The notes under the pieces: generated by a model
The model's input: the letters and a program-made list of their open reading frames with translations, nothing else
The model's database searches: none
What the model was told of the DNA's origin: nothing
DNA from: Escherichia phage fjerdesal
Sequence record: MN850605.1
Direction: 5' to 3' (one strand)
DNA length: 64,000 nt
Part shown: one piece after another, positions 1 through 64,000 of the stretch
Layout: each line of letters opens with the position of its first letter
How positions within the stretch are numbered: the first letter of the stretch is position 1
Translations under genes and position numbers: made by a program

Positions 1-79
1 TGTAGGTAAAGAGCTTGACATTGTAGATGCAAAGACACAGAGGTATATAGCTACTGTTAAGTTTCTTGGAATTAGTGAT

Positions 80-418
80 ATGAGTGATGGTTATCCTCTC
101 AACTGCATAGTACTAGACAAATTTAAGGTTTGTGGTATTAATTTTAATGAGGATAACTTTATAAGCTTTGATAAGGACGGTTTCTGGCGTGGTAAGAGCC
201 ACCCTCAGGCAAATGAGTTTGATATGCGTCTAGTAATACCACAAAAAGGTAACCCACAAAACGTAAAAGATATCCTTGTAGAAGCCTATGAAGAAGGTAT
301 AATTGATATTGTGCATGATGTTGAAAAAGCTTTAAAGCTTGTTATGCCACATTTAGAATCTGGAAAGCTGACTTTAGAGATGCTTAATAGGGTTATTCGG
401 AGAGCTTATGAAGGTTAA
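80..418 (+). CDS. hypothetical protein (frame stays open back to nt 2, so may be the 3' part of a larger gene truncated by the window)
   Basis: ORF in track; same frame has no stop between nt 2 and 80; no recognisable motif. Confidence 0.4.
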   Translation: MSDGYPLNCIVLDKFKVCGINFNEDNFISFDKDGFWRGKSHPQANEFDMRLVIPQKGNPQNVKDILVEAYEEGIIDIVHDVEKALKLVMPHLESGKLTLEMLNRVIRRAYEG

Positions 419-872
419 AGAGATAGTACAAAGAGCAATGCTTGACAACTCGACTAAAGATGAGATGTACACAGAAATCTGTGATAAGTTGAACTGTTCA
501 AGACATGCTGCTAAGATTCTTGTACATTGTTTTATTTGGGAATGTTCAGAAGCTTATATGAAACACGTAGCTTTTGAGAGTTCTCATTTACTCGGTGATG
601 CAAAAATAGGTGTAGCACTAAAAGAGCCTGAGATGAAAACAGTACCTAAAGTTGGTAATGTGTATAAACTAAAAAATTTTATTACAGGCGAGATTGTTGC
701 AGAAGGTGAAGTGCAACAGGTTTATCATGATGGTAAATATCTGTTTAAGATATTCGAGTATGATAGTCGTTACAGACACTTATGTGGGATTACATTTTTA
801 GTTTCAGAAGATGACCTCATCAAGAACAATAGTAATAAATTCGCAGTACCAGAATATCAAGTTTTACGATAA
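408..872 (+). CDS. hypothetical protein
   Basis: ORF in track; GGAGAG upstream of ATG; overlaps previous stop by 11 nt. Confidence 0.4.
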   Translation: MKVKEIVQRAMLDNSTKDEMYTEICDKLNCSRHAAKILVHCFIWECSEAYMKHVAFESSHLLGDAKIGVALKEPEMKTVPKVGNVYKLKNFITGEIVAEGEVQQVYHDGKYLFKIFEYDSRYRHLCGITFLVSEDDLIKNNSNKFAVPEYQVLR

Positions 873-885
873 TGGTGTGATAGAT

Positions 886-1434
886 ATGGAAAAAGATAAC
901 TTAAAAGATGTTGAAGGTAACTATCTAGTACTTGACTGGAGTGATGTTCGAGAAGCACTCTCCGAAGAAAATCTTGACTGGTTCGAACAAATTATCTTTG
1001 CAGTACGGCATAACAGAGAAGTTGAAAATGGTAAAGAGCCACTTGAAGGAATCTTTGTAGAAAGGTCTTATCCGTTCTATGAAGACACTTTGCAGAAAGT
1101 TAAAATGTACTTTAGACAGAAGAACCGTAAAGTGGTCACTATGGTATCTCTTGGTGGACAGAGTATGTCTGTGATGGAAGATATCAACCCTAAGAGACCG
1201 AGTAAAGGCGTTTGTATAAAAATCACAGGACATGAAGAGTATATCTCAGTTGATGACTTTAGTGCATTCTGTAATGGCTCTTGTGTCTTTAATGGTTTTC
1301 ACTATGATATCCGAGTTTACCCAATCAAGGGTGATGATATCATGATGCAGGTATTCGATAATAACAATGGATTTACTCATTTTTATCAGACAACCAAGTC
1401 ATCATTGAAAACAGTTCTGGAAACACTGATTTAA
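886..1434 (+). CDS. hypothetical protein
   Basis: ORF 811-1434 trimmed to internal ATG at 886 (MEKDNLK...) that follows the stop of the previous ORF. Confidence 0.4.
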   Translation: MEKDNLKDVEGNYLVLDWSDVREALSEENLDWFEQIIFAVRHNREVENGKEPLEGIFVERSYPFYEDTLQKVKMYFRQKNRKVVTMVSLGGQSMSVMEDINPKRPSKGVCIKITGHEEYISVDDFSAFCNGSCVFNGFHYDIRVYPIKGDDIMMQVFDNNNGFTHFYQTTKSSLKTVLETLI

Positions 1435-3092
1435 AATATCTTAAGAGCCTCCTTAATTGGGGGCTTTTTAATTTTTATAAAATTTTATCGGTTGTCCCAA
1501 CCTCTGGGTCACCATCATATGTGAATAAAATATCTATCCTTCTTAACAACCTTCTTAATCTTACTCTCTATATAGTTATATAGTACTATATAGTATCTTA
1601 GTAACTATCTAGTGGTCTTAATAGCCCTCTGTATAGCCCTTCTAAATAGCCATCTAAACACTCTTCTAACAAGCCTTCTAAACAACCTATACAATCATCT
1701 TAACCATCTCTCTATATCCTCTTAGAAGCTCCTATACACCTCTTAATCTCTAGGTTAGCTATGTTACTCTCTATAGGTGTTCACTAGGTACTACTAAGCC
1801 TCTATATAGACTGTTTTAACAAACTTAACAGGAATATCTTCACAGACCTTATCTCACAAGGTCTAACACGGTACTAACAAGGTATCTTATAAGCCTGTTA
1901 TTACCTGTATTTTTAAAAGGCTGTATAGGTAATTATTCAGAATCTTAAAATTTTTATAAAATAGGGCTATCAAGTCATTTTTTAGGGTCTTTGAAGGAAC
2001 TGAAAAATATCTGATTAGGATGTATATCTGCTTGGTAGCCCTTAACAGCCCCTTAACACCCCCTTTGCAAAATTTTAAAATATCCTTAACAATCTCTTAA
2101 CAGTTCTCACATCTTCTTAACAACCCTTCAAAGGTCTTAACAGATTCTTAACAGAACTAACAAGGCTGTAACAGTTTTCTAACAAGTGCTGAATAGGCTT
2201 TACAGAATCTTAACAGATGACTAACAAGAGCTAACAAGTTAATTTTAAAGAGTTATTTTGTTAAGATAATTAACAAGTTCCTAACAAGTGTTTAATCTTT
2301 TTAACAAGCTATTAACATGGTCACTATCTCTTGGTCTATAGTTCCCTTTCCCTCTTAGTGATTCTTTAAACATACCTCTTAAAAGCTCTCTATAGCTCTT
2401 TATAAGCTCTTTTAAGTCTCTTCCTAGTAGTTACACCCCAACTATACAGAAAGCTTTTTATAGGGCTTTACAGGAGCTTTTAAGGCTATGTCAAAGGCTC
2501 TTACAAGGCTTTTACATGGTCTTAACAGAGATTTAACAAGGGGCTAACAAGTCTCTAACAAGTGCCTTAAAAGCATAACTATGTAGGGATTGTTAAGAAA
2601 TTGTTAAGAAAATGTTAAGGGGGCTAGCATTTACGTAACTTTTAAGCTACTTTATATCCCCTATAACATACTTTTAAGACACTAACAAGCCCTTTTTAGA
2701 TATTCACAAGATAGCTAACGAGATGATAAAGCTTACACCCTTATAAGATTCTTTTAAGGCTGTAGGAAGCTTTATAAAGAGCTTTTAAGGGTGAGTTAAT
2801 GCAATCCCTTAAGTTAGGTTGATAAGGCTGTTATAGAGCTTTATAGAGCGTTTAAACGGTTGCCCTTCCCTTTCGGGTTATGGGCTTTTATTTAAGTTGA
2901 TTTGATAAGAGATTATAGAGTAGACTATAGAGTTATTGCTTTTAAGGTCTGGTAAGATTCTATCGAATCAGTAGGGTAGATTCTGGAAAGGAAAGGAAAG
3001 GGATTGTATAGAGGTTATTACATAGACGTAAAAAAGCCCCTATGAGAAGGAGCTTTGCAGGTATCTGGGGCTATTTAGCCCCGTTGCGTCGA
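1435..3092. repeat. 1.65 kb ORF-free region densely packed with short YTAACAR motifs (CTTAACAA, CTAACAAG, TGTTAAG) in both orientations; G-poor top strand
   Basis: no ORF of 60 aa or more on either strand; motif recurrence read directly; lies between convergent gene ends. Confidence 0.6.
1447..1469 (+). terminator. hairpin (GCCTCC-TTAATT-GGGGGC) followed by T5
   Basis: seen in sequence directly after the stop at 1434. Confidence 0.45.
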
Positions 3093-3341
3093 TTAGTTGT
3101 AACCTTGTTTATTGTAGTACAGTGAGATAATCAAGTCACCCCAGTAATGATAGTGATGCTCGTCGTTTAATGCCTCTTTTACAGCGTCTTTCCAGAAGTC
3201 ATCAGTAGGGTTATAATCTGGGATAACTTGCTTGATAACTGTCTTCACTAATGAAAAGCATTCATCAGTTCCACCGATATCAAATTTAACGTCCAGAGTA
3301 TAACAGCCATAAGCATTGACAGTTGCGCGGATAGTTGCCAT
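3093..3341 (-). CDS. hypothetical early protein
   Basis: ORF; start immediately follows a conserved intercistronic module with SD AGGAGA. Confidence 0.5.
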   Translation of the reverse strand: MATIRATVNAYGCYTLDVKFDIGGTDECFSLVKTVIKQVIPDYNPTDDFWKDAVKEALNDEHHYHYWGDLIISLYYNKQGYN

Positions 3342-3418
3342 TTTTTGAATCTCCTAGTTTAAGGACTTTACTTAGTGGGGAAGGTCATTCCCTCCCCGTT
3401 GATTAGTAATTTACTGCA
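3342..3418 (-). promoter_or_regulatory. conserved intercistronic module, variant A (stop codon - GGGGAAGG/CCTTCCCC hairpin - CCACTAAAT - AGGAGA - ATG)
   Basis: near-identical copies at 4269, 4831, 6054, 6925, 8451. Confidence 0.55.
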
Positions 3419-3674
3419 TGTTGGCGTATGTTGCAAGCCTTTTTTCGTTGTATTTTGTCAGAATCTCACAAGATAAAACATCATATTTTGTAACCGCTTT
3501 GCCTTTGTCGAGGTCAAAGAATCCGAACGCTTTACCATCTTTGAATCCGACAACTTCGTAAGATTCTTTGATGATTTCACCATTGAACAAATCACTTTCG
3601 ATACGGTGAAATAATGCTACATCTTCTTTGTCGGTTGCAATTTGTAAAAGTGTGGTTAATTCTACGTTTTCCAT
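3411..3674 (-). CDS. hypothetical early protein
   Basis: ORF; stop codon lies inside the conserved module. Confidence 0.5.
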   Translation of the reverse strand: MENVELTTLLQIATDKEDVALFHRIESDLFNGEIIKESYEVVGFKDGKAFGFFDLDKGKAVTKYDVLSCEILTKYNEKRLATYANMQ

Positions 3675-3745
3675 CTTGATGCCCCTAGTTTAAGGATTTT
3701 ATTGAGTGGGGGAGGTCATCCCCCGTTAATGAGTAATTTACAGAT
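3675..3745 (-). promoter_or_regulatory. conserved intercistronic module, degenerate variant A
   Basis: ctagtttaaggatttt...ggggaggtcatcccccgttaatgagtaatttac. Confidence 0.45.
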
Positions 3746-4268
3746 TTTTGATTGTCTCGTCAATGTCTTTTTCAATAGCTTTTAAAGTTTTTTCTAAGTT
3801 CTTGATATTGAAAGATAAACCCTCTCCCAATGTTTTGCTGTAACCACTAGGGCGCAAGTCATGCAGTTCGATTTCTTCCACTTCGAAGAGACTAACCAAC
3901 TCACCGCTTACACTGTAAGCCATTGAAACAGTATTTACAGGGGCTTTATAGAACTTGTTTAAGGACTTGATAGAACGCTCATAAGCCATTTTATAACCGT
4001 TTAAAAGGTCTTTAACGTGGTTGCGAACGTTTTTACACTCATCTAAGTAAATCCCTAAGAATAGCGGTAATAACTCTGCTACAGCTTGCATAAAGTGAGA
4101 GACTACAACGGTTGCAACATTACGACGATGTACATAATAAGCCCCATTTTCTGATTTAGTGATGGTTGCAAAGTGTACCCCATTGCAGCGAAATTCGTAG
4201 GTATCTTTAACAGGCTTAGCCATTACAGCATTTGAACGAATGTAGTTGATAGCTTGAAATTTGTTCAT
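3738..4268 (-). CDS. hypothetical early protein
   Basis: ORF 3738-4313 trimmed to ATG at 4268 (MNKFQ...) which directly follows the conserved module and SD. Confidence 0.5.
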   Translation of the reverse strand: MNKFQAINYIRSNAVMAKPVKDTYEFRCNGVHFATITKSENGAYYVHRRNVATVVVSHFMQAVAELLPLFLGIYLDECKNVRNHVKDLLNGYKMAYERSIKSLNKFYKAPVNTVSMAYSVSGELVSLFEVEEIELHDLRPSGYSKTLGEGLSFNIKNLEKTLKAIEKDIDETIKNL

Positions 4269-4345
4269 TTTTGAATCTCCTAGTTTAAGGACTTTATTTA
4301 GTGGGGAGGTCATTACCTCCCGTTGATTAGTAATTTACTTGTTTT
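4269..4345 (-). promoter_or_regulatory. conserved intercistronic module, variant A
   Basis: catttttgaatctcctagtttaaggactttatttagtggggaggtcattacctcccgttgattagtaatttac. Confidence 0.55.
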
Positions 4346-4488
4346 GATATCTGATTGCAAGCAATTTTTTAAGTTTATCTATAAAGAATCTTTTAAGTTA
4401 ATCCCTTTTAGATAAACCCCCTCGAACAAATCTACCAATGTCAAGGGGCGTTGTCAATACTTTTTGAAAGTTTTTTGTAAGTTATTGA

Positions 4489-4830
4489 TTAACTGATGAA
4501 TATTTTTTCAGGTTTTACATAGCTGATACGCTGACTTTTTAGCAGGTCATCCCAGATTAACGCGGCGATATGGGCATAACCGGATTCACGTAAAAGCTTC
4601 ATTGTTTTACTTCTCGTTTCAAAACGGCTTGCGTAGTACTCACTATTTAAAACCGTTTTATTCCCTTCGTTATCTACATGGATAATCTGCATCACTTGAA
4701 AGGGGCTTGTGTCCTCGCCTTTGTTCCACTGTTCAAAGTATTTTAGGCACTGCATAGGTGACATCTTATCACTTACTTGAGTTGACCAAGATGAATTTTC
4801 TTTATCGGTAATTACGGTTACATAAGCCAT
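4489..4830 (-). CDS. hypothetical early protein
   Basis: ORF preceded by module variant A. Confidence 0.5.
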   Translation of the reverse strand: MAYVTVITDKENSSWSTQVSDKMSPMQCLKYFEQWNKGEDTSPFQVMQIIHVDNEGNKTVLNSEYYASRFETRSKTMKLLRESGYAHIAALIWDDLLKSQRISYVKPEKIFIS

Positions 4831-4910
4831 TTTTGAATCTCCTAGTTTAAGGATTGTACTTAGTGGGGAAGGTCATTCCCTCCCCGTTGATTGACAATTT
4901 ACAGATTTTT
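4831..4910 (-). promoter_or_regulatory. conserved intercistronic module, variant A
   Basis: sequence identity to the other variant A copies. Confidence 0.55.
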
Positions 4911-4921
4911 ATCAGGCTTGT

Positions 4922-5155
4922 CTAGTCTTTTTCAATGATAATTTCATACTGACCATCTACGCTGTCAAAATAGATACCGTCTTCATCTTCTGTCTTAAAG
5001 TAACATTGTATATCATCACTAGCGGGATAGTCTTGTCTTGCTATCTGACAGACCTGAACAGCATTTTCTTTACTTCCTGTAAACTCCTCAAGCCCTTTAA
5101 AATCACATGAATGACCATTACAAATAGAAAGGATAAGATAAACGGTTGTAAGCAT
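4922..5155 (-). CDS. hypothetical small protein with hydrophobic N-terminus (possible signal peptide)
   Basis: MLTTVYLILSICNG...; preceded by a hairpin rather than the standard module. Confidence 0.4.
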   Translation of the reverse strand: MLTTVYLILSICNGHSCDFKGLEEFTGSKENAVQVCQIARQDYPASDDIQCYFKTEDEDGIYFDSVDGQYEIIIEKD

Positions 5156-5172
5156 GATTTAAGCCTCTTAAA

Positions 5173-5189
5173 AGCCCCTGTGAGGGGCT
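5173..5189 (-). terminator. hairpin AGCCCC-TGTGA-GGGGCT followed by T-run on the minus strand
   Basis: seen in sequence after the stop of 5222-5764. Confidence 0.5.
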
Positions 5190-5221
5190 AATCAGTGTTT
5201 ATAAGGTGATTGCATAGGTTT

Positions 5222-5764
5222 TTAGAAAAAGCTCTTTAAATCTCTCTCTGTGATGTTTCCCGCTAGTGTATCCATGATGTCACAAAAAACCTGAATACTA
5301 TCCGACTGTTGAATACTTTTAGCAAGAAGCTCCAGAGACTCATCAAGATAATTTAAATTTGGGTTATCCAATGAAGGAAGACAAAAAGGCGAAAACATCG
5401 CATTAAACTCGGTTACGTAAACCTTTTTAATCCAATTTAAATCGAAGTATTCTGTAAAACTTGCTACGCCAGACATATTATCACAAGAATAATCATCATT
5501 CAGGTCATCCTCTGGGATATCAAGTTCTAAGATAACAATATTTTGGGTTTTCATCTGGAAAGCGGCCGTAATAGTGGCATTACCTAACGCTTGCTGGATG
5601 CCTTCGGCTGTTATCTCTTCCTCATCGTCGCCATAGATTTTATTTTCTGGATACACGTAAAAATTGCCGTCCATGTCCGAACAATTCCATGCACCTGATG
5701 GCTTGTCACCGTTATTAATCAGGTTGAGGAAATTTTCTTGAGTAGTACCGTGAAAGCATTTCAT
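5222..5764 (-). CDS. hypothetical acidic early protein
   Basis: ORF; D/E-rich. Confidence 0.5.
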   Translation of the reverse strand: MKCFHGTTQENFLNLINNGDKPSGAWNCSDMDGNFYVYPENKIYGDDEEEITAEGIQQALGNATITAAFQMKTQNIVILELDIPEDDLNDDYSCDNMSGVASFTEYFDLNWIKKVYVTEFNAMFSPFCLPSLDNPNLNYLDESLELLAKSIQQSDSIQVFCDIMDTLAGNITERDLKSFF

Positions 5765-5849
5765 TTTTGAATCTCCAGTTTAGGATTTAGTGGTAAAGCT
5801 CTTTATCTGGGGCTTACTTTATCGAACTATAAGCCCCTTGTAAAGTACT
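5765..5849 (-). promoter_or_regulatory. conserved intercistronic module, variant B (hairpin GGGGCTTA...TAAGCCCC - CTTTACCACTAAATCC - GGAGA - ATG)
   Basis: copies at 6581, 7635, 7999. Confidence 0.55.
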
Positions 5850-6053
5850 TTATTTGTTATTTTTTACTACTTTTAAAACCGCACGATAGCCTAAGCAATA
5901 GGAATCACCGAAGAGCGACCGACCCATGAAGGAGTCCTCTGTAATATCTTTCGCCGTGACGGTTTTTTCTACGCCGTGAAAGAGAACTACATCACCGACT
6001 TTAATATCTTTGATGTGTGTAGTTTCAATGGTTAAACCGTTAATAATAGCCAT
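5850..6053 (-). CDS. hypothetical early protein
   Basis: ORF preceded by module. Confidence 0.45.
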   Translation of the reverse strand: MAIINGLTIETTHIKDIKVGDVVLFHGVEKTVTAKDITEDSFMGRSLFGDSYCLGYRAVLKVVKNNK

Positions 6054-6128
6054 TTTTGAATCTCCAGTTTAGGACTTTATTTAGTGGGGAAGGTCATTCC
6101 CGCCCCGTTGATGTGTAATTTAATCTAT
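6054..6128 (-). promoter_or_regulatory. conserved intercistronic module, variant A
   Basis: sequence identity to other variant A copies. Confidence 0.55.
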
Positions 6129-6160
6129 CTGAAAACCAATGTCAACAATTTTTTTTTTTT

Positions 6161-6580
6161 TTAGAGTTCTGCATAAATTGCATCACAGATACCACGAAAA
6201 TCATGATTTGTCAAATTACGTTGTAACCAAGTGGCGAAAAAGTCAGCGATTGCAAAGTTAGCGTCATACTCGACAGATAGCCACACTTTAACAGCAAACC
6301 GAAACATTTTCAAATCAAGCTCTTTATTCATTACCTTAGATTTGCCTAACATGTCGGACATTTCATATTGTGCACCGTCTAGCGTGATACCTGCTGCAAC
6401 GTCAGCCAATGAGTTTTTTACGTTTTCAACGTCTAAGATAACGCTTTGAATCTTCCCAATAATGTTGTGCAATGTTTCGTCCGGTGCTGATGACGTAATA
6501 ACATTAATCCGGTTAACGGTCAAACGTGCTTTTAAGATTGATAACTCGCGATTATTAATAGCCATTTTTAAGTTCTCCAA
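6161..6580 (-). CDS. hypothetical early protein (N-terminus MENLKMAI shared with 7726-7998)
   Basis: ORF; first 8 codons are part of the repeated module. Confidence 0.5.
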   Translation of the reverse strand: MENLKMAINNRELSILKARLTVNRINVITSSAPDETLHNIIGKIQSVILDVENVKNSLADVAAGITLDGAQYEMSDMLGKSKVMNKELDLKMFRFAVKVWLSVEYDANFAIADFFATWLQRNLTNHDFRGICDAIYAEL

Positions 6581-6651
6581 TTTAGGATTTAGTGGTAAAG
6601 CTCTTTATCTGGGGCTTACTTTATCGAACTATAAGCCCCTTGTAAAGTACT
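6581..6651 (-). promoter_or_regulatory. conserved intercistronic module, variant B
   Basis: near-identical to 7999-8069. Confidence 0.55.
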
Positions 6652-6924
6652 TTATACTAAATGCAGCTTTTTACCTTTTACTATGATGTAACTCGATGCG
6701 CTATTGCTTTGCACATCCTGATAAATTCTGCGCAAACGGCCTTCGTAGTATACTTTCCAACTGGTTGGAATCTTTTTCCCGTATCCTGTAGCAGTTTTTT
6801 GTAGTCCTGCAAGTTGCCAATCTAAGATATGTTGTTCGGCTTGTAAATCCTCGAAGTGCATTACACCGTTCACATAGTGACGAAGGGTTACGTTTAAGGT
6901 GCGACCGTTGTTAGTAGTATACAT
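6652..6924 (-). CDS. hypothetical early protein
   Basis: ORF preceded by module variant A. Confidence 0.45.
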   Translation of the reverse strand: MYTTNNGRTLNVTLRHYVNGVMHFEDLQAEQHILDWQLAGLQKTATGYGKKIPTSWKVYYEGRLRRIYQDVQSNSASSYIIVKGKKLHLV

Positions 6925-7000
6925 TTTGAATCTCCTAGTTTAAGGACTTTGTTTAGTGGGGAGGTCATTACCTCCCGTTGATTAGTAATTTACTTGTTTT
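6925..7000 (-). promoter_or_regulatory. conserved intercistronic module, variant A
   Basis: sequence identity to other variant A copies. Confidence 0.55.
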
Positions 7001-7011
7001 AAAAACCAAAA

Positions 7012-7344
7012 TCAAGAGAAATTTTTTCGTTTGCTCAATTCTTGAACAATTACAGCGTAGTAGTCTTTTAAGTCACTGACATTTAAAGCATTTATCAGAG
7101 AATTATAATCATCGACTAACTGAAAATCATCTTTGAAAATGTCGCTGATTTGATAAGTTTTTGATTGAAATCTGAAGCTCATTTCTAACCGTTTTATTTG
7201 TTCATCACTTAAACGCTCCAGAAAGCTCATTACAAGGCTATTATTGACCTGTTGCGTGATTGCCTTATTTGCTAGATTATAGGCTTTATATGCCTTATAT
7301 AGCGCGAAAATGGCAATGATTGCAGTGATACCAGTCATTAACAT
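7012..7344 (-). CDS. hypothetical membrane protein (N-terminal transmembrane helix)
   Basis: MLMTGITAIIAIFALYKAY... Confidence 0.45.
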   Translation of the reverse strand: MLMTGITAIIAIFALYKAYKAYNLANKAITQQVNNSLVMSFLERLSDEQIKRLEMSFRFQSKTYQISDIFKDDFQLVDDYNSLINALNVSDLKDYYAVIVQELSKRKNFS

Positions 7345-7634
7345 GGTGTTTCCTCTTTACGTGATACTTTGCCATTTACAGTTATCTCATAAGAATCTAG
7401 TAAGTCACTTTTAGATTTTACTGGACTTTTAAAAGTATCATCATAAATATTTACTTGCAATACAGGTTTTTTATACTCCCTGCAACTATTCCATAAACAA
7501 ATCACTACACGACGGCCTTTTATTTTACCGTGCAACCATTCCATAACATCATGATTATTTCTTGATGTCTCGATAAAATCAATTTTGTTGAGTAACTTGC
7601 TTAGATTTTCACGAACTTTATTGGATAATTTCAT
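7338..7634 (-). CDS. hypothetical early protein
   Basis: ORF preceded by module. Confidence 0.45.
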   Translation of the reverse strand: MKLSNKVRENLSKLLNKIDFIETSRNNHDVMEWLHGKIKGRRVVICLWNSCREYKKPVLQVNIYDDTFKSPVKSKSDLLDSYEITVNGKVSRKEETPC

Positions 7635-7725
7635 TTTTGAGTCTCCTAGTTTAAGGGTTAATTTGATAAAGCTCTTTATCTGGGGCTTAAGATATCAACT
7701 TTTAAGCCCCTTGTAAAGTACTTTA
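7635..7725 (-). promoter_or_regulatory. conserved intercistronic module, variant B-like
   Basis: hairpin GGGGCTTAAGATATCAACTTTTAAGCCCC plus conserved leader. Confidence 0.5.
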
Positions 7726-7998
7726 TCAGATTAAATTGCCAGTTAATGATAAGTGCATTTTGTAACCTTGTTTAGTGAATACGTTCACTTTACCGAGTGT
7801 TTTTACACCTTTAAAAAGGTTATTTGAACTGCGTTTTAAGGTTAAATGTTTATCAGCCTTCACGCCCCACCTTACATTAGATTGTTTTCCGTTGTCAACC
7901 ACTTTCCCGCATAACTTTTTAGCCATAACGCGAGCGTCATCACGAGTTTTTGCAGCAATTACAACGTTTTTGATAATAGCCATTTTTAAGTTCTCCAA
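7726..7998 (-). CDS. hypothetical basic early protein (N-terminus MENLKMAI shared with 6161-6580)
   Basis: ORF preceded by module variant B. Confidence 0.45.
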   Translation of the reverse strand: MENLKMAIIKNVVIAAKTRDDARVMAKKLCGKVVDNGKQSNVRWGVKADKHLTLKRSSNNLFKGVKTLGKVNVFTKQGYKMHLSLTGNLI

Positions 7999-8069
7999 TT
8001 TAGGATTTAGTGGTAAAGCTCTTTATCTGGGGCTTACTTTATCGAACTATAAGCCCCTTGTAAAGTACT
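7999..8069 (-). promoter_or_regulatory. conserved intercistronic module, variant B
   Basis: near-identical to 6581-6651. Confidence 0.55.
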
Positions 8070-8450
8070 TTATTTAATTTTGAAGATAGTTACGTAACCA
8101 TCACTACCGATTATTTGAGACACTCCAGCTTTTTCTACTTGATAGCCCATATTTTCAAGATGATAAACAGCATCATCATAACCATATGCGCCACCCTGAT
8201 AACGTCTCTTATCGCATTTTATCAGGTTTTTACCACGTCCCGCAAGTGCATGCAAAATGGCTTTTTCACTTGAAAGAGTACCATCTAGCATTGTCGCCGT
8301 GTAATGGTTGATTTTATTCCCGTTAATATCATACTTGAAATTGAACGAGTGAACAACAATAACGTTACCTTTAAAATTCTCATCAAGTGACTTCTCCAGT
8401 ACGCTACGAAAGTTGTCTTTGTTGATGAATTTAGGTGCACGATATTTCAT
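8070..8450 (-). CDS. hypothetical early protein (first gene of the leftward early cluster)
   Basis: ORF preceded by module variant A carrying a poly-C tract. Confidence 0.5.
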   Translation of the reverse strand: MKYRAPKFINKDNFRSVLEKSLDENFKGNVIVVHSFNFKYDINGNKINHYTATMLDGTLSSEKAILHALAGRGKNLIKCDKRRYQGGAYGYDDAVYHLENMGYQVEKAGVSQIIGSDGYVTIFKIK

Positions 8451-8520
8451 TTTTGAATCTCCTAGTTTAAGGACTTTAATTTTTGGGGTCCGGCATTTCC
8501 CCCCCCCCCCCGTTGATGCA
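8451..8520 (-). promoter_or_regulatory. conserved module variant A in which the hairpin is replaced by a 13-nt homopolymeric C tract (8499-8511)
   Basis: seen in sequence. Confidence 0.5.
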
Positions 8521-8727
8521 AATACTAGATAACCCCGTTCAAAGAGTCAAGAAAATTTTAAAAATATTTTTGGGAAAACTGTAATGAAACGTGCGCACAC
8601 GACTACCACAAAACAGAACACAAATCAAGAATTATTTTTCAATCCGCTACAAATTTTTCTCTTGACTTTTGGGGAGAGGGGGAGTAAGAGGGGGAGAGGG
8701 GTTGGTCTGGCTCTCTATAAAAACCTA

Positions 8728-8905
8728 CCTGCACAATTCTAAAATGATTTTTCTTGCCCGACCTGAGCGGGGTCTGCACGTTTTGAAAATGAAAAAGCTC
8801 TTTGGAGATTACCTGCACAGTTTGAAAATGAATTTTTCTCTTTGGAGTTCAAAATACTCTCTACAGATTTCTCTATAGAGATATACCTGCACAATTCTGA
8901 AATGA
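8728..8905. repeat. four direct repeats of about 20 bp (CCTGCACARTTYTRAAATGA) at 8728, 8774, 8812 and 8886, plus a perfect 12-bp palindrome TCTCTATAGAGA (8870-8881)
   Basis: seen in sequence; the region has only a low-complexity 69-aa ORF. Confidence 0.55.
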
Positions 8906-8978
8906 AAAAGCCCTCCTTACCTGAAAAATTTACCAGATAAGAAAGGCTTAGTCTATTGTGAATATCCTACGAAGTTTC

Positions 8979-9764
8979 TTAGTTCTTTGCGGCTAAGAAG
9001 GTAACTTCTGGCGAAGAGAAAACTGTCTCGATATCCTCATCAGTTCTTGCATAGATGTAAGTATCTGCATCACTGCCAAATGTTACTGCAATCCTGTGAT
9101 TGCTCTTCGACAGGTGGGTAACTAGAGCGTTACTTAGAGACATCTTTTCAACCGGAGGGTTACTTTGATGTATCTTACCTTTTCTTCGTCTGAAGAGGGT
9201 AACTGCATTATCCGTGAACACAACTACACCTGCGAAGTATTCTGGTTCACAGTAGTTCTTCCAACCTGAGCGTAACTTGTGGTACATCTCTCCTTCATAG
9301 ACATATAGATAAACATCTACGCTCTTCATTACCTGATTGATGATAACTGTGACGGCTTGAGGGTCCAACCCACCGATACCTGCACCAATCATAGGTAAAC
9401 CAACTTTCTTCAACTGATTAACTTCACAGTATCTGTTAAGTTGCTTCAAAGATGACTCTAAAGCACTGTATCGGGCATCTTTACCAGTCTTAAGCTGAGT
9501 GTAAAGGTTAGCTATACGACCTTGTTTTAAACGTGCTACGGAGAAATTACCTAGTAAATTTTCACAGGGTTTGTGGCCTATACCACCTGCATATAGATAA
9601 ACTTCTGTATCGGTCTCATATGCTTCTGGGTAAAGTTTAGAAATCTTGTCAGCGATACCTGCACCCATTAAATTCATACAGTTGCAACCGTGACCAATGA
9701 TGTCAAACTTACCTTTATCAAATGCAGCAAAGATGTCACCATTGATGATTTTTACAATACCCAT
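8979..9764 (-). CDS. macro-domain protein (ADP-ribose binding or processing) with C-terminal extension
   Basis: N-terminal pattern GDIF...DIIGHGCNCMNLMGAGIA and later PMIGAGIGG resemble macro-domain motifs (GDIT...IVNAAN...GGGV; A-G-I-Y-G). Confidence 0.5.
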   Translation of the reverse strand: MGIVKIINGDIFAAFDKGKFDIIGHGCNCMNLMGAGIADKISKLYPEAYETDTEVYLYAGGIGHKPCENLLGNFSVARLKQGRIANLYTQLKTGKDARYSALESSLKQLNRYCEVNQLKKVGLPMIGAGIGGLDPQAVTVIINQVMKSVDVYLYVYEGEMYHKLRSGWKNYCEPEYFAGVVVFTDNAVTLFRRRKGKIHQSNPPVEKMSLSNALVTHLSKSNHRIAVTFGSDADTYIYARTDEDIETVFSSPEVTFLAAKN

Positions 9765-9965
9765 TTAACATCTCTCCCAAGATTCTTTATCTTCTGAAGG
9801 TTTTACACGTTGCCCTTCATGGTCTACCCAGATGCACCCACAACCTTCACAGATTACTGGCATTGCATAACCAGCTTTAAAGTCATCTTCAGTGATGAGA
9901 CCTTTTAAGTCACCTGTATCACGTCCGAACATTTCGATAGAACAATCTTTGCAGAAGTCAGCCAT
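9765..9965 (-). CDS. small cysteine-rich (zinc-ribbon-like) protein
   Basis: ORF 9765-10043 trimmed to ATG at 9965 with GAGG SD; CxxC...CxGC. Confidence 0.4.
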   Translation of the reverse strand: MADFCKDCSIEMFGRDTGDLKGLITEDDFKAGYAMPVICEGCGCIWVDHEGQRVKPSEDKESWERC

Positions 9966-10185
9966 TGATAATTGCCTCTTGAATGATGATACCTTTACCA
10001 CAACGACTTTTAAAGTCTTCCAATGGCTGGGAGATAAAGCCACGTAAGCAATAACTGAATGCTAATTTTTTCCTGTAGATTATCACATCATTTGCTGTAA
10101 AAGGAATCACTTCATTTCTTCCAATGGATACTGCTGACCGGATAATTTTCCGTGTCTTTTTATCTCTGGCTAGTATTACTTTCAT
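9958..10185 (-). CDS. hypothetical protein
   Basis: ORF. Confidence 0.35.
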   Translation of the reverse strand: MKVILARDKKTRKIIRSAVSIGRNEVIPFTANDVIIYRKKLAFSYCLRGFISQPLEDFKSRCGKGIIIQEAIING

Positions 10186-10525
10186 AGTTTACCTTCTCAG
10201 TTAGTTCATATAAATCAACATGCTCAATACTATCAATGTTGATACCAATCTTTTTGAAGCGTTCTATCACTTCGTTGTCAGTCATCCATATCAGACACCA
10301 ATGATTGTGGATGGATTCTTCAAGAAGGTCAACACAATCTTTAAAAGTTTTTGTATCACTTCTTGTTCCAACTACTGCGATTGTTCCATATAACCACTTA
10401 CCATTACCATAAGTTACTTGTGCTACACCAACTTCTTTATCGTTCTCGTAGTAAACGGCTACAAAGTCTCTTCCATTAAGCTGCATTTGTAAGTTCCTCT
10501 GTTGGTAATTCACCATTTTCAGCAA
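10160..10525 (-). CDS. hypothetical protein
   Basis: ORF. Confidence 0.4.
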   Translation of the reverse strand: MLKMVNYQQRNLQMQLNGRDFVAVYYENDKEVGVAQVTYGNGKWLYGTIAVVGTRSDTKTFKDCVDLLEESIHNHWCLIWMTDNEVIERFKKIGINIDSIEHVDLYELTEKVNYESNTSQR

Positions 10526-10790
10526 AGTATTGAAGGTACGGCAACAGTTCTTTTACCTGTTCTTGATTGAGTTTCATTCTTTGGTTACCTACAAAATCTT
10601 TGCCTACTAATGCTGGGATATCAAGTGTTTTCCAGCCACCATCTAGGTACTGAACAGAGACCTCTTTAGCGCCTAACCAGATACATGGTTCATATGATGA
10701 ACTTTCTTGTAAAGTACAAATCTCTCCTTTAGCATCTTTAAATTCTGCATAAGAAAATCCACGATTTGTTGGCTGGAATTGCATAATCAT
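10476..10790 (-). CDS. hypothetical protein
   Basis: ORF. Confidence 0.4.
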   Translation of the reverse strand: MIMQFQPTNRGFSYAEFKDAKGEICTLQESSSYEPCIWLGAKEVSVQYLDGGWKTLDIPALVGKDFVGNQRMKLNQEQVKELLPYLQYFAENGELPTEELTNAA

Positions 10791-11056
10791 TTCCTCGTTT
10801 TTAGAACTGCTAAGATTTCTTTAGAGTCTGGTAAGAACCATGTGTAGTGATTCTCTTTGATTTCTGGATGAGTGTCAACCTTTATTTTGCACTCTTTACC
10901 AACATGCTTAAGTTGTGCTGTGACACCTTGCATAAAGATATGACACATCACGTTATCCATAATGGTTGGTGAGAAATCAACCCGCATATAAGTTTCTTTT
11001 GGTCGTGGTAGCAGTAAGTACCCTTCTACATAGAAAGTATCTTCGTTCTCTGTCAT
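10787..11056 (-). CDS. hypothetical protein
   Basis: ORF. Confidence 0.4.
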   Translation of the reverse strand: MTENEDTFYVEGYLLLPRPKETYMRVDFSPTIMDNVMCHIFMQGVTAQLKHVGKECKIKVDTHPEIKENHYTWFLPDSKEILAVLKTRK

Positions 11057-11322
11057 TGCTGCTTATTCCCTAATAAAATCATGTCAATAAGGTTATTAGC
11101 TTTGATTGTACACTGGTAAAATCCGTCACGGTAGAACTCAAGTGCTGCTGCTACATCACTACCTGTGTTGCCTTTGATGATATACCGTGATTCTTCTTGA
11201 GTGTACTTATCACTCTCACTTACTTGGGAGTTTTTGAATGTACTGCTCACTTTGTTCGTTGAACACCCTGACATAATTATCAGTAACACAAACATTATAA
11301 AACTCTGGCTTAGTTTTTTCAT
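11053..11322 (-). CDS. putative o-spanin (Rz1-like outer-membrane lipoprotein)
   Basis: signal peptide with lipobox-like IIMSGC; start lies inside the 3' end of the i-spanin candidate in another frame. Confidence 0.4.
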   Translation of the reverse strand: MKKLSQSFIMFVLLIIMSGCSTNKVSSTFKNSQVSESDKYTQEESRYIIKGNTGSDVAAALEFYRDGFYQCTIKANNLIDMILLGNKQQ

Positions 11323-11563
11323 ATGTTAGTACCTCTTTTGTGTGCTTATTCTTAGCAAGCACATCTTTCAAATCATTTTTGTAATTGGTGCTCAGTGTAG
11401 CTAATCCTTCCTGATAAGCGTCTTTAGCTACACTTATCAGCTTCTCATTGTTTAGCTCAGTTTCAGCAACTTGGTAGTCTCTGTAAGAGTATCCTCCCCA
11501 GACACCTGCCCCAACTAAGAAAACAATTATGAAAGTAGCTTGACAGAACTCTTTAAATGTCAT
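11216..11563 (-). CDS. putative i-spanin (Rz-like)
   Basis: N-terminal transmembrane helix FIIVFLVGAGVWGG followed by a charged, probably coiled-coil domain; overlaps the lipoprotein ORF. Confidence 0.45.
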   Translation of the reverse strand: MTFKEFCQATFIIVFLVGAGVWGGYSYRDYQVAETELNNEKLISVAKDAYQEGLATLSTNYKNDLKDVLAKNKHTKEVLTYEKTKPEFYNVCVTDNYVRVFNEQSEQYIQKLPSK

Positions 11564-11587
11564 TTAACAATCTCCTAAAATGAAAAA

Positions 11588-11603
11588 GGCTCCCGAAGGA
11601 GCC
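11588..11603 (-). terminator. hairpin GGCTCC-CGAA-GGAGCC with flanking T-run on the minus strand
   Basis: seen in sequence; same hairpin family at 17864 and 50399. Confidence 0.6.
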
Positions 11604-11615
11604 TGTATCTTAACC

Positions 11616-12095
11616 TTAACCGAGGACTTTAGCAAGGATATTCGCAGCCATCGAAGAAGCTTTTGCAGCAGCAACTACGCCAGCTTTGACAGTGCTATCC
11701 TTAATAGCAGATACCGTTGCAGCATCAGTAAAGAGATAAGTGATTGTTTTGGAACCACTTGTAAAGGAAAGCATAAGAGTAGTTTCCAGATTGAAAGAGC
11801 GATACGGAGCACCTTCTTTAACGATACCTTCAGCACCTAACTCTGAAGCCTTACCCATATCATAGATAGTCATCAGGTTTTCTTTGTGTGCAGTCGTTGA
11901 ACCAACACCTTTTACGTGCTTCTTAACGTTCAACAATGCACGATATTCACGAATGCTACCATCAGCTTTTACATTAACAGCACGGAAAATTTTACCTTCA
12001 AAGTTGCCTTGAATCATTTTACGAACTACTTCAGATTTGTTTGCCGTATCGTCCAGTGCTACCGTAATGATATTGTTCATAAGTTCTTCTCTCAA
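11616..12095 (-). CDS. hypothetical protein
   Basis: ORF. Confidence 0.45.
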   Translation of the reverse strand: MREELMNNIITVALDDTANKSEVVRKMIQGNFEGKIFRAVNVKADGSIREYRALLNVKKHVKGVGSTTAHKENLMTIYDMGKASELGAEGIVKEGAPYRSFNLETTLMLSFTSGSKTITYLFTDAATVSAIKDSTVKAGVVAAAKASSMAANILAKVLG

Positions 12096-12787
12096 TGTTT
12101 AACTAACATAGTTTTAATGTGTGGAAGGATTCTGTTTACCTTCTGAACATTATTCTCTGTATCTTCTATAAAGCATACTATATTAAAGTAAGGAAGAATG
12201 CAAGACTGAATCATCCTCACTTTCAAACTTTCTGCACTTATAGAGTTAGTTCCAAAACCACGCATAAAAAGCAAGTAATCATGCTCTATATTGTGCCTTA
12301 AAAACATCTCAGTAGGTATTCTCTGAGATTCACCTCTTGCTGTCAAGAGTCCAACTGCTGCATGATTTGCAATTGCATCAATAATGTTGAAAACATATGT
12401 TGGCTTTGCTCTTACAGAATCAAGAAGATTAGTGTACTGTGAGAATGACCCATCAGTCAATTCCGTTGAGCAATCTTCGTGATTAAAATTTGTAAGAACA
12501 CCATCAATATCTGCTAAGATGAGGTTACCTTTTTCTACAAGCTCTTTATTGACTATGACTAAACTATCACGCCTTACACCTATAGTTTGTCCAGTCTCTT
12601 TGTCCACAACGTTCACAATTGGTTCTGCTGTGTGGAACTCTTCCAGTGAACATACAACTTCTCTTGCAGTGTCTTCAAAATCCCTGAACTGTTCTGGAGT
12701 CCATACACAGGAATCAAGACCTAACTCATGAGGATGCAAGTCATAAGCGTGGCACAGGACTTCATCAGACTTTCTTAATTTTTTCAT
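12092..12787 (-). CDS. HAD-superfamily phosphatase-like protein (possible nucleotidase)
   Basis: motif I LILADIDGVL, then LLTARG, K in SLKVRM, acidic FIEDTENN. Confidence 0.4.
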   Translation of the reverse strand: MKKLRKSDEVLCHAYDLHPHELGLDSCVWTPEQFRDFEDTAREVVCSLEEFHTAEPIVNVVDKETGQTIGVRRDSLVIVNKELVEKGNLILADIDGVLTNFNHEDCSTELTDGSFSQYTNLLDSVRAKPTYVFNIIDAIANHAAVGLLTARGESQRIPTEMFLRHNIEHDYLLFMRGFGTNSISAESLKVRMIQSCILPYFNIVCFIEDTENNVQKVNRILPHIKTMLVKH

Positions 12788-13313
12788 GATTTACCTTAGA
12801 AATGTTTGTTGCAAATTCACATTGAGCGATAACTTTCATATTGTTATAGACATCTTGAGAGTATTTCTTAGCTTTAGGGATTCTGTACGAATACCCAGCA
12901 TTATATGATGCTAAAACTTTTTGTAAAGTCTTCTTTGACTTTGGGTGACCATGTACCTTCGTCCAAAACTCAAGCTCTTTATGTGTTTCTTTTGCGGCAT
13001 AGTCAAAATCTTTTAAGAGTTTCTTTTTAGCAACATTAGGACTAATTTTGTTACGCTTTACAACAGTCTTCAAGTGATTCTGGAAGATACCGTAGTCATG
13101 GGTCTTTTTATTTTCTACCTTCAGACCTAACTCTGACTCTTGTAAGGCTATAGCTGCTAGAGTGATACCCCAACCTTTACCCATGTTATTCTCACCATAC
13201 TGGTAAGCTTTTAACATGTTCACTTTTTGGCTAATTGATAGCTCTGGGCAGTCAACTGCATAAGATAAGTGTGCTGTAAACATTAAGCACAAACCTAGAA
13301 TCAATTTCTTCAT
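12765..13313 (-). CDS. secreted lytic transglycosylase (putative endolysin)
   Basis: cleavable-looking signal peptide MKKLILGLCLMFTAHLSYA; SLT catalytic pattern QESELG...GIFQ. Confidence 0.6.
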   Translation of the reverse strand: MKKLILGLCLMFTAHLSYAVDCPELSISQKVNMLKAYQYGENNMGKGWGITLAAIALQESELGLKVENKKTHDYGIFQNHLKTVVKRNKISPNVAKKKLLKDFDYAAKETHKELEFWTKVHGHPKSKKTLQKVLASYNAGYSYRIPKAKKYSQDVYNNMKVIAQCEFATNISKVNHEKIKKV

Positions 13314-13380
13314 TGGTTCTCCTGTTTAGTTTATCGTGACAACAATTATACAGCACTCTGCACAAAATACAAATAAAAAA

Positions 13381-13396
13381 GGCCGCCGAAGCAGCC
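13381..13396. terminator. hairpin GGCCGC-CGAA-GCAGCC flanked by A6 and T4
   Basis: seen in sequence after the rIIB stop. Confidence 0.45.
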
Positions 13397-13413
13397 TTTT
13401 AAGAAATTACTTA

Positions 13414-14523
13414 TTAGATTTCACGTTTACGTTGAGAGATAAGTTCACCAGCAGTGCCAACGATGACATGCAAAGCTTCAGTCTTACCGTCCCATGCTTC
13501 CAGCACTTTACGTTGATTATCAACGATTGCTGCAACTTCATAACGAGAGGAACGCATCTTCATATCGTTGTAATCAGTTGGAACAGATACAACATCTCGT
13601 GGGTGGACACGAACTTTCAGGATTGTATCACCTGAGAAGCTGCGAACATAATCCCAAGCACCAACATGAAGACCTTGAGAGCAAGTCACGTTACGGTTAT
13701 TATCAACCATCCAACGTGGCATCTCTACAATGTTACCCAAATCGTTAGGAACTTTGTAGGTGTGGGAGTCAACCAGCTTACCTTCACGAGTAGAGACTTT
13801 CTTCCAACCAATGATGTAGCCTTCTTCATCAATCTCAACATCGAGATGAGATATGAATCCCCAAAGCTGTTCTACAGAGTCTTTTGATGGGTTTTCCATC
13901 AGTTTTTCGAAGAACATTACAAGTCGTTCAAAACCTTTATCACCAGTCTTCATCATGTGAAGAATACGGTCAACCAGAGTAGAACGCATCTCAACAGCAC
14001 CGTAGAAGAGCTTGTCACCTTTGATTGTGATAGCACCCTGAGTGAAGTTTTCGATAGACTTACGAATGTTCATCAGTTCAAATGCTTTCTTGAACTCACC
14101 TTTCACAACATGAACTACAATCTCTTGATAGTTTGGATGAGTAGACTCAACAATTTCAGATTCTGAACCATAAGTCATAATTACAGAATCACCAGTAATC
14201 ATGTACTCAATCTTGTCATCTTTCTGCATAGCTTCGTGCAGTTTATTTACTGGAGCTTGCTGTACAGTGTCTTTAACGACCTTTTCAACTGGTTTGCCAG
14301 CTTTCTTTTTAAAAGTCTTAGCAACTTGTTTCAAAGTCTTCGTAGCTGGTGTAGAAGTTACCTTTTTATTCCCTTTTAGGGTTGCTTCATGACGCTCTAC
14401 AGCACGACCAACTGAACGGGTTGAAGTGTTAAATTTCTGTGCAATAGCTGTTTTGGTCAGCTTACCTTCTTTAACCAGTTTGTAAATTTCTGCGTCAATC
14501 TGTGCTTTAGTTTTAGTAGTCAT
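13414..14523 (-). CDS. rIIB: rIIB-like protein
   Basis: conserved blocks LVDRIL, ENPS, CSQGLHV and VHPRDVVSVPTDYNDMKMR match T4 rIIB as recalled; adjacent to rIIA. Confidence 0.8.
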   Translation of the reverse strand: MTTKTKAQIDAEIYKLVKEGKLTKTAIAQKFNTSTRSVGRAVERHEATLKGNKKVTSTPATKTLKQVAKTFKKKAGKPVEKVVKDTVQQAPVNKLHEAMQKDDKIEYMITGDSVIMTYGSESEIVESTHPNYQEIVVHVVKGEFKKAFELMNIRKSIENFTQGAITIKGDKLFYGAVEMRSTLVDRILHMMKTGDKGFERLVMFFEKLMENPSKDSVEQLWGFISHLDVEIDEEGYIIGWKKVSTREGKLVDSHTYKVPNDLGNIVEMPRWMVDNNRNVTCSQGLHVGAWDYVRSFSGDTILKVRVHPRDVVSVPTDYNDMKMRSSRYEVAAIVDNQRKVLEAWDGKTEALHVIVGTAGELISQRKREI

Positions 14524-14574
14524 CTTATTACTCTCTCTTGTTAGTTAATCAATCAATTTGTGAGGCTATTTTAA

Positions 14575-14590
14575 GGGGCTTTGAAGCCCC
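14575..14590 (-). promoter_or_regulatory. intercistronic palindrome GGGGCTTTGAAGCCCC embedded in a possible sigma70-like promoter (minus strand TTGACA-17/18-TTAAAAT)
   Basis: seen in sequence between rIIA stop and rIIB start; same stem family at 19697 and in module variant B. Confidence 0.4.
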
Positions 14591-14602
14591 TTGTCAAACA
14601 CT

Positions 14603-16969
14603 TTAATCGTAAATTGTAGTCCCTTCTGGAACACACTTCACATCAAAGCCTAAAAACTTACTCACTTCGATAGGTGATACTTTATTCCAATCTAAGTGTG
14701 AAAGCAAGAAGTTTTCTTGTTTTCTTTTTGAAAGATAGTTTGTCAGCTTAATAACCATGCGGTCACCCGCTTTCTTAATCTTTTTGTACAGTTTTGTGTC
14801 ATTATCAAGGCATGACTTCAAATCCTGAAGAACACTGATAGTGTAAGTGTATGCAAACGGTGCAGCCACATACTGAATCTTACCAAACATTGCCTCAACA
14901 GCATCTTCATTCCCTTCTAAGAAGATTGTCTTAATAGTATCCCTTGAATAACAATACCCGCGAGAAATCTTCCTGTTATTAAACGTAAAGTTTCTGGCAA
15001 TAATCCAACTGCTTGTAAGGTCAAGGACACCATTCATATAGATACGTGTCATATATCTGTTATGGTTAATCCAGTGAACATCAGTTAAGCTGTCGTTCAA
15101 GAGTTTCTCATCTACTTCAATCCAATCTTCTGGTATCTTTTTCCAATTTGCTTTTCGGAAAACATAGACTGTCTTACCTGTAACATTAGCAACTGACTTA
15201 GCTACATCTTCTGGAGATGAGCAAAAACATCTACCATCAACTGTGTCACCAACTGCCTTAATATAAAGCTGAGGTTCTTCAATTGTGTCTAAGTCCTCTG
15301 AAACCTCTTTATAGGAAGCTACAGATTCTGCTGGAACAGCTTTCCAGAGTTTTACAACACCTCTCACAGCCTCTTTACGCTGATAATGATGCTCCTTATC
15401 AGACATTTTCACAATCTTTAACAAGCTTTTATCAAGTTTGTGTAGATTGATTAAATCATCTAACTCTTTTTCAGTCGAGAATACAAACACAATACCATTG
15501 TATCTGTGGAACAGGCCTGACTCGTTAGCGTAGTCTCGACATGCACCACGCAAGATTTGATTTCGTCCTACAGTCTTCTCAGTACCGTTTTTATTGCGAC
15601 GGTCATTAATCACGAACAAAAACTGTTCAATTTGGCTTTTACGCATTGCACCAAAGATATTGAACATACTTGCCTCTTGAGTGTAGGAAAGTGCTGTTGC
15701 ACGAATCTTACTCTCTAAAGAGTTGAACTTGACATAAGCAACTGGGTCATAAAGGTAATCTACTTTAGGGATGTTGTTTCCGTTCCTATCAACCTTAATA
15801 TTACCTTTACCGTCACGTTCATAAATGACTGAGCCGTCTTCTGCGTAGATAATCCCACGACGAATGTTTAGCAATTCTTCTTCCAGAGAATCAAGCTTAA
15901 CGCCTCCCCACTCTAGCTTTGGACACACAGCATTAAACATCTCTCGTGAGTTCAAACGTAACTCAGCATAAGCCTGTGCAGCATCCATGAGTGTAGGTTG
16001 GCTATTAACTTTCTTGATAACATCCTTTGTAATGGCTTCAGTTATCTTTTTAGTAGCCTCAATGATAACATTTTTTGTCGTGTCATTCATCTGCAATGCT
16101 TCACGAGAAGCTGCAATAGCAACTGAACCAATAGGCATGTAGATGTTTACAAGGTCTACGCTCCTACGGAAAAATTCTGGCAATACTTTGAAGAAATCAT
16201 CACCAAGTAATGCTTCCATATTAACAGGGTAGGCAATGTTACCCATCACCACATTAAACTCTGTCCTGTTACCACTAGAACGCCAGCTTTGCTTATGAAT
16301 CATGGCATCATAAACACCTTCTTCACGGGCAATGACGTTCATATCTGCTAATACATCGTCGTACTCAATATTACTTTCTGGTTTTACAGTGAAGTATGAG
16401 TACACATTCCCAGCTTCTTCAAAGAACTTTGAGATACGGTGGTCAGCAACTGCCACACGTACAGCTAAACCATTAGGTTCTTTTGTTGGGTTAGTTGTCA
16501 GCTTAGTTACTTGAGGGATACCATTCTCAAGATAAACAGAGTACTTATTAACAACACCGTCAACATAGCTAGATACTGTGAATGACTGAGCAATTGCAAA
16601 TGGTGACTTTGAGCCGATACCCATTGCACCAATGTAGTCATTAGAGTCATTCTTCGTAGAAGCTCCATAGTTTAGGTACAAACTCATAACTTTATCATGA
16701 GTCAATCCAGTTCCAAAATCACGAACTTCGAAGTAAGGCTCAAAACGAGTAGGTAAATGCACATGGAATGGAATGTTCTCTTTTCCAGCTTCTTTCTGAG
16801 CATCTACTGCGTTACATGACAGTTCACGAATCACTGCCCTTTCTTTAAAGGTGTATACACCAGAACTCAAAAGGCTGAACATCTCAGGTGTCATTGTAAT
16901 CTGTGCTTGAGACGTCTCTAAAGAAGTTGAACTCTTAATCACTTCTGCGTGGTCATTTACCATGCGCAT
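14603..16969 (-). CDS. rIIA: rIIA-like protein (GHKL/HATPase-type N-terminal domain)
   Basis: AVIRELSCNAVDA, VRDFGTGL and NDYIGAMGIGSKSPF match the T4 rIIA N-terminal region as recalled. Confidence 0.85.
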   Translation of the reverse strand: MRMVNDHAEVIKSSTSLETSQAQITMTPEMFSLLSSGVYTFKERAVIRELSCNAVDAQKEAGKENIPFHVHLPTRFEPYFEVRDFGTGLTHDKVMSLYLNYGASTKNDSNDYIGAMGIGSKSPFAIAQSFTVSSYVDGVVNKYSVYLENGIPQVTKLTTNPTKEPNGLAVRVAVADHRISKFFEEAGNVYSYFTVKPESNIEYDDVLADMNVIAREEGVYDAMIHKQSWRSSGNRTEFNVVMGNIAYPVNMEALLGDDFFKVLPEFFRRSVDLVNIYMPIGSVAIAASREALQMNDTTKNVIIEATKKITEAITKDVIKKVNSQPTLMDAAQAYAELRLNSREMFNAVCPKLEWGGVKLDSLEEELLNIRRGIIYAEDGSVIYERDGKGNIKVDRNGNNIPKVDYLYDPVAYVKFNSLESKIRATALSYTQEASMFNIFGAMRKSQIEQFLFVINDRRNKNGTEKTVGRNQILRGACRDYANESGLFHRYNGIVFVFSTEKELDDLINLHKLDKSLLKIVKMSDKEHHYQRKEAVRGVVKLWKAVPAESVASYKEVSEDLDTIEEPQLYIKAVGDTVDGRCFCSSPEDVAKSVANVTGKTVYVFRKANWKKIPEDWIEVDEKLLNDSLTDVHWINHNRYMTRIYMNGVLDLTSSWIIARNFTFNNRKISRGYCYSRDTIKTIFLEGNEDAVEAMFGKIQYVAAPFAYTYTISVLQDLKSCLDNDTKLYKKIKKAGDRMVIKLTNYLSKRKQENFLLSHLDWNKVSPIEVSKFLGFDVKCVPEGTTIYD

Positions 16970-17155
16970 AATACTTTCCTCTTAGTTTACTGTTAAATTA
17001 CTTATTAAACATTTTACCAGAACCACCACACACAGGGCAACAACCTGCTCTTGTATACCCTTCCCCATTGCAGTAGTCACACTTCTTGTGTTCTGCAAAG
17101 TACTTGCAAAGAAGGTAAACAAATACTGCTACGCTACCGAGTGACAGTAAAATTT

Positions 17156-17509
17156 CTATCCAATATGCTTGCATGACTCACCTCTCATATTTTTGTAAAG
17201 GATAAAGCTTCTGTCATGAACGATACTTGTAGATACTGCAAAGTTACTTTCAAGCATCTGTTTGTTTGGATTGTAGAAGCTTTTTTTAAACTCGTCAAGT
17301 GCAAATTGGTGATTATCTGGAAGACCTTTTACGCAAACCTTTATCGTGATTGCTGCTGCGACCTTGCCAGTCAGTTCTTCTTTAGCTGCTACTAAAATTT
17401 TGTTAAGGAATTTATGACCATCTTCCGGCTTCTTAATGTTCTCCCAACGTTCTTCTAAGACAATGTTGATGTTCATCTCTTTGATTTTCATAGTATTCAC
17501 CAAGTCCAA
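17156..17509 (-). CDS. hypothetical protein
   Basis: ORF. Confidence 0.4.
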   Translation of the reverse strand: MDLVNTMKIKEMNINIVLEERWENIKKPEDGHKFLNKILVAAKEELTGKVAAAITIKVCVKGLPDNHQFALDEFKKSFYNPNKQMLESNFAVSTSIVHDRSFILYKNMRGESCKHIG

Positions 17510-17841
17510 TTAACTAATATGCCATCAAAACCTTTTGCTAAAGGTACACCCTCGTGTTCATAAAATTCAGGGTTAACTTCGAATCCACGATTTTCAATAT
17601 ATTCTATCATGTATTTCATCACAAAGCTAACCTCTTCATAGTTATCTGGGTCTCGACCAAAGAACTGCTCTATGACAAACATGCCTTCTTTTGTAGCAAA
17701 TTGGCAGTGGTGGTTATAGATGCCTTCACAAAACTTTTCAAACTTTTCTTTACCTAAAACTTCTAAGATGTCTGTGTAGGCAACTTGTAAGTATTTAGGT
17801 TGGGTAGGTTTCTTATTAAACCATATAGAAAGGTTATCCAT
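17497..17841 (-). CDS. hypothetical protein
   Basis: ORF. Confidence 0.4.
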   Translation of the reverse strand: MDNLSIWFNKKPTQPKYLQVAYTDILEVLGKEKFEKFCEGIYNHHCQFATKEGMFVIEQFFGRDPDNYEEVSFVMKYMIEYIENRGFEVNPEFYEHEGVPLAKGFDGILVNWTW

Positions 17842-17863
17842 AGCATTCTCCAGAAATTAAAAA

Positions 17864-17879
17864 GGCTCCCGTAGGAGCC
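17864..17879 (-). terminator. hairpin GGCTCC-CGTA-GGAGCC with T-run on the minus strand
   Basis: seen in sequence after the NAMPT stop. Confidence 0.6.
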
Positions 17880-17894
17880 TCTTATCATATACTT

Positions 17895-19676
17895 TTAAAG
17901 CTGCTTGTCAATATTATTTCGAATATCACCAAGAGTTGTGTAACCGTACTGCTCAGAGTCGCTAAAGACTAAACGTAAAGCACAAGCTGGATGTTCAAGT
18001 GCATCTGCAAAGCTCTGGAATCCATAGCCATCTACAGCTTTCAAATTCTCACCATCCCACATAGGTGCTACACCACCAAAGGCAGATTTCTTAACACCAC
18101 TATCTGTTTTAGGGTCTTTTGCAAGCATAATCTCTTTGCCACCAATGCTTGCAAGAGTTGCTTTGACAGCAAATGCAAAGGTGTCACGAGTCATGTACTG
18201 GTAAGTGTAAGAGCCTACACCAAACACCACGTTAGAGCTTGCAAACCCCATTTCATACAGACGCTTTAGGATTTCGTTTGCACGTTCCAACGTGATAGAG
18301 TCACCATAGATAAGTCCAATGTGCTCATCCAGTACCTTAAAACCTTTAGAGTTGATAGTTCCTCCAAAGATGTTATACAATGTCTTAATAGCTCCATCAA
18401 TCTCTGCTACAGGGCGTGTTACAACGTTTGCAGAGCCAACCATATAAGCGTTCTTCAACATCACTGTGTCAGCAACTTCAAAGTCTTCTCTGTCAACAAC
18501 CATTTCGTAGCCTTCTGACAGTAGCCATCCAGCAATACCATAGCTGACGTTTTCAAGCTTCATGTTCAGAACAGCATTCAGCATTGTGTCACTGGCTTCC
18601 AGCTTACTAAGGTGCTCATAATAAGCCTTTTTAGCGCACTCTAAGTGGATTGCTTTATAACCTGTGACAATGTGTACAGGGTCTCCAGAGTCAGGACGAA
18701 TTACCAGTTTGCCATCACGTTCCATAATTTCTTTACGGAGTGCTGGTAAGATTTCTGACACAGTTCTCCAGAAGTTATAAGTATCTGAAACAATACTTGC
18801 AATACCCGTTGGGTAAGTTTCTGTTAAGAAACGACGGAAGGTTTGTAACTCACCTTTAAAGCGTCTTTCTTCTTCAATCAACTCATTGCCACCTTCCCAA
18901 GCAATGTTTGCACACATTACAGAGTGCTCAGTGGCTGGTACAGAGCTACCAATATCAGAGATTGGGTAGGACTGTCCATAGATTCGTTTAGCCGTATACA
19001 CAGCAGGGAAGCTATCAGTTCCTTTAAAGCTGGTTAAGTGACCTACAGCGTTAAATGCGTCATCAGTAAAGCCGGACATACCACGCATAGCAAAATCATG
19101 GCACTGATAAGGTAAATGTAAGTCATTGTCACAAGTAAGGTCAGCCCACTTCTTACAGATGCGTTTGTAATGCAATGCAATAGTTGCAATGGTGCAAGCC
19201 TTCCAAATTTCAGCAGAGAAAGCATCTTCCAGATAACCTGCTACCCAATGAAAACCTGAAACAGTGTTCTGAAAGACAATCATCGGGACACGCATTGGAA
19301 CAACTGTGCCTTCTTCTACAGCGTATACTTCAACTGGTAGATAACCTAAGTCGTGAAGTGCTTCCCAATGCTCTCGACCGATAGCATCTTTACCCAGAAC
19401 ACCATTCATGACTTCTAAGATTTCATCAATGGCTTCTTTTTTATCACGTTCAAAGAAAGTGGCATTCCAGTGGTCTATCAAGTAATCTTTAACAAAACGT
19501 TGAATACCAAAAGCCACTACACCGTCAATTGCTAAAGGGCTGTTAAACCATTTATCACTACGTGGTGTTAGGTTGAACATCAAGTACTCTGTTGCGCTAG
19601 GATACTGGTAAACATGACCAGATTTGTAAGCATCTGCATTTAAACCTGCTGGTACTGCATAAAGTGATTTAGTCAT
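17895..19676 (-). CDS. nadV: nicotinamide phosphoribosyltransferase (NAMPT)
   Basis: DAYKSGHVYQYP, HDFAMRGMSG...FKGTDS, VPATEHSV, SIVSDTYNFW, IRPDSGDPV match NAMPT signature blocks. Confidence 0.85.
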   Translation of the reverse strand: MTKSLYAVPAGLNADAYKSGHVYQYPSATEYLMFNLTPRSDKWFNSPLAIDGVVAFGIQRFVKDYLIDHWNATFFERDKKEAIDEILEVMNGVLGKDAIGREHWEALHDLGYLPVEVYAVEEGTVVPMRVPMIVFQNTVSGFHWVAGYLEDAFSAEIWKACTIATIALHYKRICKKWADLTCDNDLHLPYQCHDFAMRGMSGFTDDAFNAVGHLTSFKGTDSFPAVYTAKRIYGQSYPISDIGSSVPATEHSVMCANIAWEGGNELIEEERRFKGELQTFRRFLTETYPTGIASIVSDTYNFWRTVSEILPALRKEIMERDGKLVIRPDSGDPVHIVTGYKAIHLECAKKAYYEHLSKLEASDTMLNAVLNMKLENVSYGIAGWLLSEGYEMVVDREDFEVADTVMLKNAYMVGSANVVTRPVAEIDGAIKTLYNIFGGTINSKGFKVLDEHIGLIYGDSITLERANEILKRLYEMGFASSNVVFGVGSYTYQYMTRDTFAFAVKATLASIGGKEIMLAKDPKTDSGVKKSAFGGVAPMWDGENLKAVDGYGFQSFADALEHPACALRLVFSDSEQYGYTTLGDIRNNIDKQL

Positions 19677-19696
19677 CTTTTAATCTCTCTCAAAAT

Positions 19697-19712
19697 GGGG
19701 CTTGGAAGCCCC
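19697..19712 (-). terminator. intercistronic hairpin GGGGCTTGGAAGCCCC
   Basis: seen in sequence between prs and NAMPT. Confidence 0.45.
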
Positions 19713-19721
19713 TATAAAGTT

Positions 19722-20618
19722 TTAATCAAGGTTTGCTACAGTAACTTGGCTATAATGTGTTAAGCCACGGTCTTTAGCTTCTCCTAAAGAGTTTGTAGTG
19801 TAGATATGGTCAATACCATTGTCAAGCAAGTTTTCAACATCTTTAGAGAAGATACCATGTGTTACATAGAGTTCCACACGTTTTGCACCTGCTTCACGAA
19901 GATGCTTAGCTGCTTCTATGAAGGTTCGACCACCATCACAGATATCATCCAGAATCATGACTGTTTTATCTGTCAAATCAACATCATCAAGGATTCGCAT
20001 ACCAGTAATTTCACCAGTCTTAAGGTTACGCACCTTAGACATTGTGATATATGGTTTATCCACCTCTTTAGCGGTCTCTGCAACCTTCTTAGCAGCACCT
20101 GCATCTGGGGCTACTAAGTAATCAACCAGTGGGTCATTTGCATAGTGGACTGCAATCTCCTTTTGAGGAATACTCTGGAAGCAGTTAAACAGGTTATCTG
20201 GAACGTAACTGTGAGGGTCAACTGCACAGACTGCACCAAACCCCATTGCATTTATCTGTTTAGCAAAAACCTTTAAAGCTGCTGCGTCGCCTTTAAACAT
20301 GTGACGGTCATAACGTGCATTTGGTAAGTAGTAAAAGATGACAGTCTTTAAAGCATAATCATGAGGAATTAAATCATCAATTGCTTCTTTAGCAAGTGCC
20401 ACAGCAAACAATGTATCCTTATCATAACCTTTTACAATCATAATCACATTGTTGATGGATGATGCTGCATAAGCAGTGAAATCAACAAACTCTGGCGAAA
20501 AGTGTCCACCAATCTCACCAGAAGGAAATTGGATGATGTTAAACTCATCTTCATGAGTTCCTTTAGTTGGTGAATGAACTGTAACACGGATAGATGTTTT
20601 CATAGTTTTCTCTCTCAA
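19722..20618 (-). CDS. prs: ribose-phosphate pyrophosphokinase (PRPP synthetase)
   Basis: FPSGEIGG, YLPNARYDR, VAPDAGAAK, PRPP-binding VMILDDICDGGRTF, AGAKRVELYVTHGIFS parallel bacterial Prs blocks. Confidence 0.75.
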   Translation of the reverse strand: MREKTMKTSIRVTVHSPTKGTHEDEFNIIQFPSGEIGGHFSPEFVDFTAYAASSINNVIMIVKGYDKDTLFAVALAKEAIDDLIPHDYALKTVIFYYLPNARYDRHMFKGDAAALKVFAKQINAMGFGAVCAVDPHSYVPDNLFNCFQSIPQKEIAVHYANDPLVDYLVAPDAGAAKKVAETAKEVDKPYITMSKVRNLKTGEITGMRILDDVDLTDKTVMILDDICDGGRTFIEAAKHLREAGAKRVELYVTHGIFSKDVENLLDNGIDHIYTTNSLGEAKDRGLTHYSQVTVANLD

Positions 20619-20893
20619 TCAAAAGTTACGTTTGTTACTGCCATTGCAGATTTGCATTTTGCAGGGTCTACAACGTGATAAAGTACACTACAGTTACCTG
20701 TGCTGTCTGGTACAGGTTTAACCCATTGTTGCTTGACAGTTGGTTCGCCTAAGTCTTTGTAAGAACCATCTGTAAAGTTGTTTACCATCTCAAGTGCAAT
20801 TGGCTCTGGAACATGACCACGTATCATGTACATTTCACAACCATTACCTCCTTCACTGACTAATGGTAAAATCTCCCACTTTTCTTTAGCCAT
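20615..20893 (-). CDS. hypothetical protein
   Basis: ORF. Confidence 0.4.
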   Translation of the reverse strand: MAKEKWEILPLVSEGGNGCEMYMIRGHVPEPIALEMVNNFTDGSYKDLGEPTVKQQWVKPVPDSTGNCSVLYHVVDPAKCKSAMAVTNVTFD

Positions 20894-21401
20894 TATAAGT
20901 TGCCCTATAAACTGTCTCGAACTTCAACAGGAGAGATATTGCCAAATCTGTATAGTTGTTGTCAAGCACATCTGGCATATTATTTTTGATATATCTCTCT
21001 TGCTCTTCATAGGTCATCTTAGGGGCACTTAAAAGGCTATCTCCTTGCTTCTGGTTATCAGCTTTAGTCTGAATAAACCAGTTTGCACAGTGATGTTCAC
21101 CACCTTTTGTAACAGGTTTGTGGTGGCCTAATGTGAAGGATTGACTGCCTGTGTATCTGCAAAGTTTATTGAGTACTGTAATGGTGTTCTTCACAACAAA
21201 ACATTCATACAGGTTGTCTATGGTGTAGTATGGATAATATCGAAATAATGCTCTTTCACGAGTACTCTCACGATTCCAGAGAATCATGTGATTGGAGTTG
21301 GAAGGGTCGTATTGGTGGGAGTCAATGAACTCTTGACGTTCCTCAAAACTGAGTCTTAACACTGACATTGCAGCAGAACGTTTCAGATTTGACAGATACA
21401 T
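20886..21401 (-). CDS. hypothetical protein
   Basis: ORF. Confidence 0.4.
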   Translation of the reverse strand: MYLSNLKRSAAMSVLRLSFEERQEFIDSHQYDPSNSNHMILWNRESTRERALFRYYPYYTIDNLYECFVVKNTITVLNKLCRYTGSQSFTLGHHKPVTKGGEHHCANWFIQTKADNQKQGDSLLSAPKMTYEEQERYIKNNMPDVLDNNYTDLAISLLLKFETVYRATYNG

Positions 21402-21420
21402 ATTATCTCCAAAATAAAAA

Positions 21421-21439
21421 GGGAACCTTTACAGTTCCC
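21421..21439 (-). terminator. hairpin GGGAAC-CTTTACA-GTTCCC with T-run on the minus strand
   Basis: seen in sequence. Confidence 0.5.
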
Positions 21440-21452
21440 TTATAGTATCTGC

Positions 21453-21773
21453 TTACTGAGCTACTTTCAAGATTCTTGTGAATGGAATTTCACTTTCTTC
21501 CATTAACTCTTTAGTTTCTTTGGTAACTTTCACAAAGTTATCTAGGCAGATAATCTTCTTATCTTTCTTACTATAGGTTAATTTAACCTTTTCAATATCT
21601 TTCTCAGAGCTTTTCTCTTCATTGAAGAGTTTTACAGCCTCTTTGAATGGGAGATATGAGCCATCATTATCACTAATGAATCCTGTACCACAATAGTAGG
21701 AGTTATGCTCTCTAGCCATAAACTGGCACAGTAAGAAAATCTGTAATTTACGAGTGTTATAAACTTTGCTCAT
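21453..21773 (-). CDS. hypothetical protein
   Basis: ORF. Confidence 0.4.
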   Translation of the reverse strand: MSKVYNTRKLQIFLLCQFMAREHNSYYCGTGFISDNDGSYLPFKEAVKLFNEEKSSEKDIEKVKLTYSKKDKKIICLDNFVKVTKETKELMEESEIPFTRILKVAQ

Positions 21774-21775
21774 GA

Positions 21776-22060
21776 TTATTTAGCCTTCTTATTACGTTTA
21801 CGGTTACGAGCTTTCTTAGCTGCTCGTTTAATAGCTGCTGCACCAGACGGACGGTGGGCTTGTTTCTTACCACCTTTGCCACGGCCTACATAGATGTAAG
21901 GCTGCTGTTCAATTTGGCTTGTAATAACCTGTGCAACCGCTGAAGCATCTACACCGACCTGCTTTCCAGTCATAGAAACAATTGCTGCTGCTTTTGCCAG
22001 TGCCTTCAAGAATCCAGCTTTCATATTACCTAAAATTCCCATTTTTAGTCTCTCTCTCAT
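21776..22060 (-). CDS. hypothetical protein with very basic C-terminus
   Basis: ORF; K/R-rich tail. Confidence 0.4.
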   Translation of the reverse strand: MRERLKMGILGNMKAGFLKALAKAAAIVSMTGKQVGVDASAVAQVITSQIEQQPYIYVGRGKGGKKQAHRPSGAAAIKRAAKKARNRKRNKKAK

Positions 22061-22140
22061 TAAAGTTTAATACAGGGCTTATGAAGTTCTTCTTCAGTGA
22101 TACCAATTGGAGTTATACCTTAGTCCATTTGCCAGAATAA

Positions 22141-22626
22141 TCACTCTGCTCTCCACTGGCAATCACCTTGCCACCCATACTCTTTTCTCCAGAGGTTTTG
22201 GTTATCAGAACCACGATATGGTTTAACTGTTGGTTTAGATGAATCATACTTACCATCAATCACCACGTCAACATATTTCATCACATCAAGGTGAATTTTT
22301 TCATGTAACTGAAAACCTGTCCATAGCCAGATAGATTTCTCTGGATAGATTGATTTAACCTTCTGACAAATCTTAGTGACTTCTCCAATGTTACGGTCAT
22401 CCAATGGTTCTCCACCGAGGATAGACAGCCCACTTAAAGAGTCATCTTCCAAAAGTCTTAGAATGCCATAAAGGTTTGCATAAGTGAACTCTTTACCAGC
22501 ATTAAACTTCCAAGACTCCCTGTTAAAGCAACCTTCACAGTGATGTTTGCAGCCAGCTACGAAGAGACTTACACGGACCCCTTCACCATTAGCTGTGTCA
22601 AATGGCCTAATCTCCATGTAATTCAT
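22141..22626 (-). CDS. nrdG: anaerobic ribonucleotide reductase activating protein (radical SAM)
   Basis: CKHHCEGC (Cx3Cx2C); start moved to ATG at 22626 (MNYMEIRPF) 8 nt after GGAGG; next to nrdD. Confidence 0.75.
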   Translation of the reverse strand: MNYMEIRPFDTANGEGVRVSLFVAGCKHHCEGCFNRESWKFNAGKEFTYANLYGILRLLEDDSLSGLSILGGEPLDDRNIGEVTKICQKVKSIYPEKSIWLWTGFQLHEKIHLDVMKYVDVVIDGKYDSSKPTVKPYRGSDNQNLWRKEYGWQGDCQWRAE

Positions 22627-22748
22627 TAGTTTAACCTCCAAATCAAAGGGTTTGGTAATCCAATTACTGACGCTACTAATGTATATACAAATGCCACCAT
22701 TAAGAAAATGACAAACGCACCTATAACCCTATACATTCACAAATTACC

Positions 22749-23048
22749 TCACCAATACATATAAGTGTTCTTAGCGGCTTTCTTTGGAGACTTGCTATCA
22801 ATATCAAAATCTTCATCTAAGAAGGATGTCTTAGAAAGCTGCCTTATTTGTGTTCTTGTAAGACGTTTAGTGGCCTTCTTAATCTCTCTACAAGGCTGAC
22901 TTGTAAAGTCATAAGAGCCACCTTTTCTGGACATCATATCAGAATGGAAGTAGACATCTGAAGCATTTTCTCTGTTACGTACCTCATTCCTCCACTCATA
23001 GAGTCCGTGAACGTTCTTTAAACCTTTTCTTCGAATTGTTTTACTCAT
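22749..23048 (-). CDS. hypothetical protein
   Basis: ORF. Confidence 0.4.
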   Translation of the reverse strand: MSKTIRRKGLKNVHGLYEWRNEVRNRENASDVYFHSDMMSRKGGSYDFTSQPCREIKKATKRLTRTQIRQLSKTSFLDEDFDIDSKSPKKAAKNTYMYW

Positions 23049-23440
23049 TCAAACACCACCTGACAAGGAACCTGTTTAGTAATAAACTCTTCACAATGCT
23101 CTTTAATGAAGTTTTGTAATGGTACACAGTCTTGTGCACAAGTCATTAGCATAATGTACTCTGGATTCATAATATTTTCAAGACTGTAGAAGACAACATC
23201 GTCAGATAGCTCGTGACCATCTTCTTCAGACCAAGTTCCAGTGACTACAGCTAATTTGTCAAGTAATTCATTAGGCAAAGCTACACCATCTTCTACGGAA
23301 TCACTCAGAACATTGTCGCCAATATACAATGTGAAGGTCGTATGGAATGTTGAATATCTTACGTGATTCTTTTCGCAAGAGCCACACTCTGAGGCATAAT
23401 CTTTAATCCACTCTAACTGTTTTTTGTTCAACTTAATCAT
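23045..23440 (-). CDS. hypothetical protein
   Basis: ORF. Confidence 0.4.
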   Translation of the reverse strand: MIKLNKKQLEWIKDYASECGSCEKNHVRYSTFHTTFTLYIGDNVLSDSVEDGVALPNELLDKLAVVTGTWSEEDGHELSDDVVFYSLENIMNPEYIMLMTCAQDCVPLQNFIKEHCEEFITKQVPCQVVFE

Positions 23441-23637
23441 AATTTCACCTTAGTTGGCAATGCACTGAATGCTATGACTAACCCTAAAAATGGTTTGAAG
23501 CATGACCATAAATCCATCTGACCCTGATATGCGAAACTCCATTGTGGGTCTGAAAAACCCCATACCATAACACTAACCCCAAAGAAGAAGATTAGAATGT
23601 GGAGAATGTATATCAACGCTTTTGATATTTTAAACAT
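23437..23637 (-). CDS. small membrane protein
   Basis: two hydrophobic segments. Confidence 0.35.
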   Translation of the reverse strand: MFKISKALIYILHILIFFFGVSVMVWGFSDPQWSFAYQGQMDLWSCFKPFLGLVIAFSALPTKVKL

Positions 23638-23791
23638 TTTAACTTGCCTCTTAATTCACAATAAGAGAGTCCTAAAAAGAACCCTAGTAAGACAGAACCT
23701 ATGAACAACCCAATAATACTCTCTGCCATATCTAACATCCAATAAAAAAGGTGATGTAAGCCTATCAAGACTCACATCACCATGTCAAGTT

Positions 23792-25936
23792 TTACATAGA
23801 AACTCTGTCACGAATCTCAGCGATTTTTGCATCGTTCATTCGGGATTCACCTTTAATCTTAGTCCATCCAAGATACCCACACACCCTGTTAATCACAGAG
23901 ATATCATGTGAGTGACAAACTTCACACTCTTCAATATCTGATTTTGGTCTGTTACCACAATGCTCACAGATTGCTAAGTCAAAGTTAAGTCCCTGATAGA
24001 AACCTTTCAACATCCCTCTTGTAATACAACTTTTAAGTGCTGATAAGTTTTCTGGGTTAGCTACTCTTACATACTGGATTCTACCGCCTCTACAGATATG
24101 GAAGAATGGTTCTTCTAAGTCCTGCTTCTCAAATGGTGAGATGTCTGCTGCAACATTCATATGGAAACTGTTTGTAAAGTATTCCTTATCAGAAACGCCT
24201 TTGATAACGCCAAACATATCTCTGAACTGTTTTAGTTGAGTTCCGCAAAGTGATTCTGCTGGAGTACCATAGACGGCATATAAGAAGCCATCTTCATTTT
24301 TAAACTCTTCGGTTTTCATGTTGATGTATGCCAGAACATCATATGCAAAACTATAGCTTCCAACTTCATGAAGTCGTTTACCTTCAGCAAGAACAGACAA
24401 CTCATCAAGCGCAGTAACACCAAAAGAAGCTGTGAAGGACTTCACAATATCCCAACCAACCTTGTCAGTAGGTTTCTTAGTTCCTTTGTACAGACCACCT
24501 TGTGTGAATGCAAGAGGGTTAGAACTTGCTGGCATATTAGCAATCATTTCGTAGCGTTTCTTATGGAAACTACGAATCATCTCTAGGTACTTATCAAGCT
24601 CTTTCCAGAAATCTAAACCATTCTCTTTAGAATACTGGTAAATCATTGGTAAGTTCAAAGATACAGCACCAATGTTAGCACGACCAACGTAGAACTCTTC
24701 TCCACCCTCATTAAGATATGGAGATAAGAAAGCTCTACAACCCATCGGTGAAATTACCTTACCAGAACGCTCAAAAGCCTCTGCTACAGCACCATGACCA
24801 GACACACTTAAGAAATCTGGGTACATTGCTTTAGAGCAACACTCAATAGCTTTACTGTACAGTTGACCTTGACAGATATTCTCATCATGTCTCTTCTGGT
24901 CATAAATATAAACCAGTTTAGGGAATACAACAGGTTTTTTGCTCTTGCCTTGTCCATTCATACGAACATCTAGGAGAGTACTTGCAATCATGTATTGGAG
25001 TCGATTATCCTCATTAGACATATCTGAGTCAAGTAAACCAAATGTTAAAGTTGTGAATGCAAAATCACCACGGCTACAAGGTACGGTATTTAGTTTCATC
25101 TCAAGTGACTGAAAACCTTGAGTCAGTTCAATTTGTAACTGCTCCATTACATAATTGTGGTAATGCTCTTTAGGAATACCATAAGATGATGCTTTCTCAG
25201 CATGATAGCGTAGAGACTTCTTAGCATACGGTACAAGTACCTTATCAATCTCTGCTAAAGTAAAACCACCAAATTGCTGTGCAGTTGCTGAAAGTACTAC
25301 GTCACCAATAACCTGCAACGCTGACAGTACAGATTTAGGTTCACAGTACTCAATGCCGGACATTTCAAAGCCACCTTTTAGTACTTTACCAATGTCAAAC
25401 AGGCAACAGTTAATACCACCAAAAATCAGGTCTCTCAAATCGTGGATATAGATAAAGCCTTTCTCAATGGCTTCAAGTTCCTCTGGTGTTAGATGATACT
25501 GTTTAAAGATTTCTTTAGTCAGGTAACCACGGATAATTGAACCTTTCGTAGAAATTAAACTGCTGTCAAAGTTAGCATTTTCACGGTCACCTAAGAAGAG
25601 TGTGTCTCTAGTCTTTTGGTAAAGTTCATCCCAATTTTGAGCAACCTCTTTACGGTAATTTCTGTATGTTGAGTAAGACTCGTAAATCTCGTGATTAACT
25701 TCTGCCAAAGCACCCTCAACAATACTGTGAATATCATTTACTGAAATGAGCAAATTATTCTGCTTAGTGGACTTTACCAGAATCCTCATGAATGCTGACT
25801 CAAGAGCTTGGGTAACATCTGGTGGCAGTTCTTTATATCCAACCCTGTTAGCTGACTTTGTTACTGCCGCTAAAACTTTTTTGATATCAGGTTCTTCAAG
25901 TGAGCCATTCTTTTTAATAATCTGTACTTTGTTCAT
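23792..25936 (-). CDS. nrdD: anaerobic ribonucleoside-triphosphate reductase (class III)
   Basis: C-terminal glycyl-radical motif RVCGYLG and Zn ribbon CEHCG...CEVC; size; adjacent nrdG. Confidence 0.9.
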   Translation of the reverse strand: MNKVQIIKKNGSLEEPDIKKVLAAVTKSANRVGYKELPPDVTQALESAFMRILVKSTKQNNLLISVNDIHSIVEGALAEVNHEIYESYSTYRNYRKEVAQNWDELYQKTRDTLFLGDRENANFDSSLISTKGSIIRGYLTKEIFKQYHLTPEELEAIEKGFIYIHDLRDLIFGGINCCLFDIGKVLKGGFEMSGIEYCEPKSVLSALQVIGDVVLSATAQQFGGFTLAEIDKVLVPYAKKSLRYHAEKASSYGIPKEHYHNYVMEQLQIELTQGFQSLEMKLNTVPCSRGDFAFTTLTFGLLDSDMSNEDNRLQYMIASTLLDVRMNGQGKSKKPVVFPKLVYIYDQKRHDENICQGQLYSKAIECCSKAMYPDFLSVSGHGAVAEAFERSGKVISPMGCRAFLSPYLNEGGEEFYVGRANIGAVSLNLPMIYQYSKENGLDFWKELDKYLEMIRSFHKKRYEMIANMPASSNPLAFTQGGLYKGTKKPTDKVGWDIVKSFTASFGVTALDELSVLAEGKRLHEVGSYSFAYDVLAYINMKTEEFKNEDGFLYAVYGTPAESLCGTQLKQFRDMFGVIKGVSDKEYFTNSFHMNVAADISPFEKQDLEEPFFHICRGGRIQYVRVANPENLSALKSCITRGMLKGFYQGLNFDLAICEHCGNRPKSDIEECEVCHSHDISVINRVCGYLGWTKIKGESRMNDAKIAEIRDRVSM

Positions 25937-25960
25937 TATTGCCCCTTTACATGCTAAAAA

Positions 25961-25976
25961 GGTCTCCGAAGAGACC
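25961..25976. terminator. hairpin GGTCTC-CGAA-GAGACC flanked by A5 and T3
   Basis: seen in sequence. Confidence 0.5.
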
Positions 25977-25984
25977 CTTTCATT

Positions 25985-26191
25985 TTAAATCTTTTTAGAA
26001 AACTTCGAAACGAGTTTTCTTAGTTTTTCAGTGATGCCTAACTGTATCTCTAATATTTCAAAGATAACCCATAGTAACATGGCCCCAAACAATGAACCTT
26101 GTTCAAAATCAGTAAATAGGTTAACAATCAGCATACCAATCACAATAGCTGGTGCATCAACAACCAAACCTTCCCAAATGCGTTTAAGCAT
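25985..26191 (-). CDS. small membrane protein
   Basis: two hydrophobic segments. Confidence 0.35.
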   Translation of the reverse strand: MLKRIWEGLVVDAPAIVIGMLIVNLFTDFEQGSLFGAMLLWVIFEILEIQLGITEKLRKLVSKFSKKI

Positions 26192-26426
26192 TATTCACCT
26201 CTGCCATAAAATTCTGTAGCGTCCCAACAGGCCTTAGGTTTTGTCCATCAGTTTTCATGATGAATGGCATCTGACGAACTGGCATCTGTGCAATATCCAT
26301 CAGGTCTGACAGTTCATAATCCTGCCCTAACATTCTCACAACATGGTCAATACCACGAGCTTTTGCAAAATTCTTTGCAGTCTCACACTGAGGGCATCCA
26401 GTTTTGGAGTAAATCACATAAGTCAT
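26184..26426 (-). CDS. glutaredoxin/thioredoxin-like redoxin (likely RNR hydrogen donor)
   Basis: N-terminal CPQC active site in an 80-aa protein; immediately precedes nrdB. Confidence 0.65.
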   Translation of the reverse strand: MTYVIYSKTGCPQCETAKNFAKARGIDHVVRMLGQDYELSDLMDIAQMPVRQMPFIMKTDGQNLRPVGTLQNFMAEVNNA

Positions 26427-27499
26427 TAAGGAACCTCTAAAAATCCACTATTCAAATCATCTACAACAGTATTCAATAGGTACGCACCGTTCTGTTGCTC
26501 CTGATTAGCATTCTGCTCTTTATCAATTTCCATCTTCTTAATCATGTACTTCAAAGGTGGTTCTTTAGGAGCTACAAAATCTCTGGGAATGCCAAACATA
26601 TCATACAGTGGGGCAGCATTATAGTAAACCCACTCATGAAGAAGCTTTGTATTTAAGCCAACTACAGCACGTCCTTCGGAGAAGATATAATACGACCATT
26701 TCTCTTCACTTTCAACTACTTCATCTAAGATTACTTTAATCTCTGGAAGAATTTGTTGAAAAGCTTTCTGCCACTCATCATCTCTTAAAGTTTCTTTTAA
26801 AACTTCAATATCAATTTTAGTGTGAAGGATTTCATCAAGCATAATCTTCTGCACAGCTTGAGCAATACCCTGAAATTTATCTTGAGCATCAAGTGCAAAA
26901 GTACATGCAAAGGATGCCATAAAAGATATACCTTCAAGTGCAGTCACTGCAAATAGCCCTTTCAGAATCACTTTATGGAAGTGTAAAGGGTCTTTGTCCA
27001 GAAGTGAATCACGCACATAACTCAGACGATAGTTTATACCTTCATCCAGTAATTCTTCAAGAACACGATTCACAGTTTTTAATCGGTCTTGCACAGCAAC
27101 ATTCTGGTTAATCTCATCTAAGATTGTTTCAGGGTTTTTAATACATTGCCTTACAATCTCTGAGTAAGTAAGGGCATGTAGGTTTTCAATCTCAGACTGC
27201 TTCATAATTGCAGTTGCATAGATGTCATCAGAGATAAATGGTGCAAAGGCAAATGCCAAGCTCTTAGCAACTTGAGTATCCGCTTCCCATTGCCACTTAA
27301 GAATCTCAAGCATTACACCTGACATTGATGCTGGGACACTCTCAAAATCAAGACGTGATTGTTCAAAAGGGAACTCATCTTCTGACCAGTCTTGTGCTTT
27401 TTGTTGTTTATAAAGTTCAAAGATTTTTGGGTAGTGCTTGTTAAGTGAGTCAAAAGTTTTTCTCTCGCCACCTAAAAAGATTGGGTGCTGGTTAATCAT
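26426..27499 (-). CDS. nrdB: ribonucleotide reductase class Ia beta subunit
   Basis: size and position next to nrdA; start moved to ATG at 27499 (MINQHP) after AGGAGA. Confidence 0.8.
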   Translation of the reverse strand: MINQHPIFLGGERKTFDSLNKHYPKIFELYKQQKAQDWSEDEFPFEQSRLDFESVPASMSGVMLEILKWQWEADTQVAKSLAFAFAPFISDDIYATAIMKQSEIENLHALTYSEIVRQCIKNPETILDEINQNVAVQDRLKTVNRVLEELLDEGINYRLSYVRDSLLDKDPLHFHKVILKGLFAVTALEGISFMASFACTFALDAQDKFQGIAQAVQKIMLDEILHTKIDIEVLKETLRDDEWQKAFQQILPEIKVILDEVVESEEKWSYYIFSEGRAVVGLNTKLLHEWVYYNAAPLYDMFGIPRDFVAPKEPPLKYMIKKMEIDKEQNANQEQQNGAYLLNTVVDDLNSGFLEVP

Positions 27500-27753
27500 A
27501 GTGTGATTTCTCCTTTCTTTATCATTTCTAAGGCTTGTTTTCTGTCTAAAACTTCCCAATTTTCTTTGTTAAACATCTCATAAGGTCTTGCGTAGATTTT
27601 ACCATCTGCTGTAGAGATGTAAGAGGCTCCAGTGACCCATAAGTCATCATTCTGCTTTATCATGATACCTGTGCTACTCACATAGTACAATGTTTTGCGG
27701 GGTTTGTAGAGCAAGTATATTGGTCGCTCATGTTTTTCTATTAAATCTTTCAT
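27496..27753 (-). CDS. hypothetical protein between nrdA and nrdB
   Basis: ORF 27496-27837 trimmed to ATG at 27753 after GGAGAG. Confidence 0.35.
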   Translation of the reverse strand: MKDLIEKHERPIYLLYKPRKTLYYVSSTGIMIKQNDDLWVTGASYISTADGKIYARPYEMFNKENWEVLDRKQALEMIKKGEITL

Positions 27754-27808
27754 GGTCTCTCCAAAGTTATTTTTAGAGGGTCTTTTACGACCCTCATAGT
27801 TGTTAAAA

Positions 27809-30043
27809 CTAAACACCACAACCCTCGCAATAAGCATCTTGCAGTGCAGATTTACCTACACCAATGCGACTGTTAAGGTAGTACATGGTTTTCATACCTA
27901 CCGAGTTGGCATAAATCATGTACTTCAAAGCTTGAGACAATGATACCTTCTTAGCTTTTGCGTAGTCAACATAGAAATCTGAAGAGATAGCTTGACCAGT
28001 GAACTTTTGAACAATTGCATAACAATCAATCATATCAAAGGTGTCAATATCCCAAGCAATTTCATAGACATACTTCAACTCTTCATAATCTGGAACAATA
28101 AACAGTACGTTACCAGTTGCAGACTTTTTAGTTAAAATAAAGTCACGAATTGGATACAAGCCATTTGTCGTATTAGTTGCTAGTGAAGAACTCTCATTAG
28201 GCATGTAAGCTTCTAATACAGAGTTTCGGATTCCACCATTTTCTTTGATACGTTGTGCTAAGTCATCCCAATCATATCGTAGTTTTGCATCATGCTTTTC
28301 ATCAATCTTCTTGTTAGCTGTCTTTGGAGGAACCCAGCCTTCAGGATACTTAGTGAACTTCATGTATTCTGGAACACCACGCTCTTTAGCAAGTCTCAGA
28401 GAGGCTTCATGCAGATAGTAAGAGTGCATTTCAGCAAGCGCATGAAGCTTCGTTTTACCTGCTCGTGAAGAGTAGTTCACGTAGTTCTTCGCAAGGTAAT
28501 GAGCCACATTTGTAAGGCCAATCCCAACAGAACGACGCTTCTGAACATGGTTACGCATCGACGGATACGGATAATCCATAAGGTCAATAACGGAGTCAAC
28601 CATTGCAAGAGCATAATAAGCAACGTCAGCGTATTCATCTTCTGAAATTCTCCCTGCAACCAAACTAGCTAGGAAGCAAAGAGCCACCTCACCATCCTCT
28701 TTCACAGCATCGTCTCTGTAAAGGTCTGTCTCTTTCTCAAAACCATACACTGGCAATACAATTTCCATACAAAGATTTGACATCTTCAATGGTTCTTTAA
28801 ATGGTGTATGTGTGTTTGCATTGTTAGTGAAGAATGGGTACACACGACCTGTAGCATAACGCTGTTGAATAAACAGCTTAGCAATTTCACGAGCCTTTAC
28901 CCGTCTGTGCTTAACACCTGAATGTACTGCATGACCAACTGCCATAGCAAACTCATCAGCAGATGCTGTGTAGAACATGTCATAGAGTTTTGGTGCATCT
29001 TTGTAAGAGAATAGCAACCAATCTGTATCATACTGAACGCACTGCCAGAAATAATCGTTTGTGCCGAATGAGTAGTCCATCTCGTTAATACGTTTAGAAG
29101 GAACCGTTGTAGGGTGCTTCAAACGCAGTAAATCTTCAATCTGCGGGTCTAGAGCAGTGTAGAAGTTATTAGCTGAACCACCACGACTCTTCTGTTTGTT
29201 TGCCTCTACAGATGAACGTACAAGCTTGTAATAAGGTAGCTTACCCATGTGCTCAATAGTATTTTGACGGATACCATCACCAATAGTGCGAGTCTCCATC
29301 AGCATACCAATACCAGCTTGCTTTGTAGTCATATCATAAGCAACCTTTGCAGCAATACCAAGAGATTCAGCAGTATCATTTGCCTTAATCAAACAGCATG
29401 ACGCATAACCCGATTTAGTTGCTCTTAAACCGTTTAAATAAGGCGTAGGAGCGTTAATCTTCAGGTCAGATAGGTAAGTGTACAGTTTGATAACATCTTG
29501 CAGTCTACGGTGCTTTGGTTGCTTCTCAAAGGCTTTCATAGCCATACCCATAAACATAAATTGTGGTGACTCAAACAGTCTTCCCGTTTTAATATCACGG
29601 ATGCCGTACTTGTCTCTGAACTGTTTCAAGACTGCATAACCGTAAGAGATATCTTTTGAGTGCACGATGTAACCTTGCAGGTATTCAAGCTCTTCCTGTG
29701 AATAATCCATCTTCTCCCAAAGTCCTGCTCTCTCCATATTTTTAACGAAGGTAATCAGCGTAGGAACCTTAGTAAAGCCTCCAAAGGCTTCTTTGTAGAT
29801 AATCCCTAGAAGTAGCCGCCCAGCCATATCTGAGTACTCTTGAGTTTGTTTGTCAACACAAACATCAATCATGGCTTGGTGCATCTCTTTTGTGGTACAA
29901 CCTTCATAGACACGTTTCATAGCTTCCATAGTGACTTCTGACCAGATAATTCCACGCTTATCTGCCCATGATGCCCATTTATTCAATCTTTCTGGGTCAA
30001 AGCTTACTACTGTACCGTTTGATTTTTTAATTGTCTTAATCAT
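27809..30043 (-). CDS. nrdA: ribonucleotide reductase class Ia alpha subunit
   Basis: 744 aa; RNR large-subunit-like blocks (NLCMEI, C-terminal CEGCGV); adjacent nrdB. Confidence 0.9.
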   Translation of the reverse strand: MIKTIKKSNGTVVSFDPERLNKWASWADKRGIIWSEVTMEAMKRVYEGCTTKEMHQAMIDVCVDKQTQEYSDMAGRLLLGIIYKEAFGGFTKVPTLITFVKNMERAGLWEKMDYSQEELEYLQGYIVHSKDISYGYAVLKQFRDKYGIRDIKTGRLFESPQFMFMGMAMKAFEKQPKHRRLQDVIKLYTYLSDLKINAPTPYLNGLRATKSGYASCCLIKANDTAESLGIAAKVAYDMTTKQAGIGMLMETRTIGDGIRQNTIEHMGKLPYYKLVRSSVEANKQKSRGGSANNFYTALDPQIEDLLRLKHPTTVPSKRINEMDYSFGTNDYFWQCVQYDTDWLLFSYKDAPKLYDMFYTASADEFAMAVGHAVHSGVKHRRVKAREIAKLFIQQRYATGRVYPFFTNNANTHTPFKEPLKMSNLCMEIVLPVYGFEKETDLYRDDAVKEDGEVALCFLASLVAGRISEDEYADVAYYALAMVDSVIDLMDYPYPSMRNHVQKRRSVGIGLTNVAHYLAKNYVNYSSRAGKTKLHALAEMHSYYLHEASLRLAKERGVPEYMKFTKYPEGWVPPKTANKKIDEKHDAKLRYDWDDLAQRIKENGGIRNSVLEAYMPNESSSLATNTTNGLYPIRDFILTKKSATGNVLFIVPDYEELKYVYEIAWDIDTFDMIDCYAIVQKFTGQAISSDFYVDYAKAKKVSLSQALKYMIYANSVGMKTMYYLNSRIGVGKSALQDAYCEGCGV

Positions 30044-30065
30044 TTTTGAATCCTACAGATGAAAA

Positions 30066-30083
30066 GAGCCTCCGAAGAGGCTC
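30066..30083 (-). terminator. hairpin GAGCCTC-CGAA-GAGGCTC
   Basis: seen in sequence. Confidence 0.5.
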
Positions 30084-30089
30084 CCTAGT

Positions 30090-30428
30090 TTAAATCTTGA
30101 AAATTTGCTCATTCTGCCACATATCGTAAAACTTATCACTTACTTTTGTGACTGAAGAAGTGTGCATACAGTTCAGGGAGAACCATGATGATGTATTATC
30201 ATCCATAATTGTTTCAAGTTTTTGTGTAACGTTCACATCCATGTCTGCAACAACGTAATTACCTCGCATCTTGCAAACAATTCTTCCAAACAAGATTGCA
30301 CTTCTCCCTCTTCGGTCATCACAGTACATAACTGTGTCTCCGTGCTTAACGTCTTGTCCGATGCTGTCAACACCTAACTTAGCACCTGAGATAATGTCAT
30401 CATAAGATAGCTTTTTTGCTTTAGACAC
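30090..30428 (-). CDS. hypothetical protein
   Basis: ORF. Confidence 0.4.
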   Translation of the reverse strand: MSKAKKLSYDDIISGAKLGVDSIGQDVKHGDTVMYCDDRRGRSAILFGRIVCKMRGNYVVADMDVNVTQKLETIMDDNTSSWFSLNCMHTSSVTKVSDKFYDMWQNEQIFKI

Positions 30429-30753
30429 GGTATTTCTCCAAGTTTCTTTTTAGATATAACCAACCGTAGTCAGTCCTTTCTACACCCATAAAGAGTGGAG
30501 CCATCACAACTTTACCGAAAGTATTCCTGTGTTGGCAGATTTCAAAGGAATACTCTTTCTCAATATCAATCCCGTATTTGTACAGGACTGCTTTTAAAAC
30601 TTGTTCATTGTCCAGAAGAGTATCTGGAGTCTCACCATACTTTTCTAGTAACGGGTCATTCATAAACACCGTCATAGAAATATTGTAGTTTGAGAAGTGG
30701 CTCTTCTGAGCCACACCCTCTTTATTAATGTTCTGTGAATCCATTATAACCAA
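30421..30753 (-). CDS. hypothetical protein
   Basis: ORF. Confidence 0.4.
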   Translation of the reverse strand: MVIMDSQNINKEGVAQKSHFSNYNISMTVFMNDPLLEKYGETPDTLLDNEQVLKAVLYKYGIDIEKEYSFEICQHRNTFGKVVMAPLFMGVERTDYGWLYLKRNLEKYRV

Positions 30754-31480
30754 CCCCTTTTAACCAACACTTCAGGTTATTAGCATCATAATTCAGTTTC
30801 GGGTATGAGGTTACATGGAGCTGCTCACCATCATAGTAGATAATATCTGCAATCCATAGTCCATTCTCTTTACAGAAGTCTTTATCTGCTTTAGAGGTAA
30901 TTGGATTAACTTCTACAAAACCATCTACACCCAAATCCTTTAAGCTATCTACAATACCTTTGCAGATAACGCATGTCTCAGATACTACCACAAAAAGTTC
31001 TTGGCTTTCAAGTTCTACAATGTATTCACCAAGCTGTACTTTAGGGAGATTTGATTGCTTTATAATCTTCCCATCGGCTGCACGGACAATCGCATACCAC
31101 TCTTTACCATCAACTACTGACATTCTGATAACACACTCTTGACCAGTACGCTTTTCAATGTCTGCAAGACGTTTTAAAGCTTCTTCATAGTCATCTGTGT
31201 ACTTCAGGTCATTATTATGGCAAACAGCTTCCATAGCACCGTTATGGTCATGTTGTGACAGGTAAATCAAACCGTCAAGAACATATTGTAAATCTGCCTG
31301 AGCATCCAGTGTCTCAATGGGGTCTTTCTCTTCAATTGCTTTTACAAGCTCTTTTGCTTCTTCAAGCATACACAGAGATTGAGATTTTAAAGATTCCCAA
31401 TACTCATCACTGTAAGGTTGCTTTTGAGTGTTTCCACAACGAAGGTTCCAGTTTTTTACTGATTCTCTTGAGTTAAACAT
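30725..31480 (-). CDS. hypothetical protein (N-terminal region weakly MazG-like)
   Basis: LEEAKELVKAIEE...DAQADLQYVLDGL is only suggestive. Confidence 0.35.
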   Translation of the reverse strand: MFNSRESVKNWNLRCGNTQKQPYSDEYWESLKSQSLCMLEEAKELVKAIEEKDPIETLDAQADLQYVLDGLIYLSQHDHNGAMEAVCHNNDLKYTDDYEEALKRLADIEKRTGQECVIRMSVVDGKEWYAIVRAADGKIIKQSNLPKVQLGEYIVELESQELFVVVSETCVICKGIVDSLKDLGVDGFVEVNPITSKADKDFCKENGLWIADIIYYDGEQLHVTSYPKLNYDANNLKCWLKGVGYNGFTEH

Positions 31481-31719
31481 TCGGACTCCTTAAAATATTT
31501 GTTAACCTTTAGCTCTCGTGTTTCAATATACTCTAGATGCTCACGTAGCTCTTGACGTTTAAGCATTAGGTGCTGCATTTGAGATTCAACAGCTTCAACT
31601 TCTTTAATTATTGACTCTCTAGCATTTGCAAGAACGCGCTCAAGTTCTTCAATCTTGCTGTCAACTTTTGCTACATGACTCACAGCTTTACTTTTGTTAA
31701 ACATTTTATTCTCTCTCAA
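31456..31719 (-). CDS. hypothetical coiled-coil protein
   Basis: ORF. Confidence 0.35.
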   Translation of the reverse strand: MRENKMFNKSKAVSHVAKVDSKIEELERVLANARESIIKEVEAVESQMQHLMLKRQELREHLEYIETRELKVNKYFKESECLTQENQ

Positions 31720-31725
31720 TAGTTA

Positions 31726-32226
31726 TCAAGCACAATTTGCTTTCATGACCTTATGGATTCTTTTTTCAGCATCTTCATAAGTTTCTTTAGTAATAAACTT
31801 AATTGCTGCAATATTGGCATTGTAGAAGAGTCTGAGCTTCGAGTCAATCCTTTTTGTCATTACATCGAATTTATGTTGAAGGTTTGCTTCACCATAGACT
31901 AGGCCACCTTTTGTGTAGTAGGTCTGAATAATGTAAAAGTCAAAAAATTCTTTTCCAAAGCTTTCAATATCTTTTTTAATATACTCAGAAGAAGTCTCAT
32001 AAGTCATCCAATCACTTTCCTTAGTGACTACCTTCTTCCGAGTCTTGCCAGCAACTTTTCTTTTGGTCACACTGTTAAGCTGTTTCTTACCCAAATAGTA
32101 CTGTCCAGTCTTTTTGCAGTACACTAGGTAGACAAAACCAAAGTGCTTTGCTGGGTCAACTTCACCACATAGTGAAACCCAATGTCCATATTCAGGACAA
32201 TTGCCAAAACCTTTTATTTTTCTCAT
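31726..32226 (-). CDS. GIY-YIG-like nuclease (putative homing endonuclease)
   Basis: FGFVYLVY...(10 aa)...YYLGKK fits the GIY-(10-11)-YIG spacing. Confidence 0.45.
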   Translation of the reverse strand: MRKIKGFGNCPEYGHWVSLCGEVDPAKHFGFVYLVYCKKTGQYYLGKKQLNSVTKRKVAGKTRKKVVTKESDWMTYETSSEYIKKDIESFGKEFFDFYIIQTYYTKGGLVYGEANLQHKFDVMTKRIDSKLRLFYNANIAAIKFITKETYEDAEKRIHKVMKANCA

Positions 32227-32747
32227 TCATAAGCTTCTCCGTGATTTGTAAACTCTTTATGGAGTTCTTCTCTTTTCTTTTTGACAACTAATTCAGCCTC
32301 AGCGATAGAGTCAAATAAACCTAGATGATAGCAAACTTTATTATGCTTGACTTGTGCAGCCCATCTACCTCTTTGCTTATGGTAATATACACCCTTCACA
32401 CCAGATTTATTATCTCTTCTTTTGGCTGCATTACAGTTATTATCTGACCTGCTACACTCTCTCAAATTGTCGAACCAGTTGTCGTGCCTGATACCATTCT
32501 TATGGTCAACAAATTTTGGTAGGTATCCTTTCATATACAAGAATGCCAGTCTGTGTGCTGCATATCTTTTCCCGAAGAGTTTTATGTAGATATAACCACT
32601 ATGATGTTTAAGACCCGCTACTGAGCCAGCTTTGGCCTTACCTTTTCTATTAACTAACCAAGTAAAGACCCCTGTTTCGGGGTCATAGTGCAGGTATTCT
32701 TTAAGAGTTTGTTGGGTTAACATTTGGTGTCCATCCATACTTATCAA
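32223..32747 (-). CDS. HNH homing endonuclease with AP2-type DNA-binding domain
   Basis: HNH block YAAHRLAFLYMKGYLP...VDHKNGIRHDNWFDNLRECS...N; AP2-like SGVKGVYYHKQRGRWAAQV. Confidence 0.65.
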   Translation of the reverse strand: MISMDGHQMLTQQTLKEYLHYDPETGVFTWLVNRKGKAKAGSVAGLKHHSGYIYIKLFGKRYAAHRLAFLYMKGYLPKFVDHKNGIRHDNWFDNLRECSRSDNNCNAAKRRDNKSGVKGVYYHKQRGRWAAQVKHNKVCYHLGLFDSIAEAELVVKKKREELHKEFTNHGEAYE

Positions 32748-33747
32748 AAGTGAAATCGTCTTTCTTATTTCTTTCCTGATAAGCTAAGAAAAAGTGTTGC
32801 TGCATTAACTCTAAAGGTGTTCTGGTAATTGTTTGACCATCCCACGAGACATAAGTGTATGACTCTTTCTTAGCATAAAGCTCATAAATTGCATCAAGAC
32901 ACTCTTTGTAAGTGGTTTTACCTTCAAGGGCTTTCATTATAGTAACCTTACCAACACCCTTTAAACCGAAATAATTATCCGCATTATCACCAGCCACGGC
33001 TTGATAGCAAAGAAATTTAAAACCTACCCCAACTGTCTTCTTAGCTTTGGGTGTCGATTTTATTGGGCAATCCCAAATTTCACCAACGTTGTTATCAGCA
33101 ATGAAAATCAAAGGTGACTTTTCATAGGTCATATCAATGCAGTAAGTCCCTTCAGCTTGGCGAAGGTCTTTATCAATACTCATCAAGGCAGCCTTTTTAC
33201 CCATCTTTTCAGCTTTAGCAATAACGATAGAGTCAGCTTCGAATCCATCAAGAATTAGCTTGAACTCTGGCCTTGACAGAAGATACTCGCGACAAGCAAC
33301 TAAGTGTGTTGGTGTGACAGCATCTTTACGGTTACCTTGATATTGGTGCTCAAGACCTTTAATGTCTTTATGTTTATGCACACCTTTCTCTGTTAAATAA
33401 CCTACCCAAGTTCTTTCTTTACCAACAACCTTAAGCCATTCCTGAAGCACCTGTTGAGTAGCCATGATAGCTTCTTTTTCACTCTTAGCTTCTTTCCAAG
33501 TCTGTCTTTCCCATTCATCTTCATCAAATGTCAGGCCAAGCTCTTCCACAAGGATTCTCTGGTCTGCTAACCATCTTGCAGCATCTTTCGCATTATCAAA
33601 CGAATCAGATTCTTCTGCTGTGAGTTTATTGACATATTTATATTTTGCTTTCTCAACTACACAAGCACCTTTATAGGCAATACTGTCAGAGTCAATAAAA
33701 ACATGTGTAACTGAATCGGGAAGTTTTGTTAATGTGTACTTCTCCAT
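32701..33747 (-). CDS. rnh: 5'-3' exonuclease / flap endonuclease (RNase H-like)
   Basis: H3TH-type motif AVAGDNADNYFGLKGVGKVT; acidic clusters VFIDSDS and ILDGFEADS. Confidence 0.65.
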   Translation of the reverse strand: MEKYTLTKLPDSVTHVFIDSDSIAYKGACVVEKAKYKYVNKLTAEESDSFDNAKDAARWLADQRILVEELGLTFDEDEWERQTWKEAKSEKEAIMATQQVLQEWLKVVGKERTWVGYLTEKGVHKHKDIKGLEHQYQGNRKDAVTPTHLVACREYLLSRPEFKLILDGFEADSIVIAKAEKMGKKAALMSIDKDLRQAEGTYCIDMTYEKSPLIFIADNNVGEIWDCPIKSTPKAKKTVGVGFKFLCYQAVAGDNADNYFGLKGVGKVTIMKALEGKTTYKECLDAIYELYAKKESYTYVSWDGQTITRTPLELMQQHFFLAYQERNKKDDFTFDKYGWTPNVNPTNS

Positions 33748-33767
33748 TATGGCTCTCCATATGAAAA

Positions 33768-33792
33768 AGCCCCATACTAAGTACAGGGCTTT
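33768..33792 (-). terminator. hairpin AAGCCC-(13 nt)-GGGCTT with T-run on the minus strand
   Basis: seen in sequence. Confidence 0.4.
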
Positions 33793-33809
33793 AAAGTAAC
33801 TTTTAGAGA

Positions 33810-34667
33810 TTAGTCTTCTGTGTCGAAGTCTTCATCTTCTTCGTCATCTGGGTCTGGCAAATCTTCATCATCACCATCATCAGAAGTATTCGAAGATTTA
33901 TGGTCTGTTGCGTCTTCTTCAGTGATTTCACCGTTATCTTCAACACCATCAAGACCAAGCATAGCCAGTTCATCTTCATCCAGTTCAGGTTCACCATTAG
34001 CACCGTTACCACCAGTGTAAGGTACAAGGGTATCAATGATAAACTGTTCCTGAATAGGTTTTGTCAGAACATTGTTCTCAAAAGTGTAGAAGTGAGTAGA
34101 AAGAATCACACTACCAAAAGAACCGTTACCAACTGCGATATCTGGATGAATTACATCATAGTTCTTGTCATCTTCATGTTTATCAGATGCTTGAGCTTTG
34201 ATTTTCTTCATCGGCTGCTTAACAGCTACACGCTTACCATTTACTTCTTCAATCAGCATTACAGGGAATGACTGTTTAGCTGTCCATACAGCACCATCTT
34301 TATAAGCTGCTGCACGACTTACTTTCAAGATGTAGTAGGTGTCTGCTTCAAAAGGTGGTTTACAACCAAACTTCTCTTCGAAGTCATCTGCATCAACTGC
34401 TTCAGTAGTAACTTTGTCCCAGCCTTCTGGGTTTTTCTTAGACTTAGTAAACTCTTTAAACAGCTTGTTACCATCTTCTGCCAGAATTGACACACTGTAG
34501 TTACAGTCTTTGCCTGGGAATTTCTTATCAATAGACTTACCTTTCCCCGGACGTGGTGAAGTATTCAGGTAATAAAACCAGACATCTTTCAGCAGGTAAC
34601 GCAGAGTTTGACGTTCAGTACCGTTGTATTTCTCTACCGGAGCTTTCATTTTAACAACTTTAGACAT
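33810..34667 (-). CDS. putative single-stranded DNA-binding protein
   Basis: strongly acidic C-terminal tail (DDGDDEDLPDPDDEEDEDFDTED) and position in the replication module. Confidence 0.45.
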   Translation of the reverse strand: MSKVVKMKAPVEKYNGTERQTLRYLLKDVWFYYLNTSPRPGKGKSIDKKFPGKDCNYSVSILAEDGNKLFKEFTKSKKNPEGWDKVTTEAVDADDFEEKFGCKPPFEADTYYILKVSRAAAYKDGAVWTAKQSFPVMLIEEVNGKRVAVKQPMKKIKAQASDKHEDDKNYDVIHPDIAVGNGSFGSVILSTHFYTFENNVLTKPIQEQFIIDTLVPYTGGNGANGEPELDEDELAMLGLDGVEDNGEITEEDATDHKSSNTSDDGDDEDLPDPDDEEDEDFDTED

Positions 34668-34739
34668 TATTTAAACCTCTATCTCAATTTATGAAGAGTA
34701 CCAATTCTAATTTGTTGATACTCTATTGTCAAATACTAA

Positions 34740-34889
34740 TTACTGGAAGTTGTGCTTATCTTTAGAAGCTGCTTTACGTGCAGTTTTTCCAGTTCTTACA
34801 CGTTTCTCTTCATAGTATTTTGCTGGTTTTCCAGCAGTGGCTTTTAAGGAATCCCCAAAAACTTTTTCAAATGCTTTAGAGTGTTTCAT
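34740..34889 (-). CDS. small basic protein (49 aa, below the ORF-track cutoff)
   Basis: ATG preceded by GGAGAA; translated by hand. Confidence 0.25.
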   Translation of the reverse strand: MKHSKAFEKVFGDSLKATAGKPAKYYEEKRVRTGKTARKAASKDKHNFQ

Positions 34890-35140
34890 GATATTCTCCG
34901 ATATACTTGATATTCAAACACATTTTCTTTAATTATAAACAGCCAGCTAATATTATGCTGAGGCAGCGCAATGATGACTGTAATCATGCTCTGGTGGAAA
35001 TCTTGTTTTATCTCAACTTCCCCATCGCATTTCATGTGGAGCATTCTATAGAACCTATCAATCTTTGTCAAACACTCTTCCTGAAATTTATTTAAACTTT
35101 TTCTTCAAAGAAGGGTGTGAACCCCTCTCTTTTATAACTA

Positions 35141-37132
35141 TCACTCAGTTTCAAACGGGCAGTCATCTGCATCCTCACTTAATACAGGTGGAATCGTTGA
35201 GCTTTGACGTTGTTCTTCAGTATAGACTTCACCAGTCTCACGGTCAAACACTTCATCCTCATAATGAGGCAAAGAGTCATCATAATGGTCTTCAGCTTCA
35301 CCAATACCAAACTGTTGACGAATATTTTCTGCTGCGCCATCAATGTCAACACCACATCCAGAAGCTTTAATAAGACGTCCTGTATCTGGATTATACCAAG
35401 TATGGCCAGCAATACCTGTTGACTTACCATGACGACGACACTTAGTTAACTTGATTTTTGTCAAGTTTTTCTTAACTGGGTCTGGGTCAACCTTGTTACG
35501 CATTAACAGAATGTTATTCATAGAAATCTGAAAATACGCACCAGAACCTTTGATATCCTCTTCAGAGATATCTCCACCTTCAGAGTTAGCTTTCTGACCA
35601 CCTGCACTCTTACGAACGTGACATACGTTTACCTGCGCATACTGGTAGCGTTTGCAACGACGCAATAGCTCAGACAAAACTTCTTCTTCATCCGTATCAG
35701 AACGTGACAGGGCTAACGTGATAGGGTCAAGAATGATAATCTTACAGTCTAAACTGTTAACAAGATAGTCAACAAACTCTAGCAGGTTATCTTGGTCAAT
35801 TGCCCCTTGATGGTCAACGATATGGATACGACGGCCTTTAGATAGTTCTGCGTGTGCTCCTTTTAATTCATCCCAATCCCGTTCATCATAAGGAATCTCA
35901 GAAATCTGCTTGCTCAGGTGGATTGCACAGAGCATCTCCATCAACTCTTCATAGGTATCTTCTACAGGAATTACACCGATATTATAATCAGTTTCTTTCC
36001 AAGCTGAGTAAATCATCTCACGAGTGTAAGCTGACTTACCTACTGAAGATGGTGCTGCAATAGTTGTAATCTCACCTAGACCATAACCACCATAAGTCAG
36101 CCTGTTCAAATCTCCGAAAGATTCTGGGAAAGGAATCAATGGAATCTGACCACGATTCTTCATTGCCTCAAAACCATCTGCAAAGTTCTTGATACCAGCA
36201 GGACAGTAACGAGGTGCATTGTAGATACGCTGCTTAAATCCTTCCAGAACTGTATCTTTCTCTTTATAGAACTTTGTCCACCACTCGTTAAGGTCTTTTA
36301 CGCCTTCTGGATACTGGAATAAGCGAACCTTCTCAATAGGTAGGATACCAGCAGCCTCTTTGGTAGCTTTAGCACCTGCTTCATCGTTATCAAAGCACAA
36401 GTAAATCTCATCAAATGATGTGATGTACTGATAGTTGTCTTTGATAGACTTAATGTTTGCACCTGATGGAACAGATACGTGACAGTAATTCTTACGACGA
36501 GACTTGTCCTTAATCGCAAGAGAAGTCATATAGATTGCTGTCGCACATTCCATCTCACCTTCCCAGATGAATAGACGGTTACCACCTTCTGGAGCAATCC
36601 ATGAACCGAACATTGCTAGTTCACCTTTAATGTCTCCAACACCACCAGAAAAGTCTTTTAGCTTACCACGTAGGTGCTCTTTTGGATGGTCTTCTGGGTA
36701 ACGGTGACGAACACGGTAGCCAACATGTTCTAGCTTACCATCTTCATTACGTTTGTAAGTTGGATAGAAGTGCGCATCAATTTCACCGTCACTGTCAATG
36801 TCAACCTTGATACCTAAGCGTTCAAGGACTTTTGCAGGAATCTTCCTATCCTTTAAGTCCATTGCTTCAAGGTTTTCTTTCACATCGTCTAAATCCATTC
36901 CACGGAAAGTACGGTTTTTATTGTCTGAACCAGTAGAATAAGTGCTCACGATTTGTCCTTTATCAAAATCCCACTCTGGGAAACCTTTGTTACAACTAAA
37001 GCAAGTCATTGAATAAGAATCATCGTCATGATGATAGATTGAACCAGCATCTGATGAACCACAACGTGGACATGCGCAATGACCAACAAACTGACCAGCC
37101 TCTTTCAATTTACGACCTTTAGACATTAGCAC
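35141..37132 (-). CDS. bifunctional DNA primase/helicase (T7 gp4-like)
   Basis: N-terminal Zn ribbon CACPRCG...CFSCNKGF; Walker A APSSVGKS in a DnaB-like C-terminal domain. Confidence 0.85.
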   Translation of the reverse strand: MLMSKGRKLKEAGQFVGHCACPRCGSSDAGSIYHHDDDSYSMTCFSCNKGFPEWDFDKGQIVSTYSTGSDNKNRTFRGMDLDDVKENLEAMDLKDRKIPAKVLERLGIKVDIDSDGEIDAHFYPTYKRNEDGKLEHVGYRVRHRYPEDHPKEHLRGKLKDFSGGVGDIKGELAMFGSWIAPEGGNRLFIWEGEMECATAIYMTSLAIKDKSRRKNYCHVSVPSGANIKSIKDNYQYITSFDEIYLCFDNDEAGAKATKEAAGILPIEKVRLFQYPEGVKDLNEWWTKFYKEKDTVLEGFKQRIYNAPRYCPAGIKNFADGFEAMKNRGQIPLIPFPESFGDLNRLTYGGYGLGEITTIAAPSSVGKSAYTREMIYSAWKETDYNIGVIPVEDTYEELMEMLCAIHLSKQISEIPYDERDWDELKGAHAELSKGRRIHIVDHQGAIDQDNLLEFVDYLVNSLDCKIIILDPITLALSRSDTDEEEVLSELLRRCKRYQYAQVNVCHVRKSAGGQKANSEGGDISEEDIKGSGAYFQISMNNILLMRNKVDPDPVKKNLTKIKLTKCRRHGKSTGIAGHTWYNPDTGRLIKASGCGVDIDGAAENIRQQFGIGEAEDHYDDSLPHYEDEVFDRETGEVYTEEQRQSSTIPPVLSEDADDCPFETE

Positions 37133-37319
37133 CTCTTCGTTGTAGTTCTGCCTTCAATCCATTTTCAATCTTGTCCAGTTCATGAATTTCATCTGCAATC
37201 TCTTTCCTTCGTGATTCAACTCTCTTAAGACGTTCAATCATTACCTCATTGGAAAGAGATGAGAGTTCCACTAAACGGTGGTCAATAACTTTAAAATTGT
37301 CTTTTACTCTCATCTTCAT
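37119..37319 (-). CDS. hypothetical coiled-coil protein
   Basis: ORF. Confidence 0.35.
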   Translation of the reverse strand: MKMRVKDNFKVIDHRLVELSSLSNEVMIERLKRVESRRKEIADEIHELDKIENGLKAELQRRGANV

Positions 37320-37327
37320 TCTCTCTT

Positions 37328-38071
37328 TTAAACTTTAATGATGGCTCTTAGCTTGTTCTCAAGGTCTGCAAGAGTACCATTATTATGAATAATGTCACGC
37401 TCATATTTTGTAGAAATCCCATTTTCTGAAACATGTGATGAAACTTTGTCCACATTGTCTCTTTTTACTTCAATAGTTTGGTGTGCAAATCTACTCAGCC
37501 ATTCAGCTTCAGAGTCAAATCTTAAATCACTGATTAAGACAAAACCATATTGGTTTCTAAGTGAGCACATTTCATGGAATCTAACCATTCTTTTTTCAAG
37601 GTCTTTAGACCAGAACTTGTCGCCCATTACTTTACGGACAACTTCAGTACCCCAAATCTGTTGAATTTGTCTTGATGAGAATTTATACTTTTTACTAAAC
37701 CCCAGACGTGTCAATAGAGTCGGTTTAGCAACCTTCTTAAGCTCCATGATTAATCGTCCGGTTAACTCTGACATAAGCTTGAAGTCCATATGGTAACGTT
37801 CATCTCTGAAGGTGAACTCCATAGCTTCCGTAACTTTAAACATCAGTTCAGAGTATGATAAGTCAAAAACCTGTGGAGTCTCTTTAGTTTCACCGTACAG
37901 GTCATTCCAAGTCAAGTCAAATATCTTTGATGCAGATAGTTTAAGGTTGTCTGCAAAGGCCATTACAGCAACATTGTAGCCATACTCATCCTCTAAGATG
38001 TTCTTCACAATAGAACATGAGGTGTCTTTTCCAGAACGTGCCTTTCCAGTAAATGCGATAATATTACTCAT
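37328..38071 (-). CDS. deoxynucleoside monophosphate kinase
   Basis: N-terminus IIAFTGKARSGKDT and C-terminal NNGTLADLENKL parallel T4 gp1 (FLSGVKRSGKDT ... NDGSLEEL). Confidence 0.7.
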   Translation of the reverse strand: MSNIIAFTGKARSGKDTSCSIVKNILEDEYGYNVAVMAFADNLKLSASKIFDLTWNDLYGETKETPQVFDLSYSELMFKVTEAMEFTFRDERYHMDFKLMSELTGRLIMELKKVAKPTLLTRLGFSKKYKFSSRQIQQIWGTEVVRKVMGDKFWSKDLEKRMVRFHEMCSLRNQYGFVLISDLRFDSEAEWLSRFAHQTIEVKRDNVDKVSSHVSENGISTKYERDIIHNNGTLADLENKLRAIIKV

Positions 38072-38132
38072 TTTATCTCCCTTAATTACTAAAAAGCCCC
38101 CAACTAAGGAGGCTTGTAAGATTTATAAAGAC

Positions 38133-38933
38133 TTAGTGCAGTTGCTCAGCAGACTCTTTTTCAGCCATAGCTGAGATTTGCTTCACAAAATCATCACCGA
38201 AGTTAATGCGTAGTTTTTCTTCAATGATTGAAGCACCAATGTTCACCAAAACATCATTGATGGCTTGCATACTAACGCCACCAGTCATCTCCTCAATGAA
38301 CTCAATACTTACACCCATCATCTGTGAAAGTTGGATTAGTGCAACGATATTCATCATCGTAGAGATAGCTGGAATCATCAGTGCAACTTTCACCTGAAGT
38401 GGTTCTATATCAGCTACAGAGTCATTTTCAACAGCTTCTTCCAAAGAATCTTTGGTTTGCTGGATAATTTCTTGGATTCGTGGGTTTAGTTCTTCTACCC
38501 CCCAATCAAGTTTTTCATATCGTGACAGCTTCTCTTCCATTCGCTTCTCAAGAGCAGCCATAACAGCACTTGTTGATGAAATTATCATGGAAATTAACTC
38601 ATTATTACCTAATGACAGTAATAAGTCCTTTTCTTCAGAGTTAAGGGAGATATAGTCATTTTTCTGCATCTCCTTAAAAATGAACTCTGCAAGAGCATCA
38701 ACACCTACGACTATAGATGCTAAAGCAAGTGTAGTGTCTGTCAACATCATGTTAACCTGTTCTGCAAAAGCACCGTTATCAGACTTGTCTTCAGGCAAGT
38801 TATAGCTTGAAGGCATAAACTGTTCTGTGTAGTTGTTCCCACGAAGAATCATAGCCATGCTTTCTACGGCATTGATTAAAAATGCTTCGTCAATACCTTT
38901 TTCTTCAAGCATCTTTTCTACATCGATATTCAT
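38133..38933 (-). CDS. hypothetical protein
   Basis: ORF. Confidence 0.4.
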   Translation of the reverse strand: MNIDVEKMLEEKGIDEAFLINAVESMAMILRGNNYTEQFMPSSYNLPEDKSDNGAFAEQVNMMLTDTTLALASIVVGVDALAEFIFKEMQKNDYISLNSEEKDLLLSLGNNELISMIISSTSAVMAALEKRMEEKLSRYEKLDWGVEELNPRIQEIIQQTKDSLEEAVENDSVADIEPLQVKVALMIPAISTMMNIVALIQLSQMMGVSIEFIEEMTGGVSMQAINDVLVNIGASIIEEKLRINFGDDFVKQISAMAEKESAEQLH

Positions 38934-38934
38934 A

Positions 38935-39357
38935 TTATTTCTCTCTCAGTTGGTTAAGTTTCTTTCTAGAACATTTTAAGTTTTCGGATGAAGAAAAGTC
39001 AAGTGTCTTTTCAGAACGTGGATAATAGTGCCTATCCCAAGAAGTTTCAACATCGTTAATCAGTGACGCTAGATTACACAGGTCTGTACCACTTTGCAAC
39101 CTCTTTTTAAGAGAATCTAGTAAAGCAACTGTGTCTTTAGCTTTACGTCTCGCTGTAGCAACATCTTTCATATGCTCAAATACAGAGCATTTTAAGTCAT
39201 CTTCATAGTTTTCAGACAACTCTATTTCATGTTGTATATCAACCATTCTCCTGTGATGGTGAGCATATTCCCGCTGAGCAGCAATGTCAAGTTCTTCCAA
39301 CTTCTGCAAAGCTCTAACAAAGTCAGCTATGTCTGGGTGAACAAACATTTTCTGCAT
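38935..39357 (-). CDS. hypothetical protein
   Basis: ORF. Confidence 0.4.
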   Translation of the reverse strand: MQKMFVHPDIADFVRALQKLEELDIAAQREYAHHHRRMVDIQHEIELSENYEDDLKCSVFEHMKDVATARRKAKDTVALLDSLKKRLQSGTDLCNLASLINDVETSWDRHYYPRSEKTLDFSSSENLKCSRKKLNQLREK

Positions 39358-39613
39358 GTAAGCCTCTTTTAAGTAACTATTAAGTTTTAATCTTTTATCT
39401 TAACGTATTCTATACGTTATACTTTAAAGCTTTTTAAAAGCTATTAAATAATCTTTTAAGAGTTTTAAAGTATCTGTATAGTTAAACTGTTAAGTAACCT
39501 TTTAAGTAAAACCCACTTCGCAAAGATTAACACCTTGTCAAGTACATTGTCAACTTGCTTTTTATAATTTTTTGCAGTAATGTATGAGGTTAATGATTTT
39601 AGAGGGAGTAAAA
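39358..39613. promoter_or_regulatory. divergent AT-rich switch region between leftward and rightward transcription units; TTGTCA/TATAAT-like hexamers
   Basis: seen in sequence; no ORF. Confidence 0.4.
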
Positions 39614-42313
39614 ATGGAAAACGTAGATTTTAAAAACTTACATTTGGTTGGTGATACAGAAACTGATGGTTTACTCCTTGAGTTCACTAAAGTTCACGTA
39701 ATGGCCTTTGCAGACTATAAATCTGACGATGAAGAGCCACCTGTATGGGTCTTTACAGATGAGCCTATCCTCGGTCACAAGTACACTAAGTACATTAAGG
39801 GTGGCTTACGAGAAGGTATTGAGTTTGCGTTAAAGGCAAAACGTCTTTGCATCCATAATGGTCTCGGTTATGACTGGTGGGTTTTCAATCACATTGCACC
39901 TGATTTATGGAACTTTGATAATCCAAAGTGTAAACCGTGGAGTAATTTCTTTCAGGACTCTCTTATCCAGTCTCGTGTTCAGTGGATGGATAGACCAACT
40001 CCAAAGGGTTATAAAGGTGCTCATGGTTTGGCTGCATGGGGTGCTCGTGTCGGTGTTCGTAAACCAGAGATTGAGCATTGGGGTGTGTGGAATGCAGAAA
40101 TCTTCACGCGTGTTGTAGAAGATATTCGTATTAACGCCAAAACTAAACGGGCACTTGATAATGAGTATCTCAAGCTTAAGAAGTGTGGCATAGACACTTA
40201 TGAAACCTACATGCGAGCTAAAGAAACATCTTTCTGGATGAGTCAACAAGCTATCAATGGTTGGAAAGCTGATAAAGAGCTTATGGAGTTCCATGTAAAG
40301 GAACTTGACAAGTTGACTAATGAGCTTGCTTCAGAGGTTGAACCACACCTTCCTCCAACTATTAAGACCAAAGGTAAAGTCACTGGAGAAGAGTTTGCAA
40401 AAGCTTGGAATGAGTATGTTGAAACATTTGGTCATGCAGATGGACTGAAGAGAATTACCAAGTATCCTAAGACAAAGTATCGTCAACAGGTGCGTAACGG
40501 TGAGATGCAGACATACGAAATCAAGCCATTTGGTAAGCCAACTACAAAGATTTTTAACATTGAAAAGAGGAATTGCTATACACCAACCAACTCTGTAACT
40601 GGCGAAGAGTACAAGGAAGGATTTGTAGCAATGAAGGATGCTCGTGCAATTTGCAATGAGTTGAACGCAAAGATTGGTAAGAAATGCAAAGACTGGAAGC
40701 CAGTAAAAACAGTTAAAACTGTGAAGTACTATAACAGTCATGTTGTTAACCACTTTGAACTTGAGTCAAGTCGCTACACAGGTTTGATTGATGCACCATA
40801 TACACCAATTGAGTTTGAAGTTTCTCGTATGACTCAGGTAGCAGTTGTTAAAGACTACTTGAAATCAGTTGGTTGGATTCCAGATGACTGGAACTACAAG
40901 AAAGACTCAGATGGTCGTCCTGTCAAAGTTTGTCGTTTCAAAGACAATAAAAAGATGATTACAAAACATCCTAAGTGGCAGGAGATGGTTGAACGGTGTG
41001 GCTTGAGTTATGTTGAACATGAAGGTGTCCAGTACATTGAGCATAACTGGTCTGTAAAGAAATACACAGATTTGCTTGAGCCTTGCTTAATCCGTACTTC
41101 ACCAAAACTTACTGAATCATCTTATGATACGATTGAAGGTGAACTTGGACAGAAGATTGCAAAGTACTATACCTTGATGCACAGACGCAGGACTATTGAG
41201 AACTCAAAGGATGATGAAAAAGGTTGGTTGAACCAGATTCGTCCTGATGGTCGCCTTAGTGCTGGTGCAATGGTGTTTGGTACTTCAACTGGACGTATGA
41301 CACAATATGGTATTGTAAACGTACCGTCTGGTGCTGCTGTCTATGGGGAACCAATGAGGGCAGTGTGGATTTGTGAGGAAGGTACTAACGTTGTCTCTGT
41401 AGATATGAACTCAGCCCAGCTAGTTCTTCTTTGTAACTTTATGGGTGATAAAGACTTCACCAAAGCGGTAACGCAAGGTAAAGAAGAAATTGAGTTCATT
41501 CGTCAAGAAGATGGACGCTATTACTGCAAACACTTTGATGAGTACCTCAACCCAGAGATTGATAAGTACCTTCGTTATGACTCTGAGAATGACCTGTATG
41601 TTGTCTATTCAGGGACTGATGCGCATACACTGAATAGTATTTACTTTAGCTTGAATGATGAGCAGGACATCTTGACTTGTCGTGCTACTCAGGATGAGAA
41701 CCTTCTCCATGAGATTAGTAAGGGTCGTAAGAAAGCTAAGAATGGTATCTATGCACTGCTGTTCGGTGCAGGTGATGAGAAGTTTGCTAAGACGATTAAA
41801 GCTGCAACTACTCAGGAAGGCGCACTAACTAAACAGACTTACTTTATTCGTTTGCCTAAAATTAAGAAGCTGCTAGATGACTTGGAAGCTGACTACAAAG
41901 CAACTAAAAAGGCACTTGAAGAGGTGTTTGGTAAGACTGCTGCAATCTCTAAAGGGGGTTTTGTAAAGGTTGCTGGAGCTTGGTTGTGGTGTAAATCTCC
42001 ACACAAACTGTTGAACTATCTTTTGATGGGTTCAGAGGCTCAGATTCAAAATGAGGCAATTAACCTTGCTTGTCGTCGTATGATTGACGAAGGTTTGATG
42101 AAGTTGAATGGTCGTCAACCAGCTATTGGTGCTCGTTTGCTCTGCGCATATCACGATGAAACAAGTTGGGAATGTCCAGAAAGTATGACGGCAGAAGTGA
42201 AAGCAGTTACTGACTGGTATTATGGACAAGCTTCTAAAAACTTAGGTCTTAAGAAAGAAACACTTGTTACAGGTACTGGTAAGGTTGGTAAAAGCTGGCT
42301 TGAGGTTCACTAA
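39614..42313 (+). CDS. DNA polymerase, family A, with 3'-5' exonuclease domain
   Basis: Exo I DTETDG; RKKAKNGIYALLFGAG (motif B-like); AYHDE (motif C); start set at ATG 39614 after GAGGGAG. Confidence 0.9.
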   Translation: MENVDFKNLHLVGDTETDGLLLEFTKVHVMAFADYKSDDEEPPVWVFTDEPILGHKYTKYIKGGLREGIEFALKAKRLCIHNGLGYDWWVFNHIAPDLWNFDNPKCKPWSNFFQDSLIQSRVQWMDRPTPKGYKGAHGLAAWGARVGVRKPEIEHWGVWNAEIFTRVVEDIRINAKTKRALDNEYLKLKKCGIDTYETYMRAKETSFWMSQQAINGWKADKELMEFHVKELDKLTNELASEVEPHLPPTIKTKGKVTGEEFAKAWNEYVETFGHADGLKRITKYPKTKYRQQVRNGEMQTYEIKPFGKPTTKIFNIEKRNCYTPTNSVTGEEYKEGFVAMKDARAICNELNAKIGKKCKDWKPVKTVKTVKYYNSHVVNHFELESSRYTGLIDAPYTPIEFEVSRMTQVAVVKDYLKSVGWIPDDWNYKKDSDGRPVKVCRFKDNKKMITKHPKWQEMVERCGLSYVEHEGVQYIEHNWSVKKYTDLLEPCLIRTSPKLTESSYDTIEGELGQKIAKYYTLMHRRRTIENSKDDEKGWLNQIRPDGRLSAGAMVFGTSTGRMTQYGIVNVPSGAAVYGEPMRAVWICEEGTNVVSVDMNSAQLVLLCNFMGDKDFTKAVTQGKEEIEFIRQEDGRYYCKHFDEYLNPEIDKYLRYDSENDLYVVYSGTDAHTLNSIYFSLNDEQDILTCRATQDENLLHEISKGRKKAKNGIYALLFGAGDEKFAKTIKAATTQEGALTKQTYFIRLPKIKKLLDDLEADYKATKKALEEVFGKTAAISKGGFVKVAGAWLWCKSPHKLLNYLLMGSEAQIQNEAINLACRRMIDEGLMKLNGRQPAIGARLLCAYHDETSWECPESMTAEVKAVTDWYYGQASKNLGLKKETLVTGTGKVGKSWLEVH

Positions 42314-42368
42314 TTAGTATTGACAAGGTGCTCATGGAAGAGTACCTTATACTGTATCTTATATAGGA

Positions 42369-42584
42369 GTGATTATGAGCCACCGTGGAAGAACCCATGC
42401 AGCAATGATGAAAGGTGCTTCAAAGGAAACCATCAAGAATCGTAAGCAGAAGTTGTTTGAGAGAATGAACAGGCTAATTGATAATTCATCTCTTTCAGGT
42501 TCTGAGAAGGTTTTCTTGAAAGGTAATCTGAAAAGCATTGCACAAGAGCTTATTGACATTGAATATTGGAGACATCAAAAATGA
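42369..42584 (+). CDS. hypothetical protein
   Basis: ORF. Confidence 0.4.
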   Translation: MIMSHRGRTHAAMMKGASKETIKNRKQKLFERMNRLIDNSSLSGSEKVFLKGNLKSIAQELIDIEYWRHQK

Positions 42585-42799
42585 CACTTGCAGACGTTAT
42601 TCAGCAACTTCATGATAACTGCTACACTCCAGAGTTAATTCAGGAGATGTCCATTGTAGTCATGCCTAGCAAGTTCGTAAAAACCTTTAACAACGACGCT
42701 TTAAGGTCTACACACATCCTTATCGTTGACGGTAAGATTGCAAAAGACCGTACTGGAGTACTCAAAGGTGAACGTATTGATATTCTGGAGTTGCTATGA
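42581..42799 (+). CDS. hypothetical protein
   Basis: ORF trimmed to second ATG (MTLADV). Confidence 0.35.
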   Translation: MTLADVIQQLHDNCYTPELIQEMSIVVMPSKFVKTFNNDALRSTHILIVDGKIAKDRTGVLKGERIDILELL

Positions 42800-42931
42800 A
42801 GAAGATGTACAGTCTCTGGGGAAGGGTTGGTAAAGGTTTTGACTGGACACTTCTTTGTTCAAACGTTAAACGTAGTGAATTACCAGAACTCATCACTCAC
42901 TATTTAAAAACATACAGAGAGGTAGACTATC

Positions 42932-43189
42932 GTGAACAATAAGGTTAAGAGTTGTGTGAAAGCAATGGTTGCACTTGGAGTAATTTTTCTGGCTGGCTGC
43001 AACCCATCTTATGAAAACAAAGATGCTTCTTACAGCCTCCCTCCAGAGATGCAAGACTGCAAAATCTACAAACTCAATGGTGATGCTATAAGTAGAGATA
43101 TTGTTGTTGTCAGATGCCCAAACTCTCAAACAACAACATCTTATAGCTATGGCAAAAATGGTCAATCACATACCACGGTTATTGAGTGA
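42932..43189 (+). CDS. putative lipoprotein
   Basis: signal peptide with lipobox LAGC. Confidence 0.4.
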   Translation: MNNKVKSCVKAMVALGVIFLAGCNPSYENKDASYSLPPEMQDCKIYKLNGDAISRDIVVVRCPNSQTTTSYSYGKNGQSHTTVIE

Positions 43190-43199
43190 GGTTTTTACG

Positions 43200-43406
43200 A
43201 TGGAAGTATTAGTAAACTATATCTATCGTTATGATGTTGTTCACTCCACTACAACTGTAGCTCAACGCAATCCAATAGTTCCACGAGAAGGTGAGCTTGT
43301 TCGCATTGATGGTTGGACTTACACTGTGGAAAGCATCATTCATAAGTTTGATGTTGCTGGTGATGTTCAAGTTATCGACGTGGAAATTGGTGGTAAGAGA
43401 AAATGA
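43200..43406 (+). CDS. hypothetical protein
   Basis: ORF 43101-43406 trimmed to ATG at 43200. Confidence 0.35.
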   Translation: MEVLVNYIYRYDVVHSTTTVAQRNPIVPREGELVRIDGWTYTVESIIHKFDVAGDVQVIDVEIGGKRK

Positions 43407-43562
43407 AATCTAAGCAAACAATGACAGATGCAATCTTCACAGTACACAGTTTCGAAAGGTTGCACATTAAAGATGTAAAAAATACACCAAAATGCGTTGT
43501 ACATTTCATTAAAAGACGTAGTGAGAGGTCTTATATAAAATCTGACACAGGCGAGAGTACAA

Positions 43563-43781
43563 ATGGGTAAAGATAATAAATTTCAGAACGCAGTTCTTAC
43601 AGAAGATGGTGAGCTTGAAACATTCATTCTTCGTGTTGATGGTAAGTTATTCCGGTGTCGTTGTGGGTCAAACTGTTTCCATAAACCAGATAAAAACGAC
43701 TTAGAGCTTTACGCATGTAATGCTTGCAACACTTGGTATCACTCAGAGGTTAAAAATGACAATTCTGTACAAACAAAATAA
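43563..43781 (+). CDS. small zinc-finger protein
   Basis: CRCG...C and CNACN cysteine pairs. Confidence 0.4.
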   Translation: MGKDNKFQNAVLTEDGELETFILRVDGKLFRCRCGSNCFHKPDKNDLELYACNACNTWYHSEVKNDNSVQTK

Positions 43782-44859
43782 AGATGGTTCCTTCAACGTC
43801 TGGTCATGTGTTGCTGTAGGTGACAAAGTTATCACAACCTATGGTAAAGAAAATGGCAAGATGATGTTTGAAGAGTACACAGCAGAGCCTAAGAACATCG
43901 GTAAAAAGAATGAGCGTAATGCTGAACAGCAAGCTCTCTTTGAAGTTGCTGCTAAGTATAAAAAGCAAGTTGACCGTAAAGGTTATGCTTACACAAAAGA
44001 GTCTGCACAGAATACTGAGAAGGTAGGTGTACAGCTTGCTCATGATGCTGCAAAGGTTAGTCATGCAAAGTATCTGAAGTTCCCTGCTGATGCTCAACCA
44101 AAACTTGATGGTGTCCGTTGTAGAATTTCAAGACACTTGAGTATTGGCAGTGTATTTACAGCATATTCTCGTGAGAATACTGTTTACAAAATCCCTACTG
44201 AGCTAATACCTGACATTATGGCAATGTTAAGGCTCCACAAAGATGTTGATGAATTTGATGGAGAGATTTATGCTCATGGGTGGGACTTAGAAGATATCGT
44301 CTCCATGATTAAAAATGAAGACAATCCTGACAGACACTTACTCAAGTTTTACTGGTATGATATCTGTGACAGTACTAAGACGTGGCCTGAGCGTAGAGAT
44401 ATTATTGAGACTTCACCATTGAATGACTTCAGAGACGGCTGTAAAGTTGTTCCTGTTAAGTCTCGTCGTGTGAACTCTTGGGAAGAGTTTGATGAAGCTC
44501 ATGATAAGTGGGTTGAAGCTAAGTTTGAAGGTGCAATGTACCGTTCAATCTCTGAAGAATCTTTCTATGAGTGTGGTCACCGTTCATACTTCTTGATTAA
44601 GCACAAGAAGATGCACACTGAAGAGTTTAAAGTGACTGGTGTCAAGACTGATAAACGTGGCCACGGTAAGTTCGTTGTAGAGACTCTTCCTAATGTCTTT
44701 GTAGATGTCTCATGGAAGACTACTCATGAGAAGAAACAGTATCTTGCTGAACATCCTGAAGAGTTTATCGGGAAACCTTTAACTGTTCAGTTCCAGAAGA
44801 TGACTCGTAAGGGTTCTTTACAGTTCCCTGTCGGGCTAGTTATTAGGGATTATGAATAG
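43756..44859 (+). CDS. ATP-dependent DNA ligase
   Basis: adenylation motif I KLDGVRC; size typical of small phage ligases; start at ATG 43756 after GAGG. Confidence 0.75.
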   Translation: MTILYKQNKDGSFNVWSCVAVGDKVITTYGKENGKMMFEEYTAEPKNIGKKNERNAEQQALFEVAAKYKKQVDRKGYAYTKESAQNTEKVGVQLAHDAAKVSHAKYLKFPADAQPKLDGVRCRISRHLSIGSVFTAYSRENTVYKIPTELIPDIMAMLRLHKDVDEFDGEIYAHGWDLEDIVSMIKNEDNPDRHLLKFYWYDICDSTKTWPERRDIIETSPLNDFRDGCKVVPVKSRRVNSWEEFDEAHDKWVEAKFEGAMYRSISEESFYECGHRSYFLIKHKKMHTEEFKVTGVKTDKRGHGKFVVETLPNVFVDVSWKTTHEKKQYLAEHPEEFIGKPLTVQFQKMTRKGSLQFPVGLVIRDYE

Positions 44860-45101
44860 TGAAAAGAGAGATTATCAAGTTTACAAATACGGGTAGTTGT
44901 TGTCCGGTTCATGATAAGTACCCTAGCAACACTTACAAGAATAGGCGCTCTATCAAGAAGAGGTCACTCTTTATTAAGAAAGAGCACAGGCATGTGAGGC
45001 GGGTTGTTAAGCAAAATCTTCATAAAACTTTATTAGAAAGTTGTTGACATAGAAAATTTGGTGAGTATACTGAGCAGCATAAACCAACGGGTACTCACCA
45101 G

Positions 45102-45400
45102 CATCACTTAAGAGTCTTCTAAGAGGGTTTTTAAGTGATGTCCGGTAGGGCGAGGTCGGGTTTGGTATTGTCCGGTATGGTCGGGTAAAGTACAGTACGG
45201 CAAGGTAAAGTAGGGTATGGGTAGTTAATCGGAGCTACATTAAAATTCGATTGCATCACTTAAGAGCCTTTAAATTATACTCGATAGGTTATCTCATAGG
45301 GTTTTTAAGTAATGTTTGGCAAGGCAAGGTGCAGCCCGGTCGGGTAAGGCGCGGTGAGGTATGGTAAAGTGTGGGTGGATGGTAGTAGCCACGTTAAAAA
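45102..45400. repeat. composite repeat copy 1: palindromic hairpin (45102-45140), 10-bp-phased GGT decamer array (45141-45225), 53-bp conserved core (45214-45266), degenerate hairpin, second GGT array (45315-45385)
   Basis: seen in sequence; core matches 46623-46675 with one mismatch. Confidence 0.6.
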
Positions 45401-45464
45401 TCTACCAAGTTTCTAAAGAGTCTTCTGTTGAGGGTTCTTTACAAACAACTTAACAATCAACTAA

Positions 45465-46070
<606 letters not shown>

Positions 46071-46072
46071 TT

Positions 46073-46513
46073 ATGAATACAAAAGCATTAGCAGCAAAGT
46101 TTAGTTACGGTGATACTGTATCACATTCTGAGATGGACACCTTCTTAGGTATTGTGAAGCCAACTTATCAAGGTGACATTGTTAAGTACGAAGATGAAAT
46201 GAAGGCTTATGCACTTACACGTCTAAACCGACTTGAGAAGTTTATTGAAAAGCTTCTTAAAGAAGAGAAGATTTATCTGGTTGCTTCAATGGGTGTTGGT
46301 TATCGTGTGGTTGAACCTAAGCATCAAGCAACTATTGCAAAACGTAAAATGTCTGGTAAGATTGGTCGTGCTTTAAAGCAAGCCACTCAAGCGATTGAGA
46401 ATGTGAACACTATGGCACTTAGTCATCAAGAACGTTCACGACTGATTGAACAGCAAAACCATTTAGCTGCTATGAAAGCTAACATTAACAAGCAACGTAG
46501 AAAACCTTTCTAA
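46073..46513 (+). CDS. hypothetical protein
   Basis: ORF. Confidence 0.45.
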   Translation: MNTKALAAKFSYGDTVSHSEMDTFLGIVKPTYQGDIVKYEDEMKAYALTRLNRLEKFIEKLLKEEKIYLVASMGVGYRVVEPKHQATIAKRKMSGKIGRALKQATQAIENVNTMALSHQERSRLIEQQNHLAAMKANINKQRRKPF

Positions 46514-46524
46514 GTTGACTAGGA

Positions 46525-46540
46525 AGCCTCTTCGGAGGCT
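46525..46540 (+). terminator. hairpin AGCCTC-TTCG-GAGGCT followed by CCTTTTT
   Basis: seen in sequence. Confidence 0.6.
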
Positions 46541-46576
46541 CCTTTTTAAAAGGTCTTTAAACAGGGTCTTTTAATA

Positions 46577-46857
46577 AGGTAGGATAGGGTGGTGTATGGT
46601 TTGGTAAGGTTGTGTAAGGTAAGGTATGGGTAGTTAATCGGAGCTACATTAAAATTCGATTACATCACTTAAGAGTCTTCTAAGAGGATTTTTAAGTGAT
46701 GCTCTGTCGGGTTTGGTCGGGTTTGGTAGGGTTTGGTAGGGTGTGGCTCGGTATGGTGTGGTTTGGTGTGGTAAGGTATGGAAGGATGGCAGTAGCCTTA
46801 TAAAAAATCTGCCAAATAAGCTATAAAATCTGTTGACAAGTCAGGTGTTATAGCTTA
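46577..46857. repeat. composite repeat copy 2: GGT decamer array (46577-46632), conserved core (46623-46675), hairpin CATCACTTAA...TTAAGTGATG (46663-46701), second GGT array (46702-46795), then palindrome AAGCTATAA...TTATAGCTT around a TTGACA box
   Basis: seen in sequence. Confidence 0.6.
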
Positions 46858-46905
46858 TTTTTATACTCAATGTAATACAAAATTTAATATAACTTTGAGG
46901 TCATT

Positions 46906-47289
46906 ATGAAAAAGATTTTATTAGCTGCTGCAATGGTTATGGCAATGAATTTACCAGTCAATGCAACAGAACTCCCAAATGTGGACTTATCAGGTGTTCC
47001 AGAAGACACTTGCCAGATTGTTAAAGGTGTTGCTCTAGCTAATGGTGAGCTACTTAAACCAATCTCTGAAGAGTCTTTGACAGAGATGACTGATAAGGTA
47101 ACTGACTATCAATATCGCGTTCTTGCAGAGTATTTCCTGCAATCTGCAAACATTAAAGAGAAACACCATGATGATATTGATGTACAGGCGATGCTCAACC
47201 ACCGTATCCAGTTTAAAGAAGATTTGATGCAAAAAGCTATGTACGGTGTTGAGTATTTCTTAGAAAACAGAAGCTGCACAGGTATTTGA
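46906..47289 (+). CDS. secreted protein of unknown function
   Basis: N-terminal signal peptide MKKILLAAAMVMAMNLPVNA. Confidence 0.45.
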   Translation: MKKILLAAAMVMAMNLPVNATELPNVDLSGVPEDTCQIVKGVALANGELLKPISEESLTEMTDKVTDYQYRVLAEYFLQSANIKEKHHDDIDVQAMLNHRIQFKEDLMQKAMYGVEYFLENRSCTGI

Positions 47290-47290
47290 T

Positions 47291-47503
47291 ATGGCTCTTA
47301 AAAAGTTACATCCCAGAAGCGGTTATGGTAAGATAATTGACGATACAGATGGCTTTACAGTCTTTACAGTTATCTGTCAAGATGATTCACAGATTGAAAA
47401 GGCTCTTGATGATTATCTTAACGATGAACGTGAAAAGGTTAGGGCTACAAACATAGATTCATTGATTGACACTTCACGCAAACGGAAGAAGAAAGATGAA
47501 TGA
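47291..47503 (+). CDS. hypothetical protein
   Basis: ORF. Confidence 0.4.
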   Translation: MALKKLHPRSGYGKIIDDTDGFTVFTVICQDDSQIEKALDDYLNDEREKVRATNIDSLIDTSRKRKKKDE

Positions 47504-47795
47504 GGTTTTTGACCCTTATGCCCCACAAGATGATTGGGAGGCTGATAGAGAGACTGAAATGGAGAGTTATATTTGTCCAATGGATGTAGACGAAATGAGA
47601 GGCTTCGTTGCACATCGTTTTAAGAGAGAGATTAAATCCAGAGGTCTTTCTCAAGAGCAAGTTGCTAAAATTTGTGGTATCTCTCAAGCTCGTGTATCCA
47701 ACATAATCCACCTCACTGGGAATGTTTCTCTTGAGTATATGTTGGAAGTATGTGAAAAATTTGGTGTTAATTTCAATTTAAGGTTGGCAGATTAA
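47496..47795 (+). CDS. helix-turn-helix DNA-binding protein (XRE-like)
   Basis: LSQEQVAKICGISQARVSNI resembles an HTH; start set at ATG 47496. Confidence 0.45.
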   Translation: MNEVFDPYAPQDDWEADRETEMESYICPMDVDEMRGFVAHRFKREIKSRGLSQEQVAKICGISQARVSNIIHLTGNVSLEYMLEVCEKFGVNFNLRLAD

Positions 47796-47796
47796 T

Positions 47797-48156
47797 ATGA
47801 AACGTGAAAACATTATCCACTCTGAAAACTTCGCATTAGGCTTTTATGGTGTACCTACTCACCTTGAAAAGTATTATGGTGTAAAGATTCTTTCCAATCT
47901 CATTACGGCTTACAAAGATGGTAAGATTAAGCATACTGAGAAGAAACGTGTCATGGGTTATATGGCTGTAGGTTCAGCAATCTCGAACATTAAGTTGGAA
48001 ACAACTAGCAGTCAGATTGTAAAAGACCACTTCATCAAAGAGCTTTACCAAAATCTTGATGGTGTAGATGTTCAGGCTGTTTGGCTGGATGTTGATGGTC
48101 ATAACTACACAAGTTTTGTTTTCAAAAACGATGACATTAAGTGCTTGTTCCCATAA
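47797..48156 (+). CDS. hypothetical protein
   Basis: ORF. Confidence 0.4.
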   Translation: MKRENIIHSENFALGFYGVPTHLEKYYGVKILSNLITAYKDGKIKHTEKKRVMGYMAVGSAISNIKLETTSSQIVKDHFIKELYQNLDGVDVQAVWLDVDGHNYTSFVFKNDDIKCLFP

Positions 48157-48169
48157 TAGGTGATTAACT

Positions 48170-48685
48170 ATGATTGATATCTTCTTACAAGATGCTCATG
48201 CAGATTTCCTTAAAGAGATGCTTAAAAAGTTTATGGCTTCACAGTATGAGAATGAAGCATCTTTTAAAATAGTTACATGTGGCGATGAAGCTGGTTTTGT
48301 TGAGATTGAGCATGAAGGTACTGGAAAGACTGTTTGTAAGTTACCTGATAGTATGTTCTCTAAAACGTTCTTAACAAAGACTAGTATAAATGTTAAGCTT
48401 GTACCACAGATTGAAACATACTCTGGTACAGATTACCCTAAAGGGTTTAAGTCACTGATGAAGTACTTCTTAGATGACTTTGTGGGTAATCTTCTGAGGG
48501 AGGTAAAAGAAAGTCGTACAGTGTTAACTGTAGAGAACATGGGAGGAACTATAAAGGTTACTTCTGACTGTTTTGTTATGAGCCTCTTCGACTTCGTTCC
48601 TAAGAACTTTGATGGTATTCTGGATGAAGAAGATGACTGTGTAGACTTTATATTGGTTCTTGAGCCAGTTTTTGAGGTTAAATAG
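48170..48685 (+). CDS. hypothetical protein
   Basis: ORF. Confidence 0.4.
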   Translation: MIDIFLQDAHADFLKEMLKKFMASQYENEASFKIVTCGDEAGFVEIEHEGTGKTVCKLPDSMFSKTFLTKTSINVKLVPQIETYSGTDYPKGFKSLMKYFLDDFVGNLLREVKESRTVLTVENMGGTIKVTSDCFVMSLFDFVPKNFDGILDEEDDCVDFILVLEPVFEVK

Positions 48686-48946
48686 ATGAAAATTGAACAC
48701 TGCTATGAGTCTGATGGAACACCTATCCGATGCCCACATTGTGGATGTACAGACTTACAAGGTGAAGTTCATGTGATTGTTAATGGTCATATAGCTGAAG
48801 AGAGTACAACATGTGTTGGTTGTGGTGAGCATCTATCATTCTGGGCTTATGGTTCATACCAACCTACACCACACTTAATCTACCATAGCAATAAAGCTGT
48901 GAAGAATGTTATCAACTGGTTTATTAAGAAAGGATTTACAAAATGA
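48686..48946 (+). CDS. small zinc-ribbon protein
   Basis: CPHCGC...CVGCG. Confidence 0.4.
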   Translation: MKIEHCYESDGTPIRCPHCGCTDLQGEVHVIVNGHIAEESTTCVGCGEHLSFWAYGSYQPTPHLIYHSNKAVKNVINWFIKKGFTK

Positions 48947-49488
48947 TTAAATTAATCTTTGCAAGTGGTGAAAATGGTGAGTTTGGTACTCCAACTGGTA
49001 TGCCGTGGCCTCGACATAAACAGGACATGCAAGAGTTTAAGAGACTCACTAAAAATAACTTAGTAGTCATGGGTAATGAGACTTTTAAGACTCTGGGTAG
49101 TAAACCTTTACCAGAACGTGCAAACCTCATCTTAACAAATTCTGTACCATACTTAGGCATAGACTTTGGCAAAGATGATGTAATGTATGCTAAAGCCAGT
49201 AAAGAGTCATTTGGAGCATTTTTGAAGTATCTTGATAGCTCTATTGATGAAGATATCTTTGTAATTGGTGGTGCAGGTATCCTTGTCAACGCTTTACCAT
49301 ATGCTAGTGTGGTGTTCCATACTGTTTTCCATAAAGTTACTGAAGAGGCCACTGTGCATTTACCTTTTGAAAACTTCTTTGAGAAGCTGTATGATAACCG
49401 TGTATTTACAAAGGTACAGTCAAAACCATCAGAGGATGGTAAAGCAACCTTTGAAATTTATGTTCCACAAGTAAAAGGGCACTTTTAA
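48943..49488 (+). CDS. frd: dihydrofolate reductase
   Basis: MIKLIFASGENGEFG...GMPW...VVMGNETFKTLG fits the DHFR N-terminal pattern; immediately upstream of thymidylate synthase. Confidence 0.75.
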   Translation: MIKLIFASGENGEFGTPTGMPWPRHKQDMQEFKRLTKNNLVVMGNETFKTLGSKPLPERANLILTNSVPYLGIDFGKDDVMYAKASKESFGAFLKYLDSSIDEDIFVIGGAGILVNALPYASVVFHTVFHKVTEEATVHLPFENFFEKLYDNRVFTKVQSKPSEDGKATFEIYVPQVKGHF

Positions 49489-49489
49489 T

Positions 49490-50389
49490 ATGTCACAAGC
49501 AGATACAAGCTACAAAAATATCCTGAACCATGTTTTATCAGTTGGTGAACTGCGTACTACACGAACTGGAGATGTTATCTCTGCATTTGCTCCACCTAAG
49601 TTTCGTTTTGATATGCGAACTGGTTTCCCGCTCTTAACATCTAAACAGGTGTTTACACGGCAAGTTATTGGAGAAGCTTTATGGTTCCTGAACGGCGAGA
49701 ATAAGCTTGGTGAACTCCGTTACCGTACTTGGGGTGAAAATGATGGAGTACGCTGGACTATCTGGTCAGATGATTTTAAACGTTGGCTAAGCTCTAACTA
49801 TTCTTCTGAACAAGACTGGTTAGAAGATGCAGGTGGGAGAATCTACGGGGTTCAGTGGAGAAACTTTGAAGGTCATAATGGTTGTGTTGTAGACCAGTTA
49901 GAGACCTTAGTAACGAAGATGAAGGGTGATATTACAGACCGCTACATGCTTGTTAATGCTTGGAATGCAGCAGATATTGCATCCAACTCGATGGCTTTAG
50001 CACCTTGTCATGTTCTGTTTCAGATTTATATCACTAACGAGGGTGAAGTTGACTTACAATGGTATCAACGTTCTGTAGACACCTTTTTAGGACTTCCGTT
50101 TAACATTGCATCCTATGGTTTTATTCTGGAAGTTCTTTGTAAGATGACTGGATACACTCCACGATACTTGATAGGTGTCTTTGGAGATACTCAGATTTAT
50201 CAGAATCATATGAAGCAGGTTTATGAACTGATGAACAATGAAGAGTTCCATGCACCTACTTTTGAGATTGGTGTGCAGCTTAACACGCTAAGTGACCTAA
50301 AACACCTTACCGCAAGTGATTTTATTGGTGGTATTAACAACTACCAACATGCAGGAAAGATTGAAGCACCTTTGTCAGTAGGTAAGTAG
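49490..50389 (+). CDS. td: thymidylate synthase
   Basis: YKNILNHVL...GELRTTRTG...FRFDMR..GFPLLTSK; active-site block ALAPCH. Confidence 0.9.
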   Translation: MSQADTSYKNILNHVLSVGELRTTRTGDVISAFAPPKFRFDMRTGFPLLTSKQVFTRQVIGEALWFLNGENKLGELRYRTWGENDGVRWTIWSDDFKRWLSSNYSSEQDWLEDAGGRIYGVQWRNFEGHNGCVVDQLETLVTKMKGDITDRYMLVNAWNAADIASNSMALAPCHVLFQIYITNEGEVDLQWYQRSVDTFLGLPFNIASYGFILEVLCKMTGYTPRYLIGVFGDTQIYQNHMKQVYELMNNEEFHAPTFEIGVQLNTLSDLKHLTASDFIGGINNYQHAGKIEAPLSVGK

Positions 50390-50398
50390 AAACAAAAA

Positions 50399-50418
50399 GG
50401 CTCCCGTAAAAAGGAGCC
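50399..50418. terminator. bidirectional hairpin GGCTCC-CGTAAAAA-GGAGCC between convergent genes
   Basis: seen in sequence. Confidence 0.6.
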
Positions 50419-50425
50419 TTAAACT

Positions 50426-50797
50426 TTACTTTTCAGTACTCTTTGTGTTCTTTTCAGTAATAGCTTGGAGGGCTGATACTGACTGAGCCAGATTGTTCAC
50501 ACTATCAGAGAATTTATCAAGAGTCTTAGTGAGTTTTGCGTTCTCCCCCTTAACATTCTCTAACTGGACTTTCTGGTTCTCCATCCCTAGCTGAAGCAGC
50601 CTCATATCAGACTGTAAATCACGAATAGCTGAATAATTACTTTTGGAATAATTATCTAGCTGCTGTAACTTTGTTGTGATAGACACTTCTTGCTTACCAC
50701 TTGAAACTTGCATGGTGGTATACATCCCAATAACACTAAAAATACCAACAACAATTGCACCAATATTGTTTTTAAAAGCTTCCTCTAGCCACTTCAT
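50426..50797 (-). CDS. membrane-anchored coiled-coil protein (holin-like candidate)
   Basis: N-terminal transmembrane helix IGAIVVGIFSVIGMYTTM then coiled coil; sits directly after the tail-fibre genes. Confidence 0.3.
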   Translation of the reverse strand: MKWLEEAFKNNIGAIVVGIFSVIGMYTTMQVSSGKQEVSITTKLQQLDNYSKSNYSAIRDLQSDMRLLQLGMENQKVQLENVKGENAKLTKTLDKFSDSVNNLAQSVSALQAITEKNTKSTEK

Positions 50798-50992
50798 TTA
50801 TTTCTCCCCCTTAAAAGCTTTTTCTAAGTTGTCTACGAACTCATCATCGATAGGTGTGTCTGTTTTACTCGCAAGATATCTTGCAAGCCTAAAGAACACT
50901 TTCTCAATCATGTATTCACTCAGAAGGGATAAAATGAGTTTCCAGAAGAAACTACCTAGATTTTTTAGAAGAATTGCTAGGATTGTAGGCAT
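50798..50992 (-). CDS. small membrane protein
   Basis: one hydrophobic helix, charged C-terminus. Confidence 0.3.
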   Translation of the reverse strand: MPTILAILLKNLGSFFWKLILSLLSEYMIEKVFFRLARYLASKTDTPIDDEFVDNLEKAFKGEK

Positions 50993-51071
50993 TTAATCAC
51001 CTCATCAGCCAAGATGGTGAGAATACCCATAAAGAATATTAACACCATCTTAACAATCAGTCAACAAGGGA

Positions 51072-53423
51072 TTAAGCAGTTCTCACCCAAGCCATTAACT
51101 TATAGAACTGGTTAGTAACACTAAATGCTGAACCAGAACCTGTACCACCAGTGTTACCACTAACTGTATGACTGTGAGCACCAATACCAACACTGTGAGC
51201 ATGGTTACCAGCAGAAGTAGCAGTACCAGAGATTGTGTGGGTGTGCGCACCAGCAGCATTAGTGTAACCCGGACCTGTACCGATTTTACCACCACCACCA
51301 CCAGAATAGTGTGTAGAGTTCTGACCAATCCACGAGATAGCGTGGTTGTGGTTACCAGCAGATGAAGTAGAACCACTTACAGAGTGTGTGTGAGCACCAG
51401 TCGTGTTAGTGTTTTTTGTTCCGTAGTCAAACGATGAGGTAGTCGCAGAAAAACTGTGAGTGTGTGAAGGCAAGTTCCCAACAGCTAACGTCACAGAGTC
51501 TGAACCACCAGTTGTAGCAACATCTGAACCGTTTGCTGCTGCAATTCTGATAGTTCTACCAACACCATTGTTCAGATACGTCCAAGTTAGACCAGGCAGT
51601 GCTGTATTAGGGTTAACATTACTGTTAAACCACGTCACAATACCCACTGGATAGATTTTGTTAAGGTCTGTAGAGTCACTTACTGCCTGTGCAATCTTCT
51701 GGTCAGTTTCAGCTTTAGTGTATGCACCAAGCTCTGAAGGGGTTGGTTTCTGAGCCTCTGTGTAAACCTTAGACCACTTAGCCTCAAAACCTTTACTGTC
51801 TACAGATGTTCTGTACCACATCCCACCATTTTTATACTGGAACTTTAGTTGCGCACAGGCAGTAGAAGAGGACACTCCCTGATACATTTGAAATACAAGT
51901 GATGTGTAATCACCATTTGGTGATGTTACATTATATAAGCCTGTTTTAGCGTTCCATGCCACACCATCTGCATTCTGCTCTGTAGCTTCTCCTGTAGAAC
52001 CTGCAACCATGAATCTCTGATTAGCTGCTGACTGAGTGAAGTATCTAGCATCTAAGTTAGACCAATCAGAAGGTTTTACCTGTCCAGTAATCTGTAGAGA
52101 TTTAGACAGAAGAATTTCGTCAGCTAAATCGAGTCTTGCACCAGTCAAGTAGTTATGGAATGATGCCGTACCAGAACCATTAGTACCACAACCGATAAAC
52201 CACTTATTTGTGTTATCAGTATTCTTACCAACAATGTAAGAAGAATTATTCTGAGCCTTGCTGTAGATTCTTAATGCTTCACCATCAGATTGAATATTCT
52301 GCTGTAAAGTGAATGTGTTAGCTTCATTCTTCTTAGCAAGATTTGCGTATGAACCAATAAGAACATAACGAGAGTCAATGTTAGTCCAATCAGAAGGTTG
52401 TACTTGACCAGTGATTTTTACACCCTTATTAAATGTTACACCAGACGCGTTTAATTTAATAGAAGTGTCACCATTATAATCATAAATCGTGATATTAGAG
52501 GTTACATCACCTTTACCAATATACCACAAATTATTGTTTTCACTGTCTCTTGCTAGGATGAACAGAGTATCATTGGCCGTTTTATTTTTTAGAATGATAG
52601 CAGCACCATCAGAGTTCACATTAACATTATTACTGAATGTGTTTAAACCACTGAAGGTATTATTACCAACTAACTGCGCAAATCTCTGATTAGCTGCTGT
52701 CTGAGTAAAGTATCTAGCATCTAAGTTAGAGAAGTCAGAAGGCTGAACTTGACCAGTGATTGCTAAAGACTTATTAACAGAGATATTGCTTGCAACAATC
52801 ACTGCTGAGTTGTATTTGCTGTTATACAGGCTTACTGCATCCTCGCCATTGCTACCAATACCAACCCACCATCTAGCTGAACCATCTAGGTTTACACCCT
52901 CAATGTATTGTGCATTATTTGCAATCTGGTTTCTAAGGCGAAGTGCATTACCATCACTTTGAATGTTCTGATTTCTAGAGAATGTGTTTGTTACAGCCAA
53001 CCTTGCATATCTTGCATCATTCTCTTCATTAGTTCTCATCCCAAGTTCATTAGGGCTTGGCTTATTAAGAGTATGGTAAACAGTTGCAGACCTTGAAGCA
53101 TCTGCAATAGTTAGTTTAAGACCATTTGCATTGATTTTAAAAGCCTTTAAAACATCCCCCATAGTAATCTCAGAAGAACCTGTAGGGTCAAATACTGCCT
53201 TACCACCATAAAGTAACTTGACAATTCCTAAGTCACCCGTCATAGTGCTACCAGCAATCTGGACAAACCTTTCTAGTTTAAAAGATGCTAAGAAGTCTTG
53301 ATAGGTCATTCGACGGTCTTCATCACCCAGCATTTCAGGTCTCTTTTTAACCCTGACATGAAGAAGGTCGTCTGAACGAATTGTATCAATTGAGTTTAAT
53401 TCACTCAACTTGTAATCTGCCAT
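51072..53423 (-). CDS. tail fibre protein with C-terminal His-box (HxH) repeat domain
   Basis: repeated blocks ([17 protein letters not shown] x3) and C-terminal HTHS.., [29 protein letters not shown]. Confidence 0.75.
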
Positions 53424-53469
53424 TATAAATTTTCCTCTTAAAAGGGGCTATAAAGCCCCTGTAAAGAAA

Positions 53470-54618
53470 TTAAGCTGTTCTCTGCCATACATACAATACG
53501 AAGGATGGCTGTTCAACGCTAAATGCTTGACCAGAACCAGTTGTGCCAGTTGTGCCAGAGTGCGAATGCTCACCTGCTCCGGTTACTGTTACTGTTGCTG
53601 AGTGGTTGTGGGAACCAATTGCAACAGAATGGCTATGAGCACCAATACCAACTGTGTGATTATGCGCACCAATTGCTACAGAGTGAGTGTGGTTGTTAGC
53701 TGTTGTCAGCGTAGCTCTTGGGTCATAGCTTGCCCCCTCAACTGATAAACCTCTCCAACCACCATCAGCATAACCACGATTAATGAATGTTGTTTGTGTT
53801 AAACCAGCAGCACTGGTTGTTCTGTTACCATAGTCATAAGTAGATACAGTCTTTGTTCCATAGTCAAACGTTGTAGTCCCTTTAGTACCGTAGTCAAAAG
53901 CACTGATAGAGGCCGTTGCACCGTGTGTGTGACCACCACCAGTGACGTATACTGAGTGAGTATGTGCAGGAATGTTGTTAACTGTCAGTGCAGTAGTCTG
54001 CGAACCAAACGTTGAACCAACTGGCCTAGAAGCACTATCATAACCTACAAGTGCTCTTCCTTTTGAAACTAACTCCCAAGTACCTCCACAAATTAAATAT
54101 GTAGAAGGGTTTGCAGGATTCATAGAGAGATGGATAGTACCTACTGGATAAGAAGCCTGAACAGCCTTGTACAAGTTATTTACTGCTCTTGCTGTAGCAT
54201 ACTTATCTGCATCCTCATTATAAAGGTTAGATGTCACCCAGTTCTGAACATTACTTAACCCAACCTGTGCCTTAGTGGTGTTGTGTGGGTTGCTCTTATC
54301 ATCAATATGTTGTTGAATAAGATTGTTAACCTCTTCTGAAGACATAATCTGTAGATTTGCTCTTGCCTCAGCTACATTAACAATGTCTGATAAGTTATTT
54401 TCAGCAACTAACTGTAGAGCATTAATAACGTTATCTAAACCAATTTGTGTCTTAGTAACACCATGAGGATTATTTCTTAGGCTTGAGTGTGGGGCAAGTA
54501 ATTGCTCAAGAGTACATCTCTTATCCTCGATACCCTGTTTAAGATGGAAGATATCACTAAGGTCAATTGGTAAGGCTGCTTGAGGCAAGGCACTAATTTG
54601 AATTTCACCTACTGCCAT
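53470..54618 (-). CDS. tail fibre protein with His-box (HxH) repeats
   Basis: [45 protein letters not shown]. Confidence 0.7.
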   Translation of the reverse strand: MAVGEIQISALPQAALPIDLSDIFHLKQGIEDKRCTLEQLLAPHSSLRNNPHGVTKTQIGLDNVINALQLVAENNLSDIVNVAEARANLQIMSSEEVNNLIQQHIDDKSNPHNTTKAQVGLSNVQNWVTSNLYNEDADKYATARAVNNLYKAVQASYPVGTIHLSMNPANPSTYLICGGTWELVSKGRALVGYDSASRPVGSTFGSQTTALTVNNIPAHTHSVYVTGGGHTHGATASISAFDYGTKGTTTFDYGTKTVSTYDYGNRTTSAAGLTQTTFINRGYADGGWRGLSVEGASYDPRATLTTANNHTHSVAIGAHNHTVGIGAHSHSVAIGSHNHSATVTVTGAGEHSHSGTTGTTGSGQAFSVEQPSFVLYVWQRTA

Positions 54619-54620
54619 TA

Positions 54621-62636
<8,016 letters not shown>

Positions 62637-62637
<1 letters not shown>

Positions 62638-62876
62638 TACATTTTTCCTGCTCTTCTAAGTTCGTTGTAAGCAATTTCCTCTTTATACGACCTCTGAATC
62701 TCAAGAAATTGTCTCAATGATAATAAATCAGAGAATGTCATAGCAAAGAGTTGGTCAAGTGTTTCTTTACACCCTTCCATACCATAAATAGCAAGCACAA
62801 ATTTCATCTCGTCTGCTTCTTCATAGGTTGCCTCTACAGCAGCATCAGTCAGTGGTGTCTGTAGAGTATTACCCAT
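62637..62876 (-). CDS. tail assembly chaperone, downstream (frameshift-extension) ORF
   Basis: position between tail tube and tape measure; reached in the -1 frame from the upstream chaperone ORF. Confidence 0.5.
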
Positions 62877-62878
62877 GT

Positions 62879-63277
62879 TTACTGAGAAGTTAGGCTTTTG
62901 AAAATGCTTGCTTCGAAAAAACTTCCGAAGTTTGCCTCCAGCGCAAATGCTAGGTAATCAATAAATTCACCGTAGTTTGCTTGGAAGTACGTATCAATAT
63001 TAAGTGGGAAGTCATCAACAGTTGCCCCTTGAAATAACAGGGTTGCCATCTCTTCAAGGTTAATTTCTTCAATTCTGTCAAAACAAGCTTCAACAAGTTC
63101 TTTAAATGGAACCATTGGAGCTTCTTTCTTATCCTTGTCAGTCAGACTTGATAGCATCTGTGCAAAGGTTGGAACAACAATTTTACCCAACTTCATAGAC
63201 ATCTTAATACCATCTCTTGCCCCAAGCAGAACGATATTTACTTTCTTACCATTAATTACTCTAGATTCTGTTTTCAT
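62879..63277 (-). CDS. tail assembly chaperone
   Basis: position; contains slippery heptamer T_TTT_TTC near its 3' end. Confidence 0.5.
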   Translation of the reverse strand: MKTESRVINGKKVNIVLLGARDGIKMSMKLGKIVVPTFAQMLSSLTDKDKKEAPMVPFKELVEACFDRIEEINLEEMATLLFQGATVDDFPLNIDTYFQANYGEFIDYLAFALEANFGSFFEASIFKSLTSQ

Positions 63278-63312
63278 TGTGATTCCTTAATACTTTTAAA
63301 AGAAACAAAAAA

Positions 63313-63338
63313 GGGGAAGACCTTTTAAAGTCTCCCCC
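63313..63338 (-). terminator. hairpin GGGGAAGAC-(loop)-GTCTCCCC followed by T7 on the minus strand
   Basis: seen in sequence after the tail tube gene. Confidence 0.5.
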
Positions 63339-63350
63339 TTATAGGATTTA

Positions 63351-63797
63351 TTAAACACTTGACGCTGGAATTGTAGAAGTGTAGTCTAACTTCTCACAAC
63401 CAAAAATCCAAGTTTTAGAGTTCTGGTCACGACCAAGTTCAATCTGTGGTAACTCCTGCAACCAAGCGTTAATACCAGTTGCCAGAACAGAGCCTGATGG
63501 GTCGTAGATTACGAAGTTAGAAGAGATATCTTCTTCAAGTTCCATATTGTCTTGTTTAGCTTGAATTGCAGAAAGCATCTGGTTAGAGAGAGAAGTCTGC
63601 ATTAACTCAATCTCAATAGTGCCTGTCTTGTCTGCATTTCTTGTCAGAGCAACCTGACCACCTGCACCAACAACTGGTGTCACAAGTGGTGATGTTCTCT
63701 GTAGACGCAAGAATGAGTCTGGAGCAAAGCCTTCAATAGCAATGCCGTTCCAGCTACATACAACGTCTTTAGGGGAATATTGCTGATACATAGCCAT
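63351..63797 (-). CDS. tail tube protein
   Basis: 148 aa; position immediately upstream of chaperones and tape measure. Confidence 0.5.
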   Translation of the reverse strand: MAMYQQYSPKDVVCSWNGIAIEGFAPDSFLRLQRTSPLVTPVVGAGGQVALTRNADKTGTIEIELMQTSLSNQMLSAIQAKQDNMELEEDISSNFVIYDPSGSVLATGINAWLQELPQIELGRDQNSKTWIFGCEKLDYTSTIPASSV

Positions 63798-63802
63798 TCC
63801 AA

Positions 63803-64000
63803 TTTACCTCTATTATTCGTAAGCCACTGTACCTTTCAAGTCAACATCCAAGATAGCCCCTGCTAAGATACCTGCGAAGGTAACATCTTTTAGGATACGC
63901 GCTTTCTTGTCTGCTAAAGCAACTTGAGAGGCTTTAGGAACATTAACTGTGTAAGATGACAGGAAGTTTCTGTTGACTGCTCTTTGCAGAGAGGTTTCAA
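63803..64000 (-). CDS. partial CDS (3' end only), probably tail sheath
   Basis: open frame running off the window, translated by hand (...AGILAGAILDVDLKGTVAYE*); position upstream of tail tube. Confidence 0.35.

Follow-up and report, generated by a model that had tools for sequence, protein, structure and literature searches.

The ORF-free gap of a Felix O1-type phage as the likely junction between genome copies, with phased iterons in its terminal repeat

The gap at positions 1435–3092 of the window (the 64-kb stretch of phage DNA analysed here) is, with a probability that we put at about 0.8, the concatemer junction of a Felix O1-type phage (Ounavirinae), at which genome copies meet and terminase would recognise and cut the DNA. 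Within it, positions 2034–2624 correspond by homology to a direct terminal repeat (DTR) of 591 bp, present as a single copy in a circularised or concatemer-type representation of the genome. Both assignments follow from the record ends of related phages, an annotated feature of phage UAB_69 and experiments on phage UAB_Phi87. On this mapping, the gap would be the physical start and end of the chromosome, not an assembly oddity and not a hidden gene. The terminal repeat is already known in relatives; the iteron layout is a detail that has not been described. None of these findings overturns current models of DNA packaging.

Gene surroundings and ends of related genomes

The window belongs to Felixounavirus (94.9% to phage heid) and has 256 matching phage records, across which the gap is conserved. 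As in Felix O1-like phages, the gap separates convergent operons, the ORF23 side and the ORF24 side, with exact edges at the stop of the + strand gene 811–1434 and the stop of the − strand gene 3093–3341. Both operons run towards the genome ends and stop at terminators on the gap edges. An earlier note on this DNA had described the flanking units as convergent, which agrees with a terminator-like hairpin at each edge. Both hairpins have a terminator annotation in phage ASO1A; the − strand one was missed by a simple scan and found by direct reading of the sequence. The note's claim that the gap holds no ORF of at least 60 aa on either strand also stands, the longest being 37 aa (1612–1725, + strand) and 30 aa (2281–2373, − strand). 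Its description of the top strand as G-poor is correct for 1435–2033 (12.5% G) and 2034–2330 (11.8%) but not for 2625–3092, which is G-rich (22%, GC skew +0.20). A tblastn search for a large terminase gene gave no match within the 64 kb. The features of the gap are as follows.

1435–2033, no strand: left flank, 599 bp; more C than G on the top strand; CTCTATA four times (1566, 1710, 1769, 1800)
1443–1476, + strand: intrinsic terminator of the + operon (Felix O1 ORF24 side); hairpin and T-run at 1443–1468; the ASO1A terminator maps to 1445–1476
1568–1613 and 1616–1688, no strand: left-flank repeats, CTATATAGTA in tandem and a 12-bp TCTAAA-type array
2021–2041, + strand: left boundary and putative cut site TGTATATCTGCTT/GGTAGCCC, between 2033 and 2034 (±2 nt), where five records begin or end
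2042–2319, + strand: main iteron array; TAACA cores, 17 of them in + orientation plus a single inverted one (2259)
2062–2085, + strand: conserved block CCTTTGCAAAATTTTAAAATATCC, lying 28 nt in from the left end, kept in phages phiEa21-4 and M7 as CCTTTGCAAAATCTTAACATATC
2331–2493, no strand: centre of the DTR, with another 10–11-bp repeat (AAGCTCTNTAT type, 2379–2422), CTCTATA at 2388 and CTTTTAAG at 2409 and 2477
2494–2562, + strand: second direct array, strict 11-bp spacing; degenerate TTACA at 2501 and 2512, TAACA cores at 2523, 2534, 2545 and 2556
2589–2619, − strand: inverted array of three TGTTAAG units at 11-bp spacing (cores 2591, 2602, 2613), running inward from the right boundary
2613–2640, − strand: right boundary and putative cut site TGTTAAGGGGGC/TAGCATTTACGTAAC, between 2624 and 2625 (±2 nt), at record ends
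2625–3092, no strand: right flank, 468 bp; more G than C on the top strand; CTTTTAAG five times (2639, 2671, 2751, 2782, 2939)
2832, 2842, 2914, 2926 and 3007, no strand: the five TATAGAG of the right flank, reverse complement of the left-flank CTCTATA
3025–3056, − strand: intrinsic terminator of the − operon (Felix O1 ORF23 side), AGCTCC-loop-GGGGCT then T6; the ASO1A − strand terminator maps to 3025–3054

The physical ends of related phages carry the argument for a junction. Five relatives have records opened at these ends (Pr103Blw, D4, CRP22, SPJ41 and NBEco004); their duplications of 579–628 bp are identical at both ends, and the ends of all five map to 2034 and 2624. The DTR annotated in UAB_69 (618 bp) maps to 2032–2626 and thus starts 2 nt further out at the left boundary; the same 2-nt difference on each side distinguishes PhageTerm-type records from those of UAB_69 and M7. 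For UAB_Phi87, a 608-bp DTR was established by Bal31 sensitivity and run-off sequencing, and its terminase and that of Felix O1 were placed in the DTR cluster (PMC4837284); since the UAB_Phi87 record is not opened at the ends, it was left out of the direct end mapping. PhageTerm gave a 581-bp DTR for Pr103Blw (PMC8303462). In both phages the repeat was thereby placed at either end of the virion DNA, with unique, non-permuted ends. The genome terminus or packaging region that the earlier note had listed among its candidates thus coincides with mapped physical ends of related phages, and by homology the ends of this phage itself would lie at 2034/2624. Records of this large, therapeutically used phage group should then open at 2034 or its equivalent; most of the 256 do not.

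The DTRs of UAB_Phi87 (608 bp), Pr103Blw (581 bp), UAB_69 (618 bp) and M7 (444 bp) occupy the homologous locus, in the same place between ORF23 and ORF24, and have identical boundary sequences. We regard the repeat of this phage as that same feature in a further genus member and see no material difference. The UAB_Phi87 (PMC4837284) and Pr103Blw (PMC8303462) papers report that a repeat exists and how long it is; they describe neither iterons nor mirrored flanks, nor an inverted element at the boundaries.

One element recurs at both boundaries in opposite orientation: TGCTW/G (the slash marks the putative cut), a C-run and then inward-pointing iterons. Read on the − strand, the right boundary is TGCTA/GCCCCCTTAACA, an inverted copy of the left element. 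Both boundaries are invariant across three genera, the left one in 9 phages of these 3 genera, and TGTATATCTGC of the left boundary is kept in Kolesnikvirus.

A gap that is long, conserved and ORF-poor might instead encode a non-coding RNA or a small unannotated protein, and tiny ORFs are annotated within it in a few records (UAB_69 gp027 and gp028, Michonne111, D4 CDS0001). However, these small ORFs differ from record to record and are absent from most. The earlier note had named conventional coding genes at this locus in homologous phages as grounds for refutation; relatives have none, only sporadic, tiny and non-conserved "hypothetical" calls. An Rfam search (E up to 1) returned no match below E = 0.18, the sole match being a chance one on a terminator, and ARAGORN found no tRNA or tmRNA in the gap, in agreement with the note's remark that no tRNA-like T-loop motifs were seen. 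Conservation takes the form of short repeated cores with variable spacers and insertions or deletions of whole units, not of paired stems. With the Rfam result and a lack of enrichment of promoter-like sites, the non-coding transcript listed in the note found no positive support, and a gap-encoded RNA or small protein appears most improbable.

Phasing and layout of the iterons

The motif YTAACAR occurs 24 times on the + strand and three times on the − strand of 1435–3092. In 500 dinucleotide-preserving shuffles, the corresponding counts were 1.04 ± 0.99 (maximum 5) and 0.79 ± 0.90, so that the high motif density claimed earlier persists against a shuffled control, with 24 sites observed and ~1 expected on the + strand. 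The gap makes up 2.6% of the 64 kb yet holds 24 of its 50 + strand YTAACAR sites; a second such array was found nowhere else within the 64 kb. The "dozens" of motifs that had been noted correspond to 36 TAACA cores, 25 of which lie inside the repeat 2034–2624, and the clusters pointed out at 2041–2330 and 2520–2620 are both real.

Autocorrelation shows an 11-bp phasing of the cores (z = 10.6), with further peaks at lag 22 (z = 6.8) and lag 31 (z = 5.9). The main array has the consensus (C/T)(C/T)TAACA(A/G)(G) and a spacing of mostly 11 bp, with steps of 9, 10 and 20 as well. Inside the repeat 21 iterons are in + and four in − orientation; because most of them point one way, a simple symmetric picture accounts for the boundaries and not for most of the array. 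An exact 11-bp insertion gives phage heid a fourth TGTTAAG unit, and iteron number differs between phages by exact 11-bp units. Conservation is higher in cores than in spacers (0.958 vs 0.848, p = 2e-11), also against other genera (0.924 vs 0.760). The phasing, the stronger conservation of cores and the persistence of the motifs in a genus without detectable DNA similarity support the binding-site array that the earlier note had considered. Our literature search found no published description of the motif array.

Because TTAACA is one base off the −35 hexamer TTGACA, the repeats could be promoters, or the array could serve to titrate or recruit host RNA polymerase or a phage regulator. A single good sigma-70-like match was found in the region (TTAACA-17-TAAAAT, 2053–2081, 10/12); it overlaps the deeply conserved block 2062–2085, and the 57-bp intergenic repeat of Felix O1 (PMC3185647) contains TTTACA-N17-TAAAGT, which can be read as a sigma-70-like promoter with a similar −35 hexamer. 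Yet hardly any iteron is followed by a −10 element at the proper spacing, and the gap shows no excess of promoter-like sites (12 vs 8.1 ± 3.3 in shuffles). The detailed annotation of ASO1A shows no promoter in the gap. The gap is also enclosed by two terminators, with no genes downstream of it in either orientation. We therefore consider a transcriptional role of the array highly unlikely.

Dense, phased direct repeats also look like the iterons of a replication origin. Under this explanation, the array would be mainly or additionally an origin, at which an initiator binds the repeats and melts an adjacent AT-rich stretch, and its position in a terminal repeat would be secondary. AT-rich stretches are present beside and inside the repeat (GC 20% around 1898–1960 and 25% in 2201–2300), constraint is strong over the whole 1.66 kb and not at the cut sites alone, and we know of no origin in Felix O1-type phages, which counts in favour of one here. 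Classical origins, however, contain a few iterons of 17–22 bp, unlike the 7-bp cores, 11-bp period and more than 25 copies in the gap. A site scan of the gap found one DnaA-like box (with one mismatch) and neither IHF nor Chi sites, and the flanking genes match families of unknown function only, with no initiator among them. GC skew changes with gene orientation and with the mirrored flanks and does not mark a replication switch. Moreover, the arrays abut both mapped cut sites and point inward from both, which an origin model does not predict. An origin is an unlikely explanation on balance. Among the four candidates of the earlier note, the terminus or packaging region and the binding-site array were thus upheld, and the origin and the non-coding transcript gained no positive support.

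Sub-terminal flanks and distant relatives

In a genome cut at the junction, each flank would form the virion's sub-terminal DNA on the inner side of one repeat copy: the left flank next to the copy ending at 2624, the right flank next to the copy starting at 2034. The left flank is 74% conserved against other genera, and a CTTCTAA array is also found in the syntenic region of phiEa21-4. CTCTATA/TATAGAG sites are concentrated in the gap, which contains 10 of the 15 in the 64 kb, and their orientation is strictly mirrored.

This symmetry raises the question of a role after ejection. A protein bound to the motifs could protect the ends from exonucleases, pair the repeats for recombination or circularisation, or pace DNA entry; the terminal repeat of phage T5 has an injection-stop region, a loose parallel. 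The sites would be present at both virion ends, the boundary sites point inward from each end, and the sub-terminal flanks mirror each other if each is read from its own end inward. In addition, the adjacent gene 3093–3341 corresponds to Felix O1 ORF23, a reported virion protein (PMC3185647). Nevertheless, no candidate protein for this role was found: ORF23 is acidic, matches no known family and lacks a homologue at the corresponding position in phiEa21-4, and was dropped as an end-binding protein on the grounds of its acidity and the missing homologue. Recognition by terminase explains more directly why the inverted elements fall exactly at the cut sites. A post-ejection role as the main function is quite improbable in our view; being compatible with packaging, it would be an extra function and not an exclusive alternative. 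More generally, a second function (origin, end protection or a promoter at 2053–2081) may reside in the same DNA alongside packaging.

Identity in the gap between genera is 75–77%, as compared to 61–69% for the flanking genes. Erwinia phage phiEa21-4 (Kolesnikvirus) gives no megablast match, yet it has a syntenic gap with the same iterons. As an independent test, its boundaries were predicted from homology at ~17026 and ~17470, and Kolesnikvirus records proved to start at 17027–17029 or end at 17466–17468. In Erwinia phage M7, both ends bear the same 444-bp repeat. The distant Erwinia Kolesnikviruses have the same layout with matching record ends, and phages of Escherichia, Salmonella and Erwinia share the conserved boundaries and iterons.

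A proposed model of end formation, its candidate protein and known systems

We propose a model in which the CTTAACA-type motifs, with their 7-bp core and 11-bp period, serve as binding sites aligned along one helical face, on which a DNA-recognition protein of the phage would assemble into a phased nucleoprotein array. This array would position the large terminase at the two inverted cut sites, each made up of TGCTW/G, the C-run and inward iterons. The left site would be nicked on the top strand at 2033/2034 and the right site on the bottom strand at 2624/2625. Two nicks 591 nt apart on opposite strands would generate 5' overhangs with recessed 3'-OH ends, and fill-in of these ends, presumably by DNA polymerase, would provide each daughter genome with a full repeat. 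Duplication of a repeat by nicking and fill-in is the Watson/T7-type scheme. The recognition protein would most likely be the DUF5681 protein (Felix O1 ORF41), which is encoded outside the 64-kb stretch.

For Felix O1, a large terminase only has been reported (PMC3185647). The array is probably bound by the DUF5681 protein, whose gene takes the position of a small-terminase gene in other phages. In two metagenomic phages unrelated to Felix O1, the DUF5681 gene overlaps the beginning of the large terminase gene; it follows a ParB-methylase gene in two other contigs and, in a marine contig, precedes a large terminase gene by ~2.4 kb. In Felix O1 the distance to the large terminase gene downstream is ~8.6 kb, with a tRNA and homing-endonuclease island between the two. 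The only full-length match to a distant DUF5681 protein in the phage collection, MT836812, has its gene near tail genes and not near terminase, and so is uninformative.

DUF5681 proteins share an invariant basic arm, FKKGQSGNPSGRPKGSRN. The AlphaFold model, of low confidence (pLDDT 67), combines a helical hairpin with a basic disordered arm. A Foldseek search of the PDB returned nothing significant for this fold (best E = 2.2; a small-terminase chain at E ~7 is noise), and a sequence search of the PDB gave no match. The proteins flanking the gap and Felix O1 ORF49, ORF51 and ORF41 have no match to a terminase small-subunit family; in Pfam and PHROGs, the flanking proteins, ORF49 and ORF51 match families of unknown function only. 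ORF51, encoded just upstream of the large terminase gene, was also considered as the DNA binder and was dropped because it is an acidic, coiled-coil-like peptide.

Tentatively, the terminal repeats of Ounavirinae may be made by an undescribed system in which ~25–30 phased 7-bp iterons, two inverted TGCTW/G nick sites and mirrored flank motifs are all read by the DUF5681 protein, although we hold this complete scheme to be somewhat doubtful. If it is true, DUF5681 would be the "missing" small terminase of Felix O1-type phages and would define a new small-terminase family that binds DNA via a basic N-terminal arm, not a helix-turn-helix. The conservation of the region and the context of DUF5681 genes offer a testable route to how phages with "only a large terminase" recognise and duplicate their ends.

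The closest functional parallel is the T7/T3 junction, which, from work ascribed to Dunn and Studier in 1983 and to Chung and Hinkle in 1990, reportedly comprises a 160-bp terminal repeat, the SRL/SRR short-repeat arrays and pac sites, and is served by a two-subunit terminase. The phage studied here would share with it non-permuted ends (by homology), a short exact repeat, short-repeat arrays at the junction and the need to duplicate the repeat when concatemers are cut. The two are unrelated in sequence, however, and differ in motif and period. Here, short-repeat arrays occur mainly within the terminal repeat and also next to it, one element forms both boundaries in opposite orientation, and no gp18-type small terminase is recognisable among the flanking proteins or Felix O1 ORF49, ORF51 and ORF41. 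Given motifs unlike those of T7 and no match to a small-terminase family, the region may work like a T7-type junction without being a member of that class.

Inverted boundary elements have a counterpart in the Twort-like Staphylococcus phages, whose long terminal repeats are said, in an account attributed to Lobocka et al. in 2012, to be bracketed by 12-bp inverted repeats. There, too, two short conserved sequences in inverted orientation mark the limits of the repeat and are taken as terminase recognition sites; these repeats, however, are several kb long and contain genes, and phage family and sequences are unrelated. To our knowledge, no phased iteron array has been reported for them. Our literature search for inverted repeats that bracket terminal repeats returned no match.

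Repeated boxes or phased 11-bp arrays that are bound cooperatively on one face are known from the R sites of lambda cosB, SPP1 pacL/pacR, plasmid R1 parC and the pho box. The predicted binding in the gap would resemble these systems in that short sites on one helical face bend or wrap the DNA beside a site of cleavage or assembly. It would differ in the fold of the candidate binder, since the prediction for DUF5681 is a helical hairpin with a basic arm, not a helix-turn-helix. The copy number also differs, with far more sites here (about 25–30), each with a 7-bp core.

Gene content and motif density of the gap

The earlier note had singled out positions 1435–3092 (the gap) as an ORF-free region with a dense YTAACAR array between convergent units. 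The absence of ORFs is borne out, the longest being 37 and 30 aa, and the gap edges are exactly the stop codons of a + strand gene (811–1434) and a − strand gene (3093–3341). The convergent arrangement also holds, as both operons finish at the gap edges in hairpin terminators, annotated as terminators in phage ASO1A.

Terminators at the gap edges (window positions)
1443–1476, + strand, hairpin terminator
3025–3056, − strand, hairpin terminator

The − strand gene, directly beside the genome end, encodes an 82-aa acidic protein that matched no known family; its Felix O1 homologue, ORF23, is listed as a virion protein detected by mass spectrometry (PMC3185647).

The motif array is indeed dense: the gap carries 24 YTAACAR motifs on the top strand and 3 on the bottom strand, versus 1.04 ± 0.99 (maximum 5) and 0.79 ± 0.90 in 500 dinucleotide-preserving shuffles. 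Nearly half of the top-strand YTAACAR motifs of the 64-kb window sit in the gap, which makes up 2.6% of its length, and no second cluster of like density is present elsewhere within the window. The top strand, described as G-poor, is so in 1435–2330 (G about 12%) and not in 2625–3092 (G 22%, GC skew +0.20). The whole window contains 0 GATC sites versus about 224 expected from base composition, completely avoiding the Dam/MboI-type target.

The direct terminal repeat

Several GenBank records open or close in the middle of this region. In Pr103Blw, D4, CRP22, SPJ41, and NBEco004, two of which were opened using PhageTerm, the first 579–628 bp recur exactly at the record end, and the terminal duplications of all five map to window 2034–2624. 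The Pr103Blw record labels the duplicated sequence a short direct terminal repeat (DTR), and PhageTerm gave a 581-bp DTR for this phage (PMC8303462). The 618-bp 'DTR' annotated in Salmonella phage UAB_69 corresponds to window 2032–2626. In UAB_Phi87, Bal31 degraded two specific restriction fragments and run-off sequencing yielded a 608-bp DTR (PMC4837284); that study is Spanish, and the UAB_69 record likewise gives Spain as its country. For Felix O1 itself, genome size had led the original authors to infer 'short terminal repeats' (PMC3185647). Because the duplications and DTRs of relatives map there, the terminal repeat lies at window 2034–2624 (591 bp, ±2 nt on each side); it is the same feature as the DTR determined or annotated in UAB_Phi87, UAB_69, Pr103Blw, D4, and M7. 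The window holds a single copy, a state found in concatemer junctions and in circularised assemblies, and from the identical boundary sequences we infer that fjerdesal's own ends lie at the gap. The noted feature is real and was correctly spotted; features of its kind are already known, also within this genus.

Records disagree on the end coordinates by exactly 2 nt on both sides, the cut following TGC in UAB_69 and M7 and TGCTW in Pr103Blw, D4, CRP22, SPJ41, and NBEco004. This difference could stem from the methods used or reflect a short overhang at the termini.

The gap divides into three zones: the repeat, its boundaries, and the flanks (1435–2033 and 2625–3092). The repeat contains 25 of the 36 TAACA cores, 21 on the + and 4 on the − strand. 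These iterons have the consensus (C/T)(C/T)TAACA(A/G)(G) and are spaced mainly by 11 bp, otherwise by 9, 10, 20, or 31 bp, with autocorrelation z values of 10.6 (lag 11), 6.8 (lag 22), and 5.9 (lag 31).

Elements of the repeat (window positions; a slash marks the boundary)
2042–2319, main iteron array
2331–2493, repeat centre, a different 10–11-bp repeat
2494–2562, second array with strict 11-bp spacing, TTACA units grading into TAACA
2589–2619, three inverted units
Left boundary, TGTATATCTGCTT/GGTAGCCCTTAACA
Right boundary, read on the opposite strand, TTACGTAAATGCTA/GCCCCCTTAACAttttCTTAACAatttCTTAACA

The boundary sequences reveal a common plan, TGCTW/G, a C-run, and then iterons directed into the repeat, and both are invariant in nine phages of Felixounavirus, Suspvirus, and Mooglevirus. 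The mapped ends coincide with a single element present in two inverted copies, with a unique, phased, and conserved array of short sites between them. A replication origin may additionally reside in the gap; however, scans for DnaA and IHF sites gave one DnaA-like box (one mismatch) and no IHF site, the neighbouring genes include no initiator, and an origin leaves the abutment of the arrays on the cut sites unexplained.

The left flank has four copies of CTCTATA and the repeat centre has one, and the right flank has five of the reverse complement, TATAGAG; these make up 10 of the 15 such sites in the 64 kb. GC skew switches between the flanks in parallel with the mirrored motifs. With mirror-image flanks, the order of elements is identical reading inward from either virion end. 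This symmetry is compatible with a role of the motifs at DNA ends after ejection, in protection or synapsis, but no candidate protein was found for it.

Conservation within and between genera

Searches with the region matched 256 phage records, almost all of them from Felixounavirus and its sister genera, with Escherichia phage heid the best (94.9%). Its Felix O1 counterpart is a 1.6-kb gap (12306–13927) bracketed by ORF23 and ORF24. Conventional genes occupy the locus in none of the relatives; tiny, non-conserved ORFs are called there in a few records. Between genera, DNA identity is 75–77% in the gap versus 61–69% in the two flanking genes (protein identity 46–53%), which argues that the non-coding gap is under stronger constraint than the genes beside it. 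A Felix O1-type non-coding region is present in GU169904.1 (Staphylococcus phage SA1, 135357–137078; 97% covered, 88.6% identity); this 147-kb record, also among the matches to a flanking protein, appears to be a chimeric assembly or a contaminated one.

In a nine-genome alignment, TAACA cores score 0.958 in conservation and the other positions of the repeat 0.848 (Mann-Whitney p = 2e-11); the corresponding values against other genera are 0.924 and 0.760. Iteron copy number varies by whole units, heid carrying a fourth inverted TGTTAAG unit as an exact 11-bp insertion. These comparisons indicate that the iterons are under selection as sites. An RNA gene or small protein in the gap is not supported: conservation favours cores over spacers, copy number changes by whole units, and the gap contains no tRNA or tmRNA, in line with the lack of tRNA-like T-loop motifs in the earlier note, and gave no Rfam match apart from a chance hit at a terminator (E = 0.18). 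Unit-wise length variation was compared in window 2580–2660 and 2015–2033; a unit of about 22 bp (CCTTTTACGTAACTTTGAAGTAACTT) directly beyond the right boundary has 0–2 extra copies among relatives, and Moogle has a 24-bp insertion immediately left of the left boundary.

Erwinia phage phiEa21-4 (Kolesnikvirus), absent among the megablast matches of the region, has a syntenic gap (16472–17912) packed with TTAACA/TGTTAAG units and a CTTCTAA array. Its repeat was predicted from boundary-block homology at about 17026–17470 before record ends were examined; Kolesnikvirus records start at 17027–17029 (Roscha1, Hena2, Prophecy) or end at 17466–17468 (M7, the vEam series, SPARTY). The two ends of M7 carry identical 444-bp repeats, each end opening 5'-TTAG. 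The shared layout and matching record ends make this organisation a property of the whole subfamily.

A model for end formation and a candidate binding protein

In the original study no small terminase was identified in Felix O1 (PMC3185647), and neither the gap-flanking proteins nor Felix O1 ORF49 and ORF51, beside the large terminase gene, gave informative matches. Felix O1 ORF41 (NC_005282, 21665–22036) carries DUF5681 and is conserved in phiEa21-4; no homologue is encoded within the 64-kb window. It is the first annotated gene past a divergent gap at 21.4–21.7 kb, on the same strand as the downstream large terminase gene. Among DUF5681 homologues, a basic arm at the N terminus (FKKGQSGNPSGRPKGSRN) is invariant, and a helical hairpin is predicted after it. 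The structure model was of low confidence (pLDDT 67), and a fold search with Foldseek gave no significant match (best E = 2.2). The gene for DUF5681 lies directly upstream of the large terminase gene and overlaps its start in two unrelated phages from metagenomes, which suggests that DUF5681 may be an unrecognised small-terminase family. A marine contig has it about 2.4 kb upstream of a large terminase gene, an arrangement resembling that of Felix O1, and in two other contigs it comes after a ParB-methylase gene, a gene often found upstream of terminase genes. Guilt by association suggests the DUF5681 protein as a putative iteron binder.

In the model that we propose, a sequence-specific protein would coat the iterons on one helical face at the 11-bp period, a phasing that occurs in other cooperative arrays, and guide the large terminase to nick the TGCTW/G strand at each boundary. 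Nicks at 2033/2034 (top strand) and 2624/2625 (bottom strand) would leave 5' overhangs with recessed 3'-OH ends that polymerase could fill, placing the full repeat at the ends of both daughter molecules. Nicking and fill-in is the classical solution for T7-type ends, and the gap may work like the T7/T3 concatemer junction; with no shared sequence and no recognisable small terminase, it does not belong to that family. The array orientation bias (21 versus 4) may, speculatively, set packaging polarity. Searchable papers on Felix O1-type DTRs report the existence and length of the repeat only, and our literature search turned up no description of the iterons, the inverted boundary element, the mirrored flanks, or the link to DUF5681; these add some descriptive detail to a known DTR.

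Within window 2053–2085, the block CCTTTGCAAAATTTTAAAATATCC (2062–2085), 28 nt inward of the left end, is retained as far away as Erwinia phages. The one good sigma-70-like match of the region (TTAACA-17-TAAAAT, 2053–2081) overlaps this block, which could act as a promoter directed inward from the end of the genome or form part of the terminase site. That the motifs form a promoter or RNA-polymerase array is a weak alternative: 2053–2081 resembles a promoter, but it does so alone, and promoter-like sites are not enriched in the gap. Direct repeats of 57 bp and 39 bp are reported to separate several of the early genes of Felix O1 (PMC3185647), corresponding to the − strand operon at window about 3400–8000. 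In sequence, the 57-bp unit resembles a sigma-70 promoter (TTTACA-N17-TAAAGT) with a hairpin attached, and two of its words, TTTACA and CTTAAAAG, are similar to the degenerate iterons at the terminal-repeat centre.

Follow-up and report, generated by a model that had tools for sequence, protein, structure and literature searches.

The eleven repeated elements that precede most of the small leftward ORFs at 3093-8450 of the window (the whole 64,000-nt stretch of Escherichia phage fjerdesal DNA analysed here, record MN850605.1) are probably self-contained early-gene expression cassettes of the PeSL ("promoter-early stem-loop") type, to judge from their sequence and from their counterparts in related phages. 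One variant, A, would carry a 5'-protective hairpin, and the other, B, a hairpin with a processing, protective or attenuating role. Both variants appear to consist of a sigma-70 promoter, a stem-loop and a Shine-Dalgarno (SD) sequence, with promoter activity being something that we infer from the conserved elements described below.

Eleven repeats in one early cluster

The window is from a Felixounavirus and has 99.6% identity to Escherichia phage heid. An earlier note on this DNA had described eleven modules in two variants in front of early ORFs, and repeat and motif searches bore this out: a unit of 90-100 bp lies directly 5' of 11 of the 13 small leftward ORFs at 3093-8450 (seven of variant A, four of variant B), the downstream genes being small and of no known function. 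The repeat search returned a 73-nt family with seven copies (3342-3414, 3673-3745, 4268-4340, 4830-4902, 6051-6123, 6923-6995 and 8450-8522) and a 100-nt family with four (5754-5853, 6556-6655, 7627-7726 and 7974-8073). All eleven are on the coding (minus) strand, adjoin the ORF starts on their upstream side and are confined to a single 5.2-kb cluster. In the motif searches, GGGGCTT-N15-AAGCCCC gave five matches (0.03 expected), CTTAAACTAGGAGATTCAAAAATG with up to three mismatches gave six (0.00 expected), and TAAATT-N5-TCAACGGG with up to three mismatches gave 18 (6.6 expected), of which those with at most one mismatch all fall inside the cluster.

The two cluster ORFs without a cassette are ORF 4922-5155, preceded by a hairpin with TTTT and an SD, and ORF 7012-7344, which overlaps its upstream ORF by 7 nt. 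The GGGGCTT/AAGCCCC stem does recur, as had been noted, at 14575-14590 and 19697-19712. Flanking and related elements are as follows.

3028-3056, minus strand: intrinsic terminator closing the cluster, AAAGCTCC...GGGGCTTTTTT, equivalent to Felix O1 t23
3067-3082, minus strand: cassette-like hairpin CAAC-GGGGCTAAATAGCCCC-AGATA downstream of the final ORF, lacking both a promoter and a T-run; conserved among Felixouna-, Moogle- and Suspviruses
5173-5189, minus strand: hairpin AGCCCCTCACAGGGGCT, then TTTT, directly 5' of the SD of ORF 4922-5155, in the sole intergenic gap of the cluster without a cassette
8908-8949, minus strand: intrinsic terminator upstream of the cluster, equivalent to Felix O1 t13
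14568-14597, minus strand: related element outside the cluster; TTGACA 14592-14597, spacer hairpin GGGGCTTCAAAGCCCC 14575-14590, TAAAAT 14568-14573

Layout of the two cassettes

Cassette A begins with an A-rich tract, followed by a TTGACA-like -35, exactly 17 nt, a TAAATT -10, 10 nt, a G-run/C-run hairpin, an A-rich leader and GGAG(A) 7-8 nt 5' of the ATG. With the mRNA start set from the usual -10-to-start distance of 7-8 nt, we infer that A-type mRNA begins 2-4 nt before the hairpin.

3339-3436, minus strand: cassette A1; -35 TTGCAA 3431-3436; -10 TAAATT 3408-3413, its TAA being the stop of ORF 3411-3674; hairpin GGGGAGGGAATGACCTTCCCC 3377-3397; SD AGGAGA 3350-3355; ATG 3339-3341
3672-3763, minus strand: cassette A2; -35 TTGACG 3758-3763, within the upstream ORF; -10 TAAATT 3735-3740, its TAA being the stop of ORF 3738-4268; hairpin GGGGGATGACCTCCCCC 3708-3724; weak SD AGGGG; ATG 3672-3674
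4266-4360, minus strand: cassette A3; -35 TTGCAA 4355-4360; -10 TAAATT 4332-4337; hairpin GGGAGGTAATGACCTCCC 4304-4321; SD 4276-4281; true ATG 4266-4268 (the ATG of the heid record, 4311-4313, falls in the hairpin loop)
4828-4924, minus strand: cassette A4; -35 TAGACA 4919-4924, its TAG being the stop of ORF 4922-5155; -10 TAAATT 4896-4901; hairpin 4865-4885; SD 4838-4843; ATG 4828-4830
6051-6145, minus strand: cassette A5; A13 tract; -35 TTGACA 6140-6145; -10 TAAATT 6117-6122; hairpin GGGGCGGGAATGACCTTCCCC 6086-6106, with one C·U mismatch; SD 6061-6066; ATG 6051-6053
6922-7015, minus strand: cassette A6; -35 TTGATT 7010-7015, including the TGA stop of ORF 7012-7344; -10 TAAATT 6987-6992; hairpin 6959-6976; SD 6931-6937; ATG 6922-6924
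8448-8550, minus strand: cassette A7, first of the cluster; -35 TTGACT 8545-8550; -10 TAGTAT 8522-8527; hairpin 8485-8511; SD 8458-8464; ATG 8448-8450

In cassette B, TTTACA, 17 nt and TAnnnT lie inside the DNA for a two-part hairpin of about 60 nt. Its lower stem is AU-rich and begins at the stop codon of the preceding gene, its upper stem is GC-rich, and a 3x3 internal loop separates the two.

5762-5852, minus strand: cassette B1; box1 TAAAGTAC 5845-5852, its TAA being the stop of the upstream gene; -35 TTTACA 5839-5844; -10 TAAAGT 5816-5821; upper stem GGGGCTTA/TAAGCCCC 5809-5837; box2 AGATAAAGAGCTTTAC 5793-5808; SD 5772-5776; ATG 5762-5764
6563-6654, minus strand: cassette B2, identical to B4 over 100 nt (100%); box1 6647-6654; -35 6641-6646; -10 TAAAGT 6618-6623; box2 6595-6610; SD 6574-6578; ATG 6563-6565
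7632-7725, minus strand: cassette B3; box1 7718-7725; -35 7712-7717; -10 TATCTT 7689-7694; box2 7666-7681; SD 7642-7646; ATG 7632-7634
7981-8072, minus strand: cassette B4; box1 8065-8072; -35 8059-8064; -10 TAAAGT 8036-8041; box2 8013-8028; SD 7992-7996; ATG 7981-7983

The hairpins, the CCACTAAAT leader, GGAGA and ATG are thus all present as the earlier note had them; its module order, from stop codon to hairpin to leader, was right in its parts but missed the promoter elements between stop codon and hairpin, where the stop codon often forms part of a promoter hexamer.

Predicted promoter elements and their conservation

The same elements are found across four Ounavirinae genera, in which the promoter positions are invariant and spacers and loops vary. 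For A, the comparison covered 81 unique copies from 20 sources, and in 81/81 T[TA]Gnnn stands exactly 17 nt 5' of TAAATT, TAAAGT, TAGTAT or TAATAT, although such unique-sequence counts overstate independent events because the copies are related by descent and gene conversion. The -35 hexamers among these 81 are TTGCAA (28), TTGACA (17), TTGACG (13), TTGACT (9), TTGATT (7) and TAGACA (7), and the promoters have at least 12 unrelated spacers, several of them within different upstream coding sequences. For B, the opening T and A of the -10 are unpaired in the loop and invariant while adjacent loop columns vary (70 aligned unique copies). Among 71 unique B copies there are ten different TAnnnT hexamers 17 nt after TTTACA, with one copy having TAAAGC and four fitting at 18 nt; an upstream TAAAGT of B, which has no -35 partner, serves as an internal control.

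A generic promoter scan gave 8 of the 11 cassettes at least 9 of 12 consensus matches, with the A1, A3 and A6 promoters matching at only 8 of 12 positions. The B promoter might be weak, given the GC-rich AAGCCCC between its -10 and the predicted start. In every cluster compared, the leading cassette is of type A, never B. These sigma-70-type elements, seen by sequence and comparison, favor the suggestion in the earlier note that the modules are early promoters, and host sigma-70 RNA polymerase would read all eleven. Felix O1 ORFs 16, 20, 21 and 22 reach their RT-PCR maximum at 5 min, in line with early expression (PMC3185647); a literature search found no measured transcription start, RNA 3' end or half-life for any Ounavirinae phage.

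Alternatively, there could be no internal promoters: the promoter at 8522-8550 would give a single polycistronic early RNA, with the elements serving purely as RNA-processing and stability sites, like the RNase III sites between the early genes of T7. The architecture of B is indeed T7-like (AU-rich lower stem, internal loop, GC-rich upper stem), its energy is near the -17 to -24 kcal/mol that our folds gave for intercistronic hairpins of the T7 early region, and the pairing signatures sit on the sense strand. However, processing alone would leave unexplained both the invariant T and A of TAnnnT in an unpaired B loop 17 nt from TTTACA and the constant 17-nt distance to the -10 of A-type -35 hexamers that lie in unrelated coding sequences, and we regard it as quite unlikely.

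The hairpins as RNA structures

The B elements fold at -21.6 to -26.2 kcal/mol (z = -5.5 to -6.1), with 0 of 200 shuffles equally stable, and 97.7% of cells are paired, vs. 32-59% with the partners slid. Compensatory G-C to U-A changes occur at columns 7-58 (9 sequences) and 20-45 (7 sequences), columns 22-43 have U·G in 39 copies vs. C-G in 30, and 47 unique hairpins contain 23 G·U pairs vs. 1 A·C. As read from these alignments, the compensatory changes and G·U pairs fit sense RNA alone. The A-type stems comprise at least 14 sequences, each 10 nt after the -10, a fixed distance that, like the compensatory pairs, could be traceable to few events. Most are GC-rich at -9.5 to -14 kcal/mol (B is at about -22), several Moogle- and Suspvirus A hairpins are weak at -3.6 to -6 kcal/mol, and the A7 hairpin of the window is degenerate, with a G13 run and a folding z of 0.14.

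The earlier note had also raised an operator-like palindrome, i.e., a DNA site for a phage repressor shutting off early transcription. The palindromes do overlap or abut the promoters, and the flanking boxes of B, AAAGnnCTTTAC, are highly conserved and near-palindromic. Nevertheless, the A stems differ in sequence, length and loop (at least 14 forms), the G·T pairs in the stems would be mismatches if the sites were DNA palindromes, and the B half-sites are about 47 bp apart. In addition, single genomes, e.g., Maleficent, have one B pair both as G-C and as T-A, which a sequence-reading protein would not tolerate. An operator role is therefore highly improbable.

The hairpins could instead be intercistronic terminators or attenuators, with each cassette stopping upstream transcription and restarting its own, which is the terminator/insulator role given to the stem-loops in the original PeSL model (PMC2839356). 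They are GC-rich and follow stop codons, and a B-like hairpin also lies 3' of the last ORF. However, a T-run 3' of the stem was found in none of about 150 unique A and B copies (the sequence there is ACTAAAT or AACAATCC in A and AGATAAAGAG in B), and a terminator scan of the window found no terminator at any cassette. The same phage does have T-run hairpins at both ends of the cluster, one of them after the terminal cassette-like hairpin. Furthermore, the A promoter lies 5' of the hairpin, so that efficient termination there would cut short the very mRNA that the cassette starts, and the first cassette of each cluster keeps its hairpin despite standing behind a terminator and a 400-nt gap. Since in a reporter assay one RB49/phi1 PeSL stem-loop lowered lacZ expression downstream to the same extent as rrnB T1 did (PMC2839356), the missing T-run leaves some room for termination or attenuation, and we consider this role unlikely rather than negligible.

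On the reading that we prefer, expression cassettes with RNA-level hairpins, the 5'-terminal stem-loop of A would shield the mRNA from 5'-end-dependent decay by RppH and RNase E, which require single-stranded 5' ends (PMC3997798), so that 5' structures stabilize; the A-rich leader with GGAG(A) would then drive translation. RNA initiated at the B promoter would start immediately beyond the upper stem and so leave out the hairpin. Only read-through RNA from upstream would have the B hairpin, at the 3' end of the preceding cistron. There it may be a processing site, as its resemblance to RNase III sites suggests, and it may also, or instead, protect the RNA 3' end or serve in attenuation.

Recombination between cassettes

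Module-mediated recombination had been proposed in the earlier note from the identity of two genes (6161-6580 and 7726-7998) over their first eight codons, MENLKMAI. That identity is a product of TTG-start ORF calling: the GenBank record of heid starts both genes 15 nt further on, at an ATG (6565 and 7983), and what the two share as "codons" is the SD (GGAGA), its spacer and ATG-GCT-ATT. The proposal itself, that recombination between cassettes occurs and adds and removes small ORFs, is supported by phage comparison. In phage AYO145A an extra 513-nt ORF stands between two cassettes of which B3 is a chimera, marking an ORF-sized indel. Orthologous ORFs are preceded by A or by B depending on the phage, and the ORFs lying between cassettes vary by gain and loss. 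Lineage-specific variants are common to all copies within one genome, and, because copies are near-identical, homologous recombination would homogenize them; recombination between repeats would delete, insert and re-pair the intervening small ORFs.

Being repeated, homogenized within genomes and located at indel boundaries, the elements might also be seen as recombination scars, selfish or neutral, or as miniature mobile elements that regulate nothing. We find this scarcely credible, as they all point the same way, sit precisely between the stop codon of one gene and the start of the next, supply the sole SD of the downstream ORF, have no terminal inverted repeats or target duplications, and are kept in four genera where the coding sequence is at 70% identity or below the detection limit.

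Comparison with known systems

Both variants are represented in the Felix O1 genome paper (Whichard et al. 2010, PMC3185647), its 57-bp direct repeat CTTTACATGGGGCTTAAAAGTCTGTAAAGTAAGCCCCAGATAAAGAGCTTTACCACT being cassette B and its 39-bp direct repeat TTGACACTGGTTTTTAGATAGATTAAATTACACATCAAC the promoter half of cassette A. That paper gives the elements only as repeats, none of them among its five predicted promoters, and states that transcription regulation is unknown.

Cassette A resembles the 5'-terminal stabilizing stem-loops of the ompA and papA 5' UTRs and of the T7 gene 10 leader: its GC-clamped hairpin is predicted to come no more than 2-4 nt after the transcript start, and behind it lie an A-rich leader free of structure and a strong SD. 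Unlike such stabilizers, the A stems are short (4-8 bp) and some are weak, their 5' end is predicted from promoter geometry, and the A hairpin would also occur in read-through RNA.

Like the T7 early RNase III sites (R0.3, R0.5, R1, R1.1 and R1.3, assigned to the folded hairpins by published coordinates, as the T7 record does not annotate them), the elements lie between cistrons of an early gene block transcribed by host polymerase. The stems and internal loop of B match theirs in arrangement, with both at about -17 to -26 kcal/mol. Promoter and hairpin are paired in T7 too, where the minor E. coli promoters B and C and the T7 promoters phi1.1A/B and phi1.3 adjoin intercistronic regions. In contrast, there is no sequence similarity, the apical loop of B has 11-13 nt vs. 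3-5 nt in T7, and the B internal loop is symmetric (3x3).

The closest known kind is the PeSL cassette of the T4-like phages RB49/phi1, PST/T4 and nt-1/KVP40 (Arbiol et al. 2010, PMC2839356; Comeau et al. 2014, PMC4122927). Both have an upstream stop, an AT-rich tract, a sigma-70-type -35/N17/-10, a G-run/C-run stem-loop, and the SD and ATG of a small unknown ORF. PeSL stem-loops occupy five positions relative to the promoter (PMC2839356), and here too the position differs by subclass: the A stem-loop follows the -10, and that of B, like the one at 14568-14597, spans both spacer and -10. Both lie in regions of variable gene content where indels and replacements between relatives are bounded by cassettes, and the Felix O1-like cassettes undergo the same gene-adding and gene-removing recombination as already described for T4-like phages. 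The Ounavirinae are, however, another phage subfamily, with no sequence homology implied, and have one cluster rather than many hyperplastic regions and just two sharply conserved architectures common to four genera, of which B is a two-part hairpin enclosing its promoter. Also unlike PeSL, neither hairpin is followed by a T-run and the pairing is specific to sense RNA, which, on sequence evidence, points to a role in RNA stability or processing rather than termination.

Cassettes in front of the small leftward ORFs

A repeat search recovered seven copies of a 73-nt unit (variant A, copies A1-A7) and four copies of a 100-nt unit (variant B, copies B1-B4) at the positions where an earlier note, made from the sequence alone, had placed its repeats. 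The copies stand in front of 11 of the 13 small leftward ORFs that make up the block at 3093-8450, in keeping with that note's statement that nearly every small ORF is so preceded. In three motif searches the observed and expected numbers of matches were 5 and 0.03, 6 and 0.00, and 18 and 6.6, respectively. No A or B cassette was found in the rest of the window or in a further 17.5 kb of Escherichia phage heid (MN850577). The feature is real, and the interpretation first given to it is partly right. The block is bounded and interrupted as follows.

Features bounding and interrupting the cassette cluster
8908-8949, minus strand: hairpin and T-run upstream of the cluster, corresponding to Felix O1 terminator t13
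7012-7344, minus strand: ORF without a cassette, overlapping the upstream ORF by 7 nt
4922-5155, minus strand: ORF without a cassette, preceded by a hairpin with TTTT and a Shine-Dalgarno sequence (SD)
3067-3082, minus strand: promoter-less, cassette-like hairpin CAAC-GGGGCTAAATAGCCCC-AGATA after the last ORF
About 3028-3056, minus strand: hairpin and T-run downstream of the cluster, corresponding to Felix O1 terminator t23

Positions 3000-8600 of the window are 99.6% identical to heid and share 85-92% identity with many phages of the Felix O1 type (Felixounavirus, Ounavirinae). One compared record, PP892526 (phage vB_EcoM_I14.1), bears the taxonomy line Demerecviridae/Tequintavirus yet is 90.5% identical to the window locus over the whole 5.6-kb query with the same gene order, and is probably mislabelled. 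A PHROGs scan of 10 ORFs placed all of them in families of unknown function, and a Pfam scan of 10 ORFs returned no match; jointly the two scans cover all 13 ORFs. In Felix O1, ORFs 16, 20, 21, and 22 of this block reach their RT-PCR maximum 5 min post-infection (PMC3185647).

Every cassette terminates in GGAG(A) and an ATG, and the stop codon of the upstream gene overlaps the -35, the -10, or box1 (the 5' arm of the variant B lower stem). For heid gene 33 (heid_33), the annotated ATG at 4313 falls inside the A3 hairpin loop and gives a product of 191 aa, and an SD-preceded ATG at 4268 gives 176 aa; the latter start is the one annotated in phage AYO145A.

Evidence for embedded promoters

All seven A and all four B cassettes contain sigma-70-like -35 and -10 hexamers with a spacing of about 17 nt and an AT-rich upstream region, as do the 81 unique A copies and 71 unique B copies compared, which come from 20 sources. 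The cassettes thus appear to carry sigma-70-type promoters, with activity as a prediction. Since a generic promoter scan, which returned 27 sites against 18 ± 3.9 expected, is unconvincing alone, the argument for promoters rests on this comparative conservation. An IMG/VR scan with the pattern CTTTACA-N28-38-GATAAAGAG yielded mostly single chance matches, along with 8 useful contigs that were multi-copy or Felix-like. No transcriptome or start-site map for Felix O1 or other Felixounavirus members was found in the literature searched. A reading of GCTTGCAA, present in some A promoters, as a T4 MotA box was rejected because it lies 17 nt from the -10, not about 12, and because the Felix O1 genome paper does not report MotA/AsiA-like genes (PMC3185647).

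Variant A consists of an A-rich tract, the -35, exactly 17 nt, the -10 (TAAATT; TAGTAT in A7), 10 nt ending in ATCAAC, a hairpin that opens with G3-8 and closes with C3-8, an A-rich leader, GGAG(A), 6-8 nt, and the ATG. Across the 81 unique copies, the promoter spacing is always 17 nt and the hairpin always starts 10 nt after the -10. At least 12 unrelated spacers occur, as do at least 14 hairpin sequences, whose folding energies range from -3.6 to -15 kcal/mol. Often the left half of the promoter falls within the upstream gene.

Variant A -35 hexamers and upstream stop codons (minus strand)
A1: TTGCAA; the stop codon is the TAA of the -10
A2: TTGACG; the stop codon is the TAA of the -10
A3: TTGCAA
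A4: TAGACA; the stop codon is the TAG of this hexamer
A5: TTGACA
A6: TTGATT; the stop codon TGA lies within this hexamer
A7: TTGACT

Given these overlaps with stop codons and upstream genes, different coding sequences each appear to have kept a -35 at the correct distance, which is hard to account for except by selection for a promoter.

Homopolymer runs of G13 and C10 occur among the A hairpins. In A7 (8499-8511) a G13 run replaces the usual 5' arm, and the fold is no better than that of shuffled sequences; in phage I14.1, a C10 run lies in the A hairpin of the cassette upstream of the 176-aa ORF. These runs are either hypervariable homopolymers or sequencing errors.

Variant B is organized as box1 ([T/A]AAAGnnC), TTTACA, 17 nt, TAnnnT, AAGCCCC, box2 (AGATAAAGAGCTTTAC), leader, SD, and ATG, with the TAA of box1 usually serving as the stop codon of the upstream gene. 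Its RNA folds into a hairpin of about 60 nt (-21.6 to -26.2 kcal/mol, z = -5.5 to -6.1), and none of 200 shuffles was equally stable. Box1 and box2 pair as a lower stem of 11 bp with one mismatch, above which lie a 3x3 internal loop, a 9-bp upper stem (GGGGCTTA../..TAAGCCCC), and an 11-13-nt loop. Ten -10 hexamers in the set of 71 unique copies fit TAnnnT at 17 nt, one copy reads TAAAGC, and four fit at 18 nt; the hexamers include TAAGAT, TAAAGT, TATCTT, TAGTAT, TAATCT, TATGAT, TAGGAT, TAACTT, and TATAGT. The opening T and A are unpaired in the loop and invariant in 70 aligned copies, with variable loop columns adjoining them, and this is the pattern expected of a sigma-70 -10 element, not of an RNA loop. 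The TAAAGT of box1 aligns with the A -10 and has no -35 partner, so A and B look homologous and the embedded promoter would be the active one in B. The upstream TAAAGT was itself tried as a -10 and rejected, the hexamers 17 nt upstream of it being unrelated coding sequence.

The hairpins as sense RNA

In the B alignment, 97.7% of cells pair, compared with 95.0 ± 0.3% in shuffles (0 of 500 reach 97.7%) and 32-59% when the partners are slid. The lower stem shows a compensatory change from G-C to U-A in 9 sequences (columns 7-58), and the upper stem shows one in 7 sequences, each from an Erwinia phage (columns 20-45); at columns 22-43 U·G (39) alternates with C-G (30). Because the copies are related by descent and conversion, these amount to few independent events, and the B covariation is real but thin. 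A further candidate, the variant GGGGTTTAA...TTAATCCCC in one other compared locus, was rejected as a U-A compensatory step after a recount gave a U·U mismatch. Over 47 unique hairpins, G·U pairs number 23 and A·C pairs 1; as G·U pairs form only in the sense RNA, selection on the hairpins appears to act on the sense transcript and not on a DNA palindrome or the antisense strand.

An operator-like palindrome, as proposed in the earlier note, is unlikely on this comparison, because the A stems vary freely in sequence and length and both versions of the covarying B pair coexist in a single genome; the G·T positions moreover break the DNA symmetry. Nor do the cassettes resemble intrinsic terminators, in which a GC-rich hairpin is followed immediately by a T-run: no T-run follows the hairpin in any A or B copy, the sequence 3' of the hairpin being ACTAAAT or AACAATCC in A and AGATAAAGAG in B, and a terminator scan was negative at all cassettes. 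T-runs do follow hairpins at both cluster ends (3028-3056 and 8908-8949). The hairpin after the last ORF, CAAC-GGGGC..GCCCC-AGAUA as RNA, occurs in every Felixounavirus, Mooglevirus, and Suspvirus, and a T-run terminator lies 12 nt beyond it, forming a tandem pair conserved in the three genera. Rfam at permissive E-values assigned no family, the sole hits being sub-threshold matches of the long hairpin of B3 to miRNA-precursor models (E = 0.098 and 0.71).

Recombination at the cassettes

Recombination mediated by the repeated module had been suggested earlier from the identity of two genes over the first eight codons, MENLKMAI. That identity is an artefact of calling the ORFs from TTG starts (6580 and 7998): in the GenBank record of heid both genes begin at an ATG 15 nt downstream, so the shared stretch is the SD, the spacer, and ATG-GCT-ATT. 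The suggestion itself is favored by other observations, namely a chimeric cassette, exchanges of A for B, and gain and loss of ORFs. Cassette B3 is a chimera of two AYO145A cassettes flanking a 513-nt ORF that heid lacks; its left part is identical to the cassette upstream of that ORF and its right part to the cassette downstream, with the crossover within CCCCAGATAAAGAG[C/A]TTTA. Among the 12 phages compared, ORF order is conserved, ORFs are gained or lost between cassettes, and orthologous ORFs (e.g., the MKCFHGT family) are preceded by A or B depending on the phage. In phage Barry, positions 6062-6326, annotated as "Repeat_01", hold a duplicated B cassette fused to a 3'-end fragment of the upstream gene, which we read as another recombination footprint at a cassette.

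Copies are homogenized within lineages. Of 48 Felixounavirus-type copies, 42 have TAAATT as the A -10; of 32 copies from Moogle-, Susp-, and related viruses, 24 have TAAAGT. The B arm likewise sorts by lineage as GGGGC (39 of 42), GGGGT (42 of 45), or GGTGT (8 of 8 Erwinia-phage copies).

Proposed mechanism

Given the usual distance of 7-8 nt from -10 to start, a transcript from an A promoter would have 2-3 unpaired nt ahead of its hairpin. Single-stranded 5' ends are needed by both RppH and RNase E, the accepted reason that 5' stem-loops stabilize mRNAs (PMC3997798). As the predicted start adjoins the hairpin, the A hairpin would act as a 5' stabilizer beside a promoter and a strong ribosome-binding site. 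A transcript from the B promoter is predicted to start at the A of AGAUAAAG, immediately 3' of the upper stem, and would thus be without the hairpin. The B hairpin would instead be carried by read-through RNA alone, where the upstream cistron ends. Every cluster opens with an A cassette and never with B, consistent with such a role. For the B hairpin we prefer RNase III-type processing, 3' protection, or both, judging from its structure and position, with attenuation as an alternative.

A core of CAA(C)-GGGG...CCCC-A is common to A, B, and the promoter-less hairpin after the last ORF. We think it very improbable that a dedicated phage protein, which could be a recombinase, a nuclease, or an RNA-binding factor, recognizes this core and that the cluster is an integron-style array in a virulent phage, from which ORF-plus-cassette units are cut out, perhaps as mini-circles, to re-enter at hairpins and not be shuffled by general homologous recombination. 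A lesser form of this idea, also improbable, concerns B alone, which would be a dual DNA/RNA element whose internal promoter and an RNase III-type cut yield the same mRNA 5' end near AGAUAAAG.

Other elements nearby

Over 153 unique contexts the leader takes one of two forms, CCT-AAACT-GGAG (105) or CCTT-AAACT-AGGAG (48), with no mixed forms (e.g., 3350-3366 and 6061-6075). The extra T and extra A of the longer form would add one pair to a mini-hairpin of 3-4 bp (UCCU/AGGA, loop UAAACU) that partly covers the SD; their co-variation may reflect selection for pairing or simply tight linkage.

A 175-nt non-coding gap before A3 (4338-4457, minus strand) contains a good sigma-70 match, TTGACA-17-TAGATT with TGn, at 4429-4457, followed by a 49-nt AU-rich hairpin at about 4371-4419 (-16.4 kcal/mol, z = -3.2). 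Felix O1, Maleficent, and SUSP1 share the conserved hairpin sequence GTTTATCTAAAAGGGATT..AAGATTCTTTATAGATAA, and in Maleficent a 46-aa membrane ORF comes after it. This element could be a small RNA or a leader.

At 5173-5189, 19697-19712, 21421-21439, and 53444-53459 (minus strand), a GC hairpin with a short T-run is followed directly by an SD and ATG with no promoter, as in AGCCCCTCACAGGGGCTTTTAAGAGG..ATG and CTTTACAGGGGCTTTATAGCCCCTTTTAAGAGG..ATG, a design suggestive of leaky terminators or of 3' hairpins within operons. A third stem-loop/promoter arrangement lies outside the cluster:

14568-14597, minus strand: TTGACA and TAAAAT with a spacer that is almost all hairpin (GGGGCTTCAAAGCCCC), and TAAAGTGT before the -35

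Two non-coding regions near the cluster have features of their own. A 400-nt non-coding region separates the first cassette from the terminator upstream and holds a pyrimidine-only tract, CCAACCCCTCTCCCCCTCTTACTCCCCCTCTCCCC, at about 8671-8703 (minus strand). At about 1617-2619, some 1.5 kb of non-coding sequence separates divergent gene blocks; its repeats, annotated as repeat_region in the heid record, include several TGTTAAG units, a long imperfect hairpin lies near 2619-2661, and the region could be an origin or packaging region.

Significance

The Felix O1 genome paper lists five candidate promoters and describes read-through past terminators and temporal control as not understood (PMC3185647). 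The cassettes provide a testable map for an early-expressed block of small genes, with 11 predicted start sites in 5.2 kb. The predicted starts fall at about 3400, 3727, 4324, 4888, 6109, 6979, and 8514 for A and at about 5808, 6610, 7681, and 8028 for B. The cassettes also predict points at which ORFs can be exchanged in the Felix O1-type phages that serve in Salmonella typing and biocontrol, reveal mis-called gene starts in GenBank records, and supply compact, naturally insulated promoter, 5'-hairpin, and ribosome-binding-site parts. Their occurrence in the Ounavirinae points to promoter-hairpin linkers as a general means for virulent phages to exchange small accessory genes.

Comparison with known systems

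When folded for comparison, the T7 early intercistronic hairpins, which we take to be RNase III sites, have the same layout as B, itself intercistronic and an interrupted helix of about 20 bp (11 + 9 bp with a 3x3 internal loop); the T7 RefSeq record itself carries no RNase III site annotation. That record does place promoters adjoining the intercistronic hairpins. The A stems differ from the T7 sites in reaching just 4-8 bp.

In the Felix O1 genome paper, 57-bp and 39-bp repeats are listed without interpretation and none is among the predicted promoters (PMC3185647); neither the wV8 paper nor the 2021 Felixounavirus comparison mentions these repeats. The closest description we found is that of the promoter-early stem-loop cassettes (PeSLs) of the T4-like phages RB49 and phi1. 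In these, a stop codon is followed by an AT-rich tract and a sigma-70 promoter, the G-run/C-run stem-loop takes any of five positions relative to the promoter, and the unit closes with an SD and ATG; the cassettes are enriched in variable regions upstream of ORFans and recombine with one another (PMC2839356; PMC4122927). The PeSL literature found consists of two T4-like studies, genome reports, reviews, and passing citations, none concerning a Felix O1-like phage, and the PeSL authors report no evidence for the mechanism in viruses beyond the T4-like phages.

As far as sequence features go, the PeSL description closely matches the window cassettes. Both span the distance from an upstream stop codon to a downstream SD and start codon, and in both the stem-loop varies in position, lying in the window 10 nt after the -10 in A, across the spacer, the -10, and downstream bases in B, and in the spacer at 14568-14597. 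PeSL stem-loops are likewise described as polyG/polyC-rich. The window cassettes also cluster before small ORFs of unknown function in a region of variable gene content, with indel and replacement breakpoints falling in the cassettes, as in the B3 chimera, the A/B swaps, and the Barry duplication. In contrast to PeSLs, they belong to another phage subfamily (Ounavirinae), follow just two sharply conserved architectures common to four genera, include in B a long two-part hairpin that encloses the promoter, and combine the absence of a T-run with a sense-RNA signature.

Follow-up and report, generated by a model that had tools for sequence, protein, structure and literature searches.

The locus considered here lies near the left end of a Felixounavirus genome, that of Escherichia phage fjerdesal (MN850605.1), of which a stretch of 64,000 nucleotides, hereafter the window, was analysed; it is about 95% identical to phages heid and wV8. 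The genes around the locus are carried on the minus strand and leave between them an intergenic gap of 528 bp (8451-8978), which had previously been put at 460 bp. The gap is bounded by the terminator of a macro-domain gene (Pfam PF01661, E 1.2e-7, in agreement with the earlier gene call) and by the strong sigma-70 promoter of a cluster of small early genes. Since these genes are on the minus strand, the gap can be said to lie upstream of the early cluster in that orientation only. A non-coding part of the gap, about 200 bp long, bears four direct repeats, R1 to R4 (Table 1). The array sits 6.7-6.9 kb from the left physical end, at ~7.7% of the ~88-kb genome, in a control region between the long macro-gene operon and the small early genes.

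Table 1. Features in and around the repeat array (positions in the window).
Feature	Position	Strand	Remarks
5' untranslated leader	8451..8521	-	G13 run 8499-8511, Shine-Dalgarno AGGAG, then ATG at 8450
Early promoter TTGACT-17-TAGTAT	8550-8522	-	A+T-rich UP-like element 8551-8574; serves first gene of the small-gene early cluster
Highly conserved non-coding block between two divergent promoters	8585..8661	none	
Candidate rightward promoter P(+) TTGACT-17 bp-TAAGAG	8662..8690	+	directed into the repeats
Purine-rich mirror repeat (H-DNA type) and G-quadruplex motif	8671..8701	+	C-rich on the mRNA-sense (minus) strand
Repeat R4	8725..8753	-	AAAAA-TCATTT-TAGAAT-TGTGCA-GGTAGG; nhmmer E 9.2e-7
Repeat R3	8773..8798	-	CTTTT-TCATTT-TCAAAA-CGTGCA-GA; nhmmer E 6.2e-7
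Repeat R2	8810..8836	-	AAAAT-TCATTT-TCAAAC-TGTGCA-GGTA; nhmmer E 2.6e-7
Imperfect inverted repeat TCTNTAGAGA-N4-TCTGTAGAGA	8857..8881	none	10-pair hairpin in the R1-R2 spacer; contains the palindrome
Repeat R1	8884..8911	-	CTTTT-TCATTT-CAGAAT-TGTGCA-GGTA; nhmmer E 7.9e-8
Intrinsic terminator hairpin of the long macro-domain operon	8908..8949	-	17-pair stem, then tail TTTCATTTCA

Read on the minus strand, the repeats follow the consensus G-M-W3-T-TCATTT-N6-TGTGCA-GGTA, the core of which is an 18-bp two-box motif: the hexamers TCATTT and TGTGCA have their centres 12 bp apart (about one helical turn) and enclose an N6 centre that varies among the copies of one genome. A 5-bp tract of A or of T comes before each site, in the alternating order T, A, T, A. 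The profile matrix is asymmetric, dyad symmetry being absent, and the repeats do not all fall on one helix face. All four copies proposed in the sequence-only reading were recovered, with no mismatch to its consensus at 8728 and 8886 and one at 8812, but the copy at 8774 (R3) proved to be degenerate, with four mismatches; R3 keeps both boxes (TCATTT-N6-CGTGCA on the minus strand, one mismatch). The recurrence is far beyond chance, given that shuffled sequences are expected to yield 0.09 matches to that consensus, and no further copy free of mismatches occurs elsewhere in the 64 kb. A profile built from 51 distinct repeat copies from relatives and searched against the window with nhmmer returned exactly four matches, at 8911-8884, 8835-8810, 8798-8773 and 8752-8725, each on the minus strand and with an E between 8e-8 and 9e-7; the next best had an E of 1.7.

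Related phages share the repeats: the array is conserved in four phage genera and at least four host genera. Four copies, with their order and a spacing of 73-77/39-41/45 bp, are held in Felixounavirus, Mooglevirus and Suspvirus, and the Erwinia phages of the genus Kolesnikvirus carry three or four copies 37-39 bp apart, retaining them although the surrounding sequence is no longer alignable. Mean pairwise identity is 0.89-0.92 for the boxes of R1, R3 and R4 (0.89 for R1) and 0.79 for those of R2, which is lower because R2 has been deleted in phiWec174; this is the sole instance of its loss, and R1 is found in all relatives. For comparison, the R3-R4 spacer scores 0.57, the flanking genes 0.60-0.67 and the early-promoter spacer 0.53, with the known -35 and -10 hexamers of the early promoter serving as an internal control (0.95 and 0.91). 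Thirteen of 18 box columns are invariant in R3 (17 representative genomes), and 13 of 18 in R4. The flank of the repeat changes in concert, reading GGT/GAT in all copies from E. coli, Salmonella and Citrobacter phages and TAG/TAA in all copies from Erwinia phages. The array and the adjacent 8585-8670 block (49 of 86 columns invariant, mean pairwise identity 0.86) are the two best-conserved parts measured in the intergenic region; a frame-shifting indel between the window and Felix O1 argues against a gene in the block between the two promoters. When 2.9 million viral contigs were searched with a two-copy pattern, matches were confined to Ounavirinae contigs of 84-91 kb. Every other match, in bacterial-genome and metagenome collections, was a plain tandem duplication with an identical centre, and none of 185,579 bacterial species genomes held a comparable array. 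A host- or plasmid-derived element was rejected, no similarity being found in E. coli genomes or PLSDB.

Protein coding can be set aside for all the frames that have been drawn through this region, namely the 69-aa ORF on the plus strand, rightly suspected of being non-coding in the sequence-only reading, ORF14 of Felix O1 and gene 13 of wV8 on the minus strand, and the genes annotated in Moogle and Sf13. No frame has codon periodicity, the variable columns falling by codon phase as 18/44, 16/45 and 17/45 in the array and as 15/36, 11/36 and 27/37 in the macro gene; indels of 1 and 2 nt occur among relatives within the array, and the ORF limits differ between phages. A known RNA family or structured RNA was likewise rejected: no Rfam family matched the array at threshold, and neither a conserved fold nor covariation was found in it (consensus energy -6 kcal/mol; folding z-scores of -1.6 and +1.2, not significant). 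The alternating A5 and T5 tracts are equivalent in DNA bending and not as RNA, which suggests that the element acts as DNA. The four repeats hence appear to be a non-coding cis element that works at the DNA level.

The array is flanked by signals for transcription on both sides. The 3' arm of the macro-operon terminator (GGTAAGGAGGGC) and its T-tail double as the start of R1. This hairpin, which is annotated as a terminator in wV8, KhF2 and ASO1A, has a mean pairwise identity of 0.80, and no T-run follows it when it is read on the plus strand. On the other side, the early promoter is also annotated as such in ASO1A; the repeats lie 176-360 bp from its core, the nearest site being 176 bp off the -35. 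In its leader, relatives have a hairpin (GGGGAGGG...CCTTCCCC) where the window has the G13 run. P(+), the candidate promoter that points into the repeats, has in all of 24 genomes the same first hexamer (TTGACT), the same spacer length (17 bp) and the same TA in its second hexamer, despite two unrelated spacer alleles, the second of which reads TGG-TAGCCT (an extended -10), and phiEa21-4 has an equivalent in the same orientation (TTGACG-18-TATACT). The -10 of the window (TAAGAG) is without the critical final T, so that the activity of P(+) here is uncertain. In Felix O1, which encodes no polymerase or sigma factor, RNA from the "ORF14" region, covering R2-R4, was detected by an RT-PCR assay that is not strand-specific; it peaked at 25 min, and the RNAs of the flanking ORF13 and ORF16 at 5 min (PMC3185647).

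The -10 of P(+) falls within the purine tract, a polypurine run that is real but had been mis-described as spanning 8671-8702: it ends at 8701 and is broken by T8685. The tract is made up of two perfect mirror arms of 14 nt (GGGGAGAGGGGGAG-TAA-GAGGGGGAGAGGGG) and reads GGGG-AGA-GGGGG-AGTAAGA-GGGGG-AGA-GGGG. As a homopurine mirror repeat with at least four G-runs of at least three and loops of at most 7 nt, it is predicted to be capable of forming H-DNA or a G-quadruplex. The window holds two G-quadruplex motifs, and any at all were seen in 6 of 100 simulated sequences. Felix O1, wV8, Moogle, Sf13 and SUSP1 have the tract, phiEa21-4 has a shorter one, and the dune/phiWec174 group carries unrelated sequence in its place. 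The 12-bp palindrome singled out in the sequence-only reading does exist (TCTCTATAGAGA, 8870-8881), but it is not unusual, the window containing 21 perfect 12-bp palindromes where 18 are expected. Conservation is lacking too, wV8 and Felix O1 carrying TTCTGTAGAGAA at this position, and as a designed site it was rejected on both grounds. Neither feature is counted as part of the conserved design, the palindrome being no commoner than chance would have it and the purine tract having given way to unrelated sequence in many close relatives. The larger hairpin potential of the R1-R2 spacer is kept in Felixounavirus through G-U-type changes, and the Moogle-type sequence differs.

Unique in the window yet kept across four genera, the repeats form, in all likelihood, a docking array for a DNA-binding protein. 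We posit that a sequence-specific protein, probably phage-encoded, would bind the four sites and build a bent nucleoprotein complex. This complex may, in what is the least certain step of the scheme, mark a replication origin activated by transcription from the flanking promoters, that is, by P(+) running through the purine- and G-rich tract into the repeats and by the divergent early promoter. RNA made at the array would then open the duplex or prime leading-strand synthesis for a T7-like replisome (family-A polymerase and primase-helicase); a DNA polymerase, primase/helicase, ligase and exonuclease are annotated among the replication genes. An iteron-like protein-binding array in a transcription-linked origin is hence our best reading, tentatively held at a probability of about 0.3. 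It preserves the core of the earlier proposal of an iteron-type origin or multi-site operator, in that the element is multi-site, iteron-like and not a gene. The operator version, placed at the head of the early operon, fits poorly because the sites lie so far from the early promoter and have no dyad symmetry, and no repressor could be assigned to them.

The array has four direct repeats of a conserved site, where three or more of 17-22 bp are expected of iterons, but the classical iteron layout, with sites ~2 helical turns apart, an adjacent A+T-rich element and DnaA/IHF sites, was not found. The repeat spacing of 37-77 bp is wider than that of classical iteron origins, and the A+T-rich stretches (0.77-0.87, at 8541-8570 and 8631-8660) are not adjacent in the classical way. 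Scans for host-factor sites were negative: the array contains no IHF consensus, Fis consensus or GATC, and its one DnaA-like site, with one mismatch, is below the genome average and amounts to no enrichment. GC skew, which follows transcription in this phage, does not turn at the array. No product is named as an initiator among the features of UAB_Phi87 from 45001 onward or of Pr103Blw from 40000 onward, portions of the two genomes; Pfam assigned no domain to eight neighbouring small proteins, and a Cro/C1-type HTH protein is encoded only far away. The 1.66-kb terminal non-coding region, with its far denser, ~11-bp-periodic field of CTTAACA, is a competing origin candidate. The literature searched contains no experimentally mapped origin for any member of the Ounavirinae, and a full-text search, including the Felix O1, wV8, VpaE1 and UAB_Phi87 papers, found no published description of the repeats.

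Parallels to the proposed scheme would be oriE/oriF of T4 and the primary origin of T7. In T4, initiation at oriF and oriG needs an R-loop-forming transcript, and oriE combines direct repeats with an early promoter, the role of its repeats in origin activity being unproven (PMC3016281). The likeness to oriE lies in a direct-repeat cluster in a virulent myovirus, beside an early-type promoter for the host polymerase and at a local switch in the direction of transcription (PMC3016281). In contrast, oriE has evenly spaced repeats of 12 nt, whereas the two-box sites here measure 18-27 bp and stand 37-77 bp apart; the sequences are not similar, no counterpart of RepEA or RepEB could be recognised here, and the origin role of the array is a predicted one. 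Iteron origins such as those of lambda (ori), F, P1 and R6K have 3-7 direct repeats, each contacted over two successive major grooves, together with intrinsic bends, an adjacent A+T-rich stretch and activation by nearby transcription. Classical iterons, however, recur about every 2 helical turns and lie in or beside the initiator gene, whereas the repeats here are 3.5-7 turns apart, with no recognised initiator, no DnaA boxes and no similarity to any PLSDB plasmid. The primary origin of T7 and the origin of lactococcal phage c2 are each found in a non-coding region near a genome end and need a promoter-driven non-coding transcript for initiation by a phage polymerase, initiation in T7 being transcript-primed. 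The replisome here is of the same type as that of T7 (family-A polymerase and primase-helicase), but T7 uses its own RNA polymerase and no protein-binding repeats, and origin function at our array is predicted. In ColE1 RNA II and at mitochondrial CSB II, a G-rich non-template tract downstream of a promoter stabilises the RNA-DNA hybrid that primes replication. A G-rich tract likewise lies just downstream of the candidate promoter here, but the -10 of P(+) is inside it and many close relatives are without it, so that the tract cannot be essential and any R-loop-stabilising role would be dispensable.

A second reading, which we regard as possible if doubtful, takes the array for a regulatory boundary element: traffic across the junction of two transcription units would be controlled by a protein, of phage or host origin, that occupies the four sites. 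Such a protein might prevent or permit read-through of the macro terminator towards the early cluster; it might stand in the way of rightward transcription coming from P(+); or, by looping to the divergent promoters, it might shut off the early cluster at middle times. The array is placed exactly between the terminator and the two divergent promoters, with R1 overlapping the terminator tail, and the later RNA peak over the array than over both its neighbours suggests regulated transcription through it; the C-rich tract beside R4 in the mRNA sense would, from its composition, suit Rho loading. Against this stand the distance of the sites from the early promoter core and their want of dyad symmetry. 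The only recognised DNA-binding protein, moreover, is of the Cro/C1 type, which usually binds inverted repeats, and the motif is present at no other promoter or terminator in the 64 kb, as would not be expected of a general regulator site.

That the array specifies a non-coding RNA of ~210-250 nt, running rightward from P(+) to the hairpin, seems improbable to us. Like a CsrB-type sponge, such an RNA would use its four motifs (ACCUGCACA-N6-AAAUGA) to titrate either an RNA-binding protein or a complementary RNA. A conserved promoter-like site and a strong hairpin do bracket exactly the four repeats, all in the same orientation; the RT-PCR signal from Felix O1 shows RNA on one strand or the other, and related myoviruses such as PAK_P3 make abundant small RNAs from intergenic regions (PMC4933390). 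The features of a small regulatory RNA gene are nevertheless wanting: the promoter is uncertain, the -10 of P(+) in the window being poor, the hairpin has no U-tract in the plus direction, and fold, covariation and Rfam match are absent, as noted above. The A5/T5 alternation would be senseless as an RNA motif, and no GGA-type or other known RNA-protein motif is common to these copies and those of the Erwinia phages.

The array might instead be a conserved linker for recombination, offering shared homology for the swapping of early-gene cassettes, with the repeats as leftover duplications that have no binding partner. The early gene next downstream of the gap does occur in three unrelated alleles among relatives while the intergenic region itself is conserved, and the early cluster is rich in repeated intergenic modules (DR_1 to DR_9 in wV8). 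This we consider quite unlikely, as conservation is patterned, with invariant hexamers beside free spacers and a variable N6, and the array persists in Erwinia phages whose surrounding sequence does not align.

Still less credit can be given to the repeats as tandem weak promoters, each unit being a plus-strand promoter of sigma-70 type whose -10, (T/G)AAAAT, overlaps AAATGA and whose -35 is supplied by the unit before it. Two units of phiEa21-4 can be read in this way (TTGCCA-17-TAAAAT, 10/12; TTGCCA-17-GAAAAT, 9/12), and R4 of the window contains TAAAAT. On inspection, however, the spacings in E. coli and Salmonella phages (39-75 bp) leave the position 17 bp away without a -35-like hexamer, TGCACA, the hexamer with the best conservation, would land in the promoter spacer, and the essential A at -11 is a G in R1 of the window and in R1 and R2 of Moogle-type phages.

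[quoted passage not shown] In position and conservation our array is alike: it is untranslated, lies at ~7.7% of the genome from the left and varies less than its neighbouring genes. On the model of T5, the left 7-8% of the genome, with its self-promoted small early genes, would enter the cell first, and transfer would then halt where protein occupies the repeats and at the structure-prone purine tract, to be released by early proteins; we consider such a checkpoint on DNA entry very improbable. Unlike the array, the T5 signal forms part of a 10-kb terminal repeat, where it shows paired DnaA boxes along with large inverted repeats and numerous palindromes. We know of no report of two-step DNA entry for Felix O1.

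Other candidates were dismissed outright. A dispersed phage promoter motif is at odds with the uniqueness of the repeat motif in the window, and a link to the macro gene with the distant macro homologues L169 and L170, which have no repeats downstream. By eye, the motif fits none of the consensus sequences of CRP, sigma-54, sigma-E, MarA/SoxS, TyrR, NtrC, LexA, Cra or the T4 MotA-box. A terminal repeat or packaging site was rejected as well: the 608-bp terminal repeat of UAB_Phi87, which was sequenced experimentally (PMC4837284, Fig. S1), maps to 2032-2616 of the window, ~6 kb away, and in Pr103Blw the terminal repeat is annotated at the corresponding location. It is true that the Andreotti record begins within the array and that several IMG/VR contigs stop in it. 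In the former, however, the part corresponding to 4300-8700 of the window is missing and an inverted artefact is present, and one contig runs into a Nextera adapter, from which, with the distant terminal repeat, we conclude that these ends are assembly breaks.

Phages of the Felix O1 group, classic in phage typing, have found wide use in biocontrol and therapy. More conserved than the surrounding genes across four genera, the array offers, in eight hexamers, a small and concrete target for mapping an origin or a master control. Should it be an origin, the array would furnish both a minimal replicon with which to engineer these phages and a decoy sequence by which they could be blocked; should it be a regulatory boundary, it would show how a phage with neither polymerase nor sigma factor of its own times its early genes; and should the T5-like checkpoint be true, two-step genome delivery would extend to a second, unrelated phage group. 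On a practical note, several public assemblies break exactly at the purine tract, with its mirror repeat and G-quadruplex motif.

On the coding (minus) strand each repeat unit reads G-M-W3-T-TCATTT-N6-TGTGCA-GGTA, the invariant boxes TCATTT and TGTGCA lying one helical turn apart and an A5 or T5 tract adjoining each site in the order T, A, T, A. The sequence-only reading had placed a common 20-mer at 8728, 8774, 8812 and 8886; it is matched at the first, third and fourth of these positions, with 0.09 matches expected by chance, and the copy at 8774, though degenerate against that consensus, keeps both conserved hexamers. A profile made from 51 distinct repeat copies in relatives gave four matches in the window (E 8e-8 to 9e-7; next best, E 1.7), with start-to-start spacings of 74, 39 and 45 bp from R1 to R4. 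The N6 centres vary between copies of one genome, and the boxes are constant. The 12-bp palindrome reported from the same region is present, but is ordinary (21 observed vs 18 expected) and conserved neither in wV8 nor in Felix O1.

Features of the region around the repeat array, in minus-strand order
Feature	Position	Strand	Remarks
Macro-domain gene	8979-9764	-	Pfam Macro, E 1.2e-7
Terminator hairpin	8949-8908	-	17 pairs; T-tail doubles as start of R1
R1	8884-8911	-	
Imperfect inverted repeat			in long R1-R2 spacer
R2	8810-8836	-	
R3	8773-8798	-	
R4	8725-8753	-	
C-rich strand of purine tract		-	after R4
Candidate rightward promoter, P(+)	8662-8690	+	reads into repeats
Conserved block, 86 bp	8585-8670		between divergent promoters; 49/86 columns invariant
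Early promoter	8550-8522	-	TTGACT-17-TAGTAT, with A+T-rich UP-like element
Leader		-	G13 run and Shine-Dalgarno sequence
First small gene of cluster	8070-8450	-	after 528-bp gap; further genes leftward

The window is placed in Felixounavirus: its segment 8000-10000 matched 245 phage records, with 93-97% identity to heid, KhF2, wV8 and UAB_Phi87. Every gene around the array lies on the minus strand. The macro-domain call is borne out, but the intergenic gap, first put at 460 bp, measures 528 bp (8451-8978). To call the cluster early is reasonable, since RT-PCR signals of the Felix O1 macro gene (ORF13) and cluster genes 16 and 20-22 are maximal 5 min post infection (PMC3185647 Table 3). Within the macro-domain protein the Pfam match covers residues 25-141 only, a C-terminal extension of ~120 residues is without family match, and alignment with two distant homologues (L169, L170) is confined to residues 4-157. 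Promoter/terminator modules recur between the small genes of the cluster (3093-8450), where the ORFs at 6161-6580 and 7726-7998 have the N-terminus MENLKMAI and upstream DNA in common. The gene directly after the early promoter is one of three mutually unrelated alleles in relatives, suggesting that cassettes of the cluster are shuffled; for this reason the non-coding region is, judged by sequence comparison, a stable element within a mosaic neighbourhood.

Conservation in relatives, proposed in the sequence-only reading as a check, was found across Felixounavirus, Mooglevirus, Suspvirus and Erwinia Kolesnikvirus. The intergenic region is alignable throughout the first three (Moogle and Sf13 representing Mooglevirus); against Kolesnikvirus the repeat stretch (~8730-8832) is the sole part still aligning. 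Copy number, order and spacing (73-77/39-41/45 bp) are kept; four units are spaced 37/37/39 bp apart in Erwinia phage MM7, and one unit has been lost from phiWec174. Mean pairwise identity over 17 representative genomes is 0.89-0.92 for the boxes of R1, R3 and R4 and 0.79 for R2, which is deleted in phiWec174 and hence scores lower, against 0.57 for the R3-R4 spacer, 0.60-0.67 for flanking coding DNA and 0.53 for the promoter spacer, the early promoter -35/-10 hexamers (0.95/0.91) being the internal control. The flank of TGTGCA is GGT/GAT in E. coli, Salmonella and Citrobacter phages and TAG/TAA in Erwinia phages; because it shifted together in all copies, with boxes constant and N6 free, the change is consistent with co-evolution with a single binding partner. 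Among 2.9 million viral contigs the two-copy pattern occurs in Ounavirinae only, and the remaining matches in bacterial-genome and metagenome collections are only simple tandem duplications with identical centres. Block 8585-8661, among the best-conserved parts measured in the intergenic region, holds a small GC-rich near-palindrome (GTGCGCAC) whose sequence differs between genera. The first early gene has in its leader a C13 run (8499-8511; G13 in the mRNA sense) that is found in this phage only, relatives having a GGGGAGGG...CCTTCCCC hairpin instead; the run may be prone to slippage or may be an artefact of sequencing.

On the plus strand, TTGACT (8662-8667) is followed after exactly 17 bp by TAAGAG, a weak -10. 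TTGACT, the spacer length and TA are invariant in 24 genomes, and TTGACG-18-TATACT lies in the same orientation in Erwinia phage phiEa21-4; a promoter that reads rightward into the repeats has therefore probably been conserved. Its spacer occurs as two unrelated alleles, the second giving TGG-TAGCCT (extended -10). At 1225-1290 of phiEa21-4, repeat units score well as sigma-70-type promoters in their own right, on the strand that does not carry the genes (TTGCCA-17-TAAAAT, TTGCCA-17-GAAAAT); the units of E. coli and Salmonella phages do not score in this way.

In bending DNA, A-tracts and T-tracts are equivalent; as RNA they are not. We posit, with a probability of about 0.75-0.8, that the array works at the DNA level and is bound by a sequence-specific protein, because its hexamers lie one turn apart, its A5 and T5 tracts alternate and the locus is unique. 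As to the role of the bound array, we infer, tentatively and as the first-ranked of several options, a transcription-linked replication origin: transcription from conserved (partly candidate) promoters would enter the array, RNA detected over R2-R4 differs in kinetics from both neighbours, the annotated replisome is T7-type without a recognised initiator, and T4 oriE, where direct repeats likewise lie beside an early promoter, offers a precedent (PMC3016281). Against an origin stand the wide spacing, a dispensable purine tract, a GC skew without a turn at the array, a far denser CTTAACA repeat field at the genome end, and the lack of an initiator by Pfam on neighbouring proteins and in annotated ranges of two phages (UAB_Phi87 features from 45001, Pr103Blw features from 40000). 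That field, a 1.66-kb non-coding region (1435-3092) at the gene-block convergence that includes the direct terminal repeat (2032-2616), holds dozens of CTTAACA(R) motifs, many spaced 11 bp or 31 bp, and may itself be a site of terminase action or replication.

A regulatory boundary between transcription units is possible and ranks second; it is consistent with the position between terminator and divergent promoters and with the 25-min RNA signal over R2-R4. Less well supported are a repeat-bearing non-coding RNA, which is unlikely, a mere recombination linker, which is more doubtful, and tandem promoters, more doubtful still. Least probable is a counterpart of the T5 injection stop signal, an analogy drawn from relative position (6.7-6.9 kb, ~7.7%, from the left end; bioRxiv 10.1101/866236), as the array has none of the features that define the T5 signal.

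Several readings were rejected. The 69-aa ORF, already doubted as coding, has substitutions spread evenly over codon phases (18/44, 16/45, 17/45), against a third-position excess in the macro gene (15/36, 11/36, 27/37); Felix O1 'ORF14', wV8 gene 13 and the Moogle/Sf13 genes likewise lack codon periodicity, indels of 1 and 2 nt separate relatives, and the limits of the ORFs are not constant. No known or structured RNA was found at the array, a scan of it for DnaA, IHF, Fis and GATC gave no signal, and neither E. coli nor plasmid DNA resembles it, which discounts derivation from host or plasmid. A genome end is countered by the sequenced 608-bp terminal repeat of UAB_Phi87, which maps to 2032-2616 (PMC4837284), and by the 581-bp repeat of Pr103Blw annotated at the equivalent position.

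The iteron-type arrangement first proposed holds in part: the array belongs to a broad known kind, the iteron-like arrays found in control regions of phages; its form is unusual (two-box 18-bp site, 37-77-bp spacing, alternating A/T tracts, terminator-tail overlap). As a cis element it is real and conserved and lends itself to experiment, its role being one we infer, and it is of interest to phage biologists without being, on present evidence, a new category. The repeats go unmentioned in the full-text literature searched, including the genome papers of Felix O1, wV8, VpaE1 and UAB_Phi87; in the Felix O1 paper, direct repeats other than these are listed and temporal control is described as unknown (PMC3185647).

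The polypurine run is likewise real (8671-8701), though interrupted by one T. It forms a perfect 14+14-nt mirror repeat and, by sequence, a canonical G-quadruplex motif, rare in this 39% G+C genome; the window's second such motif, GGGTTTGGTCGGGTTTGGTAGGGTTTGGTAGGG at 46709-46741 (+), is made of an 11-nt tandem unit. Phage Andreotti and three IMG/VR contigs end within ~45 bp of the mirror repeat or inside it, one of them (L152) passing directly into Nextera adapter; these ends are assembly failures, not genome ends, and it seems that sequencing or assembly breaks down at the tract. Another IMG/VR contig (L157, 89,118 bp), whose alignment with the window is lost beyond the equivalent of 8757, may be chimeric.

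Follow-up and report, generated by a model that had tools for sequence, protein, structure and literature searches.

Introduction

Phages are already known to encode a family of anti-defense macrodomain proteins. One of these, Tk.4 of phage T4, has been named AdfM (anti-DarT factor Macrodomain), and its knockout sensitizes T4 to DarTG2; the evidence is genetic, and removal of ADP-ribose from DNA was inferred in that study (bioRxiv 10.1101/2025.11.20.689424). The AdfM of phage PhiKZ, gp104, strips ADP-ribose from TNTC single-stranded DNA (ssDNA) in vitro, and mutation of an asparagine weakens it (PMC13309987). A further member feeds NARP1, which was discovered in phage Bas63 and in which Adps pyrophosphorylates ADP-ribose (ADPR) and Namat joins the ADPR-PP and nicotinamide to form NAD+. 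Plain NARP1 is defeated by aRES, a defense based on RES-domain NAD+ phosphorylases that is found in E. coli, Klebsiella, and Enterobacter and whose product is ADPR-1''-phosphate; the macrodomain protein Adpp of Vibrio phage Gary (KNV71_gp137) converts this product to ADPR and thereby rescues NARP1 (bioRxiv 10.64898/2026.01.28.702374). The same study reported NARP1-AP for 15% of NARP1 phages, and its survey was limited to ±2 genes around NARP1.

Herein we analyze a macrodomain gene in a stretch of 64,000 nucleotides (termed the window) from Escherichia phage fjerdesal (MN850605.1). What is new at this locus is the fusion of the macrodomain to an orphan, fast-evolving domain that is swapped as a cassette, an arrangement that we did not find described in the literature.

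A two-domain macro gene at the end of a long operon

A preliminary description of this DNA had placed the gene at positions 8979 to 9764, and these limits are exact, enclosing a complete 261-aa ORF that starts with ATG and has the ribosome-binding site GGGAGAG (Table 1). The encoded protein is 98.5% identical to bas63_0095 of phage Bas63 (JohannRWettstein) and is the ortholog of Bas63 gp95 and heid_44, which carry the database label "putative phosphatase"; in line with that label, PHROG 335 ("phosphatase") matches over aa 1–260 (E = 2.8e-113). We refer to the protein as gp95 after the Bas63 ortholog. The window is from a Felixounavirus, and the 1.8 kb surrounding the macro gene are 94–96% identical to KhF2, UAB_Phi87, heid, and some 240 other FelixO1-like records.

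Table 1. Features of the macro gene, its surroundings, and the NARP1 genes in the window
Feature	Coordinates	Strand	Basis
Complete 261-aa ORF, macro plus C-terminal domain	8979..9764	-	ORF listing and sequence
Macro domain, aa 1–157, Poa1p-like phage type	9294..9764	-	Pfam, Foldseek, DarG HMMs, invariant columns, loop typing
Orphan C-terminal domain, aa 158–261 plus stop codon	8979..9293	-	Conservation, model
Segment swapped cassette-style in the P0009-type allele, from about codon 48 through the stop codon and terminator region	8793..9621	-	blastn against L041, L042, L007
Intrinsic-terminator-like hairpin, 17 pairs then a T-run, 30 nt past the macro stop codon	8908..8949	-	Terminator scan
66-aa CxxC...CxxC gene, directly upstream of the macro gene	9765..9965	-	Locus comparison
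Namat (NAMPT-like), second NARP1 enzyme	17895..19676	-	Pfam NAPRTase/NAMPT_N; 98.5% identical to Bas63 gp80
Adps (PRPS-like ADPR pyrophosphokinase), first NARP1 enzyme	19722..20603	-	Pfam Pribosyltran/Pribosyl_synth; NCBIfam ribP_PPkin; 77.5% identical to Bas63 gp79

The macro gene is the final gene of a long minus-strand early/middle operon in the order Adps, Namat, small genes, rIIA, rIIB, lysin, PNK, spanins, small genes, and macro. A terminator-like hairpin just past its stop codon closes the transcription unit. At its other end the ATG is abutted by the TAA of the 66-aa CxxC gene, and the two genes may thus be translationally coupled. This small gene is conserved in the Felixouna/Moogle loci and in the contig L007 but not in the more distant two-domain loci L005 and L006, and a role as an obligate partner of the macro gene is therefore unsupported. 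A scan of the neighbors for an ART-like gene or an adjacent DarT gene found none, the neighbors being small phage genes, PNK, spanins, and rII. Public records of KhF2 and ASO1A carry terminator annotations at the site of the hairpin.

The Bas63 ortholog has been included in a PhageMaP fitness screen, where gene 95 scored +0.62 to +1.13 in the conditions retrieved, and these positive scores mean that the gene is non-essential. It was not named as a counter to any defense system in the PhageMaP panel, which contained neither DarTG nor aRES, the latter having been described after that study. HIDEN-SEQ took in no Felixounaviruses, the tables of the aRES paper have no Bas63 or Felix entries, and our literature search found no study on Bas63 gene 95 or on the sensitivity of Felixounaviruses to DarTG.

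The N-terminal half is a macrodomain

The assignment of the N-terminal half to the macrodomains, which the preliminary description had made from motifs, is confirmed well beyond chance by profile and structure comparison. Pfam Macro (PF01661) matches aa 25–141 with 32.1 bits, as against a gathering score of 22 (E = 1.2e-7), and the match spans profile positions 2–117 of 118. Sequence matches in the PDB are to TARG1/OARD1, the DarG macrodomains 5m31 and 5m3i, and coronavirus Mac1, the best being human TARG1 (4j5r; E 1e-5 by sequence, TMt 0.80). An AlphaFold2 (AF2) model of the 261-aa protein, built with 19 homologs, has a mean pLDDT of 84.2 and a pTM of 0.83, and in Foldseek its first ~155 residues match TARG1 and the Thermus (Taq) and Mycobacterium (Mtb) DarG macrodomains with E ~1e-8 and TMt 0.75–0.82; across the TARG1, DarG, CHIKV, and SARS-CoV-2 macrodomains together, the values are E 1e-8 to 1e-7 and TMt 0.65–0.82. 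As modeled, aa 1 to ~155 have the three-layer α/β/α macro fold.

Among the 19 homologs, N28, the G34-A-G36 loop, and the G127-A-G129-I-G-G132 loop are invariant or nearly so. The dN/dS of the macro half is 0.01–0.15, indicating strong purifying selection. The motif N86-L-Y-T-Q90 is followed by an eight-residue loop, LKTGKDAR, that precedes a Tyr, and the catalytic residues K84 and D125 of TARG1 align to Q90 and G131. Model confidence is low at aa 29–34, the putative ADPR-binding loop. The DarG HMMs of PADLOC and NCBIfam match the protein in its macro half only, with 48 bits: for the NCBIfam model NF048014, whose cutoff is 250, the score is 48.3 bits over profile positions 4–153 of 338, and the match to the PADLOC model spans 18–146 of 329. 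This score of 48 bits exceeds those of a Brizo Adpp homolog (36.6) and T4 Tk.4 (36.0); PhiKZ gp104 scores 133. Based on these likenesses, we regard the macro half as a putative ADP-ribose-binding or -processing enzyme of the anti-defense phage family.

Loop type groups the macro half with T4 Tk.4

By tblastn the N-terminal ~155 aa have relatives in 2,793 phage records, of which only 257 are covered over the full length. T4 Tk.4 is the closest characterized relative, with 34–36% identity over ~155 aa (tblastn E ~3e-15). Identity to Gary Adpp is 29%, and identity to the NARP1-linked macros of phiPsa374, VCM, and PAK_P4 is 35–36%, so that overall identity is about equal to T4 Tk.4 and to the NARP1-linked macros and only the loop type separates the two groups. 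When gp95 is aligned with T4 Tk.4 and the Adpp type, four motifs are common to them (H-x-C-N-C, MGxG[IV]A, N-x-Y-x-Q, and P-x-IG-x-G), and all have Gln and Gly at the columns of TARG1 Lys84 and Asp125. A rough neighbor-joining tree, computed without support values, puts all Ounavirinae proteins in one clade within a radiation that holds both T4 Tk.4 and the NARP1-linked macros. The invariant N28 is the equivalent of the asparagine that was mutated in PhiKZ AdfM.

The loop after the conserved Gln is the discriminating feature. NLYTQ with an eight-residue loop before the next conserved Tyr was found, as in T4 Tk.4, in all eight Ounavirinae macro proteins examined (seven that have the conserved C-terminal domain, and phiEa104, whose C-terminal domain is different). 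In each of the 12 NARP1-linked Adpp representatives the loop instead has 10–15 residues and usually opens with Q-Y-x-Y/W; for phi3 the loop was scored as 15 residues by alignment with Brizo and Gary. Among the ~128 NARP1-linked macros of the published Table S1, YGQY occurs in 103, AYTQY in 11, and LYTQ in two, both of the latter with the long aromatic loop, and none is of the short-loop type. Hence the NLYTQ motif and the eight-residue loop would place the macro half with the T4 type and not with the Adpp type, where the use of Gln plus a 10–15-residue aromatic loop as the mark of Adpp is an empirical observation of the present analysis and not a published definition.

The C-terminal half is a real and rare domain

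The preliminary description saw no recognizable motif in the C-terminal ~100 aa, and wider searches agree. Pfam has no family for this region, the best candidate being a PH domain with E ~0.1 in one member only; the PDB gives no sequence match; and matches in BFVD are confined to its own family. A profile search of 1.84 billion representatives returned 13 matches, every credible one being a macro fusion or a truncated call derived from such a fusion. Two apparently stand-alone proteins (P0034 and P0042) stem from fused genes whose calls were truncated, and large beta-propeller/PQQ-repeat proteins (P0035, P0037–P0041, and P0043) were judged to be spurious hairpin-pattern matches, with multiple short stretches falling in the repeats. 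When six-frame translations of the fetched loci were searched with the C-terminal profile, only 35 fused ORFs and no separate gene were found. The phiEa104 homolog from Kolesnikvirus (260 aa) has a different C-terminal extension, its C-terminal half showing no detectable homology at an hhalign probability of 0.07%.

The C-terminal ~105 aa are nevertheless a real domain and not read-through, because the two-domain architecture is conserved, the region is under purifying selection, and it is confidently modeled. The architecture is kept in homologs down to 33% identity, and the distant two-domain homologs all occupy the same syntenic slot. The AF2 model of this domain by itself (pLDDT 80.7, pTM 0.71) consists of a linker helix, about six beta-strands, and a short C-terminal helix, and the domain is also confident in the full-length context. 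Two residues, P174 and G179, are invariant and a third, Y236, almost so; the domain also carries the motif S-x3-N-x-S-x-P-x2-F-D-G-V. Its dN/dS is 0.44 against Sf17 and 0.07 against heid, compared with 0.15 and 0.01 for the macro half, showing that purifying selection is more relaxed and that the C-terminal domain evolves faster. A generic role in binding DNA or other nucleic acids is unsupported, as the net charge of the domain ranges from –4 to +5 among homologs. The C-terminal domain is thus a rare, lineage-restricted orphan that resembles nothing known.

A divergent allele is exchanged as a cassette

Three Felixounaviruses, two from IMG/VR (L041 and L042) and one from a Logan contig (L007), have Namat and Adps 97% identical to those of the window, and yet the product of their macro gene shares with gp95 an identity of only 52% over the N-domain and 25% over the C-domain. 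By blastn the flanks of this alternative allele are 94–96% identical to the window, with homology being lost at ~9622 and returning at ~8792, a point ~190 nt beyond the macro stop codon. The alternative (P0009) allele has a cluster of 96 member sequences, as against 1,060 for the main type. A cassette-like exchange that is limited to one accessory gene fits what arms-race loci tend to show.

The same phage encodes NARP1

The preliminary description had noted a NAMPT/PRPP-synthetase pair some 8 kb away. Both the pair and the distance stand, and the labels are misnomers, since the two genes are Adps and Namat of NARP1 as first characterized in Bas63. The macro gene lies 8.1 kb from Namat, and in Bas63 numbering it is gene 95 as against 79 and 80, 15 genes apart. 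We examined locus flanks of up to 10 kb. Of the Felixouna/Moogle loci whose flanks are complete, nearly all carry NARP1 at 8–9.5 kb upstream of their two-domain macro gene, and a Kolesnikvirus locus contains a fragment of Namat. In contrast, single-domain macro relatives that occupy the same rIIA/PNK slot have no Namat within 10 kb, and hence the macro gene does not depend on NARP1. Any ADPR that the macro enzyme sets free may be used downstream by Namat. A gene at such a distance from NARP1 would escape the ±2-gene survey of the aRES study.

Proposed function

The preliminary description had suggested that the protein might counter DarT or process ADP-ribose signals, and the closest characterized relatives, T4 Tk.4 with its DarTG2 knockout phenotype and Gary Adpp, lend this support by homology. 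Our own preference, which we hold tentatively, is for a dispensable anti-defense ADP-ribose hydrolase of the T4 Tk.4/AdfM type with a separate C-terminal domain. We propose that the Poa1p-like macro half would bind ADP-ribose and hydrolyze the substituent at C1''. The likeliest target would be the ADP-ribose that DarT2-type toxins place on the thymidines of phage ssDNA, and its removal would restore replication and free ADPR, which could then serve as substrate for the NARP1 enzymes (Adps/Namat) that this phage itself encodes 8 kb upstream. The ~105 residues of the C-terminal domain are predicted to pack against the macro domain and, in analogy to the toxin-binding second domain of DarG, may provide recognition of a target or partner and not catalysis.

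Several lines of evidence point to an AdfM-like enzyme. Its closest characterized relative is the protein whose knockout sensitizes T4 to DarTG2, DarG HMMs score its macro half above T4 Tk.4 and the Brizo Adpp homolog, and in structure it comes closest to TARG1 and the DarG macrodomains, with N28 being invariant. Its accessory character, as a non-essential gene that is last in its operon, together with the arms-race signature of a divergent allele and a fast C-terminal domain, argues for a role in anti-defense. With respect to the choice between the two described types, the loop type, the 15-gene distance from NARP1, and the single-domain relatives with no Namat within 10 kb make an AdfM-like role the most likely, as judged from sequence, over an Adpp-like one. 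Against this, the AdfM that is proven in vitro, PhiKZ gp104, belongs to another subfamily and is 24% identical, the catalytic Lys and Asp of TARG1/DarG are replaced by Q90 and G131, and the identity to NARP1-linked macros (35–36%) is as high as that to T4 Tk.4. The two roles do not exclude each other, and supply of ADPR to NARP1 is possibly an additional role of the enzyme.

The rival that best withstands these data is that gp95 is an Adpp acting in trans, whereby the macro domain would turn the ADPR-1''-phosphate made by aRES into ADPR so that NARP1 can rebuild NAD+, with the C-terminal domain perhaps docking the enzyme to Adps/Namat or aRES. Although we consider it somewhat unlikely, it remains a strong rival. 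The protein shares its Poa1p-like family with Gary Adpp, for which the activity is proven biochemically, and with the other NARP1-linked macros. These phages all carry NARP1, which is proven in Bas63, aRES, to which plain NARP1 falls, occurs in their enterobacterial hosts, and NARP1 accompanies the gene in nearly all complete loci at 8–9.5 kb, a distance that a ±2-gene survey would have missed. Moreover, the database label is already "phosphatase", and any hydrolysis at C1'' frees ADPR, the substrate of NARP1. However, the gene is outside the NARP1 operon, its product is without the extended aromatic loop that follows the conserved Gln in every NARP1-linked macro examined, its single-domain relatives in the same slot are found with no nearby Namat, and the synteny with NARP1 could be mere conserved gene order in one subfamily.

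In a further reading, which we hold to be rather doubtful, gp95 would be a two-pronged antitoxin mimic. Its Poa1p-like hydrolase would undo ADP-ribosylated DNA or ADPR-1''-phosphate and its undescribed fold would bind DarT2, aRES, or the NARP1 enzymes, with the two alleles representing different host-target specificities. Felixounaviruses such as Bas63 would then have a distal "NARP1-AP" that was overlooked by the ±2-gene survey.

It is distinctly unlikely that the enzyme acts on other ADP-ribose conjugates or signals, such as ADP-ribosylated RNA or protein (made, for example, by CmdTAC-type systems or other host ADP-ribosyltransferases), the gcADPR of Thoeris, or His-ADPR, with free ADPR as the product. 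Macro domains do act on many 1''- and 2''-linked ADPR derivatives, soluble signals are a predicted target of phage macros, another class of phage enzyme, RyDEP, degrades cADPR signals and feeds NARP1, and a fast-evolving C-terminal domain is compatible with a variable macromolecular target. Yet no characterized member of the Poa1p-like phage clade has such activities, and gp95 was not flagged against any defense system screened on Bas63.

We give very little weight to a housekeeping role together with the PNK of the operon in the clean-up of repair by-products, namely Appr-1''-p from 2'-phosphotransferase reactions or O-acetyl-ADP-ribose. The macro half is Poa1p-like, yeast Poa1p acts in tRNA splicing as the Appr-1''-p phosphatase, and in all syntenic loci the operon also includes PNK, 2.3 kb upstream of the macro gene; however, no Tpt1/KptA-type gene is present among the scanned neighbors, the characterized phage relatives are anti-defense factors, and neither allele swapping nor an orphan second domain that evolves fast is typical of a housekeeping enzyme. 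Least probable of all is a non-catalytic ADP-ribose binder, sponge, or scaffold with the real function in the C-terminal domain, for while the TARG1/DarG Lys-Asp pair is absent and the ADPR-binding loop is modeled at low confidence, the same Gln/Gly pattern is present in the catalytically active Gary Adpp and in T4 Tk.4, and N28, both glycine-rich loops, and the low dN/dS of the macro half are maintained.

The distinction matters since Felixounaviruses, including FelixO1 and Bas63, are widely used for typing, biocontrol, and therapy of Salmonella and E. coli. If gp95 is an AdfM-type enzyme, this predicts and would explain DarTG2 resistance of the genus. If it is an Adpp in trans, NARP1-AP would be commoner than the reported 15% of NARP1 phages, and surveys based on operon proximity under-count it. 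Either way, a C-terminal domain that is always fused and that near-identical genomes exchange as a cassette offers a tractable handle on how phage anti-defense enzymes gain target specificity.

Comparison with known systems

The protein does not differ in sequence terms from Bas63 gp95 and the FelixO1-group "putative phosphatase" of PHROG 335, an annotation made by homology only. Human TARG1/OARD1 and yeast Poa1p are single-domain cellular enzymes, in contrast to the two-domain gp95, and Poa1p shares with it the N-terminal motif HxCNC...GGGIA. PhiKZ gp104 is truly DarG-like, of a different subfamily, and retains the Lys. The DarG of DarTG2 resembles gp95 in its layout, with a macro domain at the N-terminus and a second domain behind it. 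The two differ in the catalytic Lys column, which holds Gln90 in gp95 and Lys in PhiKZ AdfM and TARG1; the catalytic lysine of DarG is K80, which we take to occupy the position of TARG1 K84. They also differ in that the C-terminal domain of gp95 matches neither the C-terminal half of the DarG HMM nor any PDB chain, and no DarT gene is adjacent.

Like gp95, Adpp of phage Gary is a Poa1p-like macro with the Gln/Gly pattern in a phage that also encodes Adps and Namat. Adpp genes, however, are in the NARP1 operon or at most two genes from it, and they encode single-domain proteins of ~150–170 aa with the 10–15-residue aromatic loop, whereas the gene in the window is 15 genes off NARP1 and its product has two domains, the short loop, and 29% identity to Gary Adpp.

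The likeness to T4 Tk.4/AdfM extends over HGCNC, MGxG[IV]A, NLYTQ, the eight-residue loop, and the GAGIG loop, and both proteins are products of non-essential accessory genes of E. coli phages. With its 155 aa, T4 Tk.4 has one domain only and stops directly after the last macro strand; gp95, at 261 aa, is longer than a stand-alone macro of ~150–160 aa of the T4 Tk.4 type and adds the orphan domain of ~105 aa. The genomic slots differ as well, since Tk.4 adjoins vs/tk whereas the gene in the window stands at the end of the rIIA-rIIB-PNK operon, in a phage that, in a further difference from the T4 setting, also carries NARP1.

NARP1 genes and the surroundings of the macro gene

The window carries both genes of NARP1, the phage pair that rebuilds NAD+, since those labelled NAMPT and ribose-phosphate pyrophosphokinase are Namat and Adps, respectively. 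Window Namat shares 98.5% identity with gp80 of Bas63, the Felixounavirus in which NARP1 was characterised, while Adps shares only 77.5% with gp79 and differs from it at the N-terminus, and these differences suggest that the NARP1 operon is itself mosaic. The TTG start assigned to Adps by the ORF lister is probably wrong, and an ATG lies five codons downstream. ARAGORN found no tRNA genes in the 64-kb window (1..64000), and tRNA genes are encoded by Bas63 (PhageMaP); hence, any such cluster of this phage lies outside the window.

Directly upstream of the macro gene is that of a small protein with a zinc-ribbon-like cysteine pattern, which is identical in the related phage heid and in L007, a Felixounavirus contig with a second macro allele, and is conserved in Sf17. 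In another macro locus (L005), a different small CxxC protein occupies the same position. Downstream of the macro gene lie two families of intergenic direct repeats, D1 (~73 nt, seven copies) and D2 (100 nt, four copies, two of them identical), and in every copy, when read on the minus strand, a GC-rich hairpin precedes AGGAG and a start codon. From this layout the repeats look like terminator/RBS cassettes that would frame each small early gene, and possibly they are also promoters. One D1 copy, in the gap that separates the macro terminator from the gene after it, contains a C13 tract, the sole run of at least nine G or C in the 64-kb window, which could be either slippage-prone or an assembly artefact.

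Locations of features near macro genes
Feature	Location	Strand	Remarks
D1 and D2 direct repeats	window 3342..8522		intergenic, among small minus-strand genes downstream of macro gene
Homopolymer C tract, 13 bases	window 8499..8511		G13 on coding-strand side
66-aa protein, CxxC...CxGC motifs	window 9765..9965	-	stop codon abuts macro start codon
NARP1 pair (Namat and Adps)	window 17895..20603	-	annotated NAMPT and ribose-phosphate pyrophosphokinase
Bas62 JohannJBalmer cluster (MZ501084, Justusliebigvirus)	L012 26868-29083		244-aa 'putative macrodomain protein' and neighbours

Comparison with macro genes of other phages

Within the clade of the window protein, a metagenomic relative of 339 aa (P0030) has its macro part joined to another type of C-terminal domain (Pfam PF20274), and the C-terminus of the Kolesnikvirus homolog is unrelated to either, so that the clade seems prone to gaining varied C-terminal modules. 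Single-domain macro genes (148-166 aa) occupy the slot equivalent to the window's in IMG/VR contigs L045-L049 (84-91 kb), which have rIIA and, in L047 and L049, PNK; none has Namat or Adps within 10 kb of the macro gene, a hint, at that range, that NARP1 and the C-terminal domain may go together.

The Bas62 macro gene directly adjoins one gene for a 'putative phosphoribosyltransferase' and another for a HAD-like protein; this is a further multi-gene ADPR/NAD-related cluster with an elongated macro protein. In three further IMG/VR loci (L070, L071, and L078), a Namat homolog (28-30% identity) directly precedes a single-domain macro gene (151 aa), ending ~350-1000 nt upstream of it, and an Adps homolog is found 4-6 kb downstream of the macro gene. 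These look like arrangements of the NARP1-AP type, in which NARP1 is joined by the macro-domain phosphatase Adpp, in uncultured large phages.
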